A model generated the notes under the pieces. The model saw only the letters and a program-made list of their open reading frames with translations, had not been told where the DNA came from and searched no databases. A DNA stretch of 64,000 nt from Macrostomum lignano (Eukaryota): assembly GCA_002269645.1 (NCBI GenBank), contig NIVC01001223.1, forward strand, positions 97,186 through 161,185. The letters run 5' to 3'. Below are positions 1 to 64,000 of this stretch, piece after piece (within the stretch, counting starts at the first letter, position 1; every line of letters starts with the position of its first letter). Made by a program: the position numbers and the translations under genes.

Positions 1-69
1 AATTTGTTCAAATAGCTAGACCCGGTTTATTTAGAGGCAAAGGGTTGCTGTGTGAAATTACTAATAATA

Positions 70-478
70 CCTGGCGCACTTTAAGCGACATTGTCACACA
101 ACTGGCGAGAGGCATCGCTGCCCATTCCACTGACTCCCCTGAGCAGGCACACAAGCGCGCGGATACGTACGCAGTCATACGCACAGGCACACACTCAGGA
201 GTGTACAGCGGCCCTGACTTTATTTATCGTTAGGCATGTACACTTCACTGTGCCTTGGGGTTAGCCGTCAAGGCCGTTAATTGCACGAGCAGAGCCAAGC
301 CGAGATTCCAGTTCAGCCCCAAATTAATGCGACTGCACTTGGAATCGAGCCTGGGCCGCTGGCACATCAGAGCGCCGCACTGGACCACTGGGCTACGGCC
401 TCCCAAATAGACACGGTTTGTTCAGATTTCGCGGAATGGGCAGAATGGTGCCCACAGCCCCCCCACCTTGAAATCCCT
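70..478 (-). mobile_element. Putative tRNA-derived SINE-like element
   Basis: Minus strand from ~403 reads GGAGGCCGTAGCCCAGTGGTCC...GGCTCGATTCC: Pol III A box TAGCCCAGTGG (395-385) and B-box-like GGCTCGATTCC (351-341). A 17-bp direct repeat TGAAATTACTAATAATA at 53-69 and 479-495 brackets it. The head lies ~75 bp inside the right repeat, so boundaries are uncertain. Confidence 0.5.
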
Positions 479-1754
479 TGAAATTACTAATAATATCTAT
501 ATTATTTATTGTTATTATAGCCTGAAAACTCATTCTGATCCGACGTAGTGACTCACATTGGTAGCAATGAATTCTAGCGATTCTGTGCTCTATACAGCAT
601 CAATTCAAGAAGGATTTGCAAATAATTCTTCTCAGAGAGAGCAGCACGGATGCAGTAGAGAAGCTGGGTATGAAAAAAAAGATTGTCTCCATCTCTGAAC
701 GCTCAGGACGTGCCTCGGTCAGCGTTGGCAACGTCAAAACTTGTGCTCCGGGGAGGGGAATTGGGAAGAAAATATTAGGGCTGGCGGGTTGGCCTGCATA
801 GCAAAGAGTAGTCGAAGGTGAAAATGGGGAAAATGATGCGGCGTTGAGAAGGAAGAGGGGACAATTTTTTCCGGTCAATTTTTTCATGCATTTTTCTTTT
901 TTCTGTTCGTGGCATTGTGTTGTTGCGGCCGCGGCTCGTGCGATGGGAGGGGAGGAGAGGACGTGAGCGGGGAGGGGGCGGAATTCGTTGGACAAATTGG
1001 GAGCAGACGGGTCGTGGAGGGAATCCGAGCGAGCTAAGAGGGGGGGTTTAAGGATGAAAAAACATCAACGAGCATTTTTATGGAGCAGCGCGAGGCCGCT
1101 CCTCCCCCATCTCCCTCTCCCTGCTCAGGGCCGAACGAGAATCCCTCTTTTACGAAAGTTTTTTTCCGCTCGATCCGCGGCGCCATAGCGGGCAATTAGG
1201 CAACTGGGGGGGGGGGGGGCGCACGTGATGCCAAGGCTAAATGCGAGGCGGAGGGCCCTTAATTATTAGAGCTGGCCGTGCGGGATTCGGGGGATAGAAA
1301 AAACACATTAGAGCCGATGGGTAGCTATATAATATTGCCGTTCCCACTTGCTCGTCACCCATCTCATTCATTTGCATTATAAAGTGTGGAGCTCGGTTTG
1401 GAATATTAAAAAAAAACTCAAATCCTGCTCGACTATAAGCCTGGAGTCCCCAGGTGTCTCCCCGCCCAGGTGAGGGGACCGGGGGCGATTGTTAACATGG
1501 CGACTGGAGCGATTCGAAGTTTATTTAGGGTTGCGATAATTATAATTTACATAATAAACTGGTGCTGCATACTACTGACTGACATTTCACATGGTAGTAT
1601 AGTTGGGACCAGTTTCGAAACTTTGTTAAATATTTGTTACTGATAAACAAATCCAGGGAAAATGACCTCAATGACCTTCCTAGGATGCAGCTGAAATGGC
1701 GTAGTACGCAGGAATTTATTGGAGGGGCCGCAACCCGAAAGGCACCAATATTCG

Positions 1755-2560
1755 GTCTCTTGGTAGGCGCTCCCGTCTCTTGGTTGGCGCCCCTGTCTCT
1801 TGGTTGGCGCCCCTGTCTCTTGTTTGGCGCCCCTGTCTCTTACTTGCCGCCCCTGTCTCTTGTTTGGAGCCCCTGTCTCTTGTTTAGCGCTCCTGTCGCT
1901 TGTTTGGCGCCCCTGTCTCTTATTTGGCGCCCCTGTCTTTTGTTTGGCGCCCCTGTCTCTTATTTGGCGCCCCTGTCTCTTGTTTGGCGCCCCTGTCTCT
2001 TGTTTAGCGCTCCTGTCGCTTGTTTGGCGCCCCTGTCTCTTATTTGGCGCCCCTGTCTTTTGTTTGGCGCCCCTGTCTCTTATTTGGCGCCCCTGTCTCT
2101 TGTTTGGAGCCCCTGTCTCTTGTTTAGCGCTCCTGTCGCTTGTTTGGCGCCCCTGTTTCTTATTTGGCGCCCCTGTCTTTTGTTTGGCGCCCCTGTCTCT
2201 TATTTGGCGCCCCTGTCTCTTGTTTGGCGCCCCTGTCTCTTGTTTGGCGCCCCTGTCTCTTACTTGGCGCCCCTGTCTCTTGTTTGGAGCCCCTGTCTCT
2301 TGTTTAGCGCTCCTGTCGCTTGTTTGGCGCCCCTGTTTCTTATTTGGCGCCCCTGTCTTTTGTTTGGCGCCCCTGTCTCTTGTTTGGTGCCCCTGCCGCT
2401 TATTTGGCGCCCCTGTCTCTTGTTTAGCGCCCCTGTCTCTTATTTGGCGCCCCTGTTTCTTATTTGGCGCCCCTGTCTCTTGTTTGGCGACCCTATCTTT
2501 TGGTAAGCGCCCCTTTCACTCGGTAGGCGCCCCTGTCTCTTTATAGACACCCCTGTCTCT
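1755..2560. repeat. 20-bp minisatellite (consensus TGTTTGGCGCCCCTGTCTCT), degenerate
   Basis: About 40 tandem variant units; source of spurious ORFs 1634..2506 and 1800..2546. Confidence 0.95.
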
Positions 2561-2990
2561 TGGTAGACGCCTCAGTCACTTGGTAGACGCCTCAGTCACT
2601 TGGTAGACGCCTCAGTCACTTGGTAGACGCCTCAGTCACTTGGTAGACGCCTCAGTCACTTGGTAGACGCCTCAGTCACTTGGTAGACGCCTCAGTCACT
2701 TGGTAGACGCCTCAGTCACTTGGTAGACGCCTCAGTCACTTGGTAGACGCCTCAGTCACTTGGTAGACGCCTCAGTCACTTGGTAGACGCCTCAGTCACT
2801 TGGTAGACGCCTCAGTCACTTGGTAGACGCCTCAGTCACTTGGTAGACGCCTCAGTCACTTGGTAGACGCCTCAGTCACTTGGTAGACGCCTCAGTCACT
2901 TGGTAGACGCCTCAGTCACTTGGTAGACGCCTCAGTCACTTGGTAGACGCCTCAGTCACTTGGTAGACGCCTCAGTCACTTGGTAGACGT
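2561..2990. repeat. 20-bp minisatellite TGGTAGACGCCTCAGTCACT, 21 identical copies
   Basis: Perfect tandem array directly abutting the related array on its left. Confidence 0.97.
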
Positions 2991-3181
2991 CCCTGTCAGC
3001 AAGGCCGGCGAATTCGACGTCCATCAGAAGCGGCAAAAGTTGAGCTCCTGTCCCCTCTTGGACCCCTCTGTCCTCTCCCGCCCTTCCCTGGTGCCAATAT
3101 TTGATATAAAATCTGAGCCACTGGTTTTATTTCCTAAGAAGTCAACAACTTACACTGTCTCAACCCCCTTTCCGCTACCAG

Positions 3182-3799
3182 CTCTGCTTCAACAAGCAGG
3201 ACCTGCTGCTGCACAACAGCTCAGTGCACAAGGCCGACCCGAGGCCATTCCAGTGCGACACCTGCGGCAGGCAGTTCGCCACGGCCGCTTACCTGTGCCA
3301 GCACCGCCGCATTCACACCGGACAGCGGCCGTACGGCTGCAAGTACTGCGACAAGCGGTTCACCCAGCTGTCGCACGTGCAGCAGCACGAACGAATTCAC
3401 ACGGGCGACAAGCCCTACCGCTGCTGGCACTGCGCCAAAAGTTTCACCCAGATGAGCAACCTGCAGAGCCACCAGCGCCAGCACACCAAGGACAAGCCGC
3501 ACCGCTGCGACGCCTGTCACATGTGCTTCGACTCCAGGGAGGAGCTGGACACCCACGCCGCCGCCAGGCACAGCACCAACAAGTACAGCCGGGTGCTGCT
3601 CTGCCGGGTGTGCGGCAAGGCCTACAACTCCGAGACTTATCTTAGCAAGCACCTGGCCAAGCACCGGGACAAGGCCAGGCAGGCGGAGCATCAGCAGCTT
3701 CAGCAGCAGCAGCAGCAGCAACAGGCTGCAGAGTTTGCCGCACATCGCTCGCCTCTGCCGCCGCCTCCGCCGCCTCCGCCACAGCTGCCGCCACCGCCT

Positions 3800-3833
<34 letters not shown>

Positions 3834-4075
3834 TTCATCAGCACCTTCACCACCATCATCACCACCACCAGGCGACGTTGTCTCAGTCGACGTCGAGTTC
3901 TTCGCCTCCGACTGGACACGCGGCCGCTGCCGCCGCCGCCGCTGCCGCAGCCGCTGCGGCCGCCGGAGGCTACTCAACGGCCTTCCACGGTGGCGTCCCG
4001 TTCCACACCGCGCAGGCTGCGGCGGCTGCTGCGGCGGCGGCCGGGCCCGCTGGACCGTTCAAGTTCGCCTTCTAG
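3182..4075 (+). CDS. ZNF384: C2H2 zinc-finger transcription factor of the ZNF384/ZNF362/rotund/lin-29 family (terminal coding exon; upstream exon not located)
   Basis: Acceptor ccccctttccgctaccAG at 3180-3181, then LCFNKQDLLLHNSSVH and five fingers with family-diagnostic FTQLSHVQQH, FTQMSNLQSHQRQHTKDKP and KAYNSETYLSKH. Poly-Q/P/H/A tail; stop at 4073-4075. The symbol denotes the family, not proven orthology. Confidence 0.88.
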
Positions 4076-5050
4076 AGAAGACTCGAGGACCGCTTCGATG
4101 ATAAGAGCAGTGTCGCTTGTCATTCTAGTCTAACATCCAGGCTTGAAAGGGATTTCACAAGGCCTAAACTAGCTTAACTTGTCTATTCTTTTATTGGCCT
4201 GTAAATTGCTTGTTTGTTATAAAAAATGGCGCACATTTTTACCGCTTGCTACTGAGAGTAGCGAGCGGTAAGCTTCTCTTAATAATTGTGTTAAAAGTTG
4301 GAATAATAACGAACGGTAAATAGATAACTACCAGCATACCTATCCAACCCAATTCGTCAGTTGCCCTGTTGTTGTCAGGCGGAACTGAGTTTAAAAATAT
4401 TTTCGAGCCGCTGTCTTGTTTTCGCTTGTCTGGGGATTTCTGACAGATATTGCCATCAGCCTATGCTGTCACTGGCGTCTGAGCGGGTTTATTGATAGCC
4501 ATCGCTTCGCCGTGCCATATGAAGGCCGTTTCCATATATGGCAGTCAGTTCTCTTTTTTGCACCATTCTTCATTGCCCAACTTGCGGAAACCTATTCACA
4601 GCCGATATCAGGCGGGAACTCCCCCCTCTCCCCCTCATTTGATCAATCGAAAGCACTTATTGTATAGGGATTCGCTCGTACTAGAAAAAATTTGCTTTTA
4701 CTATAAATAAACTTACACTGTCGCTTGTTGTATAGTTGTGCGTGTAATTTGTTTTATTACCTTATAATTGATGGCTCATATCTTGTAATCATGCCGCTGC
4801 CCCATACCTTACATCGCTCTCTATATTATTGAAAAAAAGGAGATTAACACAACTATCGCTGTTCAGTGCCGCTACTCCAGTAATACCCAAATCTTTTTCT
4901 GCGTATCTAACTGTCAGTATGTACTTATATTGTCATTGTTAGCACTGACTTTAATAATATACTCTTATAGGCTGCAAATCGCTGTATGTGTGAATCTAAT
5001 CGAATAAGTATGCTCACTTGCTCGAGTCAGTCTTTCTGGGGGACTAGGGG

Positions 5051-5270
5051 ATTGGATAGATGGACATGATAGATGGATTAGCGGATTAGATAGATGGACT
5101 AGATAGATCGATTAGCGGATTAGATAGATGAATTAGCGGATTAGATAGATGGATTAGCGAAATAGATAGATGGATTAGCGGATTAGATAGATGGATTAGT
5201 GGATTAGATAGACTGGCGGATTAGATGGATGGACAATCGGATTAGATAGATGGTCTAGCGGATTAGCATG
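5051..5270. repeat. Degenerate ~21-bp repeat (GATTAGATAGATGGATTAGCG)
   Basis: About 10 imperfect tandem copies. Confidence 0.8.
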
Positions 5271-5355
5271 TGAAATAAGCATGTTTGAGAATAAAGTTCA
5301 TTAATTTCTTATCCATTCTTAAATCGATTCAGACCCTGCGCCATTCGCACACCAC

Positions 5356-5999
5356 TTCCCACACGGTCATCCAGTTCCCACACGGTCATCCAGTTCCCAC
5401 ACGGTCATCCAGTTCCCACACGGTCATCCAGTTCCCACACGGTCATCCAGTTCCCACACGGTCATCCAGTTCCCACACGGTCATCCAGTTCCCACACGGT
5501 CATCCAGTTCCCACACGGTCATCCAGTTCCCACACGGTCATCCAGTTCCCACACGGTCATCCAGTTCCCACACGGTCATCCAGTTCCCACACGGTCATCC
5601 AGTTCCCACACGGTCATCCAGTTCCCACACGGTCATCCAGTTCCCACACGGTCATCCAGTTCCCACACGGTCATCCAGTTCCCACACGGTCATCCAGTTC
5701 CCACACGGTCATCCAGTTCCCACACGGTCATCCAGTTCCCACACGGTCATCCAGTTCCCACACGGTCATCCAGTTCCCACACGGTCATCCAGTTCCCACA
5801 CGGTCATCCAGTTCCCACACGGTCATCCAGTTCCCACACGGTCATCCAGTTCCCACACGGTCATCCAGTTCCCACACGGTCATCCAGTTCCCACACGGTC
5901 ATCCAGTTCCCACACGGTCATCCAGTTCCCACACGGTCATCCAGTTCCCACACGGTCATCCAGTTCCCACACGGTCATCCAGTTCCCACACGGTCATCC
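5356..5999. repeat. 19-bp minisatellite TTCCCACACGGTCATCCAG, ~34 perfect copies
   Basis: Perfect tandem array; source of ORF 5285..6025. Confidence 0.97.
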
Positions 6000-6842
6000 T
6001 GTCCGGCCGCCATCCAGGCTGGTGATCAGAGAAAACCTAAGCCTGTGAGGCAGCTGAGCAGGATGCGATTTCACATTGAAAGATTCCGTAAACAAAAAAG
6101 GCTGCTGGGCAATGCAAATTTGAAATCTTCGTTTGATGCAGACGCAGGTCGGGCGCAAATCATGTGGGCAAACTGTGTTGTCAGAGACTCCAAGGAGTCT
6201 CAGATTTTAGATCTCTCAGATTTCAGATCTCAGATCTCAGAGTTGCGCAAATCAAAGAGCTGACTCTCGCGCGATGTCTCAAAGTCAAAGCGCCAGGCAA
6301 TTACTGAAACGGAAGATCAAAATATTCGCACCTGGGTACAAAGCCGTTCCGTTTCTGCTTCTCGCAGTCAAAGAGACTTCCTCTGAGTTCTAAAAACAGT
6401 CAGGATGCCCGGGAGCGTCTTTGACATTCCAGCGCCGGCTTCTCACCCAGATGCACTCAGGATAATGAGCGGGCGGCAAGCAGAAGCCGTGCAGGTGAGA
6501 ACTGCCCGGCAACGAGGCTGTCGGGGGGGGGGGCGAGACGGATTAGATATCCCCACGGGGATGCGGACTCAGAGCAGTCTCCTGATGCGCAATGCAGACC
6601 CACAACGAAGTCTTGATATTTTTAGTCTGGCCAGCACTGGGCTTAATGGCTTATGAGATTAGCTGGGACATTTTTCAGCTTGGCTACCGAGTGAAACTGG
6701 GATCGATGAAGCTCAAAAATTGCCTATTTTAGCCGGCAACTTTTTGGTGGATGAGCTGGACTTCGCACCTGTCCCGCATCGATACAGAAAACTTGCACTA
6801 GGTCTGCTCAGTCGACCATGTGGAAGTTATTTAGGACGGAAT

Positions 6843-9800
6843 AGATCTGGGATCTGGGATCTGGATCTGGGATCTGGATCTGGGATCTGGATCTGGGATC
6901 TGGATCTGGGATCTGGATCTGGGATCTGGATCTGGGATCTGGATCTGGGATCTGGATCTGGGATCTGGATCTGGGATCTGGATCTGGGATCTGGATCTGG
7001 GATCTGGATCTGGGATCTGGATCTGGGATCTGGATCTGGGATCTGGATCTGGGATCTGGATCTGGGATCTGGATCTGGGATCTGGATCTGGGATCTGGAT
7101 CTGGGATCTGGATCTGGGATCTGGATCTGGGATCTGGATCTGGGATCTGGATCTGGGATCTGGATCTGGGATCTGGATCTGGGATCTGGATCTGGGATCT
7201 GGATCTGGGATCTGGATCTGGGATCTGGATCTGGGATCTGGATCTGGGATCTGGATCTGGGATCTGGATCTGGGATCTGGATCTGGGATCTGGATCTGGG
7301 ATCTGGATCTGGGATCTGGATCTGGGATCTGGATCTGGGATCTGGATCTGGGATCTGGATCTGGGATCTGGATCTGGGATCTGGATCTGGGATCTGGATC
7401 TGGGATCTGGATCTGGGATCTGGATCTGGGATCTGGATCTGGGATCTGGATCTGGGATCTGGATCTGGGATCTGGATCTGGGATCTGGATCTGGGATCTG
7501 GATCTGGGATCTGGATCTGGGATCTGGATCTGGGATCTGGATCTGGGATCTGGATCTGGGATCTGGATCTGGGATCTGGATCTGGGATCTGGATCTGGGA
7601 TCTGGATCTGGGATCTGGATCTGGGATCTGGATCTGGGATCTGGATCTGGGATCTGGATCTGGGATCTGGATCTGGGATCTGGATCTGGGATCTGGATCT
7701 GGGATCTGGATCTGGGATCTGGATCTGGGATCTGGATCTGGGATCTGGATCTGGGATCTGGATCTGGGATCTGGATCTGGGATCTGGATCTGGGATCTGG
7801 ATCTGGGATCTGGATCTGGGATCTGGATCTGGGATCTGGATCTGGGATCTGGATCTGGGATCTGGATCTGGGATCTGGATCTGGGATCTGGATCTGGGAT
7901 CTGGATCTGGGATCTGGATCTGGGATCTGGATCTGGGATCTGGATCTGGGATCTGGATCTGGGATCTGGATCTGGGATCTGGATCTGGGATCTGGATCTG
8001 GGATCTGGATCTGGGATCTGGATCTGGGATCTGGATCTGGGATCTGGATCTGGGATCTGGATCTGGGATCTGGATCTGGGATCTGGATCTGGGATCTGGA
8101 TCTGGGATCTGGATCTGGGATCTGGATCTGGGATCTGGATCTGGGATCTGGATCTGGGATCTGGATCTGGGATCTGGATCTGGGATCTGGATCTGGGATC
8201 TGGATCTGGGATCTGGATCTGGGATCTGGATCTGGGATCTGGATCTGGGATCTGGATCTGGGATCTGGATCTGGGATCTGGATCTGGGATCTGGATCTGG
8301 GATCTGGATCTGGGATCTGGATCTGGGATCTGGATCTGGGATCTGGATCTGGGATCTGGATCTGGGATCTGGATCTGGGATCTGGATCTGGGATCTGGAT
8401 CTGGGATCTGGATCTGGGATCTGGATCTGGGATCTGGATCTGGGATCTGGATCTGGGATCTGGATCTGGGATCTGGATCTGGGATCTGGATCTGGGATCT
8501 GGATCTGGGATCTGGATCTGGGATCTGGATCTGGGATCTGGATCTGGGATCTGGATCTGGGATCTGGATCTGGGATCTGGATCTGGGATCTGGATCTGGG
8601 ATCTGGATCTGGGATCTGGATCTGGGATCTGGATCTGGGATCTGGATCTGGGATCTGGATCTGGGATCTGGATCTGGGATCTGGATCTGGGATCTGGATC
8701 TGGGATCTGGATCTGGGATCTGGATCTGGGATCTGGATCTGGGATCTGGATCTGGGATCTGGATCTGGGATCTGGATCTGGGATCTGGATCTGGGATCTG
8801 GATCTGGGATCTGGATCTGGGATCTGGATCTGGGATCTGGATCTGGGATCTGGATCTGGGATCTGGATCTGGGATCTGGATCTGGGATCTGGATCTGGGA
8901 TCTGGATCTGGGATCTGGATCTGGGATCTGGATCTGGGATCTGGATCTGGGATCTGGATCTGGGATCTGGATCTGGGATCTGGATCTGGGATCTGGATCT
9001 GGGATCTGGATCTGGGATCTGGATCTGGGATCTGGATCTGGGATCTGGATCTGGGATCTGGATCTGGGATCTGGATCTGGGATCTGGATCTGGGATCTGG
9101 ATCTGGGATCTGGATCTGGGATCTGGATCTGGGATCTGGATCTGGGATCTGGATCTGGGATCTGGATCTGGGATCTGGATCTGGGATCTGGATCTGGGAT
9201 CTGGATCTGGGATCTGGATCTGGGATCTGGATCTGGGATCTGGATCTGGGATCTGGATCTGGGATCTGGATCTGGGATCTGGATCTGGGATCTGGATCTG
9301 GGATCTGGATCTGGGATCTGGATCTGGGATCTGGATCTGGGATCTGGATCTGGGATCTGGATCTGGGATCTGGATCTGGGATCTGGATCTGGGATCTGGA
9401 TCTGGGATCTGGATCTGGGATCTGGATCTGGGATCTGGATCTGGGATCTGGATCTGGGATCTGGATCTGGGATCTGGATCTGGGATCTGGATCTGGGATC
9501 TGGATCTGGGATCTGGATCTGGGATCTGGATCTGGGATCTGGATCTGGGATCTGGATCTGGGATCTGGATCTGGGATCTGGATCTGGGATCTGGATCTGG
9601 GATCTGGATCTGGGATCTGGATCTGGGATCTGGATCTGGGATCTGGATCTGGGATCTGGATCTGGGATCTGGATCTGGGATCTGGATCTGGGATCTGGAT
9701 CTGGGATCTGGATCTGGGATCTGGATCTGGGATCTGGATCTGGGATCTGGATCTGGGATCTGGATCTGGGATCTGGATCTGGGATCTGGATCTGGGATCT

Positions 9801-9944
9801 GGATCTGGGATCTGGATCTGGGATCTGGATCTGGGATCTGGATCTGGGATCTGGATCTGGGATCTGGATCTGGGATCTGGATCTGGGATCTGGATCTGGG
9901 ATCTGGATCTGGGATCTGGATCTGGGATCTGGATCTGGGATCTG
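6843..9944. repeat. 13-bp satellite GATCTGGGATCTG, ~238 perfect copies (~3.1 kb)
   Basis: Homogeneous array; source of the 1095-aa and 1067-aa artefact ORFs. Confidence 0.98.
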
Positions 9945-10290
9945 AGTTATATTTATAAGAGTTATGGTTATAAGGTTATAAGAGAAATATTTAATATCTC
10001 CCACTAGCACTGTTCTGAATGCATTCCCATGCACTTAAAGAGCTACACATAGCGGAAATGGATTTTGATCCGCTAACGCAGTGTATGTCTTTTCCTAGAA
10101 TTGCAGTGCGGGCACAACTGCGCGATGCACTAATGCGATAGCAGCGACCTAGTAGCAGAAAAACAATTTGGTTCCACAATGTTGACAGCATATTAATTTG
10201 TCTTAACAGTGGCGCCTCCAGCAGCTTGGAAAGATGTTGGAAAACAGAAACATTACAAACTGAATTACATGTAGAATTATCTGATCTCTC

Positions 10291-10421
10291 ATTGGCTGCA
10301 GATTATCTATAAATATGTGGGTACCAGCGGCGTCTCGGACACTGCAGAGAGCCGAACTGCCTCTCGGACACGTGTGACCGTGTGACACCCAGCTCTAACC
10401 GACTCTCCTATTCTCCACTGG
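10291..10421 (+). promoter_or_regulatory. Probable core promoter and non-coding first exon of the secreted peptide gene
   Basis: ATTGG (inverted CCAAT) at 10291, TATAAAT at 10308-10314, donor G|GTAAGC at 10422, and polypyrimidine acceptor ctccctctttgccAG at 10870-10871 (alternative AG at 10873-10874) just before ATG 10881. Confidence 0.55.
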
Positions 10422-10458
10422 GTAAGCTTCACTGCGGCACATTTATAACTGTCAGCAA

Positions 10459-10840
<382 letters not shown>

Positions 10841-10880
10841 GCCAGCCAATCCCCGCCTCCCTCTTTGCCAGCAGAAAACG

Positions 10881-11138
10881 ATGGCATTCATTCTTAGCCG
10901 CCGCCACCTGTTCCTGACTGTCATCGCCCTGGGCTGCATTCTCGCGGCCGCCGGAGATGCCGCCGGCGCCGCGGCCAGCTCGACGAGTGGCTGCACCCGG
11001 GAGGTCGGCGCAACCGCCGAGTGTCGCAGCCACGCCGACTGCTGCGAGCCGAACCTCTGTCTGAAGAAGCGGGGCAACACGGTCGGATACTGCTGCTGCA
11101 CCTGGCCCTCCTACGGCAGCGAGGCTGATGGCAAATAA
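10881..11138 (+). CDS. Small secreted cysteine-rich (cystine-knot-like) peptide precursor, 85 aa
   Basis: Hydrophobic signal peptide (LFLTVIALGCILAAAG), Ala/Ser spacer, then C-x9-C-x5-CC-x4-C-x10-CCC, and C-terminal GK. GC-rich coding island in AT-rich surroundings, with an acceptor just before the ATG. Confidence 0.8.
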   Translation: MAFILSRRHLFLTVIALGCILAAAGDAAGAAASSTSGCTREVGATAECRSHADCCEPNLCLKKRGNTVGYCCCTWPSYGSEADGK

Positions 11139-11794
11139 TGAGCCGATGCGGCCCCGGCAACATTGAGACAAAAACACTCGAAAAACAACGTTGGAAAATA
11201 CTGGCCCCGAAACTCCCCACCCCCAGTCCTTACTGGCTCCGTGAACTGAGCACGAATTTTGATTGCTGCTTTTAGTATAGCTGCTTTGCTTGTCCAATTT
11301 ATAAAAATCTTTAATGGGAACACAAAAGTACATGCGATATTTTTTTAAATCTGACTGAATTGATGTTCTGCGCAGTGTGTGAATATTCTCTGTCATGAAT
11401 TCATGTGAACTTTTGTCACTGAGCGCGCGCTAATGTACTTCTGGTTGTGAATGCTGCCCGTGTGAAATTTCTTGTGAATCGAGGTGACTATTTAGCTAAT
11501 GTAATACTCTGAACCAATTTAAATATAAATTTTAACGGCAAAACATGTTCAAAGGCAAAGTGCGCTATCATTTTACAACAGTTTTTTACTCACAGCAGAC
11601 TACTCACAGCCGGCTGAAAAAGTAACGTTAGCAAGACCGGAGAATGGGTGCATGAGCACTTACATGTATAAGTGCATAACCACATCTACATGTATCTAGG
11701 ATTCAATATATTTATTTATCTGCATGGATAAGTGCGTAATATACTTCCTCACTGTGAAGATCACATGGTCAGGCCATGGACACACGTACTATAA

Positions 11795-11970
11795 GCCTTA
11801 GACCTTCGGCCAGCTATAAAGCTGTGGCAAAACAAGCAGTTGTCTATGGCCCAAACTTTGACCAGCTATAAAGCTCTGTGAGAAAACAAGCAGATGTCTA
11901 TGGCCCAACCTTAGACCAGCTATAATTAGGTTGTGTGACAAAACAAGCAGTTGTTTATGGCCAAAGCTCA
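11795..11970. repeat. Three imperfect ~52-bp tandem repeats
   Basis: Repeated CCAGCTATAAAGCT...AAAACAAGCAGTTGTCTATGGCCCAA. Confidence 0.7.
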
Positions 11971-12057
11971 CTAACCTCGTAGAATTTCTAGCTTGGATAC
12001 TTCTCACTTAGCTTGACAAAAGCAGCTATTAAGCATACCCACCTTAACCCGCGTTAC

Positions 12058-12745
12058 TATAGCATTTTGCGTTGCACTTAAGCTTACGGGCAAATCACTT
12101 GATCCTAAGTGGCAGAATTACACTGGCGAGGCAGCTGCCGATCGATTCTATGGTCTCAACTGGTGGCTAGTAGGCAATTTACTTTAGCCTTGGGGCACAG
12201 ACTTAATCCATTTATGCTCTATCGCAATTTGAAAAGCTTTCAATCGGCCGCCCAGTGGGTGGTGTTGTGGCAAGGGTATAATTTTAATCAGTCAATATGA
12301 GCAAATGAGCAAATTGATGACGGCGTCCAGTAACTTCGTATCGCCTTCGGATAGACAAAACAGTCTTAATGTTGACCTGGAATCATCGCGCGACGTCGAC
12401 CGGCCGCTCATCCCTGTCTAGGGTCGATGACGAGGCTGTGCTTTTCATCCCTCATCCTTGACCACGGTCTACGTTGTTGTCCGTCACCAATTCCATCTGG
12501 TGCAGTTTCATAGCTAGCTTTGCTGGCCTCATCTTCCGAGCTCATGTTGCTGCGAGCCTTAGCTTCTAGTTCGCTTTGATAGAGCATGAATGGATTAAGT
12601 CAGTGCCCCCAAGGCTTAAGTAACTTGCCCGGCAGCCAACGGTTTGGGCCATAGACTCGATCGGCAGCTGCCCTCGCCAGTGTAATCCTGCCACTTAGGA
12701 TCAAGTGATTTGCCCGTAAGCTTAAGTGCAACGCAAAATGCTATA
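12058..12745. mobile_element. MITE / foldback element with ~170-bp terminal inverted repeats
   Basis: The first 58 bp (TATAGCATTTTGCGTTGCACTTAAGC...GTGGCAG) are the exact reverse complement of the last 58 bp; similarity continues to ~170 bp. Outermost TA on both sides may be a TA TSD. Confidence 0.85.
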
Positions 12746-13290
12746 TTTTATTCAAAAGCGAAGTACAAGCTGCAGGATGTGCCAGGGAGGCAAGTAATTG
12801 CATTTAGTGTTTGGGAATGCCGAAGCCGGAGGCCTAAAATTTTCTCACTTGCCATGATGTGAAATTCATAGAACTATAAATTAATTTATTTTTTACTTTA
12901 TATGTTATTTGCTCTCGTAATGCTTGTAACTGAGACAAAAATAAAGAAAAAGAAAAAAAGACGATTTCCCAAATTTAGTTAAAGAAACCCATTAAATTAT
13001 GCACTAAAAAGCGAGCAGAAAAGATTCCGTGCATTTTATTTAGGAATGTCAATTGGAAGCGAATCGACCTGTTAGTTCTAGAACAAGACAGAAAAACGGT
13101 TTATATCATATGCAAATCTATATCGAATATATAGCGCATTTTCCAGGAATGCTACTGACAAGTAGACAAGCAAGCAATAAATCAACTAAAAGCGAGAATT
13201 AACGTTTACTACGGTCGAGGCATTGGCAGACATAAATATAAAAAATAATTATTTGACACAAAGTTCTCGATTGAGATTTCAGATTTGGTT

Positions 13291-13325
13291 CAAGGACCAC
13301 TAGAAGAAGATTCTAGTGGTCCTTG
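13291..13325. mobile_element. 35-bp TIR-only hAT-like relic with 8-bp TSD
   Basis: CAAGGACCACTAGAA + GAAGA + TTCTAGTGGTCCTTG (perfect 15-bp inverted repeats), flanked by identical ATTTGGTT at 13283-13290 and 13326-13333. Confidence 0.75.
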
Positions 13326-13428
13326 ATTTGGTTCTTTTAAAAATAATTTCTCGATCTAGCCGTAAAAACGGTTATAAGATTGTTTTAAAATTTATTGAAA
13401 TTTGCTCGTCAGCGAAGTAATGGTAGTG

Positions 13429-14037
13429 GGCTGGTCAGAAGGGAGTGTACACTGTGGGACTGCTAATTAGGGGCTGGTCAGAAGGGAGTGTACACTGTGG
13501 GACTGCTAATTAGGGGCTGGTCAGAATGGAGTGTACACTGTGGGACTGCTAATTAGGGCTGGTCAGAAGGGAGTGTACACTGTGGGACTGCTAATTAGGG
13601 GCTGGTCAGAAGGGAGTGTACACTGTGGGACTGCTAATTAGGGGCTGGTCAGAAGGGAGTGTACACTGTGGGACTGCTAATTAGGGGCTGGTCAGAAGGG
13701 AGTGTACACTGTGGGACTGCTAATTAGGGCTGGTCAGAAGGGAGTGTACACTGTGGGACTTCTAATTAGGGGCTGGTCAGAAGGGAGTGTACACTGTGGG
13801 ACTTCTAATTAGGGCTGGTCAGAAGGGAGTGTTCACTGTGGGACTTCTAATTAGGGGCTGGTCAGAAGGGAGTGTACACTGTGGGACTGCTAATTAGGGG
13901 CTGGTCAGAAGGGAGTGTACACTGTGGGACTTCTAATTAGGGGCTGGTCAGAAGGGAGTGTACACTGTGGGACTTCTAATTAGGGCTGGTCAGAAGGGAG
14001 TGTACACTGTGGGACTTCTAATTAGGGCTGGTCAAGT
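13429..14037. repeat. 42-43-bp minisatellite (GGGCTGGTCAGAAGGGAGTGTACACTGTGGGACTGCTAATTAG), ~14 copies
   Basis: Near-perfect tandem array. Confidence 0.95.
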
Positions 14038-14512
14038 GGGGAGTGTAAAATTGGGTCTCGGACTATTTGGTTTGAAAAAATTAAATATTGTGAACATTCA
14101 TAAAAATCATAGTGTTTTTTGTTATTAAAAAAATTGCACAGAGCTCTCTGTGCAGATTAAAAGTTGATTTAAAAACAAAAAGAATCAAGAATGTCGTAAG
14201 TACAGCTGCATTAGTTAGTTGGTTTAAAAGAGAATGTACTCGTCTACGCATAGAATAAGATTTTATATTTGCACGCAAATATCACAATTATTTAAGATTA
14301 AATTTCATCAAGTGTCTAGAACAGCGACCGTGGACTCAGCAAAGCACTTCTGTAGGATCTGAGACTGCGAGGGGCAGACATTAGCAGTGCTGCTAGACGA
14401 TGTAGCTCGCTGATGTAGTTGGACTTGTGACTGAGCCTGCAATTGCACAGATTATGCAGTATTGTATCCCCAGATCTGCAGTGCATGTCTAACCATCTGT
14501 CTAGACAAGCAA

Positions 14513-17500
14513 CTAGGCCCGTGTTTTCCCTTCCATGTCTGAAGAAAATTGAATAGCAAGGTCAAAATTCCTGATCCCAATCTGAGATCCCAGATTCCCG
14601 ATCCCAATCTGAGATCCCACATTCCTGATCCCAATCTGGAATCCCACATTCCTGATCCCAATCTGAAATCCCACATTCCTGATCCCAATCTGAAATCCCA
14701 CATTCCTGATCCCAATCTGAAATCCCACATACCTGATCCCAATTTTAAATCCCACATACCTGATCCCAATTTTAAATCCCATATTCCTGATCCTAATCTG
14801 AAATCCCACATTGATCCCAATCTGAGATCCCAGATTCCCGATCCCAATCTGGAATCCCGGATTCCTGATCCCAATCTGCAATCCCAGATTCCTGATTCCA
14901 ATCTGAGATTCCAGATTCCTGATCCCAATTTTAAATCCCAGATTCCTGATCCAAATATGAAATCCCACATTCCTGATCCCAATCTGAAATCCCACATTCC
15001 TGATCCCAATCTGAAATCCCACATTCCTGATCCCAATTTTAAATCCCAGATTCCTGATCCTCATCTGCAATCCCACATTCCTGATCCCAATCTGAGATCC
15101 CACATTCCTGATCCCAATCTGAAATCCCACATACCTGATCCCAATTTTAAATCCCATATTCCTGATCCTAATCTGAAATCCCACATTGATCCCAATCTGA
15201 GATCCCAGATTCCCGATTCCAATCTGGAATCCCGGATTCCTGATCCCAATCTGCAATCCCAGATTCCTGATTCCAATCTGAGATCCCAGATTCCTGATCC
15301 CAATTTTAAATCCCAGATTCCTGATCCCAATCTGAAATCCCATATTCCTGATCCAAATATGAAATCCCAGATTCCTGATCCCAATCTGAAAACCCAGATT
15401 CCTGATCCTTATCTGCAATCCCAAATTCCTGATCCCAATTTGAAATCTCACATTTCTGATCCCAATCTGAGATCCCAGATTCCTGATCCTAATCTGAGAT
15501 CCCGGATTCCTAATCCCAATCTGAGATCCCAGATTCCTGATCCCAATTTGAAATCCCACATTTCTGATCCCAATCTGAAATCCCAGATTTCTGATCTTAA
15601 TCTGAGATCCCGGATTCCTGATCCTAATCTGAGATCCCAGATTCCTGATCCCAATTTGAAATCCCACATTCCCGATCCCAATCTGAGATCCCGGATTCCT
15701 GATCCCAATCTGAAATCCAGGATTCCTGATCCTAATCTGTAATCCCAGATTCCTAATCCCAATCTGAAATCCCAGATTCCCGATCCCAATTTTAAATTTC
15801 ATATTTCTGATCCCAATCTGAGATCCCAGTTTCCTGATCCTCATCTGCAATCCCACATTCCTGATCCCAATCTGAGATCCCACATACCTGATCCCAATTT
15901 GAAATCCCACATTTCTGATCCCAATCTGAGATCCCAGATTTCTGATCCCAATCCATAATCCAGGATTCCTGATCCTCATCTGCAATCCCAGATTCCTGAT
16001 CCCAATCTGAAGTCCCACAGTCCTGATCCCAATCTGAGATCCCACGTTCGTGATCCCAATCTGAGATCCCAGATTCCTGATCCCAATTTGTGTGCTCACT
16101 CCTGCCGCCATAGCCCGAAGGCTTCCGATTCCTGTTGGCCGACAGCGAAGAAGCCGAAGAAGAGACCGTCGCCATTGCCAAGTCGTCGTTTCCGCCGCCG
16201 CGACCGACGCCGCCGATGCCGTTAACTCTGCCGCCGTCGCTGCCCGAGACGAACTGCACCGGCGGCAGTCCGACTGGCGACGGATAACGCGTCTGCTGGT
16301 TGTGAAGGCTGCTGGGCTGTTGCTGCTGCTGCTGTTGTTGCTGGGAGACGGGCCGCTGCGGCTGCGACTGCCGCCGGGGATTCTCCGTCCGAAGCGGCGG
16401 CGGCGGTGGGCGCCATTCGGGATCGAGCTCTGAGTCGAATTTTGCTAAGGACGGGGCCGTCGGTCCGAATAAAATGTAGCAGAAATTTGCGCAGCCGCCG
16501 CCGTGGTCGAACGGGTTGATCAGATCCGGGTTGCGCTTTGTGTTGTACAGGTCCTTGATCTGGTGGTTAGGGAGAGGGTTGATGAGAAGTAGCACTAGTG
16601 TTGGCCAGGGCCTTCCCGAGGGTCTGAGAGCCGTGCTACATTTCCCTGGGTGTCTAGAACCTGGCCCAGATCTCTGTAGATTGGGCTAGATCTCCCTGAG
16701 CATCTAGAGACTGTGCTACGAGTAATCACCCGTAGTATCTTCGCTCGTATGGACTGCGCACGCTAGAACACCCTGAATATCTAGAGGCTGTGCTGGATCT
16801 CTGAGGATCTGTAGACTGTGCTAGACTACTCCTGGGTATCTAGAGAATGTGCTAGATCTCTGAGTATCTGGAGGCTGTGCTAGAGATTCTCCACAATCCA
16901 CAGCAGCGCTCACATCCTCATTCGTGGAGGTCTCGCGGCAGATCAGCAGGGTGTGGAAGCCGCCAAGTCCAACCACAGAGAACAAGGAGAAAAATGCCAC
17001 CAAGATGACTACCAGAGTGCAGACGGGAAGATTGAGTTGAGTTAAGGAAAACAAACACTTTAATTGCTGCTTAAAAATATCAAATATGGTAAAACTAGGT
17101 TTAAAAGTATTTTTTGACAAAGGATATCTGGTAGGCGACTCTCTCAGCACCTGGATAAAGTCTCCATTTTTTTGCCTGCTCACTGAAATGATAGAATTGA
17201 AATGCAATAGACATGGTTAGGTAGCAGCGGTTTCATTTAGTATGGCGATAATGATCACTAGTTCAGAAAAAATATAAAATTAAGAAATGGCATCTCGTAA
17301 AAAAACTAATACTCAAACAAAACAAAACTCGAGGAAGAAAATTCAAGTAGAAATTCCATTTTTTCTAAGATCGTTGATTTCCGTGACACCCCAACTCCCA
17401 AAGATCCCAATCTCCATCACACCCCAGCACACCAAAGATCCCAATCCCCGTGACAACCCATGACACAGACCCCAATTCAATTGGGAGACTTCTCAAGAGA

Positions 17501-20500
17501 TCTCATTCTAGTAAATATCAAATTTTCAAAGAAATCACCCATTCTCCAGAGATCTGGATCCAAATCAGTATTGGTGTCTTTTCAAAAGCAAAAATTCCAA
17601 AGTCCAGCTTCCAAATAAGGATCCTTTAATCTGGAAAGTATCCCACTCTGACAAAGAAAATCCGTCCCAACTCAAAGCACTCACGAATAACCAAATTGAT
17701 GCAGCCGAACACCATAATGTAGACACAATAGACGGTCACGCTGGCCAAGAACAAATAAAAATATCGATAATTCCGCCTGCCAACGCAGTTGCCAACCCAC
17801 GGGCAGTGGTGATCGAATCTGTCAACGCAATTGTCGCATGTAGAACAGTGGCTGGCCCTTGGCGGCCGCCACAGCTTGCAGGTCTGGCAGAATTTCAGCT
17901 TGAATAATCGGCCATTGATTCGAATGTCGCGCAATGTCTCGTATTGCGGAACCGTGCTGTGCGAGGCTTGACGTGGGTTTTATTATCGATTTATAGATTT
18001 TGTCAGATTGTGGCTGATTTTGAGCCCGATTAGCCAACCAATATTGACAGTTTTTGAGCCCGATTAGCTAACCAATATTGACAGTTTTTGAGCATAATTA
18101 GCCAACCAATATTGACAGTTTTTGAGCCTAATTAGCCAACCAATATTGGCAGTTTTTGAGCCCGATTAGCCAACCAATATTGACAGTTTTTGAGCCCGAT
18201 TAGCTAACCAATATTGACAGTTTTTGAGCCTAATTAGCTAACCAATATTGACAGTTTTTGAGCCCGATTAGCCAACCAATATTGACAGTTTTTGAGCCTA
18301 ATTAGCCAACCAATATTGACAGTTTTTGAGCCTAATTAGCTAACCAATATTGGCAGTTTTTGAGCCCGATTAGCCAACCAATATTGACAGTTTTTGAGCC
18401 TAATTAGCCAACCAATATTGACAGTTTTTGAGCCCGATTAGCCAACCAATATTGGCAGTTTTTGAGCCTAATTAGCCAACCAATATTGGCAGTTTTTGAG
18501 CCCGATTAGCCAACCAATATTGACAGTTTTTGAGCCCGATTAGCCAACCAATATTGACAGTTTTTGAGCCTAATTAGCCAACCAATATTGGCAGTTTTTG
18601 AGCCCGATTAGCCAACCAATATTGACAGTTTTTGAGCCCGATTAGCCAACCAATATTGGCAGTTTTTGAGCCCGATTAGCCAACCAATATTGACAGTTTT
18701 TGAGCCCGATTAGCCAACCAATATTGGCAGTTTTTGAGCCTAATTAGCTAACCAATATTGACAGTTTTTGAGCCCGATTAGCCAACCAATATTGACAGTT
18801 TTTGAGCCTAATTAGCCAACCAATATTGGCAGTTTTTGAGCCCGATTAGCCAACCAATATTGGCAGTTTTTGAGCCCGATTAGCCAACCAATATTGGCAG
18901 TTTTTGAGCCCGATTAGCCAACCAATATTGACAGTTTTTGAGCCCGATTAGCCAACCAATATTGGCAGTTTTTGAGCCTAATTAGCTAACCAATATTGAC
19001 AGTTTTTGAGCCTAATTAGCTAACCAATATTGACAGTTTTTGAGCCTAATTAGCTAACCAATATTGACAGTTTTTGAGCCCGATTAGCCAACCAATATTG
19101 ACAGTTTTTGAGCCTAATTAGCCAACCAATATTGGCAGTTTTTGAGCCCGATTAGCCAACCAATATTGACAGTTTTTGAGCCCGATTAGCCAACCAATAT
19201 TGACAGTTTTTGAGCCCGATTAGCCAACCAATATTGGCAGTTTTTGAGCCTAATTAGCTAACCAATATTGACAGTTTTTGAGCCTAATTAGCTAACCAAT
19301 ATTGACAGTTTTTGAGCCTAATTAGCTAACCAATATTGACAGTTTTTGAGCCTAATTAGCCAACCAATATTGACAGTTTTTGAGCCTAATTAGCCAACCA
19401 ATATTGACAGTTTTTGAGCCTAATTAGCCAACCAATATTGGCAGTTTTTGAGCCCGATTAGCCAACCAATATTGACAGTTTTTGAGCCCGATTAGCCAAC
19501 CAATATTGACAGTTTTTGAGCCCGATTAGCCAACCAATATTGGCAGTTTTTGAGCCTAATTAGCTAACCAATATTGACAGTTTTTGAGCCTAATTAGCTA
19601 ACCAATATTGACAGTTTTTGAGCCTAATTAGCTAACCAATATTGACAGTTTTTGAGCCCGATTAGCCAACCAATATTGACAGTTTTTGAGCCTAATTAGC
19701 CAACCAATATTGGCAGTTTTTGAGCCCGATTAGCCAACCAATATTGACAGTTTTTGAGCCCGATTAGCCAACCAATATTGACAGTTTTTGAGCCCGATTA
19801 GCCAACCAATATTGACAGTTTTTGAGCCTAATTAGCTAACCAATATTGGCAGTTTTTGAGCCCGATTAGCCAACCAATATTGGCAGTTTTTGAGCCTAAT
19901 TAGCTAACCAATATTGACAGTTTTTGAGCCTAATTAGCTAACCAATATTGACAGTTTTTGAGCCTAATTAGCTAACCAATATTGACAGTTTTTGAGCCTA
20001 ATTAGCCAACCAATATTGACAGTTTTTGAGCCTAATTAGCCAACCAATATTGGCAGTTTTTGAGCCCGATTAGCCAACCAATATTGACAGTTTTTGAGCC
20101 CGATTAGCCAACCAATATTGACAGTTTTTGAGCCCGATTAGCCAACCAATATTGGCAGTTTTTGAGCCTAATTAGCTAACCAATATTGACAGTTTTTGAG
20201 CCTAATTAGCTAACCAATATTGACAGTTTTTGAGCCTAATTAGCTAACCAATATTGACAGTTTTTGAGCCTAATTAGCTAACCAATATTGACAGTTTTTG
20301 AGCCTAATTAGCTAACCAATATTGACAGTTTTTGAGCCTAATTAGCTAACCAATATTGACAGTTTTTGAGCCTAATTAGCTAACCAATATTGACAGTTTT
20401 TGAGCCTAATTAGCTAACCAATATTGACAGTTTTTGAGCCCGATTAGCTAACCAATATTGACAGTTTTTGAGCCTAATTAGCTAACCAATATTGACAGTT

Positions 20501-21659
20501 TTTGAGCCTAATTAGCTAACCAATATTGACAGTTTTTGAGCCTAATTAGCTAACCAATATTGACAGTTTTTGAGCCTAATTAGCTAACCAATATTGACAG
20601 TTTTTGAGCCTAATTAGCTAACCAATATTGACAGTTTTTGAGCCCGATTAGCTAACCAATATTGACAGTTTTTGAGCCTAATTAGCTAACCAATATTGAC
20701 AGTTTTTGAGCCTAATTAGCTAACCAATATTGACAGTTTTTGAGCCCGATTAGCCAACCAATATTGACAGTTTTTGAGCCTAATTAGCTAACCAATATTG
20801 ACAGTTTTTGAGCCTAATTAGCTAACCAATATTGACAGTTTTTGAGCCTAATTAGCTAACCAATATTGACAGTTTTTGAGCCTAATTAGCTAACCAATAT
20901 TGACAGTTTTTGAGCCTAATTAGCTAACCAATATTGACAGTTTTTGAGCCTAATTAGCTAACCAATATTGACAGTTTTTGAGCCCGATTAGCTAACCAAT
21001 ATTGACAGTTTTTGAGCCTAATTAGCTAACCAATATTGACAGTTTTTGAGCCCGATTAGCTAACCAATATTGACAGTTTTTGAGCCTAATTAGCTAACCA
21101 ATATTGACAGTTTTTGAGCCCGATTAGCCAACCAATATTGGCAGTTTTTGAGCCCGATTAGCTAACCAATTTTTGGCGAATTTCAAAACCTCGACGACCA
21201 CCTGAAGTCCCTACAAGTCTATTACATTAGTTGGGTTCTGAGACAGATTAAATGTATTTTACAGTGTAGCTCGTACTTTTCCATGGAAATCAATAAAGTG
21301 CACCCGAATCCAGATTCTCCCTATCTAAAAAATCAAGCTCTAAAAGATGCAAACTCACCCATCTCAGCCTCCATCCAGGCAGCCTCGTCGGGCCCAGCCC
21401 TGGGAATGATGCCCGGATCGCTCAGGGTGGTGCGCAGCAGGCAGGCCAGCACAAAGCCACACTGCAGCACGGCGAAAACTGGCACAGCTGGCGACAGATT
21501 CACTGCCAAAAAACGACAATCGAACGCGAAGAATAGTCCCGAAAACACCACCACCAGAAGCAGGGTTAGGTAGAACACTGACAGGTTCCTAGCGCACACG
21601 CAGCGACCATTGCAGGTGATCCAGCTCTTACCCTTGTACTGCTCCCAGCGCTTTGGCAT
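14513..21659 (-). CDS. ZDHHC9/14/18: DHHC palmitoyl acyltransferase, ZDHHC9/14/18 (Erf2/app) subfamily
   Basis: Exons: 21659-21360; ~17965-17685 (DHHC-CRD: [44 protein letters not shown]); 17182-17128; 17016-16914 ([14 protein letters not shown]); 16559-16100 (NPF motif, low-complexity tail); 14538-14513 (NMEGKTRA*). Phases agree at all junctions except exon1/exon2, where only a weak AAG acceptor fits. Confidence 0.93.
14567..16089. repeat. 27-bp minisatellite (GATCCCAGATTCCTGATCCCAATCTGA) in the last ZDHHC intron
   Basis: About 55 variant units with a ~374-bp internal higher-order duplication (CACATTGATCCC landmark at ~14807 and ~15182). Confidence 0.95.
17017..17127 (-). other. U12-type AT-AC intron (111 nt) in ZDHHC
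   Basis: 5' splice site ATATCCTTTG (17127-17118), branch site TTTCCTTAAC (17050-17041), terminal AC (17018-17017). Removal gives [14 protein letters not shown], colinear without gaps with ZDHHC9-type ETPGTVLEVLICFF (recalled). Confidence 0.9.
18015..21172. repeat. 34-bp minisatellite (ATTGACAGTTTTTGAGCCCGATTAGCCAACCAAT), ~93 copies, ZDHHC intron
   Basis: Tandem array with three variable sites; the right end is dominated by the CCTAATTAGCTAACC variant. Confidence 0.97.
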
Positions 21660-22093
21660 TGCAACACCCTCCTGCTTTTAGCTGGTCAGCTTCAGTGAGC
21701 ATGCAATAAATTATAAAGGCTGCTAAATAGGCATAAGAAGCAGCTGCCTATAAGCTGTACTAAAAAATGTTAAATCATAGAATAAATTAGAAAAAACAAA
21801 GTTTTAGTGTATCTATATTTTAAAATATATCTAACTACAATTTTTAGTATATTGGATTTGATTGGTTTGATTATGGAAATGGGACATCTAAAATAGTTTA
21901 CTAACTTTTTAAAAATCTCCTATAACCTTATGAATAAAAATATAAGTACTTAATTGCTTTAAACATGAAATGAGTCATTTCACTTGACAAAAAAATTAAC
22001 AAAGCAAATTTTACAACCAAGCTTTGAATAATTTATGCAAATCAAAAGAAAAAAACATGTTAGTTTTAAATAGTCGCTTATAGAATATGTAAT

Positions 22094-22670
22094 CCAGGTT
22101 GCGGATGGTATGCATGTACGCCGGAACTTTTCCGGCGTACAAAACGGCCACCCTCAGTCCTTGGCGTACACAATCGGCGTACACAACCCCTGGCGCACTT
22201 TGTTGGCGTACACTATTGGCGTACACAAGTAACACAGCCACGCATACTTTTTTGGCGTACAAATTTTGGTGAATCAATTCATGCCGTGCATGAAAATTGT
22301 AATGTAAATTAATGTTTTTACGTAAAGTAAAGGAAAATTTATATCGTCAGTGATAAACTTTTTGCTTATTTTAAGTTAAAAAAAAATTAAACTAGTGTAA
22401 AATTTTGCTGAAAGTATTAACTTTGCATGATATTTTTTGTAGGTGTTATTTAAGTTTGTTTAAACTGACAATATTCGTAATATTTTAAAGACACTTTTCA
22501 TACGAAAGCCTTTCCTAGAAAACTCTACTCGTGAAAACCGAATGACCCTTTTTTTGGAATTTTTAGTGTACATTTGAGTGCAACTTTTTGTTTTTGGCGT
22601 ACACTGGCGTACAAAGTCCTTGACGCCCGAATTTTTTCCGGCGTACACGGGTACATGATCCGCACACTGG
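22094..22670. mobile_element. Non-autonomous DNA transposon (hAT-like), 577 bp
   Basis: 8-bp TSD TATGTAAT at 22086-22093 and 22671-22678; imperfect TIRs CCAG..TGCGGAT..TGTACGCCGGAA; multiple subterminal GGCGTACA motifs at both ends. Confidence 0.75.
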
Positions 22671-25600
22671 TATGTAATAGGCCTAATATTTAAAATAGGC
22701 AGATCCTGACCTGATGGATGAAGCCACTGTTGGCAATAGTTGATACATGTGAATCTGATTTATGAAAATCCCACAAAATTCACCCTTTTAATTTTATGGA
22801 TCCATGCAACAATGATTTAGAAGCTTATATGTGAAGATGGGTATGAAATTTCGTACATACTGAGAATTCATATTGTTTTATTCTCTGGCATTGCACTTTA
22901 AAGTCCTTCGAAAGTATATTTAGCTTTAATGTAAATTAAAAAAATGTCAACCTTAATTATTCAGAAATTTATTCTTCTACTTTTAATATTTTCATTCAGA
23001 AATACAAAACTAAAGTAAAAAATTTAGTTTTAAAAAATTGTCTTAGATTATAGAATTTTTAATTGATTATTTTTTTTAACAATCTAATCTAAGCACGTTC
23101 TGCATACAAGTAATGAGACTATGATGAGTTAGTTAGAAGAAAGGCAATACTTGAAAATACGAAGTAAATTACAAAACTGAAATCCGCCAAATAACAGATT
23201 ACTTCTAAAGTTTATAATGCAAAAGAGGTATATCGTTTTTAAAGAAATAATTTAATAATATTTGTTTATGTAAACTATTTTATTAATCAGTTCTTTTTAA
23301 AATTACAACTATACTTTGTTAAGAAGAGTTGTTCTAATTTTCCGGACTTTTACACTTGAAAATATGACATTTGACATGACAATCAGTCAATGCATTCTTA
23401 TGCAATACAGGTACTAGCCAATACTAGGGACAGGAAAACGAAAAAAAGTTGGAAATTGATTTATTATTCTCTTAGTCCTCGAAAGGCATTATTTTGATTG
23501 GATTAAGTTTTACCACAGACAAAAAAGTCACTTGAATTCAAGAATTCAAATATACATTTAACACTAAAATAGTCGGAACTCGCAGTACTCCAACGTTTGT
23601 TGTTTCACATCAATAGTATTGAGTAGTCCCTGTTGCAATATTTAAAACAATACAACAATTAGTATTGCAGGACACAGACGCATCATTAAAACTTGCGAGA
23701 ACATTTCACATGTCAATCACCTTTTCTCTAATACATCACAGCTATAACTCTAATTCAACGCAACTGGGGAAGGGAGGCAGGGCCACCACTCTTCAGTGGA
23801 GATTCGGAAAAGATGAACGGGTGAACCAAGTGCACATTCGCCAAAATACAGGCCGGCCCCTTTGGTCTTCACCCAAATGCATCCGGTTCAGCCATTAAAT
23901 GCCAACACGAACGAAACAGAAGCAGAAAAAGAAAACCTTACTTTGGATAGCTTAAGAAAGGGGTAAGCTGCTTAATTTTACAAGTAAAAAAGTATTTTAG
24001 AAAGTTTTTTGTTTTACTATGTATTTGTAAAGCGCGCACATTTGGCCGAAGGGTCTCCCTAAAACACGCCCCGCACCGCCCCAGCAGCGCTACACGTTAT
24101 AACAATTTGGTTTGTAAGACTTTGCAAAATAAGTTTTATGCTAAGATAAAAATTTTAATTAAATGCATTTATTTTATTAGAAGTAGAAAATCCTAAGTTT
24201 AAAGAATTTTTAGCAGAAAGCGCACTAGACTTGTCAACAGGTATTCAACTTTACCGTGTTACATTAGTTTGTTGAATCGTGAATAGAAAATAACACGTGC
24301 TTATATAATACGTTGAATCTAATACACTTATACACGGTCATTTTGTTAGGAGCTCCACTCATGATGAAGCTCTCTGAATATCTAAGCTAACACCAACGGT
24401 AAAGTAATTACATTAAGACAATTCTAAACTAACCAACAAGCAATATACACGCTTCAAGTATCTAACCAAAGAACTAGAAAACCAACAAGTCCAGGTAAGC
24501 TACTTTAGTCATCTAGCGTAGCAAAGCGAAAGTAAAGCCGTAGGCCCCCACAACAGTGTCAATAACTTAATGTATCTTTGGTTCTCTTTCAACAAGAAAT
24601 ACCGTCTGCCTGCTGAGTAAACGAAGTGGTTGTAACTACATTTCATCTGCTATTTAATAGCATAACTTGGTTAGCCTAGCCCTAGGTCTAGGTTATAGCC
24701 AAAATTTCACTCGAATGTTGTTACAAGCCTTTTTTTAATTTAGCGGCAGATTTTGCATCTTTAACGCCCCCAAATTTTCTGGAATTTTTTTCACCTACAC
24801 TTGCACTTTTTTACTCTGAATCTCTGATGTTATTTTTTATTATTTCTCCTGCATTTGATTTATATTTAATGTCTAATGCATTATTCGATTGTATATAGTA
24901 TTGATTATAGTTGGCTCATTTCATTTTTCAGACACTAAACATAAATAATTAATTCAACAATATGCCAGTAATAAAGTACATTTTTATGATAGTAACAAAT
25001 TAAAACAGCATATTTTTTCAAAGTCTATATTAACCAATATAATTAGATGGCTTAGAAAAAATACACAGTAAGCAAAATAGCACATATTCCAGATTGAAAA
25101 AAGGACAAGTTCTAATAACAGGGAACACAAAAATTAAAAAGTAACAGGGATATATTAGAATTTAACATTTCAAGAGAACAAAAAAGTGCTTTTCAAAAAT
25201 GTTATAACAGAAAAAGTTGTAACAGTGCCATTTACTTAAAAACAAGAAAAAACATTATTAAACTAAAAGACTATTTACACTTAATTAGATCTTACTCTTT
25301 TAAATTTGGAAAAAAAGGCAAAAATGTTCAAAGTTGCAAAAAATATTGTTTTTTTATTCTCAAATAGACAAGTAGGCAAAATAGGCAAAATGGATTCTCA
25401 ATAGACAAAATAGAAAAAAGTAACAAATAGTAACATCTGATGCATAAAGTGCCATTTTATATGAAATTTTTCTTGCTATATTGAAAGTAAAATAAATGTT
25501 GGCATTATAGCAATGAAGTAAGTTGAACACTTAATAATATAAATAACTTTAAGCATACAAACAGAAAAGGTTTAGACATAAAAAGTTTAAGTAAATACAT

Positions 25601-26189
25601 AGCCATTTTCTTATCAGCAAACAATTTAATAATAATATGATGATTAGCTATAAATGAAAACCTCTAAACTATGATCTCATTGCCATTACCATTATGACAT
25701 GGTTGTGCATTGTGCACTCTTGGAATTCACTGTCCTTAACATTTTCATGCAAACAGACAGTTCAAAAGCACTCAGGTCCCAATACCTGACTCAGCACCCC
25801 TATCTAGCCTATCTATTCTCCATACTCATGAACATTATCATGTACTCAATGTACCAAAATCTGTTTCATCAGTCAATAAATAGGCACTGCCACATGCTTT
25901 TTTCACCTTAGTGAAACAAACTTACCAAGAAACAGGCATACAAACACAAGCTCATTGCTATACTATATACTACAAGCTATTTTTCTTTTAATCTATTTCA
26001 CAGATTCACACAACTCTTTATTCAAAGTCCACTTCTTGCAGGGCTTTTTATGAAATGTAAATGCCCATTTGAAAATAATCATCAGTACTCTGCTATATAT
26101 AATAAACGAGCTATGCTAGAAATTAGCTAAATTATTATTACCACAGGACGAAAATACAACAGTTTCGTAGCTTCAGAGTTGATAGAAAA

Positions 26190-29100
26190 TTAACCTTTCG
26201 GCTGACGTTTGTATATAACTAGTCGAGCATCTGACGAAATATTTTTCAGCAAAGACGTAGAAGTGCTTAGCTCTGTGGTCATTAGATCGTCCAGCAAGTA
26301 GCATATGTCACCTTTTGATGGAAATACATAAGCGACGTAATGACCTTCGTCGACTCGTTCTCCCAGGTGCACAATCACACTTTAGAGGCAATAGCGCTGA
26401 TTGTTATAGTCAATTTCTGGCGTTAAATCGAAGCCCACTCGGTTCTTGACAATAGTTGCCTGGCTTCTCAAGAGCCTGTTCACGACGAAGCACAGGAGAG
26501 GTGGCGCATTTTGAGGAGTTCTGCTATGAACGCAGCTACTTGTCTGACAGGCTGTGCATGTGATGTCATCAGACTCGTCCGGTCGTAGTGCCGCATTCAC
26601 AAGCTGAATCAGCTGCTGTCCTTCAACTGGTTGAACCACCACGAATGTTTCATGCAAACTTTCAGTAGTCGCGGCATTATTGCACCGGAGACATAGGGTG
26701 GACCCGCCGAGCTAAAATAATAAAGCCAAACAGCTGAGACGGAATTGAAAACATCGATTTAAAGTGCCTGTACTCTCTTACTGCCATCTATGCTGTACGT
26801 GTCCGATCCTGGATTCATATTTGTTTACATGTATTTGCCTCTTTTTACTACATTAGTTCCCTATGATATTGTCGTTTCAAATGGTTTCCGTTCAAAAAGT
26901 AAAGCAAGTTTCTGTACTCGTAAGTGCTTTTTGAAATTTAGAAACGAGAAGTATTACCTGAATTCTAAACTGGCGACGAATAGTCTGCAGCTTTTGAGAA
27001 ATGAGCACGAAAAATTCAAAGCAGTCGTTATATTCGTTGGTATTTATTTGACCAGCCGTACAGCATTCTTCCAATGCAGTGTTGTACAAATATTCGCTGA
27101 ATCCAGATCTGCTCGAAATGTTGGCCAAGAGTCGTATAAGAAAGGACGAATTCACGGCTGTTTCAGAAAAATTTCTCCCTGACAATGCCGCACCAACTGC
27201 GTGAAGACTGGCGTTGAACCAACAGAGTTTTCCATTACGATTGGGTAGGCCGAATGGACGATAGCCTGATGTCGATAGCGCCGAAGCTTCGACAGTAACA
27301 AAACTGGCGACATGATCAGAACAATCAACAAAAGCATGAGCGGCTGGCTCGTTTATCACTGTTGGCAGTGGCGGATCTAGGATTTTATTTAAGGTGGGCG
27401 GTCCAAGTTTGTGGCGCAACATGAGTATGAGGGGCGCCAATTTTTAAGCTAGGGGCGCAAAAAATGCGTGTAGGGGGCGAAAAATCAAGTTTAAAGGGCA
27501 CAAACTTAGGTTTTTTGGGGGGGGGGCAATATGTTTCATCCAGCTGTTTCGGGGGGGGGGGGGGCGCTCCCCCCCCCCCCCCCCCCCTAAATCCGCCCCT
27601 GACTGTTGGTATTCGTGGAAACTCACCATTGCTACGGTTAGCAGACTCACAAGTTATAGATTCATGTGCACGTTCATGACGCCAAAGCTTATTTTGTTCG
27701 ATGCGTTCCTCTCGAGAAAATCCTTTGCGTCGACGTCCCTTATTCGATCGAGAAGCTTTTAAGATTTTGCCGATTCCTACAGGCTTCTCGGCAACTCGGG
27801 GCAATCCAATTTTTCGTCTAACCGCTGCGATATGCGAACACGATTGAGCAGAGACACAAGAACACGAAGCAACGCCGTTGCTAAATGTCACAACATTATT
27901 TCGTCCGGCAACGTTAGTCACTATGAAGTTACCAAGAGTAGGGTTGAATGAAACTTTATGTTGCTCACTAAGCAAGCTGATCCGTGTCGACTGTTCGTTG
28001 TCGTCTAGATCGACATTAACTCGCACAGATTTGTGGCTAGATTCTCCAACGGGCTGGTGAACAGGAGTACCAGTAGCATCATTGGACAATGAAGGCCCCG
28101 TGCCACCTGACTCATTGCTGTTGCTATCATAGAAACTCATGTTGGGACGTATGACAGTCACTTTAATCGCACCAATTTCTCGAATTTCTCGAGTCGCTGA
28201 AGTCTGAGAGTGCCGGCGTTGAATGTTCGCAGCTATTTGTTCTAACGACAACGATGGAGAGAGTGTTACAGTTTCGGGCGACTGTTGTAGATGTTGGAAC
28301 TCCGGCTTTAGTGTAGTTTCCTTGGCCACACAAACCACGAAGAATTTCGTTCCTGTAGTATCGAGAAGTTTGGTAAAGTCCGACAATGCAGTCATCGATC
28401 GTTGCATCCTTGAAGTTAAGCACACGCTTGAGCATTGCGTTTATTGATTCTGATTGGTTCTGAGTTACACCGGTAACTGGGCAGTAGTGCGATTGTAGAA
28501 TCCACTTTGCAAAAAATTTAGGGATTAATGGGTGAATTTGATTGTCAAAATAAGCGGCAAAACTTGGATTCCAGTTTTTTTTGCAGCTTGCATACTGGGC
28601 ATTGTACTGCTCGATGCTGTCTGTTTCTAGCAGGGAGAGTAGATCTGCTGAAATCATGTCTTCATCAGCCGATGTTCCACCGTTCTTGCGAATCCAGAAC
28701 CGGACGTCCCGCTTCAGATGGTTCCAGCATCCCAAAAATCGGATATTGGGGAAGACAGAAGCCATCGAATTTCTCAGCCCAATTTCTCCATCCATAACGC
28801 ATGCCACATTAGTAGTTGCCAATGCAGGAAGCGAGGATTTCACTTCTTGCCACAAAAGTTTGTGGCGAGCCTCGAGCTTTCGATGGTGAATGAGAAAAAA
28901 GGCTGGGCAAACCGGATTGTTAATGAAAATTGGTAATCGAATTACAAGAGGTGAGACTAGTGCTCTTGTCATCTCAAATCCAGTATCATACGACAATAGC
29001 TGATTCCTATCGTCCAACAATAAAATGCGATTTAGCAAGTCCAGAAGCTCAGGACAGCCAGCTGGAATAGCTAAGTCAGGAAACGTCTGGATTGTACGAA

Positions 29101-31119
29101 TGAATCCTGGTAGTTCATTGGCAAGAATGTGAATGTTCATAATTTCGTCTTTTGAAAGCATATTTGGCATAGAGCTCTTAAGGTTCTCGACTTGCTTTAG
29201 ATTCCGAGGATTACGCACTGGGTTGCTGCTCTGACCTAGATAAAGTCGATATGCTTGCGAAGGAGCAAGGGTCGAAAGTTCGGCTCGAAGATTGCCGAGC
29301 ACCGATGGGCTAGTCCGCATAAAAGTTCCACAGTGCTTGCGGTTTCCGTGATACACCATGTTAGCAGGTGGTTGCACTGATGGATTTCCGATATAGTGGA
29401 TCAGTGTCTTGCTGAAATAAGAACATTAGAAGCAGTTAGTATATTAAACTGTCAAAAACAGGATGCTACACCCGATTTTATTCAACATTTTATAATTTAT
29501 ATTTACCTTGAATCTTTAGAGCCATTAGAATTGATTAATTGATACGCTTGTCTGATGAACAAGCGGGACATTTGTCCAGAGGTGTCTCTGGACAAATAGC
29601 GGTACTTATATAGAGTTGGACGTATTCTAAAAAGTTATTATTAATTTTGTCAAAAATTATAATTTGCTAGATTAAATTCGAAAGCGCAAGGTTTTATATT
29701 GTATATATGTAGCTGTAGCATTTTATAAAAAAAACATAATATTGTTCTTAAAGAACATACCAGAAACAACTTGTTTGGTGTTATAAGCATATCTTATGGC
29801 TATGTCAATGTGTTAATGGATTTATGCATATTTCAATAAGTTGATTCTAAAAATAATTTTTATATATTATTTTTGGAGACAAAATGCCAATTATTTTAAC
29901 AAAACTTTTATACTTTTGGATGGAAAAAACGTTTTGTATGAATTTATATGAGGAATTTGTTTATAAATTATATTCTTATTTTATTTAAATTAGTTCATGT
30001 ACTACACTAAAGCCTATAACCTATATTATCTAAAATAATTTTGACTTTGCTAATAATCTAGCCCCACTCTAATACAAGCTTATTTGCATAAAAACATTCA
30101 GAACAGTCAAAATCAATAGCTTTAATTGTGGCAGCAAGAATGTACACAACTGGCAACACCAATGCAGCCACACTGGAAACCACCCAACCTTATCTAGCTG
30201 GGGTGGGGTGGTGCATACCAAGCTAGTCGGCTTGCTAAGTCGGGGCAGGAGGGGGTTGGCAAAGCCTATCATGCCACACCACCTTTTTGTACCTCCCTAG
30301 GCCCCTCAATCTTGTGCTTTTAGTAATTTTACAAATATACATACAGAGAAGCACAAACTCTTCACTGCCATTTTATCTATTGAAATAAAAAGACCTTTTG
30401 TCTCCAGCTATTGTATACCAACATCATGCACAGGCCTTAACAATTAATCTTATTATCATTTACAAGAGACTATTTTGTAGGAGCTAAAATTAGTTTTATA
30501 ACTTATCAAAGCCTATATTAACACAATCAATTTTAAGACTTTTAATGAAGTATTTATGGGTTAACCAATATTAATATTAAAAAGAAAGATTGTGTCAATA
30601 TTTAAAATATTTATTCAAAAAAGAAAATATAATGCAATGCTAGTAATAAGACATTTACTAATAAAAAATCTGAAAATATCCAGTTTTATTGACATTAAGC
30701 AGCAAGAAATAATGTTTCTATGATCTATCTAGATCATTGGAAGCAGAACCTTGTCACAGGTATACAGAATTTACCTATTTACTAAAATTCTACATTTAAT
30801 TTTACATTACATTTTATATTTAATATATAAGATACAGCAAACAAATGCTGTATAACCTAATAGAAACTGTTTCAGTACCATTTGAAATAGTGCTTTTAGA
30901 CCTATTGTGTCTGGATGATCAGAATTTTTACCTCGGCAGTCGGTCTCGTCCTCCGTCTTTCCATAAATAGCCATCCGCCTTCCAGTCATCTGACTCGGAC
31001 GTCGATTTAGGTTTATACAGATAAAGGGACTCTGTGGGTCTATATACAGGTGAGTCGATAACACAGGCTTGGGAGGAGTGCTCTTTTAATAGCTTTAAAG
31101 CAATAGCTGTCGATAGCAT
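26190..31119 (-). pseudogene. Disrupted MULE transposase-SWIM-USP (peptidase C19) fusion gene, ~1,013 aa when repaired
   Basis: Exons 31119-30932, 29626-29507, 29411-26958, 26711-26190, all GT-AG with matching phases. DDE motifs SYDTGF, CVMDGE, CWNH, NQSESIN; SWIM CSC..SCSH; USP Cys box GLPNRNGKLCWFNASL, NDCFEFF, CLRC/CTAC pairs, His box VIVHLGERVDEGHYVAYV, YLLDD, LVIYKR. Lesions: frameshift ~28311, MITE at 27366-27601, TAA at 26382-26384. Confidence 0.9.
27366..27601. mobile_element. hAT-type MITE (236 bp) nested in the MULE coding sequence
   Basis: TIRs CAGTGGCGGATCTAG / CTAAATCCGCCCCTG; perfect 8-bp TSD ACTGTTGG at 27358-27365 and 27602-27609. Excision restores the frame (RIPTVINEPAAH). 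Confidence 0.93.
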
Positions 31120-31628
31120 TTAAAACTTTATTAAGAATAATTCATTTCTTGCAATAAAATAAAAATTAAGCTGCTTGACACGCAAGTTGCTGGCATGCAC
31201 GTGCAGCCCCCATACGATAAATTTAAATGATGGTAAGTATCAATGTTCGCTCTGATTAAAAATGTATATATATATATAAAATTATTAAAATAGTTATTAT
31301 TTTACACTAACATCAATCAGTTTTCTCAGCAATCAAACACTGCATTGACAAAAACGTTATAATGTGTAGCGCTGCTGGGGCGGTGCGGGGCGTGTTTTAG
31401 GGAGACCCTTGGCCGAATTTTTCGTGACCGAGCCGGCCGATCGTACACGAGCAAGCGAGAGTAAATTAAATACGAAAAAAAGATTGACACCAATTGTGTA
31501 CTATTTTTAAGTAGCAAAATATATCTAATTTAGAGTCTATCAAATAACAAACGTATCTTATAAATTTACTAGTACTACAATTCAAAAGACGTACAGAGAA
31601 GTTACATTCCGTTTTTCAAGCTTTCTAA

Positions 31629-40888
<9,260 letters not shown>

Positions 40889-41042
40889 ATTATTTTTTTG
40901 TTGCTAGCTGGCAACTGTGTTCCAGTTAATGACGGTTGGCTTGAAAATAGATTAATTTGTTTATTATATTAAATTTTGTATTAGCTAATTCTCTTTTGTT
41001 TATGGTTGTTAGCTAGCATCTCTGCCATTGCGTGGGTAGATT

Positions 41043-41400
41043 GTTTGATAGATACAAATATAGATGGTTGATAGATACAAATATAGATGGTTGATAGATA
41101 CAAATATAGATGGTTGATAGATACAAATATAGATGGTTGATTGATAGATACAAATATAGATGGTTGATAGATACAAATATAGATGGTTGATAGATACAAA
41201 TATAGATGGTTGATAGATACAAATATAGATGGTTGATAGATACAAATATAGATGGTTGATAGATACAAATATAGATGGTTGATAGATACAAATATAGATG
41301 GTTGATAGATACAAATATAGATGGTTGATAGATACAAATTTAGATGGTTGATAGATACAAATATAGATGGTTGATTGATTGATCGATAAAAATATGGATG
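41043..41400. repeat. 23-bp minisatellite (GATAGATACAAATATAGATGGTT)
   Basis: About 15 copies. Confidence 0.95.
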
Positions 41401-41834
41401 GGTTGATACATGGATGATTATGCAAACAGACCGCAATTACAAGCTAAGAAAATATTACTATTGATGTATTTCACACAACCTGTCAATGTGTGTCTGTGTT
41501 TAAGTAATTTTCTTCTCTACAAAGCCTCAGTGATATTTTTTCTGCTTTTTTATTCCTACATATTTCAATAGAATCACCTATCGCTTGCTGTCAATATAGA
41601 ACAGGCCCACCATATATAGACCACTATTGTCCATGAAGCATTGAAATAAATTATCTATATAGTCAGGAAATCGTTTGTTCTTTGATCATTACTTAACTGT
41701 TCGTATTACCATTTTTTCTTTAAATTTTTACTTCTGTTAGACTTCTCTGTAAACTAAGGGTTACAGTGGAGATGTTACCTATCCCATGTAGACAATCCGG
41801 TCCCTCATTCTATGGTAGTCCTCATCCTATGGCT

Positions 41835-42620
41835 ATGATGGTCCTTCTCATCCTATGATGGTCCTTCTCATCCTATGATGGTCCTTCTCATCCTATGGTG
41901 GTCCTTCTCATCCTATGGTGGTCCTTCCATCCTATGATGGTCCTTCCATCCTATGGTGGTCCTTCCATCCTATGATGGTCCTTCTCATCCTATGGTGTTT
42001 CTTCTCATCCTATGGTGTTTCTTCTCATCCTATGGTGGTCCTTCTCATCCTATGGTGGTCCTTCTCATCCTATGGTGGTCCTTCTCATCCTATGATGGTC
42101 CTTCTGATTCTATGGTGGTCCTTCTCATCCTATGGTGGTCCTTCCATCCTATGATGGTCCTTCTCATCCTATGGTGTTTCTTCTCATCCTATGGTGGTCC
42201 TTCTCATCCTATGGTGTTTCTTCTCATCCTATGGTGGTCCTTCCATCCTATGATGGTCCTTCCATCCTATGATGGTCCTTCTCGTCCTATGGTGGTCCTT
42301 CTCATCCTATGGTGTTTCTTCTCATCCTATGATGGTCCTTCTCATCCTATGGTGTTTCTTCTCATCCTATGGTGGTCCTTCCATCCTATGATGGTCCTTC
42401 TCATCCTATGATGGTCCTTCTCATCCTATGGTGTTTCTTCTCATCCTATGGTGGTCCTTCCATCCTATGATGGTCCTTCCATCCTATGGTGTTTCTTCTC
42501 ATCCTATGGTGGTCCTTCTCATCCTATGGTGGTCCTTCCATCCTATGGTGGTCCTCATCTTATGGCGGTCCTTCTTATCCTATTGTGGTCCTTCTCATTC
42601 TATGGTGGTCCATCTCATCT
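41835..42620. repeat. 19-20-bp minisatellite (TTCTCATCCTATGGTGGTCC)
   Basis: About 40 variant copies. Confidence 0.95.
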
Positions 42621-42753
42621 AATCTTGGTCTCTCATCTTGTGATGGTCTTTACTATTTTGTGATGGTAGTTCTCATCGTCCAGTTAGAGTCCTCATCCTG
42701 ATGTACAGGCTGCTCTTAGCCCTTCGCACCACCTGTTAATAATTCTAGCAGCC

Positions 42754-45143
42754 ATGGACAGCAGCGGATCGGCCATGGAAGCCAGCTTCATCAAATCCCA
42801 GGTGTGCGGCTGGCCCGAGCCGCGCCAGCTCGAACTGATCGTGGGCGAGCTGACCGGCACAGACCAGCCGGGCGAGCTCTGCCTGGCCCGGCTGTCCGGC
42901 CTGGCCGGTCCAGTCGGCGGCCTGCTGCGGATTCAATTGGACAGCGGCGAATGCGATGAAATCGGCGATGATGTTGGCGAGGCCGACTTGGCCGATCGGT
43001 TGCGCCGGTTCTGCCGATCCCGACGCGACCTTCGCCTGCTGCCGATCCTGTGCTGGCGGGACCGGCTGCCGGCTTTGGAGAGGGCGCTGGCCCGCCTGCT
43101 GGGCGGCCGGTCCGGCCCGTGGACTCCGGCTGAGGTGAGCAAGCGGCATCAGCTCCGGCGCATCCTGCCGATTGAACCGGTGGCCACTGAGCTGTGCATC
43201 CGGTTCTGCAAGCAGCCGAAGCAGTCGGCCGCCTCAGTGGCTATGACCAACCGCCTGCTAGCTGATTTAAAGCACTGCATTGGCCAGGATCCGAATTTCT
43301 CTCATTTGGCTCTGACTGGCCGGCTGAAGAACTGTAAATTGCATCAAGGCGACTGCGCCTATTATAGATGTCAGGTGAGATAAATACCTGTCACTGCACT
43401 CTACAAATGCTGAGTTGCCCTCCCATGGTTACTGAGAATAACTTCTGATAGTACCCTAATCCCTACTGATAGTCGCCCCCTAATTCCTGACAATTTGAGA
43501 ATCTTCCCCTAAAGTCTACTGAGAATCGCCCCCCTAATCCCTACTGAGATCCTACTGAGAATCGCCCCCTAATCCCTACTGAGATCCTACTGAGAATCGC
43601 CCCCTAATCCCTACTGAGATCCTACTGAGAATCGCCCCCTAATCCCTACTGAGAATCGCCCCCTAATCTCTACTGAGAATCGTCCCCTAATCCCTACTGA
43701 GAATCGCCCCTAATCCCTACTGAGAATCGTCCCCTAATCCCTACTGAGAATCGTCCCCTAATCCCTACTGAGAATCGCCCCTAATCCCTACTGAGAATCG
43801 CCCCTAATCCCTACTGAGAATCGTCCCCTAATCCCTACTGAGAATCGTCCCCTAATCCCTACTGAGAATCGTCCCCTAATCCCTACTGAGAATCGCCCCT
43901 AATCCCTACTAAGAATCGTCCCCTAATCCCTACTGAGAATCGCCCCTAATCCCTACTAAGAATCGTCCCCTAATCCCTACTGAGAATCGCCCCTAATCCC
44001 TACTGAGAATCGCCCAATAATACCTACAGAGAATCGCGCCTAATCCCTACTGAGAATCGTCCCCTAATCCCTACTGAGAATCGCCCCTAATCCCTACTGA
44101 GAATCGCCCCTAATCCCTACTGAGAATCGCCCAATAATACCTACAGAGAATCGCGCCTAATCCCTACTGAGAATCGTCCCCTAATCCCTACTGAGAATCG
44201 CCCCTAATCCCTACTGAGAATCGTCCCCTAATCCCTACTGAGAATCGCCCCTAATCCCTACTGAGAATCGTCCCCTAATCCCTACTGAGAATCGCCCCTA
44301 ATCCCTACTGAGAATCGCCCCTAATCCCTACTGAGAATCGCCCCTAATCCCTACTGAGAATCGCCCCTAATCCCTACTGAGAATCGTCCCCTAATCCCTA
44401 CTGAGAATCGCCCCTAATCCCTACTGAGAATCGCCCCTAATCCCTACTGAGAATCGTCCCCTAATCCCTACTGAGAATCGCCCCTAATCCCTACTGAGAA
44501 TCGCCCCTAATCCCTACTGAGAATCGTCCCCTAATCCCTACTGAGAATCGCCCCTAATCCCTACTGAGAATCGCCCCTAATCCCTACTGAGAATCGCCCA
44601 ATAATACCTACAGAGAATCGCGCCTCCTCTCACTGTTATCGTACTGGCCATTCGTGCTACTACCAGTAGTGAATGCATTTATTCCTTTACACAATCCTCT
44701 CGCAGCTGATGGCCAGCGCCATATTTGATGCATTCCGTGATGTCGTCCCGCCGCCGCCGCCGCCCAACTGCGCCACCGCTGCCGCCGTAGCAGCGGACTC
44801 CAACAGTAGAGCGGTCGCGAGTTCGAATCCTGTCGTTTCTAACAGCGAGAACGACAGCTCGGAGACCGAAGCTGAATCAGTTTGCACGCCGTTCCCCCGT
44901 CCGGAGGAGATGCCAGCTCCAGACCTGCTTCTCATGGCCGGTTTCTGTCTCGACGCCGACTCTGACGGCCCGCCGCTGATGCCGCCGCCGGCGCTTCAGC
45001 AGCAGCCAAAGTCTCGCGTTCCGCCAATCGTAGACGTCAGTTCTCTCGGGTCTGCACTCGTCGCCTGTCGGGATATTCGACTGGGCGATCCGAATTTTGT
45101 TAATGACGACACGCCTGACAGGCCCTATGTGCTTAATGACTGA
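42754..45143 (+). CDS. Two-exon protein of unknown function (~352 aa)
   Basis: Exon 42754-43374 (donor CAG|GTGAGA, phase 0) and exon 44706-45143 (acceptor ctcgcAG). GC-rich, open in frame, acceptor-like AG just before the ATG. No family recognised. Confidence 0.7.
43500..44625. repeat. 23-24-bp minisatellite (ATCCCTACTGAGAATCGCCCCTA) in the intron of the unknown gene
   Basis: About 48 copies. Confidence 0.95.
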
Positions 45144-45204
45144 TAGATGTTGGCTCGCGTTCAGTGCCTGACCAGATAGCCCAGTGGATTCGGAGTTTAT
45201 TTAA

Positions 45205-46606
45205 GAATCGCCCCTTCTGCCCCCTCTAGAATTCCCCCTTCTGCTCCCTCTAGAATTCCCCCTTCTGCTCCCTCTAGAATCGCCCCTTCTGCCCCTTGTA
45301 GAACTCCCCCTTCTGCCCCCTCTAGAATTCCCCCTTCTGCCCCCTCTAGAATTCCCCCTTCTGCCCCTTCTAGAATTCCCCCTTCTATCCCCTCTAAAAT
45401 CGCCCCTTCTGCCCCTCTAGAATTCCCCCTTCTGCCCCCTCTAGAATTCCCCCTTCTGCCCCTTCTAGAATTCCCCCTTCTATCCCCTCTAGAATCGCCC
45501 CTTCTGCCCCTCTAGAATTCCCCCTTCTGCCCCCTCTAGAATTCCCCCTTCTGCCCCTTCTAGAATTCCCCCTTCTATCCCCTCTAAAATCGCCCCTTCT
45601 GCCCCTCTAGAATTCCCCCTTCTGCCCCCTCTAGAATTCCCCCTTCTGCCCCTTCTAGAATTCCCCCTTCTATCCCCTCTAAAATCGCCCCTTCTGCCCC
45701 TCTAGAATTCCCCCTTCTGCCCCCTCTAGAATTCCCCCTTCTGCCCCTTCTAGAATTCCCCCTTCTGCCTCCTCTAGAATTCCCCCTTCTGCCCCTTCTA
45801 GAATTCCCCCTTCTATCCCCTCTAGAATCGGCCCTTCTGCCCCTCTAGAATCGCCCCTTCTACCCCCTCTAAAATTCCCCCTTCTATCCCCTCTAGAATT
45901 CCCCCTTCTATCCCCTCTAGAATTCCCCCTTCTATCCCCTCTAGAATCGCCCCTTCTGCCCCTTTAGAATTTTTACCTTCTATCCCCTCTAGAATCGGCC
46001 CTTCTGCTCCCTCTAGAATCGCCCCTTCTGCCCCTTGTAGAACTCCCCCTTCTGCCCCCTCTAGAATTCCCCCTTCTGCCCCCTCTAGAATTCCCCCTTC
46101 TGCCCCTTCTAGAATTCCCCCTTCTATCCCCTCTAGAATCGGCCCTTCTGCCCCTCTAGAATCGCCCCTTCTACCCCCTCTAAAATTCCCCCTTCTATCC
46201 CCTCTAGAATTCCCCCTTCTATCCCCTCTAGAATTCCCCCTTCTATCCCCTCTAGAATCGCCCCTTCTGCCCCTTTAGAATTTTTACCTTCTATCCCCTC
46301 TAGAATCGGCCCTTCTGCTCCCTCTAGAATCGCCCCTTCTGCCCCTTGTAGAACTCCCCCTTCTGCCCCCTCTAGAATTCCCCCTTCTGCCCCCTCTAGA
46401 ATTCCCCCTTCTGCCCCTTCTAGAATTTCCCCTTCTATCCCCTCTAGAATCGGCCCTTCTGCCCCCTCTAGAATTCCCCCTTCTATCCCCTCTAGAATTC
46501 CCCCTTCTATCCCCTCTAGAATCGCCCCTTCTGCCCCTTTAGAATTTTCCCTTCTATCCCCTCTAGAATCGGCCCTTCTGCCCCTCTAGAATCGCCCCTT
46601 CTGCCC
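45205..46606. repeat. 23-24-bp pyrimidine-rich minisatellite (GAATTCCCCCTTCTGCCCCCTCTA)
   Basis: About 58 variant copies with repeated multi-unit blocks. Confidence 0.95.
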
Positions 46607-47750
46607 CTGTGTCACTCTCCCTCCCTGTGTCACTCTCCCTCCCTGTGTCACTCTCTCCCTCCCTGTGTCACTCTCCCTCCCTGTGTCACTCTCCCTCCTT
46701 GTGTCACACCAGCTCCCTGTGTCACTCTCCCTCCCTGTGTCACTCCAGCTCCCTGTGTCACTCTCTCCTTCCATGTGTCACTCTCCCTCCCTGTGTCACT
46801 CTCCCTCCCTGTGTCACTCTCCCTCCCTGTGTCACTCTCCCTCCTTGTGTCACACCAGCTCCCTGTGTCACTCTCCCTCCCTGTGTCACTCTCCCTCCCT
46901 GTGTCACTCTCTCCCTCCCTGTGTCACTCTCCCTCCCTGTGTCACTCTCCCTCCCTGTGTCACTCTCCCTCCCTGTGTCACACCAGCTCCCTGTGTCACT
47001 CTCCCTCCCTGTGTCACTCCAGCTCCCTGTGTCACTCTCTCCTTCCATGTGTCACTCTCCCTCCCTGTGTCACTCTCCCTCCCTGTGTCACTCTCCTTCC
47101 CTGTGTCACTCTCTCCCTCCCTGTGTCACTCTCCCTCCCTGTGTCACACCAGCTCCCTGTGTCACTCTCCCTCCCTGTGTCACTCTCCCTCCCTGTGTCA
47201 CTCTCCCTCCTTGTGTCACACCAGCTCCCTGTGTCACTCTCCCTCCCTGTGTCACTCTCCCTCCCTGTGTCACTCTCCCTCCCTGTGTCACTCTCCCTCC
47301 CTGTGTCACTCTCCCTCCCTGTGTCACTCTCTCCCTCCTTGTGTCACACCAGCTCCCTGTGTCACTCTCCCTCCCTGTGTCACTCTCCCTCCCTGTGTCA
47401 CTCTCTCCCTTCATGTGTCGCTCTCTCCCTCCCTGTCACTAGCTCCCTCCCTGGGTTACTCTAGTTCCTTCCCTGTGTCACTCCAGCTCCCTCCATGTGT
47501 CACTTTCTCCTTCCCTGTGTCACTCCAGCTCCCTCCATGTGTCACTTTCTCCTTCCCTGTGTCACTTTAGCTCCCTCCATGTGTCACTTTCTCCTTCCCT
47601 GTGTCACTCCAGCTCCCTCCATGTGTCACTTTCTCCTTCCCTGTGTCACTCCAGCTCCCTCCATGTGTCACTTTCTCCTTCCCTGTGTCACTTTAGCTCC
47701 CTCCATGTGTCACTTTCTCCTTCCCTGTGTCACTCCAGCTCCCTCCATGT
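46607..47750. repeat. 18-20-bp minisatellite (CTGTGTCACTCTCCCTCC) ending in a 42-bp dimeric variant
   Basis: Tandem array; 42-bp period from ~47471. Confidence 0.95.
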
Positions 47751-50689
47751 GTCCCATCCTTTGCCATTGCCTTTCCTCATGATTTAGTTTTTACTTTGCC
47801 CATGCATGTTGATACGTGTCCTAATAACTCGTGTTCGCAAAATGTTATTTTATGAAACTGCATTAAAAAACTAAAACGTGCAAGGCACTGCAAGCGCTCA
47901 CAGATTGTAATAGTAAAATTAAATCTGCTGCTAATCTATCTTTTGTTATAAAACATATTTGCATTTAAACCTGTCCTGTAGGCTGCAGTTGTTCGTGTCG
48001 CATCTTGCGTAGTTTTTTATGAATAATCTTGAGCTTGAGCAGATGTACTTTATACTAATCCCGGTGCAAACAGCTCACAAGTGACCCTAGCGACTCTGGG
48101 GCGACTTTTTAACGACTCAAACGACTGCAATAATGCGACGGGGAGGCGACTGTTGAGTCGCAAGCGCATCACGTGAGTTGCAGAGTCACTTCTTTTCTAT
48201 TTTACCTGTGTTACCTGGGTCGACTCTGGGTCAACACAAGTGACTCCTGGGGCGCTTCTTGACCCATGGACGGCTCCCATGATGTTCTTCCTGTTAATTG
48301 ATGGTGGGCGGGAGCTGTGAGCAGCGGGATATGACAGCACTAATTAATCGTAATGTTATTAACCTTAATAATCAATATACTGGCCTTGCATATAAAGCTT
48401 TACTGTTTGTCTGCACTGTTGCTAATAATGAATTTGTGCCTCGCGCTTTCACGGCTTAGTTGATTATCGGGGACTGGGCCGCTGGGCTGGTTGGCAAAAG
48501 CTGGCAAGTCGAGGAGGCGACAATCGACCCGCAGCCATTCCGCTGACGCCCTGAGCTAGCACACGGATAACAGTGGGTTTCTCATGGTTAGTTAGTTGCA
48601 ATCTCTGTACCTCGGTGGTTGGCTCGCCGCTCTTCTCATGAGCCGAAAGATTCAGGTCAATTTTCGTGCACACGTGTATTGAAAGAGATTGATTTTACTT
48701 TTCACTCCTAAATCGTGTAAAAATCGCTGCGAAATGCAATGGCGAGATAGGAAGATCAAATGCAATAATTGATTGGGATGAAAAACTTGATAACTTTAAT
48801 AACCGAGGCGGTAGTGTTTAATTGCAGGAGTGAGAAAAGGTGCTCGCTTGAGAGCTAGGCTGACAATATTTGCGCGTGGGGTGGCGGTTGAATACAATAC
48901 CATACAAATCTCTAAGCCGGTCAATAACAATCGCCAGTGCTAGTGAGTCAACACTTTAGTGCATGCAACCTATAGCAGAGTTCATCATGTCACTATGTCA
49001 CAAAAACAAATATTTTTTTCTTATCGCCGCACTGTATTTTTATTCGAGGAAATAGGCCTTCAAAAAAGCTACACGATCTTTAAGTTTCACGTCCTGTTAT
49101 ACTACAGTGGTACTTGCGTCCATAGCTATAGCTAATGCGATGCAATTTCCTTGATGATAGAACACTTCGCCAACAGTACAAGCGAGCTATCATCACTCAG
49201 ATTGGCGGGGGAACTCCGAAAGAGGCGATGCAGTGGGAATCATTAGCAGGCCTGACTACATGCAGCCGCAGTTTTGATTGGGAAGGCCGCATAGCGACAG
49301 CCGGGCAAAGCCTTGAACAAGAAGATTGAGCGTGCGAGCGACCAGCCTTAAAAGAGAATTTATGAATAGAGTGAACAGGAAAAGGAAACGCGAGAGAGCA
49401 TAGGAACGAGAAGGAGAAAGAGCGCATTGAGAACACGGGATGGCGACGGGGAATAATGCGTGTGAGAGTGATGGCATGGCAGCTGCGATGAGAGTTACCT
49501 TATGCTTACTATTACTGGGGAAGCTGCGCCCCTCATCTGCCTATCTATATCAATCCCTGTTTAATCCACCCCAATCTGTGTCCTCTGGGCATGCAGTGCA
49601 GAGCCGAAAATTGCATTAATCCGCAACACAATGTGTGCCCGCCGCGCCCGCACACAGGGGGAGAGGAACGGCTCGGTCGACTCAGCTCCTCATCTATACT
49701 TAGTCTCTCCCCACTCCCACGCTGCCTCCGCGTGTCTCTTCAGAAGTTCGAAGGCCCCGCCCCGAGTATCCCCCAGCTCAGAACGCGGCGAGGGTCGAGG
49801 TTGCATCCGCAGCAGCAAATCTCCTGGCCCTTTAGTCTGGATCTCCTGGCCTCAAGCTTCGCTGTCTCCTTGCTTCTTTTGAGACTTTGCGACAAGAAAT
49901 TGGAGTGCTGGGAGAGAGGGAGATGCTAAAGCCGCGAGTCGGGGCGCGCTGTCGCTCCGTTTGAGCTCCGCAGCCCGAGCTGCAGTTCCCTCGCCCCCAA
50001 TCAGTGCCTACGGGCTGTGCTGGTCGCCAAGGCCCGCCACCTCGTTCCTTCTTCCTTCCTTCAGCGCTTCAACTCTCCCTCTGCTCTCTCCCTCCGCCCG
50101 CGGTTTCTCTACTTCCCAACTTCCTTCTCCCGATCCGATGCCTCTAATACCGTCACTGCCGCGGGTGACACACGAGCTTCTGCGGCGCTGCCTCGCCGGC
50201 CACCCAAACTGAAAGAAGAAAAGAATTAGGGGGGGGGGGAGATGCGATAGGACGGCGCGGGGGACGGCCCTGTGTGCCGGCATAAACGGCATGGAGGGAA
50301 GAGAAGGGAAGCAGGGAAAGGGGGCAGCACACAGTGTGGCGGCTGAGCATATATAAGGTAGCTCTGGAGGCTCCCAGCCAGCGCTTCCAAAAAAGTAACC
50401 ACCCCACACTTACCTCGCGTGCGATTCCACATCCTCGTGCAGAGAGAGAGAAACACGGAACGCGTATTGGAACTCAACTACAGTCGAGGCGTACACGATC
50501 GAAGAGTATCAGATTGACGAACTGGGCGGTGAGCGATTGAGTGCACTTCTGCGTAGATTAGTGAAGAAGCAATAACTGTCAGTAGATTAAATAGCAGCAC
50601 CCACCCATTGATAGACTGATCAGCAACCTAAGCAATCGAGTTAAAAAAAATCGAACAATTAGAGGAATTGAAATTGCAGCTTCGTTACT

Positions 50690-51030
50690 CAGCCAGCCAG
50701 CCAGCCACTCACTCAAGTCAGTCAGTCAGTCAGTCAGTCAGTCAGTCAGTCAGTCAGTCAGTCAGTCAGTCAGTCAGTCAGTCAGTCAGTCAGTCAGTCA
50801 GTCAGTCAGTCAGTCAGTCAGTCAGTCAGTCAGTCAGTCAGTCAGTCAGTCAGTCAGTCAGTCAGTCAGTCAGTCAGTCAGTCAGTCAGTCAGTCAGTCA
50901 GTCAGTCAGTCAGTCAGTCAGTCAGTCAGTCAGTCAGTCAGTCAGTCAGTCAGTCAGTCAGTCAGTCAGTCAGTCAGTCAGTCAGTCAGTCAGTCAGTCA
51001 GTCAGTCAGTCAGTCAGTCAGTCAGTCAGT
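50690..51030. repeat. (CAGT)n microsatellite
   Basis: About 78 perfect units. Confidence 0.98.
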
Positions 51031-51453
51031 CTTTGGAGTCAGAGAGCCCATCTCAACCCCAACACTCTCAGCTGGCCTATATTGCATTCTATTTTTGGTT
51101 TGCCCATGTTTTTAATTAAAAGCCGATGGACCGCGGCAGGTGTAGGCACGTACGAGTAACTGAAAAACTCAAAAAGGGATTAGGGATTAGCGAAGGGCCG
51201 AGAGGATCAGAGCCGAAATTTCAAGAGTTAGAACAAATGAAAAAATGAAAAAAAATAATAAAACTAGTCAGAAATTTAAACACGTTCGCATTTTTACGTA
51301 ACTTTTATTAAATCCAGAAGCTTTCCTTTTATACGTCTTCAAATTTCCTTGAAGTTGACTGGATAATAATATTTTGGCTAATTAAAAGCAAAATCAAGAG
51401 TCAACCGCGCACCAATTTCAGAGCAACTTACAGTCTCAACTCACTACTCAAGC

Positions 51454-54400
51454 ATGACTGAGAAGTACAAGCTGATCTACTTTCCCATCCGCTTCCGGGC
51501 CGAAGGCCTCCGTTGGACCTTGGCCTACTCTGGCCTGCCCTGGGAGGACAAGAAGATCATGATGGAGGAGTGGGCCGGACTCAAGCCAAGTGAGCTGTAC
51601 TGTATACTGTACTGTACTGGGTTGTGTCTGTACACTCGGATAGATTGTGTCTGTACACTCGGATGGATTGTGTCTGTACACTCGGATAGATTGTGTCTGT
51701 ACACTCGGATAGATTGTGTCTGTACACTCGGATGGATTGTGTCTGTACACTCGAATAGATTGTGTCTGTACACTCGGATGGATTGTGTCTGTACACTCGA
51801 ATAGATTGTGTCTGTACACTCGGATGGATTGTGTCTGTACACACGGATAGATTGTGTCTGTACACTCGGATATATTGTGTCTGTACACACGGATATATTG
51901 TGTCTGTACACACGGATAGATTGTGTCTGTACACTCGGATAGATTGTGTCTGTACACACGGATAGATTGTGTCTGTACACTCGGATATATTGTGTCTGTA
52001 CACACGGATATATTGTGTCTGTACACACGGATAGATTGTGTCTGTACACTCGGATAGATTGTGTCTGTACACTCGGATATATTGTGTCTGTACACTCAGA
52101 TAGATTGTGCCTGCACACTCGGATAGATTGTGCCTGTACACTCGGATAGATTGTGCCTGTACACTCGGATAGAGGGAGAGTTTTGTCTGCTGTACACTGG
52201 ATCGCACACGCAGCGTATTATTAATGCCGCATCGATCAGCTTAGGCGGCCAGTTCAGTTACAAGACGGCCCCGTTAATAACAGACTCAAAGCAATCTCAG
52301 CTAGCCCTGACTTCGTTAGGGTGGGGGATGGGGTGCAGACCTGCGCAGAGGATATTGCCCACGGCCGGTAATTGGCGCCTACGGGATGTCAACGGTAGTT
52401 CGAGTCGAGTTCCTCGGCTTGCTTAGCTAGAAATCTCCTTACCCTTCCCACAGTTCCCGTTCTTGCCCTGGGTTCCTTATTTCTCTTAGCAGAAGAAGCA
52501 ACTGTCCTACAAAGCAAAATATCTGCTTCCGCGCTCGTGCAGAGAAAAAAAGAAATTTTCCGGCCGGTGTCCTGTCAGTGACCTGTTTTTTATTGCCGAA
52601 CCCTTCCCCTCTGTATCCTCTTCTTGTCTGTCTCCTCTTCAGCATTCTTTCCTTTTTTACATTCTTCCTCACTGAGTCGCCTCCTCACTGAGTCGCCCCC
52701 CCTCACTGAGTCGCCCCCCCTCACTGAGTCGCTCCCTCTCACTGAGTCGCCCCCCTCACTGAATTGCCCCCTCACTGAGTCGCCCCCTCACTGAGTCGCC
52801 TCCTCACTGAATTGCCCCCTCACTGAGTCGCCCCCCTCACTGAGTCTCCCGCCTCACTGAGTCGCCTCCCTCACTGAGTCGCCCCTCCCTCACTGAGTCG
52901 CCCCCCCTCACTGAATTGCCCCCTCACTGAGTCACCCCCTCACTGAGTCACCCCCTCACTGAGTCGCCCCCCCCTCACTGAGTCGCCCCCTCACTGAGTC
53001 ACCCCCTCACTGAATCGCTCCCTCTCACTGAGTCGCCCCCTCACTGAGTCGCCCCATAACTGAGTAGCTTTCTCTTTCATTCCCCCTTCTTCTGCATTTC
53101 TCGTTGTTTCTCATCGATTCAATTAGATATTTTTCTGTTTCTGTTCCCTGTTTCATCCGCCCCCCTCCGCGTGCGACTCTCCTCTCTCTCTAAAATCTTC
53201 TCCTGCCCACCCTTTCACCTGGCTGACTGCGGCTCCCCTGGGAGGCTCTGGGACGCGGAGACTCGATGAAAAACGTGCACGCTGAGTCCCTACACAAGCG
53301 GCAGGTGTTCCGGGAGGCCAGGTTAATCCCATTCCTTGTTTTTTCCAGTCATTCTGTCAGCCTAGGACGGCTACATCGCTACAGCCTTGACGCTTTTCTG
53401 TGCCCCTGAAATCCCCTTTTTTAACCTTCTCCCATGCCCCATCCCCTCCTTCTCCGTCCCTCCTCTGCACGGAATCTCTCGGTTTAGCAGAGGAGCTGGG
53501 GGGGGGGGGCACGTGGCTGCAAGCAGCCTGCATGATGAGTTATTCCTCTCTGCTTCTTAAGTCGCAAAAGTTCCGTGACGAACCGAGCTTGCCAGACCAA
53601 GAAGCCGCGGAGAAGCAGGCGGGCTTCAGCTTGAAGCAAATGGGATTAAAAGAACACAGCAATCCTTGCTCTAATCGCAAGAAGACTTTCTTCTTTCAGG
53701 CTTCTTTAGCCGACCCTAGTTCCGACCTGTTTTTTAGAAATCCAAGAGTCGCAGGATGAAGAATAGAGGCTGCGTGCACGTTTCCCAGGCTCAGAATCCA
53801 TCAAGCAGTGTTTAGGCCTGACTGGGCACACATCTTATTGCCTTGACTGACTCTATTGAAACTCTGCGCGTGTCGGGACTTGCTCAATTAGCCTTGTGTC
53901 CTGGGGGCCACTTACTGGCCTGCCAGCCCAAGCGAAAGGCCCGGAGCAGCCTGGAGCAGCCCTGCGCAACTATTACTACTAATAGTACCTGATCGAATAT
54001 CGCTAGTAGGCAGCAGGGAACACATCATTCACGCATTACCTGTCACATCATCCACACCTCACCTGTCACATCATCCACACCTCACCTGTCACATCATCCA
54101 CACCTCACCTGTCACATTATCTACACCTTACCTGTCACATCATGCACACCTCACCTGTCACATTATCTACACCTTACCTGTCACATCATCCACACCTCAC
54201 CTGTCACATCATCCACACCTCACCTGTCACATCATCCACACCTCACCTGTCACATCATCCACACCTCACCTGTCACATCATCCACACCTCACCTGTCACA
54301 TCATCCACACCTCACCTGTCACATTATCTACACCTTACCTGTCACATCATGCACACCACACCTGTCACATCATGCACACCACACCTGTCACATCTAAACA

Positions 54401-55173
54401 TCTTAAATCCGCAGCCGTGCCGTCCGGCATTTTGCCCTGTCTGGTGACCCCTGACGGCCGCAAGCTCGTCCAGTCGGCAGCCATCGCCCGGTTCCTAGCC
54501 GTCCGGGCTGGCATCTACCCGGCCGGCGAGGCCGAGCAGTGCAAATGCGACGAGTTGATTGCCCTGGTGCAGTGCGACCTCATGGCCGCCTACGAGCAGT
54601 TCCTGCCGCTGCGGCCGCAGGAGGAGCGCCGGCGCGGCTACGACAACTGGAACGAGAAGGCCGCGCCAAGGATTCTGGGCTATTTGGACGGCATTCTGGC
54701 TGACAGCCAGTCGGGCTACCTCATCGGGGACGAGGCAAGCAGATGCTTTGCACTTTTAGTTTTGAAGAAATCGACTCGCACTTGGAGTTTCCTTGCTAGT
54801 AGGGACTTCAAAAGTACCAGCTAGAAATTTACTTAGGAGTTCCCTGCGAGAGTAAAAATAGATCTGTATTGGGGATTTCCCTCGACCTTGATTTGGGATT
54901 CCCCCTGCGCACGTAGAGCACAAAAATAGATCTCTTCTGTATAGGCATTTCCCTGCGCACATACGCAAAAGTAGCTTGAACTACCCGCAGCTGACAGTCG
55001 CCGACCTGCTAGTAGCAGCGGTCGTGGACTCCCTGTCGCAGATCCCAGAGGTCCGAGCGTCGGCCCAGTCCAGGAAGCACCTGACCGCCCACCTGGCCAA
55101 GCTGCGCCAGCAGGAGAAGCTGGCCGCCTATTTGAAGTCGCGAGACGACTCATTTCCCGGCTTTAACGTGTGA
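51454..55173 (+). CDS. Cytosolic glutathione S-transferase, sigma-like
   Basis: Exons 51454-51589, 54415-54734, 54991-55173 give KYKLIYFPIRFRAEGLRWTL...PSGILPCL...QSAAIARFLA...YLIGDE|LTVADL. Intron 2 has a GC donor (GAG|GCAAGC). Confidence 0.92.
51623..52170. repeat. 23-bp minisatellite (TGTGTCTGTACACTCGGATAGAT), GST intron 1
   Basis: About 24 copies. Confidence 0.95.
52665..53065. repeat. ~19-20-bp minisatellite (CCTCACTGAGTCGCCCCC), GST intron 1
   Basis: About 20 variant copies. Confidence 0.92.
54038..54392. repeat. 23-bp minisatellite (CATCATCCACACCTCACCTGTCA), GST intron 1
   Basis: About 15 copies ending next to the exon 2 acceptor. Confidence 0.95.
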
Positions 55174-55629
55174 GCTGCGGAGGAGGGCAAGCAAAAGAAA
55201 AACGCAGGAGGCGAACCGCCAACTGACCCTTTATTTGAGACTCGAAGCGACTAATCTTCTCACTGATTCTAATCATAAATCACGTTTAAGAAATTCAGTC
55301 CACGCTTTTCTCATTAAGCTGTAGAATTTTCAGCTTGTTCGCTACCTAATCATTAATTGTTTGAGTCGGCAATTTTCAATAAATAGTAAAATAAACTCTT
55401 CAAATGAGTCAGCTTTGCACTCTTGTAAGGCCATCAGCAGATAACGGCAAGCAGTCACTGCCGCCTACTTGCCGTCCATTTAAAACTAAGTTGCAAAAAA
55501 TCACAAATATAATGGCCTGAGTTTGAGTTGAAGAAACTGAAAAAGCCTTATGCAGCTAGAAGCGCCATTTGAAGGCTAGAGGTGGCAAAGGGGGTCAAAT
55601 GGAGGTCAAATGGAAGTCTGAGGTGTCAA

Positions 55630-56605
55630 TAATAATAATAATAATAATAATAATAGTTACGCCCCACGCCAGCCACAGAAGTGGCCAAAAGGGGGGAGCG
55701 TCAAATCGCGCGTTTCAGAGCCAGGTCTTTAATGTGCTTCACACCTCGGTTGAGCCTCGCCATCAGGTCCGCTAGCGCGGCGGTGTTAGCGTTCTGGCGT
55801 GGCGACACAAACGGGCAGCGCTCGGACCGCGGTGCCACGGCGTTGAGGTCACCAAGCACCACCACAGTGTCGCGGTGCGCCACCAACTCGAGCTGCTCGG
55901 ACAGGAGCTCGAAGAACTCCTGTGCCTCCTGCTGATGGGCAGCCGTGGGAGCGTACGCATAGAACAGCCGCGCATTGCAGCGGCGCAGCCTCACGTCCAC
56001 GCGCAGCAGTCTGGCTGACAAGCTGACGCAGCAGACGCTCTCGCCTAGCCGTGGTCCGACGAGCGCGCCGACTCCTCCGCGGCCTCTGCTGTCCGCTGAC
56101 GTGTAGTGCAGCGTCCAGCCGGCCCCCAGGTCTTCACGGTGAAGTCCAGACTCAGCAGTGATTGACAACTCCTGCAGCATGACGAGGTCTAGCCGCAGGT
56201 CAGATGCCAGCAGTGCGAGCATGCCCCTTCTCCAGGCGGACTTCAGTGTTCGGCAGTTAAAGGTGGCTAGTCTTAGAGCGCGGTTTGTAAAGGCTGGGGC
56301 CCGGTGTTGGTGGGCCTCACGGTCCCCGGCGCCACCCGGCGGAGCCGACTGGACGGGGATCGGCGGGTCAGAGTTGACTGACGAAGGCGGCCTTTCGTTC
56401 GTCCTCGCCGGTTGCGTTCCCTTCGCCGCTCAATGCGACGTCGGGCGCTTCGCTGTCCACGCCGTCCTCCTGTCCTGCCGCACTTAGCAGCCGCAGCACC
56501 AGGGCGCGGCTCTCCATGTTGGCCGAGGCAAGCGCTGGGGGCTCCAGCGTCACCAGGAGGCAGCGGCATTTATTTGCATCAGGGTGCAGATTAATTTAAT
56601 TTATT
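55630..56605 (-). mobile_element. Internally deleted RTE-like non-LTR retrotransposon (partial APE endonuclease, no RT)
   Basis: Minus frame from ~56290: LRLATFNCRTL...DLVMLQE...GGVGALV...YAPT...VLGDLNA. The ORF ends at 55701, then a short 3' region and a (TAT)n tail at 55630-55655. Candidate 11-bp TSD TGAGGTGTCAA at 55619-55629 and 56606-56616. Confidence 0.8.
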
Positions 56606-56654
56606 TGAGGTGTCAAATAAAGATCTCAAAGATCTTATTTGAGGGTCAAAATAA

Positions 56655-56900
56655 AGTGTCAAATGAAAGTTAGAGGTGTCAAATGGAGGCAAGAGGTGTC
56701 GAATGGAGGTCAGAGGTGTCAATGGGGGTCAGAGGTGTCAAATGGAGGTCAGAGGTGTCGAATGGAGGTTAGAGGTATCAAATGGAGGTCAGAGGTGTCA
56801 AGTGGAGGTTAGAGGTGTCGAATGGAGGTCAGAGGTGTCGAATGGAGGTTAGAGATGTCAAATGGAGGTCAGAGGTGTCGAATGGAGGTCAAAGGTGTCA
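56655..56900. repeat. 20-bp minisatellite (AATGGAGGTCAGAGGTGTCR)
   Basis: About 12 copies; related units also occur left of the LINE fragment at ~55575-55629. Confidence 0.9.
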
Positions 56901-57254
56901 ACTGGCGGTTGGATGTGTCAAACGGATATTAGATGCACGAAGAGGTTCAAAAAAGACATTAAAACACCCGGTTGTTCGAAAAGCTTGCAAACATTAGCCA
57001 CCAGAGAGAAAGGTCGCTAGAATTCGTCAACAACCAATCAGAATCCATTCGAATTCAGTTCCGAATTTCGCGTGTTTTTTAGCGGCGAAGCGAGTTTCAA
57101 TGGGAAGGGAGGTCGCTGACTTTGTTTTGTGTCGCCAGACTTCATTATATTGATTATTGCATACGGGTTTAAAATCACTGCAACAAAGGTAAATTTGTCT
57201 TTAAGTATGGCATAACTTACAGTATCACAGTGGTGAAGAATGTCTCTCTCTCTA

Positions 57255-57790
57255 TAGTAGCGCTCACACCTGTGTATATAGTGCTAACACCTGTTTATAT
57301 AGTGCTAACACCTGTTTATATAGTGCTAACACCTGTTTATATAGTTCTAACACCTGTTTATATAGTGCTAACACCTGTTTATATAGTGCTAACACCTGTT
57401 TATATAGTGCTTACACCTGTTTATATAGTGCTCACACCTGTTTATATAGTGCTCACACCTGTTTATATAGTGCTCACACCTGTTTGTATAGTGCTCACAC
57501 CTGTTTATATAGTGCTCACACCTGTTTATATAGTGCTCACACCTGTTTATATAGTGCTCTCACCTGTTTATATAGTGCTCACACCTGTTTGTATAGTGCT
57601 CACACCTGTTTATATAGTGCTCACACCTGTTTATATAGTGCTCACACCTGTTTATATAGTGCTCTCACCTGTTTATATAGTGCTCTCACCTGTTTATATA
57701 GTGCTCACACCTGTTTATATAGTGCTCTCACCTGTTTATATAGTGCTCTCACCTGTTTATATAGTGCCCACACCTGTTTATATAGTGCTC
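57255..57790. repeat. 21-bp minisatellite (TATATAGTGCTCACACCTGTT)
   Basis: About 25 copies. Confidence 0.95.
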
Positions 57791-58083
57791 AAGGCCACTA
57801 GTGAGTGCACATGCCTGACGAATAGAAAGTCAGGCCCGCTGTACACCCCGTGTGAACGGAATGGGCCAGAATCGCCGTCAGCGCTGGCTTGTAGGAAGAT
57901 GTCGCCGAAGATGTTGCGCCCGGGTGCTCACAGTTCCTCTGCAATAGTATATCATACATGTTACCTGTTATAACTGGGGTCAGCGCCTGCCCCACAGTGA
58001 TGTCACTTAAATCCTAGACTCAGTTGCGTTTATAAAATCAAGGCCCAGCTCAAAATTTACTCCTTCTATTTTAGACTTCAAAA

Positions 58084-61000
58084 ATGGTAAAAATGCCATT
58101 GATCTGCATCTTGGCAGCTACGTTCGGCGTCGCCATTGCAATGAGTTCGGCTTCGGGAGCTTCAGCTGGCGCAGGCTCGGCACGAAGACCCCTGTGCGAA
58201 GCTCCCGCAATCGGGTACGCGAGCGTGACAATCAACTCCGTCTTTCTTCGGAAAGACGCTAGAGAAATAATGGTCCCTCGGGTTCACATTGAATTTATGG
58301 TTTCTGTGAAATTGGCCCTTATTCACACTCTATATTCACACTCCATATTCACACCCCATATTCCCACTCCATATTCAAATCCCATATTCACACCCATTAT
58401 TCACACATATTCAATGGTTCTAGGTCACGGCCAAACCTAAAAAGTCTAAGCTCTGTGGTCAGCAAAATTTCCGACAAAATTTCGGTCTTTAAGATGTTTC
58501 CAATAATTATCCCCAAACAAAACTAGAAGTTCGAGCTCGAGAGACAGCTTGCTTCCCTCCGTCCGAGTGAACACGACAGACCGACTGGCGTCTCTGCGAC
58601 GCTGGATGGCGCATCGCGGAATCCACTGGTACCTGGAGACCGGCCGGGACTCCAGCCTGCTGAGAAGGACCGAACCAGCTGATCAGTTTCTGCGCTGGCT
58701 AAGCGGCTTCTCCGGCTCCAGCGGTGCGTGGTCTGGACTCGAGTCTCGGGGCGCTCGGACTCCGGGTCTCGGGACGCTTGGACTCCGGGTTGGACTCGGG
58801 ATTAGGGAGGCTTGGACTCGGGATTAGAAAGGCTTGGACTCGGGATTAGAAAGGCTTGGACGCGGGATTAGGGAGGCTTCGACTCGGGATTAAGGAGCCT
58901 TGGACTCGGGTCTCGGGATGCTTGGACCCAGGAATTGGGATGATTAGAGATTTGGATAAAATCTGATAGCAGCAACGGACGAATTTTCTGCAGCTAAAAA
59001 AGCTGAGCTTGACGTTCACGCGCTGGTAGCGGTGTTTACCGGCTGTCTGCAACACAGGCGCCGCTCATCGTCAATCAATCAAGTCGGCTTGCTGAAACTC
59101 GCAAAGTGGCCCTCATTCACTGCCAATTTGTCACTTCGGCAGTGCCTGTCACCCCTTCCCCTCCCAGTTGCGAGCCGGGGGTATTAGCCTTGACATTCGC
59201 CTAATCGCTTTAATTGCCCGAAGGGGAGCCGGTGCTGAAGCACGAAAACAGATGGCCGGTGCAAGACCGCACTTGTGGCCTATCAACACTTTCTGGGTAA
59301 TAAAAGTTTCACTTTGCACTGTTCGAAACCCGTGTAAGTTTGGCATTTCGTGAATGTCAATATCGTTGATTTGTCGATTTGAAGAAATTCTGAGCGCTAC
59401 AGCGAATTTCAGCAGCAAATTTTACGATCTTGTCGTTTCGTCCGATGTTAGACCCGGAAAAGCTTAACTATAAAATTGTATTATTGTAGATCGGCAACTC
59501 TTAAAATGCAGATTAGCACAGATTCGCTTTTGCGTTGAATTGGGTTTTAGCAGAGACGAATCTAATTTATAATAACAATAATAATTGATTACACCAGTAT
59601 GTGCAACCGACAGCTCAGCCGCAGCTATTGCGCGGCGCATCTGAAGGCTGCGTACGGCTGTTCAGTCCAAGGACTGGTCGCCACGCATACCCGCAATTAC
59701 CCCAGCTAATGCTGGCACCCATTTTACAGCTGGGTGAACTGAAGCAATGCAGAGTTAAGACACTTAAGTGTCTTGCTCAAGGACACAAATTGTTCCGGGT
59801 GGGTCGAGAATCAGTCTTGAGTCCGACGCTCTAACCACTAGGCCACAACCCTATAGTGTTTAGAAAAATACACTGTCACAAAGTGAATAGGAACAACTGA
59901 AAATTAATAGAAGCTTTCACGTCCTTATTGCGCTGGCTCACTTCAAAGTAATATTGTGGTAAGTTGCGCGTCTGGTTAATAGTAAAATTAAGGATGTGAG
60001 CACTAGCATTTTTGGTAAGCGCCTCGCGTCAGCCTTTGCCCTGTTTCTCCGGTTGCATTTTTCAAGACAACACACATGCAACCTGCTCTCTTTGTGATTC
60101 GGAATCTTATACGGTAAGTTATTCACGAACTATCCGATGCTTCCGCAGGTGAGGCTCTGATTTCGCACAGCTGGGCTCGCCTGTTCACTGACAGTCGGTA
60201 CGCGGTGCAGGCGGACTCCGAGCTCGACTGCTCAAACTGGCAGCTGAGCACGGACCAAACAGTCCAGGACTGGATCTCAGAGTACTCTGGGCCGATCGTC
60301 ACTCTGGCCTTCGACTCCAGCCGCATACCCTGGACCGACTGTCCAACGCCGACTCCCAACGCCTGAAGCTGCTCGCCCTGCTGCCTGGCCAACCGGCCGA
60401 CATTCTGTGGACGTCTGGCCGGCCGCAGCGTCAGCGGCGCACCGTCTACCCGCTGGCCAGTCGGTACACCGGCGGCATCTCCTGGCGGGAGAAGGTGGCC
60501 TCCGCCCGGCTGGCCATGGCAGCGAGAGGAGCCGCCGCTCTGTCCGTCACGGCCCTGGACGAGGTCGCCTACCTGCTGAACCTGCGCGCTACCGTGGTGG
60601 CCGGCCAGCCCTACTTCCGAGGCGTCGTACTGCTGCTGCGGAACTCCACCAGCCCGATTGTGTTTCTGGACAGTGGCGTCCTTGCCAACCCGGCCGTTCG
60701 GCGCCACCTTCAAGGAGCCACTGTGCGCGACCTGTCTGAGCTGGCAGCATTCGCCGACTCGGCGAAGTTTGGTGGCAGCTCCGCGAATCGCCTCTGGGTC
60801 TCCAGAGTGCACGCGTCTCTCGCAACCGTGGCGACTCTTCTGGGCCCGTCGACAGACCCGCTGAACCGTTCGGCCGTGGAGAACGTCATCCCGTATCGCA
60901 CCCCGATTTATTATGCCAAGTCGGTCAAATTCACTTTAGAGCGCGTTGAGTTCGCCGCCTGCAGCCTGCTAGACTCGGCCGCTCTGGTGGCAGCGCTGAG

Positions 61001-61955
61001 CGACCTCGAACGGCTGGTGGCCGCTCGCCAGCCGGTAACGGAGCTGTCGGTTGCCAGTTTAGTTGACGCGCATCGAGAGCGGCTGCCCAACTACCGCGGC
61101 CGGAGCTTCGCCACCATTTCAGCTGTCGGGTCGCACGCGGCTCTCGCTCACTACGTGCCGAGGCCAGAAACTGATAGGCGGCTGGAGCCCAGCACCAGCG
61201 GCCCGGACTCGATGCTGCTACTGGACTCCGGTGGCCAGTACCTCGGCTGCACCACCGACATCACGCGCACGTTGTATTACGGACTCGAGAATCCGGCGCC
61301 GGAGCTGCGAGATGTCTACACCCGCGTGCTGATGGGAGTCATCGATTTACTAAGCCTGACGTGGCCAGCTGACACTCCCAGCACATTCCTGGACCCCTTC
61401 GCCAGACAGCATCTCTGGCTAGCCGGTCTGAACTACGGCCACTCCACCGGTCATGGGATCGGCAACTTTCTGGGCGTGCACGAGGGCCCCAACAGTATCC
61501 CCAGCTTCCGAAGGCTGACCGAAGGCAACTTCCAGTCTGTTGAGCCCGGCTACTACAGGCCCGCTTCGCTTGGCGTCCGAGGCTTCGGCATCCGCTTGGA
61601 GACAATCACCGGAGTAAAGGCCTGGGCCGAAAAATCACCGGCGACAATTGATGATCCAAAAAAACTGTTTCTCTGTATGCATCCGGTGACGTGGGTGCCC
61701 TATGATCGGCGTCTGATCGAGCCCGCCTTAATGAACCGGCGCCAGCTGAGCTGGCTGAACTGGTACCACGCCGAGTGCAGGAAGCGGTTGGCAGAGCCGC
61801 TGTCTCAAATTGGACAGGCTGAACTGGCCGAGGAGTATCTGGCTCTGGCTACCCAGCCAATCAGTAAGACTGAGTCGGCTATGCTTGCCCAAGGAAGCGT
61901 ACATATCATTGCATCTGCTTCAGTTATAGTTGGAGTAGTGATGTACAAGTTTTGA
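58084..61955 (+). CDS. XPNPEP2: Xaa-Pro aminopeptidase (aminopeptidase P, M24B), secreted/GPI-anchored type; one apparent frameshift
   Basis: Exons 58084-58214 (signal peptide), 58548-58723 (WLSGFSGSSG), 60149-61955 (FTDSRY, WREKV, LDEVAYLLNLR, LDSGGQY, TTDITRT, HSTGHGIG, VHEGP, SVEPGYY, GIRLE) and a hydrophobic C-terminal tail. One C is missing in the CCC run at 60328-60330. Confidence 0.88.
58735..58930. repeat. Degenerate ~20-bp repeat (GGCTTGGACTCGGGATTAGR)
   Basis: About 10 imperfect copies at the start of aminopeptidase intron 2. Confidence 0.8.
59568..59851 (-). mobile_element. tRNA-head CORE-like SINE, copy with intact 3' end but deleted B box
   Basis: A box TGGCCTAGTGG, CORE-like block ending CAGCTGTAAAATGGG, ~120 bp 3' segment, then an (ATT)-rich tail. 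Near-identical core to 37906-38071. Confidence 0.8.
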
Positions 61956-63439
61956 CCTTGTAACTCAAATTAAGGGAGCAAATAAATTATAGGATCTTTT
62001 ACAATCTTGTACAAAACTTATCTAGTAACGACTTTGATCCAGTAATATTATGTCTAGTTATTGATATATTCAAAGGGAACTTAATGTACAGTATAATTAC
62101 CTTCGACTATTTAATAAAAAACAAACTCATTATTGTATACTACTCAAATGTGTCTCTGAACTTTAATTGCTAATGATGATGCGTAGGATTTTTGGTTATT
62201 TGTGTGTAAGATAGTATAAGAAAAGCAGAAAAAATATTTACGCCCTCAATTTTCATTGGATTGAAACTTAAAGCCATTTGCAACATTAATTTTGTCTATA
62301 GAACGTCATGCAGAAACGAAGATTTACACTGGCAACTGGCATCAACTATTTTTAGTGACATACTCATATCAAGTCTTAATTGCCTTACTCCGGACTAGAC
62401 GTTACCTCTTTGTTTAAGTGGACTGCCTTTTGCACCATAATATGGAATAAAATATACTAAAAATCAATTAAAGGCCTGAGATATAATTAGGTATAATTGG
62501 ATTTTTAATTGGTGCGTATTTTAAATACACATTTAGACTATATAGCACTGTTGAAGTCTCGTCATTTTAAATTGCTTCGTTTGCTCATATTTAAATTTAT
62601 TATCCGGAAAAAAACAACTAAAATGTATGTTTCGTTAAGTGTGTATGTCAGTGTATAGTGTTTAAATGTTAATGATTTTTACTTATGAAAGTTATTCTAA
62701 GTTAAATTGTTTATTTTAATAGTATTATTTTTGCTCATTGACAGGTGTTCTGTAAAGCTCACTCCTTCATTATTCTGAATCCCAAACTTTGACAGCGTGC
62801 AACTTAAATTTGCAAGTCATTAGTGATATTAAAATCAAAACAAAACTATAAGTAAGGATTAATATTTTGAATTTCCTTGAATACGCTGGCTAAGCTTGTA
62901 CAGAGCAGCAAGTAACGTTTGACACATGTGAATGATATAATTTTTTTATTTCCCTTTTGCTTTAGGTTTTATATCTAAGTTTTGCAAAAAATCATTTAAA
63001 AAATCGAAATGAAAAATGTATTAAAAATTTTTATTTTATATTTTCCAGTCAAACAGTTGTAACTTGGAATATATACAATTTAAAATGATTAGCAATTTTT
63101 TTTAAAATGAATAAATGAATAATTAAAATGAACCTGGTTTGATTTGTTTTGTGGCTATTTGTATCTATTTCTATATAGCTTAAAGAAAGACAGAGATGGC
63201 TTAAATATCCATATTTTATGTATTGCCTGCTAAACATTTTGCTACTCACAAGAAAGTGTACTTTGAGCATATACATAAATGTTTAAAAAATCTATAATTC
63301 AAGTCTAAGATAAAAAATGAATCTTTAGAATTTTGGCAAAACTTGTATGGCTTTTTGTTAAGCTAACTAAAATTAAAAATTCTATAGTAAATATAAAATA
63401 GTAAACTTATAATAAATTCGTTACTGCAGCCTGATTAGA

Positions 63440-63992
63440 ATGTCATCAGATGCTGAAATGCGGCCAATGGCAGCTGGCGAGAAGACGCCGCTTCTTCCAG
63501 CCGGGCCAAGCCACACCGCCGACTACAGCGTGCTGCGCATTGAGAATGCTTCCCGGCCGGGCGGCAGCAGCCCAGGGCTGCCAGCCTGCCACCGCCGCCG
63601 GTCAAGAGCTTCTCGGATCTGGAGGCAGTCATGGACCAGCTGCAGGCCAAGTCCGCTCGCTCTCAGCAGCAGCAGCAGCAGCAGCCGGGCATTACGAGGA
63701 GGGAGTCGACGGCGGCTCTGGAAGCGTCTGCGCTGACGAATCAGAGCACCGGCCGCCGCGGTCGCGCCTGTACTACGCCAAGGTTGGCGTCATCTTCGCC
63801 ATTGTGCTCGTCTCCTGCGTGAGTAGCGCAAATAGCTTATTCACAATATTCCGCCTCGCCATAACTTCACAAAGCAAGATAAGCATGCCACCAAAATATC
63901 ATCTCTCTTAAACCGCAGACCATCATTAGCGGCAACGCCAGAGAAGGAGAGCCTCTTTCACCTGTACACTGTGAGCAGCGAGAGGTCGCCTT
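63440..63992 (+). CDS. 5' part of a probable OCA2/P-protein-like membrane transporter (runs off the window; apparent frameshift)
   Basis: ATG 63440 after acceptor ctgcAG; acidic dileucine-like EKTPLL. A frame switch near GGG 63575-63577 leads to TM-like YYAKVGVIFAIVLVSC with donor at 63819; next exon about 63919-63992. Resemblance to OCA2 TM1 is from memory only. Confidence 0.5.
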
Positions 63993-64000
63993 GTAAGTAG

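Follow-up and report, generated by a model that had tools for sequence, protein, structure and literature searches.

A probable U12-type AT-AC intron in a ZDHHC9/14/18 gene of the flatworm Macrostomum lignano

Does a short interval with AT-AC termini in a palmitoyltransferase gene of Macrostomum lignano belong to the minor, U12-type class of introns, and what would it tell us about the minor spliceosome of this flatworm? We examined this interval within a 64-kb stretch of genomic DNA (hereafter, the window), in which a preliminary description had placed a canonical AT-AC U12-type intron at positions 17017-17127 of a ZDHHC gene.

The gene and its AT-AC interval

The gene (Table 1) encodes a protein with a DHHC cysteine-rich domain (Pfam PF01529, residues 123-249, E=1.4e-41), whose DHHC motif resides in exon 2. 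Among the matches listed, its named relatives outside the flatworms were almost all ZDHHC9, 14, 18 or app, and the non-flatworm relatives shared 47-54% identity with it at 88-99% query coverage. Judged from its sequence, the gene is a predicted palmitoyltransferase of the ZDHHC9/14/18 subfamily, one of several in M. lignano. The four introns other than intron 3 are all ordinary GT-AG introns; the counterpart of intron 1 is far shorter in the homeologues, at 298 nt for L006 and 942 nt for L007.

Table 1. Positions in the window of the exons, introns and intron 3 splicing signals of the ZDHHC gene.
Feature	Position	Strand	Remarks
Exon 1	21359..21659	-	ATG at 21659, ends in phase 1; translation equals P0001 residues 1-100
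Intron 1, GT-AG (GTGAGT...AAG)	17967..21358	-	3392 nt, mostly a 34-nt minisatellite in 93 copies
Exon 2, DHHC catalytic core	17685..17966	-	Pfam DHHC E=1.4e-41
Intron 2, U2-type GTGAGT...TTTCAG	17183..17684	-	
Exon 3	17128..17182	-	55 nt, last bases AG of split codon
Intron 3, very probably U12-type AT-AC	17017..17127	-	111 nt, phase 2
U12-type 5' splice site ATATCCTTT	17119..17127	-	Presumed pairing site of U11, then U6atac
U12-type branch point sequence TTTCCTTAAC	17041..17050	-	Presumed branch A at 17042
3' terminal AC	17017..17018	-	25 nt downstream of branch A
Exon 4	16914..17016	-	First base T completes split codon
Intron 4, U2-type GTGAGC...CACCAG	16560..16913	-	
Exon 5	16100..16559	-	Only GT-AG pair reproducing P0001 exactly
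Intron 5, GT-AG	14437..16099	-	1663 nt, mostly a 27-nt minisatellite
Exon 6	14393..14436	-	Stop TAG at 14395-14393

Between two coding exons of this gene, the minus strand from 17127 to 17017 reads CAG/ATATCCTTT...TTTCCTTAAC, followed by 24 nt that end at the 3' boundary GCAC/T (17020-17016). The interval, whose GC content is 30%, displays the features by which U12-type introns are recognized, namely the 5' splice site /ATATCCTT, the branch consensus TTCCTTAAC (with the core TCCTTAAC at 17048-17041) and AT...AC termini. Across the window, the individual 8-mers occur at chance frequency: ATATCCTT was found twice against 3.5 expected occurrences, and TCCTTAAC three times against 2.1. The ordered composite, defined as ATATCCTT followed within 1 kb by TCCTTAAC and, 6-33 nt beyond that, by AC, has a chance expectation of only 0.04 per window (at least one occurrence in 16 of 400 first-order Markov simulations), and at 17017-17127 it coincides exactly with both exon boundaries.

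Two further sites in the window were rejected as U12-type introns: a loose U12-like match at 33103-34141 on the plus strand, which lacks coding context, and GTATCCTT at 37811, which lacks a properly spaced acceptor.

The splice junction and the annotated gene models

Joining 17128 to 17016 unites AG/T as a serine codon, and the product aligns without gaps to ZDHHC9/14/18 orthologues. When all stop-free donor/acceptor pairs were scored for colinearity with the orthologues, the AT-AC pair ranked first with 432, followed by a pair scoring 393; the best GT-AG pair reached 353, retention of the interval 313 and an exon-skip model 290. Both the gap-free colinearity after splicing that the preliminary description had proposed and each element of its canonical AT-AC intron were thus found on the minus strand.

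The spliced model is 100% identical over 320 aa to GenBank PAA70604.1 / BOX15_Mlig012030g1 (P0001). The GenBank annotation of M. lignano was built from RNA-seq, de novo transcripts and TransDecoder rather than ab initio (PMC5730564), and its models P0001, P0003 and P0004 use AT-AC junctions, an indirect form of transcript support that comes through the deposited annotation. Logan transcript-derived copies were sought among the members of the protein cluster and none were found, all members being genome-derived.

A different picture emerges from six UniProt models (A0A1I8*), which evade the AT-AC intron in four ways across three paralogues, among them translation through the branch site. The damage amounts to 21-31 conserved residues lost or intron sequence translated, and the variety of the evasions is the signature of a gene predictor restricted to GT-AG introns. 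Such predictors harm the ZDHHC9/14/18 gene family in M. lignano, and the damaged models show that U12-aware annotation matters for this species.

One of these structures deserves separate consideration. The true or dominant mRNA might skip exon 3, joining the GT of intron 2 to a cryptic acceptor, GGTAG/TCATC (17009/17008), so that the AT-AC junction would be minor or artefactual. This is the exact structure of UniProt model A0A1I8IHP8 (P0002), which reads INLVIL/ILVAFF across the junction, and the product stays in frame. However, the skip removes 21 residues conserved in every orthologue and gives the lowest colinearity of the models scored (290 against 432); moreover, it is one among several ways of dodging the AT-AC intron in the six models, as expected of a GT-AG-only predictor, and it conflicts with the transcript-derived GenBank models, all of which contain the AT-AC junction. 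We consider exon skipping highly unlikely.

The 111 nt could alternatively be retained and coding, adding 37 residues, since their number is a multiple of 3 and a stop-to-stop open frame from 17216 to 16824 spans the interval. By our estimate, however, a 37-codon open frame would be expected about 5% of the time at this base composition, and the low GC content itself speaks against coding. None of the orthologues has anything that corresponds to the 37 residues, the annotated protein P0001 lacks them, retention scores 313 against 432, and the paralogous introns either contain an in-frame stop (L001) or measure 136 nt, which is not a multiple of 3 (L002). We give the coding alternative almost no credence, and return to the 111 nt as an intron.

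Conservation in paralogues and in other animals

Two paralogues of the gene, L001 and L002 (65-68% amino acid identity), are interrupted at the same codon by an AT-AC intron, AAG/ATATCCTTT...TTTTCCTTAAC...AC/T. Apart from ATATCCTTT, TTTTCCTTAAC and the terminal AC, which are all kept, the introns of L001, L002 and intron 3 cannot be aligned with one another. The 9-nt 5' splice site and the 11-nt branch point sequence are perfectly conserved in three old paralogues; in the homeologues L006 and L007, the branch site is TTTACCTTAAC. Since the U12 motifs were kept while the rest of the intron diverged, we infer that factors recognizing precisely these sequences have kept them under selection.

In genomic DNA from other phyla, the bivalve Sinanodonta, the amphioxus Branchiostoma and the cnidarian Hydractinia all proved to have an AT-AC intron here, with codon and phase unchanged. 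In ZDHHC9 of the teleost Channa, the AT-AC intron at this codon could be read on its 5' side only, because the gene call stops precisely where the AT-AC intron begins, a truncation that may itself be a predictor artefact. The shared site is a phase 2 Ser/Thr codon that follows an 'SP[TAG]' motif in the segment linking the DHHC core to the transmembrane helix after it. The 9-mer ATATCCTTT is identical in the M. lignano paralogues, the bivalve and the amphioxus, and the terminal AC is present in all paralogues and in the orthologues whose 3' side was read. Proteins from Saccostrea, Tubulanus, Cephus, Owenia and Mytilus coruscus, considered as additional spiralian or insect material but with no locus on record, were left out of this comparison.

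In human and mouse, ZDHHC9, 14 and 18 are all listed as minor-intron genes (Olthof et al. 2019, Minor Intron Database, PMC6717393). Their 5' splice sites are AAG/ATATCCTTT in ZDHHC14 and 18 and AAC/ATATCCTCC in ZDHHC9 (PMC6717393 supplement), and their branch sites are TCCTTAAC or TCCTTGAC (PMC6717393). The mammalian introns thus share with those of the flatworm the gene family, the AT-AC subtype and the same or nearly the same 5' splice site, and are set apart from them by the very short length of the flatworm introns (105-136 nt). The exonic bases before the mammalian 5' splice sites also fit a phase-2 Ser/Thr codon, a position deduced from the listed 12-mers rather than from genomic sequence. 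The comparison with vertebrate ZDHHC9/14/18 suggested earlier therefore turned out in favor of a common position, seen directly on the 5' side of the teleost gene and consistent with the human and mouse 12-mers. From sequence comparison, the M. lignano intron is very probably orthologous to a minor intron that was already on record for human and mouse.

U12 dependence is not defined by AT-AC termini alone (PMC3584512), and intron 3 might instead be a U2-type AT-AC intron, a rare class removed by the major spliceosome; its long spacing between branch site and 3' end is indeed more U2-like. Introns of that class (Wu & Krainer 1997, cited in PMC3584512) share the AT and AC terminal dinucleotides but lack the ATATCCTT 5' splice site and the TCCTTAAC branch site, both of which intron 3 possesses in perfect form. 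Nor do the three paralogues display a distinct or consistent polypyrimidine tract downstream of the branch site: by our count, the spacers that lead to the 3' splice site are approximately 71%, 52% and 40% pyrimidine, with no tract in common. As the orthologous vertebrate introns are, in addition, classed as minor, the probability of a U2-type intron appears negligible.

Taken together, we conclude that 17127-17017 on the minus strand is very probably a U12-type AT-AC intron of an M. lignano ZDHHC9/14/18 gene, and the orthologue of an ancient minor intron of cnidarians, molluscs, cephalochordates and vertebrates. Following the established scheme of minor splicing, and with the acting snRNPs presumed, U11 snRNA would pair with ATATCCTTT, and U12 snRNA would pair with TTCCTTAAC, leaving the branch adenosine (~17042) bulged. 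The U4atac/U6atac.U5 tri-snRNP would then join, with U6atac taking the place of U11 at the 5' site, and two transesterifications would connect 17128 to 17016.

Branch-to-3'-site spacing and the flatworm minor spliceosome

Intron 3 is ordinary except for an unusually long gap between the branch site and the 3' end. Counted from the presumed branch A at 17042, the second A in TCCTTAAC, the last intron base is 25 nt away, and 24 nt separate the end of the motif from the 3' splice site. This bears out the long distance reported in the preliminary description, and it is the sole non-routine feature of the intron. The optimum for U12 introns is quoted as 11-13 nt (PMC3584512; PMC6717393), and a short distance is a characteristic and functional constraint of these introns rather than a defining motif (PMC3584512). 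Intron 3 departs from this trait, its distance being two to three times that optimum. Its branch site does fall inside the stretch of at most 40 nt before the 3' splice site that classifiers scan (Olthof 2019). Going by the rules of human cells, its 3' site should be inefficiently used.

The long spacing is common to all three M. lignano paralogues (25, 22 and 31 nt from branch A to the 3' splice site; 24, 21 and 30 nt from the motif end) and is absent from the orthologous introns examined in other phyla, where the branch A lies 9-12 nt from the 3' splice site (bivalve, amphioxus and cnidarian). L001 contains a nearer in-frame AC, at 16 nt from its branch A, which the annotated protein leaves unused. 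To see if the long spacing holds more widely, we sought further U12-type introns in the window, L001 and L002, and found none. It is conceivable, though rather doubtful, that the minor spliceosome of M. lignano, or of flatworms more widely, works with a relaxed or shifted rule for this distance.

The conserved U12 signals of the three paralogues and the transcript-derived GenBank models strongly imply a working minor spliceosome in M. lignano. We searched the 64-kb window for U11, U12, U4atac and U6atac with Rfam, at gathering and permissive thresholds, and found none, which says nothing about the genome; the permissive search returned only sub-threshold chance matches in repeats. Complete sets of these snRNAs are known from Schistosoma mansoni and S. 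japonicum (Copeland et al. 2009, PMC2770079), and a complete minor snRNA set from Schmidtea mediterranea (Schmidt et al. 2018, PMC6312358). Minor introns have been confirmed in Schistosoma (Larue & Roy 2023, PMC10639083). Retention of the minor spliceosome in Macrostomum is expected because of these complete sets; all three genera belong to the same phylum, in which the Macrostomorpha form an early-branching lineage. In the literature searched, we found no published account of U12 introns or minor snRNAs in Macrostomorpha, and a 263-species paper on intron taxonomy does not name Platyhelminthes among the protostome groups of its ancestral-intron analysis.

These data also bear on whether the U12-like signals could be relics, the minor spliceosome having been lost or degraded in M. 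lignano and the intron being removed by major or hybrid machinery. A comparable proposal exists for Caenorhabditis elegans, whose few minor-type introns are reported to be spliced correctly without detectable minor snRNAs (Olthof et al. 2024, PMC11347168), and the atypically long spacing in the three paralogues could hint at altered recognition of the 3' site. Relics would not, however, be expected to keep a 9-nt 5' splice site and an 11-nt branch point sequence perfectly in three introns that are otherwise unalignable, and the full minor snRNA sets of Schistosoma and Schmidtea likewise argue against the loss. We regard the relic scenario as very improbable and the intron as a probable substrate of minor splicing.

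The preliminary description had considered the intron informative should the organism be a flatworm. The organism is indeed one, Macrostomum lignano, but the informativeness was overrated, given the published Schistosoma and Schmidtea sets and the listed human and mouse introns. An early-branching, free-living flatworm joins the lineages in which minor-type introns are clearly evident, as expected from Schistosoma and Schmidtea, and the finding has little consequence for biology at large. For the gene family, it means that the ZDHHC9/14/18 minor intron is older than the cnidarian-bilaterian split. The long branch-to-3'-site spacing offers a cheap, testable lead on a possible difference in how the flatworm minor spliceosome chooses its 3' site: should it extend to the U12 introns of M. 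lignano at large, it would represent a lineage-specific change in 3'-site selection, and classifiers that assume short spacing could under-call flatworm minor introns.

The ZDHHC gene and its surroundings

Stop-to-stop reading frames and inspection of their boundaries gave a gene model of six exons on the minus strand, in which every intron except intron 3 has GT-AG ends. The spliced product (320 aa) carries a DHHC palmitoyltransferase domain (Pfam PF01529, E=1.4e-41) and matches PAA70604.1 (BOX15_Mlig012030g1) of Macrostomum lignano at 100% identity over its full length. The host is thus a flatworm, which the preliminary description had left as a condition. Nearly all other matches listed, which have 47-54% identity, bear the names ZDHHC9, ZDHHC14, ZDHHC18 or app.

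Features of the ZDHHC gene and of its intron 3
Feature	Position	Strand	Basis or remark
Exon 1	21659-21359	-	frames/boundary inspection
Intron 1	21358-17967	-	GT-AG
Exon 2	17966-17685	-	frames/boundary inspection
Intron 2	17684-17183	-	GTGAGT...CAG
Exon 3	17182-17128	-	frames/boundary inspection
Intron 3	17127-17017	-	AT-AC, phase 2
5' element ATATCCTTT	17127-17119	-	sequence reading
Branch element TTTCCTTAAC	17050-17041	-	sequence reading
Terminal AC	17018-17017	-	sequence reading
Exon 4	17016-16914	-	frames/boundary inspection
Intron 4	16913-16560	-	GTGAGC...CAG
Exon 5	16559-16100	-	frames/boundary inspection
Intron 5	16099-14437	-	GT-AG
Exon 6	14436-14393	-	stop TAG at end

The intron 1 acceptor implied by the GenBank protein (17967-17975, minus strand) reads CACGTCAAG/CC and lacks a polypyrimidine tract; the CACAG found 10 nt farther downstream goes unused, as it would break the frame. 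Minisatellites fill introns 1 (34-nt unit, 93 copies, 18018-21170) and 5 (27-nt unit, 57 copies, 14567-16087), and the latter array has no stop in any of its three frames, so that the ORF would reach 502 aa if it stayed unspliced. Intron 1 measures 3392 nt here versus 298 and 942 nt in two near-identical homeologous copies (L006 and L007), so that array length is very variable among them.

Such arrays are extremely dense throughout the window (more than 25, with periods of 13-43 nt, the largest having 238 copies of a 13-nt unit; positions 1755-2997, 5352-5999, 6844-9944, 13428-14047, 36980-47735, 50689-57791 and others) and account for strong local swings in GC and AT skew. Elsewhere, at 26193-29425 (minus strand), an open frame resembles a Mutator-family transposase (PF00872, E=1e-3, under the Pfam cutoff) and is followed downstream on the same strand by a C-terminal fragment of ubiquitin C-terminal hydrolase (UCH, PF00443, E=3e-5); this may be a MULE-type element with a protease-like domain or two neighbouring genes. 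A single 587-aa frame at 60192-61952 (plus strand) is Xaa-Pro aminopeptidase-like (Creatinase_N_2, Peptidase_M24 and Peptidase_M24_C) and appears intronless along its stretch. The frame at 55704-56429 (minus strand), with an Exo_endo_phos match (PF03372, E=1.3e-8), probably encodes the endonuclease of a remnant LINE-type retrotransposon.

Signals and splice-site choice at intron 3

Read across intron 3, the minus strand is ...GAGTCGCCTACCAG/ATATCCTTTGTC...GTTTTCCTTAACTCAACTCAATCTTCCCGTCTGCAC/TCTGGTAGTC..., and every element of the preliminary description was recovered in place, including the spacing of about 24 nt. The intron is 111 nt long (30% GC). Its 3' site lies 24 nt past the branch motif, or 25 nt if the count starts at the second A of TCCTTAAC (17042). 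Taken alone, ATATCCTT (2 in 64 kb versus 3.5 expected) and TCCTTAAC (3 versus 2.1) are unremarkable. The ordered combination, a 5' motif followed at most 1 kb on by the branch motif and 6-33 nt after that by an AC, was expected 0.04 times per window and occurred at least once in 16 of 400 first-order Markov simulations; in the window it also coincides exactly with two exon boundaries, a demand that the null model does not impose.

Intron 3 (17017-17127, minus strand) comprises 37 codons open in frame; its retention would therefore lengthen the protein by 37 residues, introduce no stop and escape NMD. This openness is not conserved (in-frame TAG in the paralogous locus L001; 136-nt intron in the other, L002) and is probably coincidence, about 5% being expected at 30% GC. 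It leaves 123 stop-free combinations of donor and acceptor across exons 3 and 4, all of which we ranked by BLOSUM62 alignment against the homologous segment of three orthologues. The AT-AC pair 17127/17017 scored 432, the runner-up 393 and the top GT-AG pair 353 (all minus strand). Only the AT-AC pair aligned without gaps, which bears out the proposed colinearity with ZDHHC9/14/18. Full retention of intron 3 as a coding insert scored 313 and was rejected, the open frame being unconserved in both paralogues.

In P0002 (A0A1I8IHP8), a UniProt model from another M. lignano annotation, exon 3 is instead skipped through a cryptic GGTAG acceptor, a structure that scored 290 against 432 for the AT-AC pair. 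All six A0A1I8* models of the three paralogues (P0002, P0125-P0127, P0131, P0132) sidestep the AT-AC intron, either losing 21, 23 or 31 conserved residues or translating the branch-site region as ...IMIFSLTLAPPTLT... (window 17008-17182, L001 5438-5542, L002 4666-4801). This looks like a systematic artefact, typical of GT-AG-only prediction, and it accounts for the single piece of apparent evidence for another gene structure; we consider exon skipping highly improbable. To annotate Mlig_3_7 for GenBank, RNA-seq assemblies and a de novo transcriptome were mapped (BLAT, StringTie, TACO) and ORFs taken from TransDecoder; ab initio prediction played no part (Wudarski et al. 2017, PMC5730564). A deposited CDS with the AT-AC junction is thus indirect evidence that this junction exists in RNA.

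Conservation of the intron

The loci of two older M. lignano paralogues (P0003, 68% identity, L001; P0004, 65%, L002) are each interrupted by an intron at this same Ser codon (AG/T), and in four further animals an orthologous intron has the identical codon position and phase.

Introns of paralogues and orthologues (slash, splice site)
Source	Sequence	Remark
M. lignano L001	AAG/ATATCCTTTGTT...TTTTCCTTAAC(+21 nt)...TTAAC/T	105 nt
M. lignano L002	AAG/ATATCCTTTTTA...TTTTCCTTAAC(+30 nt)...TGCAC/T	136 nt
Sinanodonta woodiana (bivalve)	AAG/ATATCCTTT...TTTTCCTTAAC(+9)...TTAC/T	
Branchiostoma lanceolatum (amphioxus)	TAG/ATATCCTTT...TTCCTTGAC(+9)...GCAC/T	
Channa argus ZDHHC9 (teleost)	AAC/ATATCCTTT	intron start only; gene call stops at 5' site
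Hydractinia symbiolongicarpus (cnidarian)	AAG/ATATCTTTT...TTTTCCTTGAC(+11)...TTAC/T	

The window, L001 and L002 introns show no alignment beyond the 5' motif, branch motif and terminal AC, a selective conservation of the kind expected if the pairing sites for U11/U6atac and U12 are under purifying selection. The homeologous introns differ from that of the window by a 1-nt A-run indel and one T-to-A change, the sole substitution, which gives TTTACCTTAAC (L006 2518, L007 3163) versus TTTTCCTTAAC (window 17048) just 5' of the CCTTAAC core.

Since Hydractinia and bilaterians have the intron in common, it originated before the cnidarian-bilaterian split. The suggested comparison with a vertebrate gene gave the same codon and phase in teleost ZDHHC9, read on the 5' side. 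The call for this Channa argus gene (L004 14228) stops exactly at the AT-AC 5' site, and a second call from 14181 has the same 387-aa product; annotation or index may have divided this gene in two where the minor intron begins. The Hydractinia 5' site (L003 6325-6333) reads ATATCTTTT instead of ATATCCTTT, with a perfect branch site and a spacing of 12 nt. In Sinanodonta, the exon that follows the U12 intron is present in a further, alternative copy (L008 57470-57680), which has a separate branch site, TCCTCCTTAAC, with an AC acceptor 9 nt beyond it; this sequence arrangement suggests mutually exclusive exons with one common U12 5' splice site.

According to the Minor Intron Database, ZDHHC9, ZDHHC14, ZDHHC18 and several other ZDHHC genes are minor-intron genes in mouse and human, with 5' sites AAC/ATATCCTCC (ZDHHC9), AAG/ATATCCTTT (human ZDHHC14 and ZDHHC18) and GAG/ATATCCTTT (mouse Zdhhc14), and with branch sites TCCTTAAC or TCCTTGAC in ZDHHC9/14/18 (Olthof et al. 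2019, PMC6717393).

Minor splicing and branch-to-3' spacing

The class of U12-type introns is set by the 5' splice site and branch point sequence (Turunen et al. 2013, PMC3584512). Signals, paralogues, orthologous position and the score of 432 support a U12-type AT-AC intron in this ZDHHC9/14/18-family gene, and from its motifs, their conservation and the phylogenetic context we infer that the minor spliceosome acts on it. Under the general model, U11 and U12 would recognise the two sites cooperatively and the U4atac/U6atac.U5 tri-snRNP would then complete the spliceosome (PMC3584512). No snRNA genes were found within the 64-kb window. Both schistosome genomes have a complete minor snRNA set (Copeland et al. 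2009, PMC2770079), U11, U12, U4atac and U6atac are described in Schmidtea (Schmidt et al. 2018, PMC6312358), and Larue & Roy (2023, PMC10639083) name Schistosoma as a lineage that has minor introns and snRNAs. Platyhelminthes are absent from the protostome groups named by Olthof et al. (2024, PMC11347168), and our literature search found no paper devoted to U12 introns in Macrostomum. The intron is a further, expected case of a thoroughly known kind. Retention in a flatworm, put forward as informative, is of low significance, because the intron, the gene family and flatworm minor splicing were all documented before.

The spacing of branch and 3' splice site, already remarked on as long, stands out further on comparison. 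Reviews give an optimum of 11-13 nt and call the distance a rigid constraint (PMC3584512, PMC6717393, PMC11347168). Whereas the orthologous introns of other phyla obey this rule (cnidarian 12 nt, amphioxus 10, bivalve 10 and 9), those of M. lignano measure 25 (three homeologues), 22 and 31 nt. Leaving aside about the first 6 nt past the branch, no AC or AG precedes the AC used in the window or in L002; for L001, the annotated protein implies that an in-frame AC at 16 nt is passed over in favour of a later one. With one gene family sampled, we regard it as rather unlikely that the distance rule is relaxed across the M. lignano genome, the alternative being inheritance specific to this family. 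It is in this long spacing that the remaining interest of the intron lies.

Follow-up and report, generated by a model that had tools for sequence, protein, structure and literature searches.

The window, the whole 64,000-nucleotide stretch of Macrostomum lignano DNA analysed here, contains a 7,358-bp Mutator-like element (MULE) at 24051-31408. It is very likely a defective autonomous element that encodes a transposase joined to a USP/C19 domain, and such a transposase would bring its own ubiquitin/Ubl-deconjugating enzyme to the site of transposition. A second, distant MULE (P0120, locus L001), whose transposase is ~26% identical, has the same USP fusion. The window element inserted recently and was formerly autonomous. 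The present copy is dead: because of a nested MITE, a 2-nt deletion and an in-frame TAA stop, it cannot make the protein. The analysis below concerns the repaired reading frame.

Element boundaries and gene structure

The ends of MULEs are recognised by TIRs together with a TSD of 9-11 bp. In the window element the TIRs are ~53 nt long and match at 52/53 positions, with one mismatch and with the outermost 45 nt identical between the ends, and a perfect 9-bp TSD flanks both. Exactly two occurrences of the 32-nt terminus were counted in the window, where shuffles predict zero. The TSD shows cut-and-paste insertion by a 9-bp staggered cut. Between the TIRs lies one gene, with four exons on the minus strand, GT-AG introns and a natural stop codon at 26190-26192; downstream of it, 24104-26189 contains no ORF longer than 70 aa. 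The features are listed here in the direction of the gene.

31409-31417, no strand: right TSD copy, 9 bp, TTGGCCGAA, same as 24042-24050
31356-31408, minus: right TIR, matching the left end
31119-30932, minus: exon 1, with the start codon and the first half of the CG-1-like N-terminal domain (…DDWKADGYLWKDGG…)
29627-30931, minus: intron 1, GT..AG
29626-29507, minus: exon 2, with the remaining half of the CG-1-like N-terminal domain, in continuous alignment with homologues P0008 and P0009
29412-29506, minus: intron 2, GT..AG
29411-26958, minus: exon 3, whole
27610-29411, minus: proximal exon 3, with the MULE DDE core, CWNH motif, SWIM-type finger and basic linker (homologues at E 1e-80 to 1e-60)
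28310-28311, minus: disabling frameshift; the preferred reading is a loss of 2 nt between 28311 and 28310, whose restoration yields GNYTLKPEF
27366-27601, no strand: nested hAT-like MITE, 236 bp, TIRs CAGTGGCGGATCTAGG / CAGGGGCGGATTTAGG
26958-27365, minus: distal exon 3, with linker and USP N-lobe, Cys box RPFGLPNRNGKLCWFNASLHAV (aligned to USP36/USP14 and P0120)
26712-26957, minus: intron 3, GT..AG, phase 0, six residues ahead of the first CxxC
26711-26190, minus: exon 4, USP fingers and palm, with two CxxC pairs, His box and Asp (Pfam UCH, PDB profile matches, hhalign)
26382-26384, minus: in-frame TAA stop that disables the gene; it falls on an x of the His box
24104-26189, minus: AT-rich non-coding stretch downstream of the gene, GC ~31%
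24051-24103, plus: left TIR, starting GGGTCTCCCTAAAACACGCCCCGCACCGCCCC, matching the right end
24042-24050, no strand: left TSD copy, 9 bp, TTGGCCGAA, same as 31409-31417

The exon junctions are supported by homology. The alignment with P0008 runs in a single stretch over query aa 5-663 and crosses the junctions of exons 1, 2 and 3, and the Pfam UCH match spans the junction of exons 3 and 4. The nested MITE is flanked by an 8-bp TSD (ACTGTTGG, 27358-27365 and 27602-27609), and the reading frame is recovered when it is removed with one TSD copy (244 bp). The frameshift was located to 28271-28330; GNYTLKPEF, obtained after its repair, corresponds to the motif G.Y.L[KR]PEF of the relatives. With 2 nt restored, the coding length is 3,042 nt (1,013 aa plus stop); an alternative repair that deletes 1 nt gives 3,039 nt. 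A preliminary description of this DNA had claimed TIRs with a 9-bp TSD, a four-exon gene disabled by a nested MITE, one frameshift and one stop, and a repaired length of 3,042 nt. The ends and the gene model were borne out, all three lesions were located, and the length was reproduced with the 2-nt repair. No intact copy was found in the search for relatives.

Transposase and USP domain of the repaired protein

The repaired protein consists, in order, of a CG-1-like N-terminal domain, a MULE DDE core, a CxCx5CxH (SWIM-type) finger, a basic linker and the USP/C19 domain. The match of the N-terminal domain to CG-1 is weak in the window protein (E 0.11) and exceeds the CG-1 cutoff in relatives; this domain is presumed to be the TIR-binding module. 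The linker is basic and NLS-like. Pfam PF10551 (MULE) and PF00872 (Transposase_mut) define the MULE DDE core, and the window protein alone scores below both cutoffs (15.1 bits against 27.6 and 16.5 bits against 21, respectively). It matches P0001 at 1.2e-80, along with many other proteins that exceed the PF10551 cutoff, and its membership of the MULEs follows from such homologues. The DDE residues D245 (28985-28987), D310 (28790-28792) and E424 (28448-28450) sit in conserved YDT, D-E and NxSES motifs. The SWIM-type finger, CSCVSAQSCSH (aa 619-629, 27832-27864), falls in columns that are nearly invariant among relatives (C570, C572, C578 and H580 in P0004 numbering); relatives P0005 and P0006 score ~19-20 bits against Pfam SWIM, and the window protein alone falls below threshold.

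The USP domain was recognised by several profile comparisons. Pfam UCH (PF00443) matches aa 809-1001, scoring 39.5 bits when the whole protein is searched and 43 bits when only the domain is (cutoff 23.9). Alignment with two bona fide USPs by hhalign yielded 242 co-linear columns, from the Cys box to the Asp, at 96.2% probability (E 2.6e-9). When a profile built from the USPs of both transposons was compared with the PDB, the nearest solved structures were USP36 (8.8e-6) and USP14 (1.6e-4), with Cys and His boxes aligned, followed by USP25/28; USP7 was also matched, and the sole exception among matches that were almost all USPs was the deubiquitinase TssM. The catalytic Cys (27222-27224) lies in the Cys box in exon 3, the His (26340-26342) in the His box YCL*SVIVHLGERVDEGHY, and the Asp in LLDD (DD, 26286-26291), which aligns with the (F/N)DD of USP14 and USP36. 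Two CxxC pairs, at 26682-26693 and 26547-26558, represent the zinc ribbon. The USP His-box pattern (PROSITE PS00973) reads Y-x-L-x-[SAG]-[LIVMFT]-x2-H-x-G-x4,5-G-H-Y and is followed by a catalytic Asp/Asn; the window His box fits this pattern, with the stop on an x position. Like cellular USPs, the window domain has a Cys box (atypical, see below), CxxC zinc ribbon, His box (Y-x-L-x-S-V-x2-H-x-G-x5-G-H-Y) and Asp in canonical order. It differs from them in its CWFN Cys box and its attachment to a transposase, and is ~24% identical to the two reference USPs used with hhalign. From these sequence matches we infer that the window domain would adopt a USP fold; an alignment-free AlphaFold2 run produced no usable model (pLDDT 34).

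These results support the claim of a full-length USP/C19 domain fused in frame to a MULE transposase, as does P0120. The DDE core and the SWIM finger proposed in the preliminary description hold through the homologues, and its coordinates for the Cys, His, DD and CxxC pairs all agree with ours. The Pfam comparison that it called for succeeded in part: UCH was found in the USP region well above its cutoff, whereas MULE and SWIM stay below threshold for the window copy alone.

The window Cys box, GLPNRNGKLCWFNASLH, aligns with those of USP36 and USP14. It is atypical: the oxyanion Asn and the Cys are separated by one residue more than usual, H replaces the conserved Q after the Cys, and the N-lobe with the Cys box alone has no Pfam UCH match. 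In the PROSITE USP signature, two Cys-box positions are fixed, one as N/A/S/M and one as Q; the window element has K and H there, and P0120 has E and Q. Such residues would fit a real fusion whose USP is no working deubiquitinase and acts instead as a ubiquitin-binding or scaffold domain, as a protease for another Ubl (ISG15, NEDD8) or in self-processing, and inactive USP-like and VTD-like domains provide a precedent (PMC9741609). We consider this reading unlikely. The window copy keeps Cys, His and Asp, the P0120 Cys box (GLPNFGETCWFNSGIQ; UCH profile positions 2-22, E 0.014) is canonical in its spacing and in that of the oxyanion Asn, and the alternative Ulp1 and OTU modules of relatives are of catalytic type with intact motifs.

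Relatives and the origin of the fusion

P0120 is the only other USP-bearing MULE found, and is partial, on a 3-kb contig. A single uninterrupted ORF spans its MULE, SWIM and USP Cys box, and the CWFN Cys box is common to both elements. The intron at 2631-2827 of its locus is in phase 0 and interrupts the gene six residues ahead of the first CxxC, exactly as intron 3 does in the window. Since P0120 has the fusion with an intron at the identical position, MULE+USP is an architecture and no accident. In a rough NJ tree the two transposases are not sister lineages, which weakens the case for a single origin of the USP fusion.

Among 42 long relatives, 19 contain Peptidase_C48, 10 contain PHD and none contains UCH. 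Conversely, the window protein has no match to PF02902 (Peptidase_C48, Ulp1) at E<=1. Ulp1 is encoded at loci L003, L004, L006 and L009, and locus L005 has an OTU within its TIRs. By these domain assignments, the C-terminal slot in this animal MULE clade holds Ulp1/C48 (the usual occupant, with PHD in some), OTU (in one relative) or USP, according to lineage.

MULEs capture host gene fragments, and the USP could be a Pack-MULE-like passenger, a host fragment that came into frame by chance and has no role in transposition. There are only two USP-bearing examples, and the window USP is damaged and has an atypical Cys box, as might be expected of a passenger. We regard capture as improbable, since the transposase is retained in full, the USP is complete, with catalytic triad and zinc ribbon, and shares exon and frame with the transposase, and a transposase as distant as that of P0120 has the same fusion and intron. 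The domain is also very divergent from cellular USPs: a search of 5.8 billion proteins at E<=10 returned one match, a USP, at E 7.7. Finally, other Ub/Ubl proteases occupy the same slot in relatives. That the USP exons form a separate gene (a second one in the element, or a host gene) has a candidate parallel in L005, where ~2 kb separate the OTU ORF from the transposase ORF upstream of it, but is very improbable here, as every USP exon is within the TIR/TSD boundaries and the USP Cys box is in the exon and frame of the SWIM finger and linker in P0120 and also, once the MITE is excised, in the window.

Possible function and precedents

Ubiquitin- or SUMO-stripping enzymes have been acquired independently by several transposon superfamilies, and we know of no demonstration to date of their role for the element. 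A transposase-USP fusion may deliver ubiquitin/Ubl-deconjugating activity to the site of transposition. Its likeliest role would be to strip ubiquitin off the transposase or transpososome, or off nearby chromatin and repair factors, so that the complex might be spared extraction or degradation, or the element spared silencing. Evasion of proteasomal removal and erasure of H2A-Ub, suggested in the preliminary description, would be of this kind.

More tentatively, and with the balance somewhat against it, the window element and P0120 may together be an undescribed lineage that completes the set of Ulp1, OTU and USP in one slot, with an N-terminal module homologous to the CG-1 domain of CAMTA. 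If true, one animal MULE clade put three mechanistically unrelated Ub/Ubl thiol proteases in the same C-terminal position, deconjugation of Ubl modifiers would be a generic, selected need of MULE transposition or anti-silencing, and CG-1/CAMTA transcription factors would be linked to transposons (cf. WRKY/GCM1 and FAR1). A clade that uses Ulp1, OTU or USP interchangeably is a natural experiment, and it argues that activity outweighs the particular fold. It offers matched elements for asking whether the protease shields the transposase from degradation, changes repair signalling where the element excises or inserts, or opposes SUMO/ubiquitin-dependent silencing; the window locus itself is of limited value here, its copy being dead.

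A Pack-MULE is non-autonomous, lacks a transposase and carries host gene fragments. This identity was rejected for the window element, with its full-length transposase gene and complete, in-frame USP domain.

The novelty implied for a USP/C19-transposase fusion was put too strongly. No report of MULE+USP was found in a search that covered publications, but a C19 protease with a DNA transposase (transposase_11) was noted in 2010 in Trichomonas vaginalis XP_001314237.1 (PMC2836005), so that the USP-transposase pairing itself has a precedent. By its description, this protein resembles the window product in pairing a C19/USP-type ubiquitin hydrolase with a DDE transposase; it differs in that the transposase is IS4/IS5-like (PF01609), not MULE, and the host a protist. 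Ulp1 is known from MULEs and Ginger1, OTU from Helitrons and Ginger1, and VTD from Helentrons (PMC2836005, PMC9741609). MULE+USP is an unusual variant on this Ub/Ubl-protease theme, not a new element type.

The Ulp1/C48 MULEs, including plant KI-MULEs and the animal MULEs of hydra and lancelet (PMC2836005), belong to the same superfamily as the window element. Those found here in animals belong to the same clade and share the CG-1-like N-terminus, MULE core, SWIM finger and a basic KSGRKxPR-type linker followed by a C-terminal Ubl thiol protease. Their protease is Ulp1/C48 (clan CE, SUMO-type), whereas that of the window element is USP/C19 (clan CA, ubiquitin-type) and is unaccompanied by a PHD finger. 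Ginger1 (PMC2836005) likewise swaps its C-terminal protease between families (OTU or Ulp1, with or without PHD), but has a Gypsy-integrase-like transposase of another superfamily, a different TSD and no reported USP. Helitrons and Helentrons (PMC9741609) also carry a deubiquitinase inside the transposition protein, for which those authors propose protection against proteasomal degradation; there, the protein is a rolling-circle RepHel and not a DDE cut-and-paste transposase, and the deubiquitinases are OTU and VTD, not USP.

The element, its gene and its lesions

Inverted repeats bound the element at 24051-31408; they agree at 52 of 53 positions, with no mismatch in the leading 45 nt. The 64-kb window has exactly two occurrences of the 32-nt terminus, both at the ends of the element, and 100 shuffles gave none. 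Identical copies of a 9-bp target-site duplication (TSD), a length typical of Mutator-like elements (MULEs), stand directly outside the terminal inverted repeats (TIRs). The element carries a single minus-strand gene of four exons, all of whose introns are canonical GT-AG, and the gene is disabled by three lesions: a MITE insertion, a frameshift and an in-frame stop.

Features of the element
24042-24050 and 31409-31417, TSD, TTGGCCGAA
31119-30932, minus strand, exon 1
29626-29507, minus strand, exon 2
29411-26958, minus strand, exon 3
26711-26190, minus strand, exon 4
27366-27601, nested 236-bp MITE with hAT-like termini CAGTGGCGGATCTAGG / CAGGGGCGGATTTAGG (CAGTG…/CAGGG…) and an 8-bp TSD, ACTGTTGG
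within 28271-28330, minus strand, frameshift
26382-26384, minus strand, in-frame stop (TAA)

The gene model is supported by the alignments of relatives, which run uninterrupted through the exon 1/2/3 junctions (the protein matches P0008 and P0009 align to query residues 5-663 and 9-663, respectively). Removal of the MITE with one copy of its TSD (244 bp) brings the flanking reading frames back into register. The frameshift is most readily explained by the loss of 2 nt between 28311 and 28310: adding two bases yields GNYTLKPEF, which fits the G-x-Y-x-L-[KR]-P-x-F motif of the relatives. With these two repairs we reproduced the 3,042-nt coding length of the preliminary description, whose TIRs, 9-bp TSD, four-exon gene and residue coordinates were all confirmed on the sequence. 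The MITE, which has internal poly-G/poly-C runs, interrupts the linker that joins the SWIM finger to the USP domain; a second copy was not found in the 64-kb window.

Run against Pfam, the repaired protein matches UCH (PF00443; 39.5 bits for the whole protein, cutoff 23.9), but matches to transposase domains are weak (Transposase_mut, E 0.004; MULE, E 0.033). Its identity as a MULE transposase is settled instead by homology to proteins that pass the Pfam MULE threshold themselves; many of these align over aa ~5-665 at E 1e-80 to 1e-30, with 25-40% identity. The catalytic residues D245, D310 and E424, a CWNH motif and a CxCx5CxH finger (aa 619-629) fall in conserved alignment columns. The element is a DDE cut-and-paste transposon that inserted through a 9-bp staggered cut, and the protease domain is translated as part of the transposase. 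The copy in the window cannot produce the protein, and no intact one came to light.

The USP domain and a second fusion

The UCH match, at aa 809-1001, crosses the exon 3/4 junction and reaches 43 bits for the domain alone; the match lies within the region claimed as USP in the preliminary description. The domain contains RPFGLPNRNGKLCWFNASLH (Cys751), two CxxC pairs, YCL*SVIVHLGERVDEGHY (His963) and LLDD. A two-sequence profile, built from this domain and the USP of a second fusion (P0120, below), matched USPs almost exclusively in the PDB (USP36, 8.8e-6; USP14, 1.6e-4; then USP25, 28, 15, 8, 7, 12 and 2), the lone exception being the deubiquitinase TssM, and the alignment includes both the Cys and His boxes. 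Profile-profile comparison against two ordinary USPs aligned 242 columns co-linearly, from the Cys box through the catalytic Asp, at 96.2% probability (E 2.6e-9). The N-lobe searched alone in Pfam gave no match, the Cys box has one additional residue and an H where Q is usual, and the AlphaFold2 model of the domain from a single sequence was unusable (pLDDT 34). Given these results, we infer the USP fold from sequence. The domain alone drew a sole match, at E 7.7, from 5.8 billion proteins, and neither it nor the two-sequence profile found a relative in JGI metagenome contigs.

Among the best 150 of 1,707 matches from a library of 1.84 billion proteins, one, P0120, has a USP Cys box (WRPSGLPNFGETCWFNSGIQCV) downstream of its MULE core and SWIM finger within a single ORF. 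This 628-aa protein comes from run SRR24204725 (Logan assembly). A GT donor closes its ORF on the 3-kb contig L001, and a 197-nt intron (2631-2827) follows. The exon beyond it codes for C-x2-C … C-x2-C and then runs off the contig, and the USP of P0120 is visible only to the second CxxC. The intron is common to both genes: it is in phase 0 and falls exactly six residues ahead of the first Cys of the first CxxC. The two transposases are about 23-26% identical, and a rough neighbour-joining tree does not place them side by side. The MULE-USP fusion is no accident of one copy. Since the same fusion and intron recur in a distant transposase, the architecture is either old or exchanged between lineages, and under either option it is not an isolated capture.

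A profile of the window protein and P0120 found only MULE transposases among proteins, with no additional USP fusion. P0002, the nearest transposase in the neighbour-joining tree, could not be scored as a further case, as its 2.46-kb contig ends 60 nt past the stop and the C-terminal module is unreadable. P0148, a 3,205-aa protein from the representative library, surfaced because of its repeated and strong USP match, but it is unrelated: its ORF consists of ten identical USP units of 321 aa and is not a transposon protein. Its tandem USP36/42/17-like units may be an assembly or tandem-array curiosity.

Several other readings of the domain can be weighed. It is possible that the USP domain has a non-catalytic or non-ubiquitin role. 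That it is a passenger captured by the element is unlikely: the domain is complete, in frame and encoded in an exon shared with the transposase, and a distant lineage has it too, with the same intron. We also consider an artefact of the gene model unlikely, because the Cys box and SWIM finger share one exon both in the window gene and in P0120. A Pack-MULE is excluded by the presence of the transposase, a domesticated gene by the TIRs, TSD and disabling mutations, and a Ulp1-MULE by the lack of a C48 domain.

Interchangeable proteases in one MULE clade

The relatives define an animal MULE clade, with named sources that include Mytilus edulis and Ptychodera flava. Its standard order is a CG-1-like N-terminal domain, MULE core, SWIM finger, basic linker, Ulp1/C48 protease and PHD finger. 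In Pfam searches of 42 long relatives, MULE was matched in 30, Peptidase_C48 in 19, CG-1 in 11, PHD in 10 and UCH in none. We fetched nine related loci (L001-L009).

Protease modules at the nine related loci
L003, L004, L006, L009: Ulp1 downstream of the transposase
L001: USP
L005: OTU
L007, L008: none seen
L002: contig too short for reading the C-terminal module

L005 is the locus of P0007, the closest match to the window transposase among the matches listed (39% identity). This 5.5-kb element (7351-12906 of ENA ERZ25072258 contig ctg7747) has TIRs that start like those of the window element (GGGAGTCACTAAAACCCGG and GGGTCTCCCTAAAACACGC, respectively), and an OTU protease ORF lies within them at 11899-12462 (PF02338, E 4e-10, 40.7 bits, cutoff 23.3). 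The 9-mers flanking L005 are not identical. Ulp1, OTU and USP all occur among these related loci, so one MULE clade uses any of the three at the same position, the OTU of L005 as an ORF inside the TIRs.

Among published cases, plant, hydra and lancelet MULEs carry Ulp1, Ginger1 carries OTU or Ulp1, OTU and VTD occur in Helitrons, and Trichomonas vaginalis has a transposase_11 protein with a fused Peptidase C19 (PMC2836005, PMC9741609). Proteases go unmentioned in a 2019 survey of Mutator diversity (PMC6446971). The novelty proposed earlier is overstated: we came across no account of a USP/C19 domain in a MULE in the full-text literature (Repbase and Dfam lay outside the scope), but fusion of C19 to a transposase is in itself already published, in T. 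vaginalis. The point of interest is USP as a third interchangeable protease class in one MULE clade, rather than the joining of a transposase to a deubiquitinase.

Going by what is established for MULEs, the N-terminal domain would bind the TIRs, the DDE core would cut and join DNA, and the basic linker would direct the protein into the nucleus. The protease would act on ubiquitin-like modifiers in cis at the transpososome; the occurrence of unrelated folds with a common deconjugating ability in the same slot suggests that such deconjugation is most likely the selected function. Our preference, a tentative one that falls short of an even chance, is that the protease shields the transposase or transpososome from being extracted or degraded in a ubiquitin-dependent way. 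Protection from proteasomal degradation has likewise been proposed for Helitron deubiquitinases (PMC9741609). Alternatively, the protease could modulate ubiquitin/SUMO-dependent repair signalling, as proposed previously (PMC2836005), or could counter SUMO- or ubiquitin-dependent silencing.

The N-terminal domain and the rest of the window

CG-1 (PF03859), the DNA-binding domain of CAMTA transcription factors, matches the N-terminal domain of the clade (exons 1-2, 30932-31119 and 29507-29626; relatives P0008, P0009, P0030, P0044, P0048 and P0105). Several relatives exceed the gathering score, with nearly the whole profile covered (7-114 of 116); scores include 36.5 bits for P0009, 31.6 bits for P0030 and, over repeated copies, 136.7 bits for P0105. 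The window protein itself matches weakly (E 0.11). We found no paper in the full-text literature that links CG-1 or CAMTA to Mutator transposases. Two ACACG motifs, which read CGTGT on the opposite strand, lie 30 nt apart in each TIR (24064-24068 and 24094-24098 in the left one, with mirrored positions in the right one). CGCG/CGTG-type boxes are the targets of CAMTA CG-1 domains; speculatively, and if this box type is right, the motifs could be candidate sites for the CG-1-like domain. The motif is not obvious in the TIR of L005.

Long minisatellite arrays are unusually abundant in the window (37 TRF rows, periods 13-43 nt), among them a 13-mer in 238 copies and a 34-mer in 93 copies. These arrays generate most of the long 'ORFs' in a mechanical list. 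No Rfam families were found in the window.

Other features of the window
1755-2997, 5352-5999, 6844-9944, 13428-14047, 14567-16087, 18018-21170, minisatellite arrays of the left part, among others
36980-37522, 38309-39445, 41833-42619, 43621-44625, 45204-47735, 51622-52173, 57253-57791, minisatellite arrays of the right part, among others
3224-4075, plus strand, apparent host gene, C2H2 zinc-finger protein with poly-Q, poly-H and poly-A tracts
60495-61955, plus strand, apparent host gene, 486-aa exon, M24 aminopeptidase-P-like (Peptidase_M24, E 3e-35; Creatinase_N_2; M24_C)

Both apparent host genes are GC-rich (~55-60%) against an AT-rich intergenic background.
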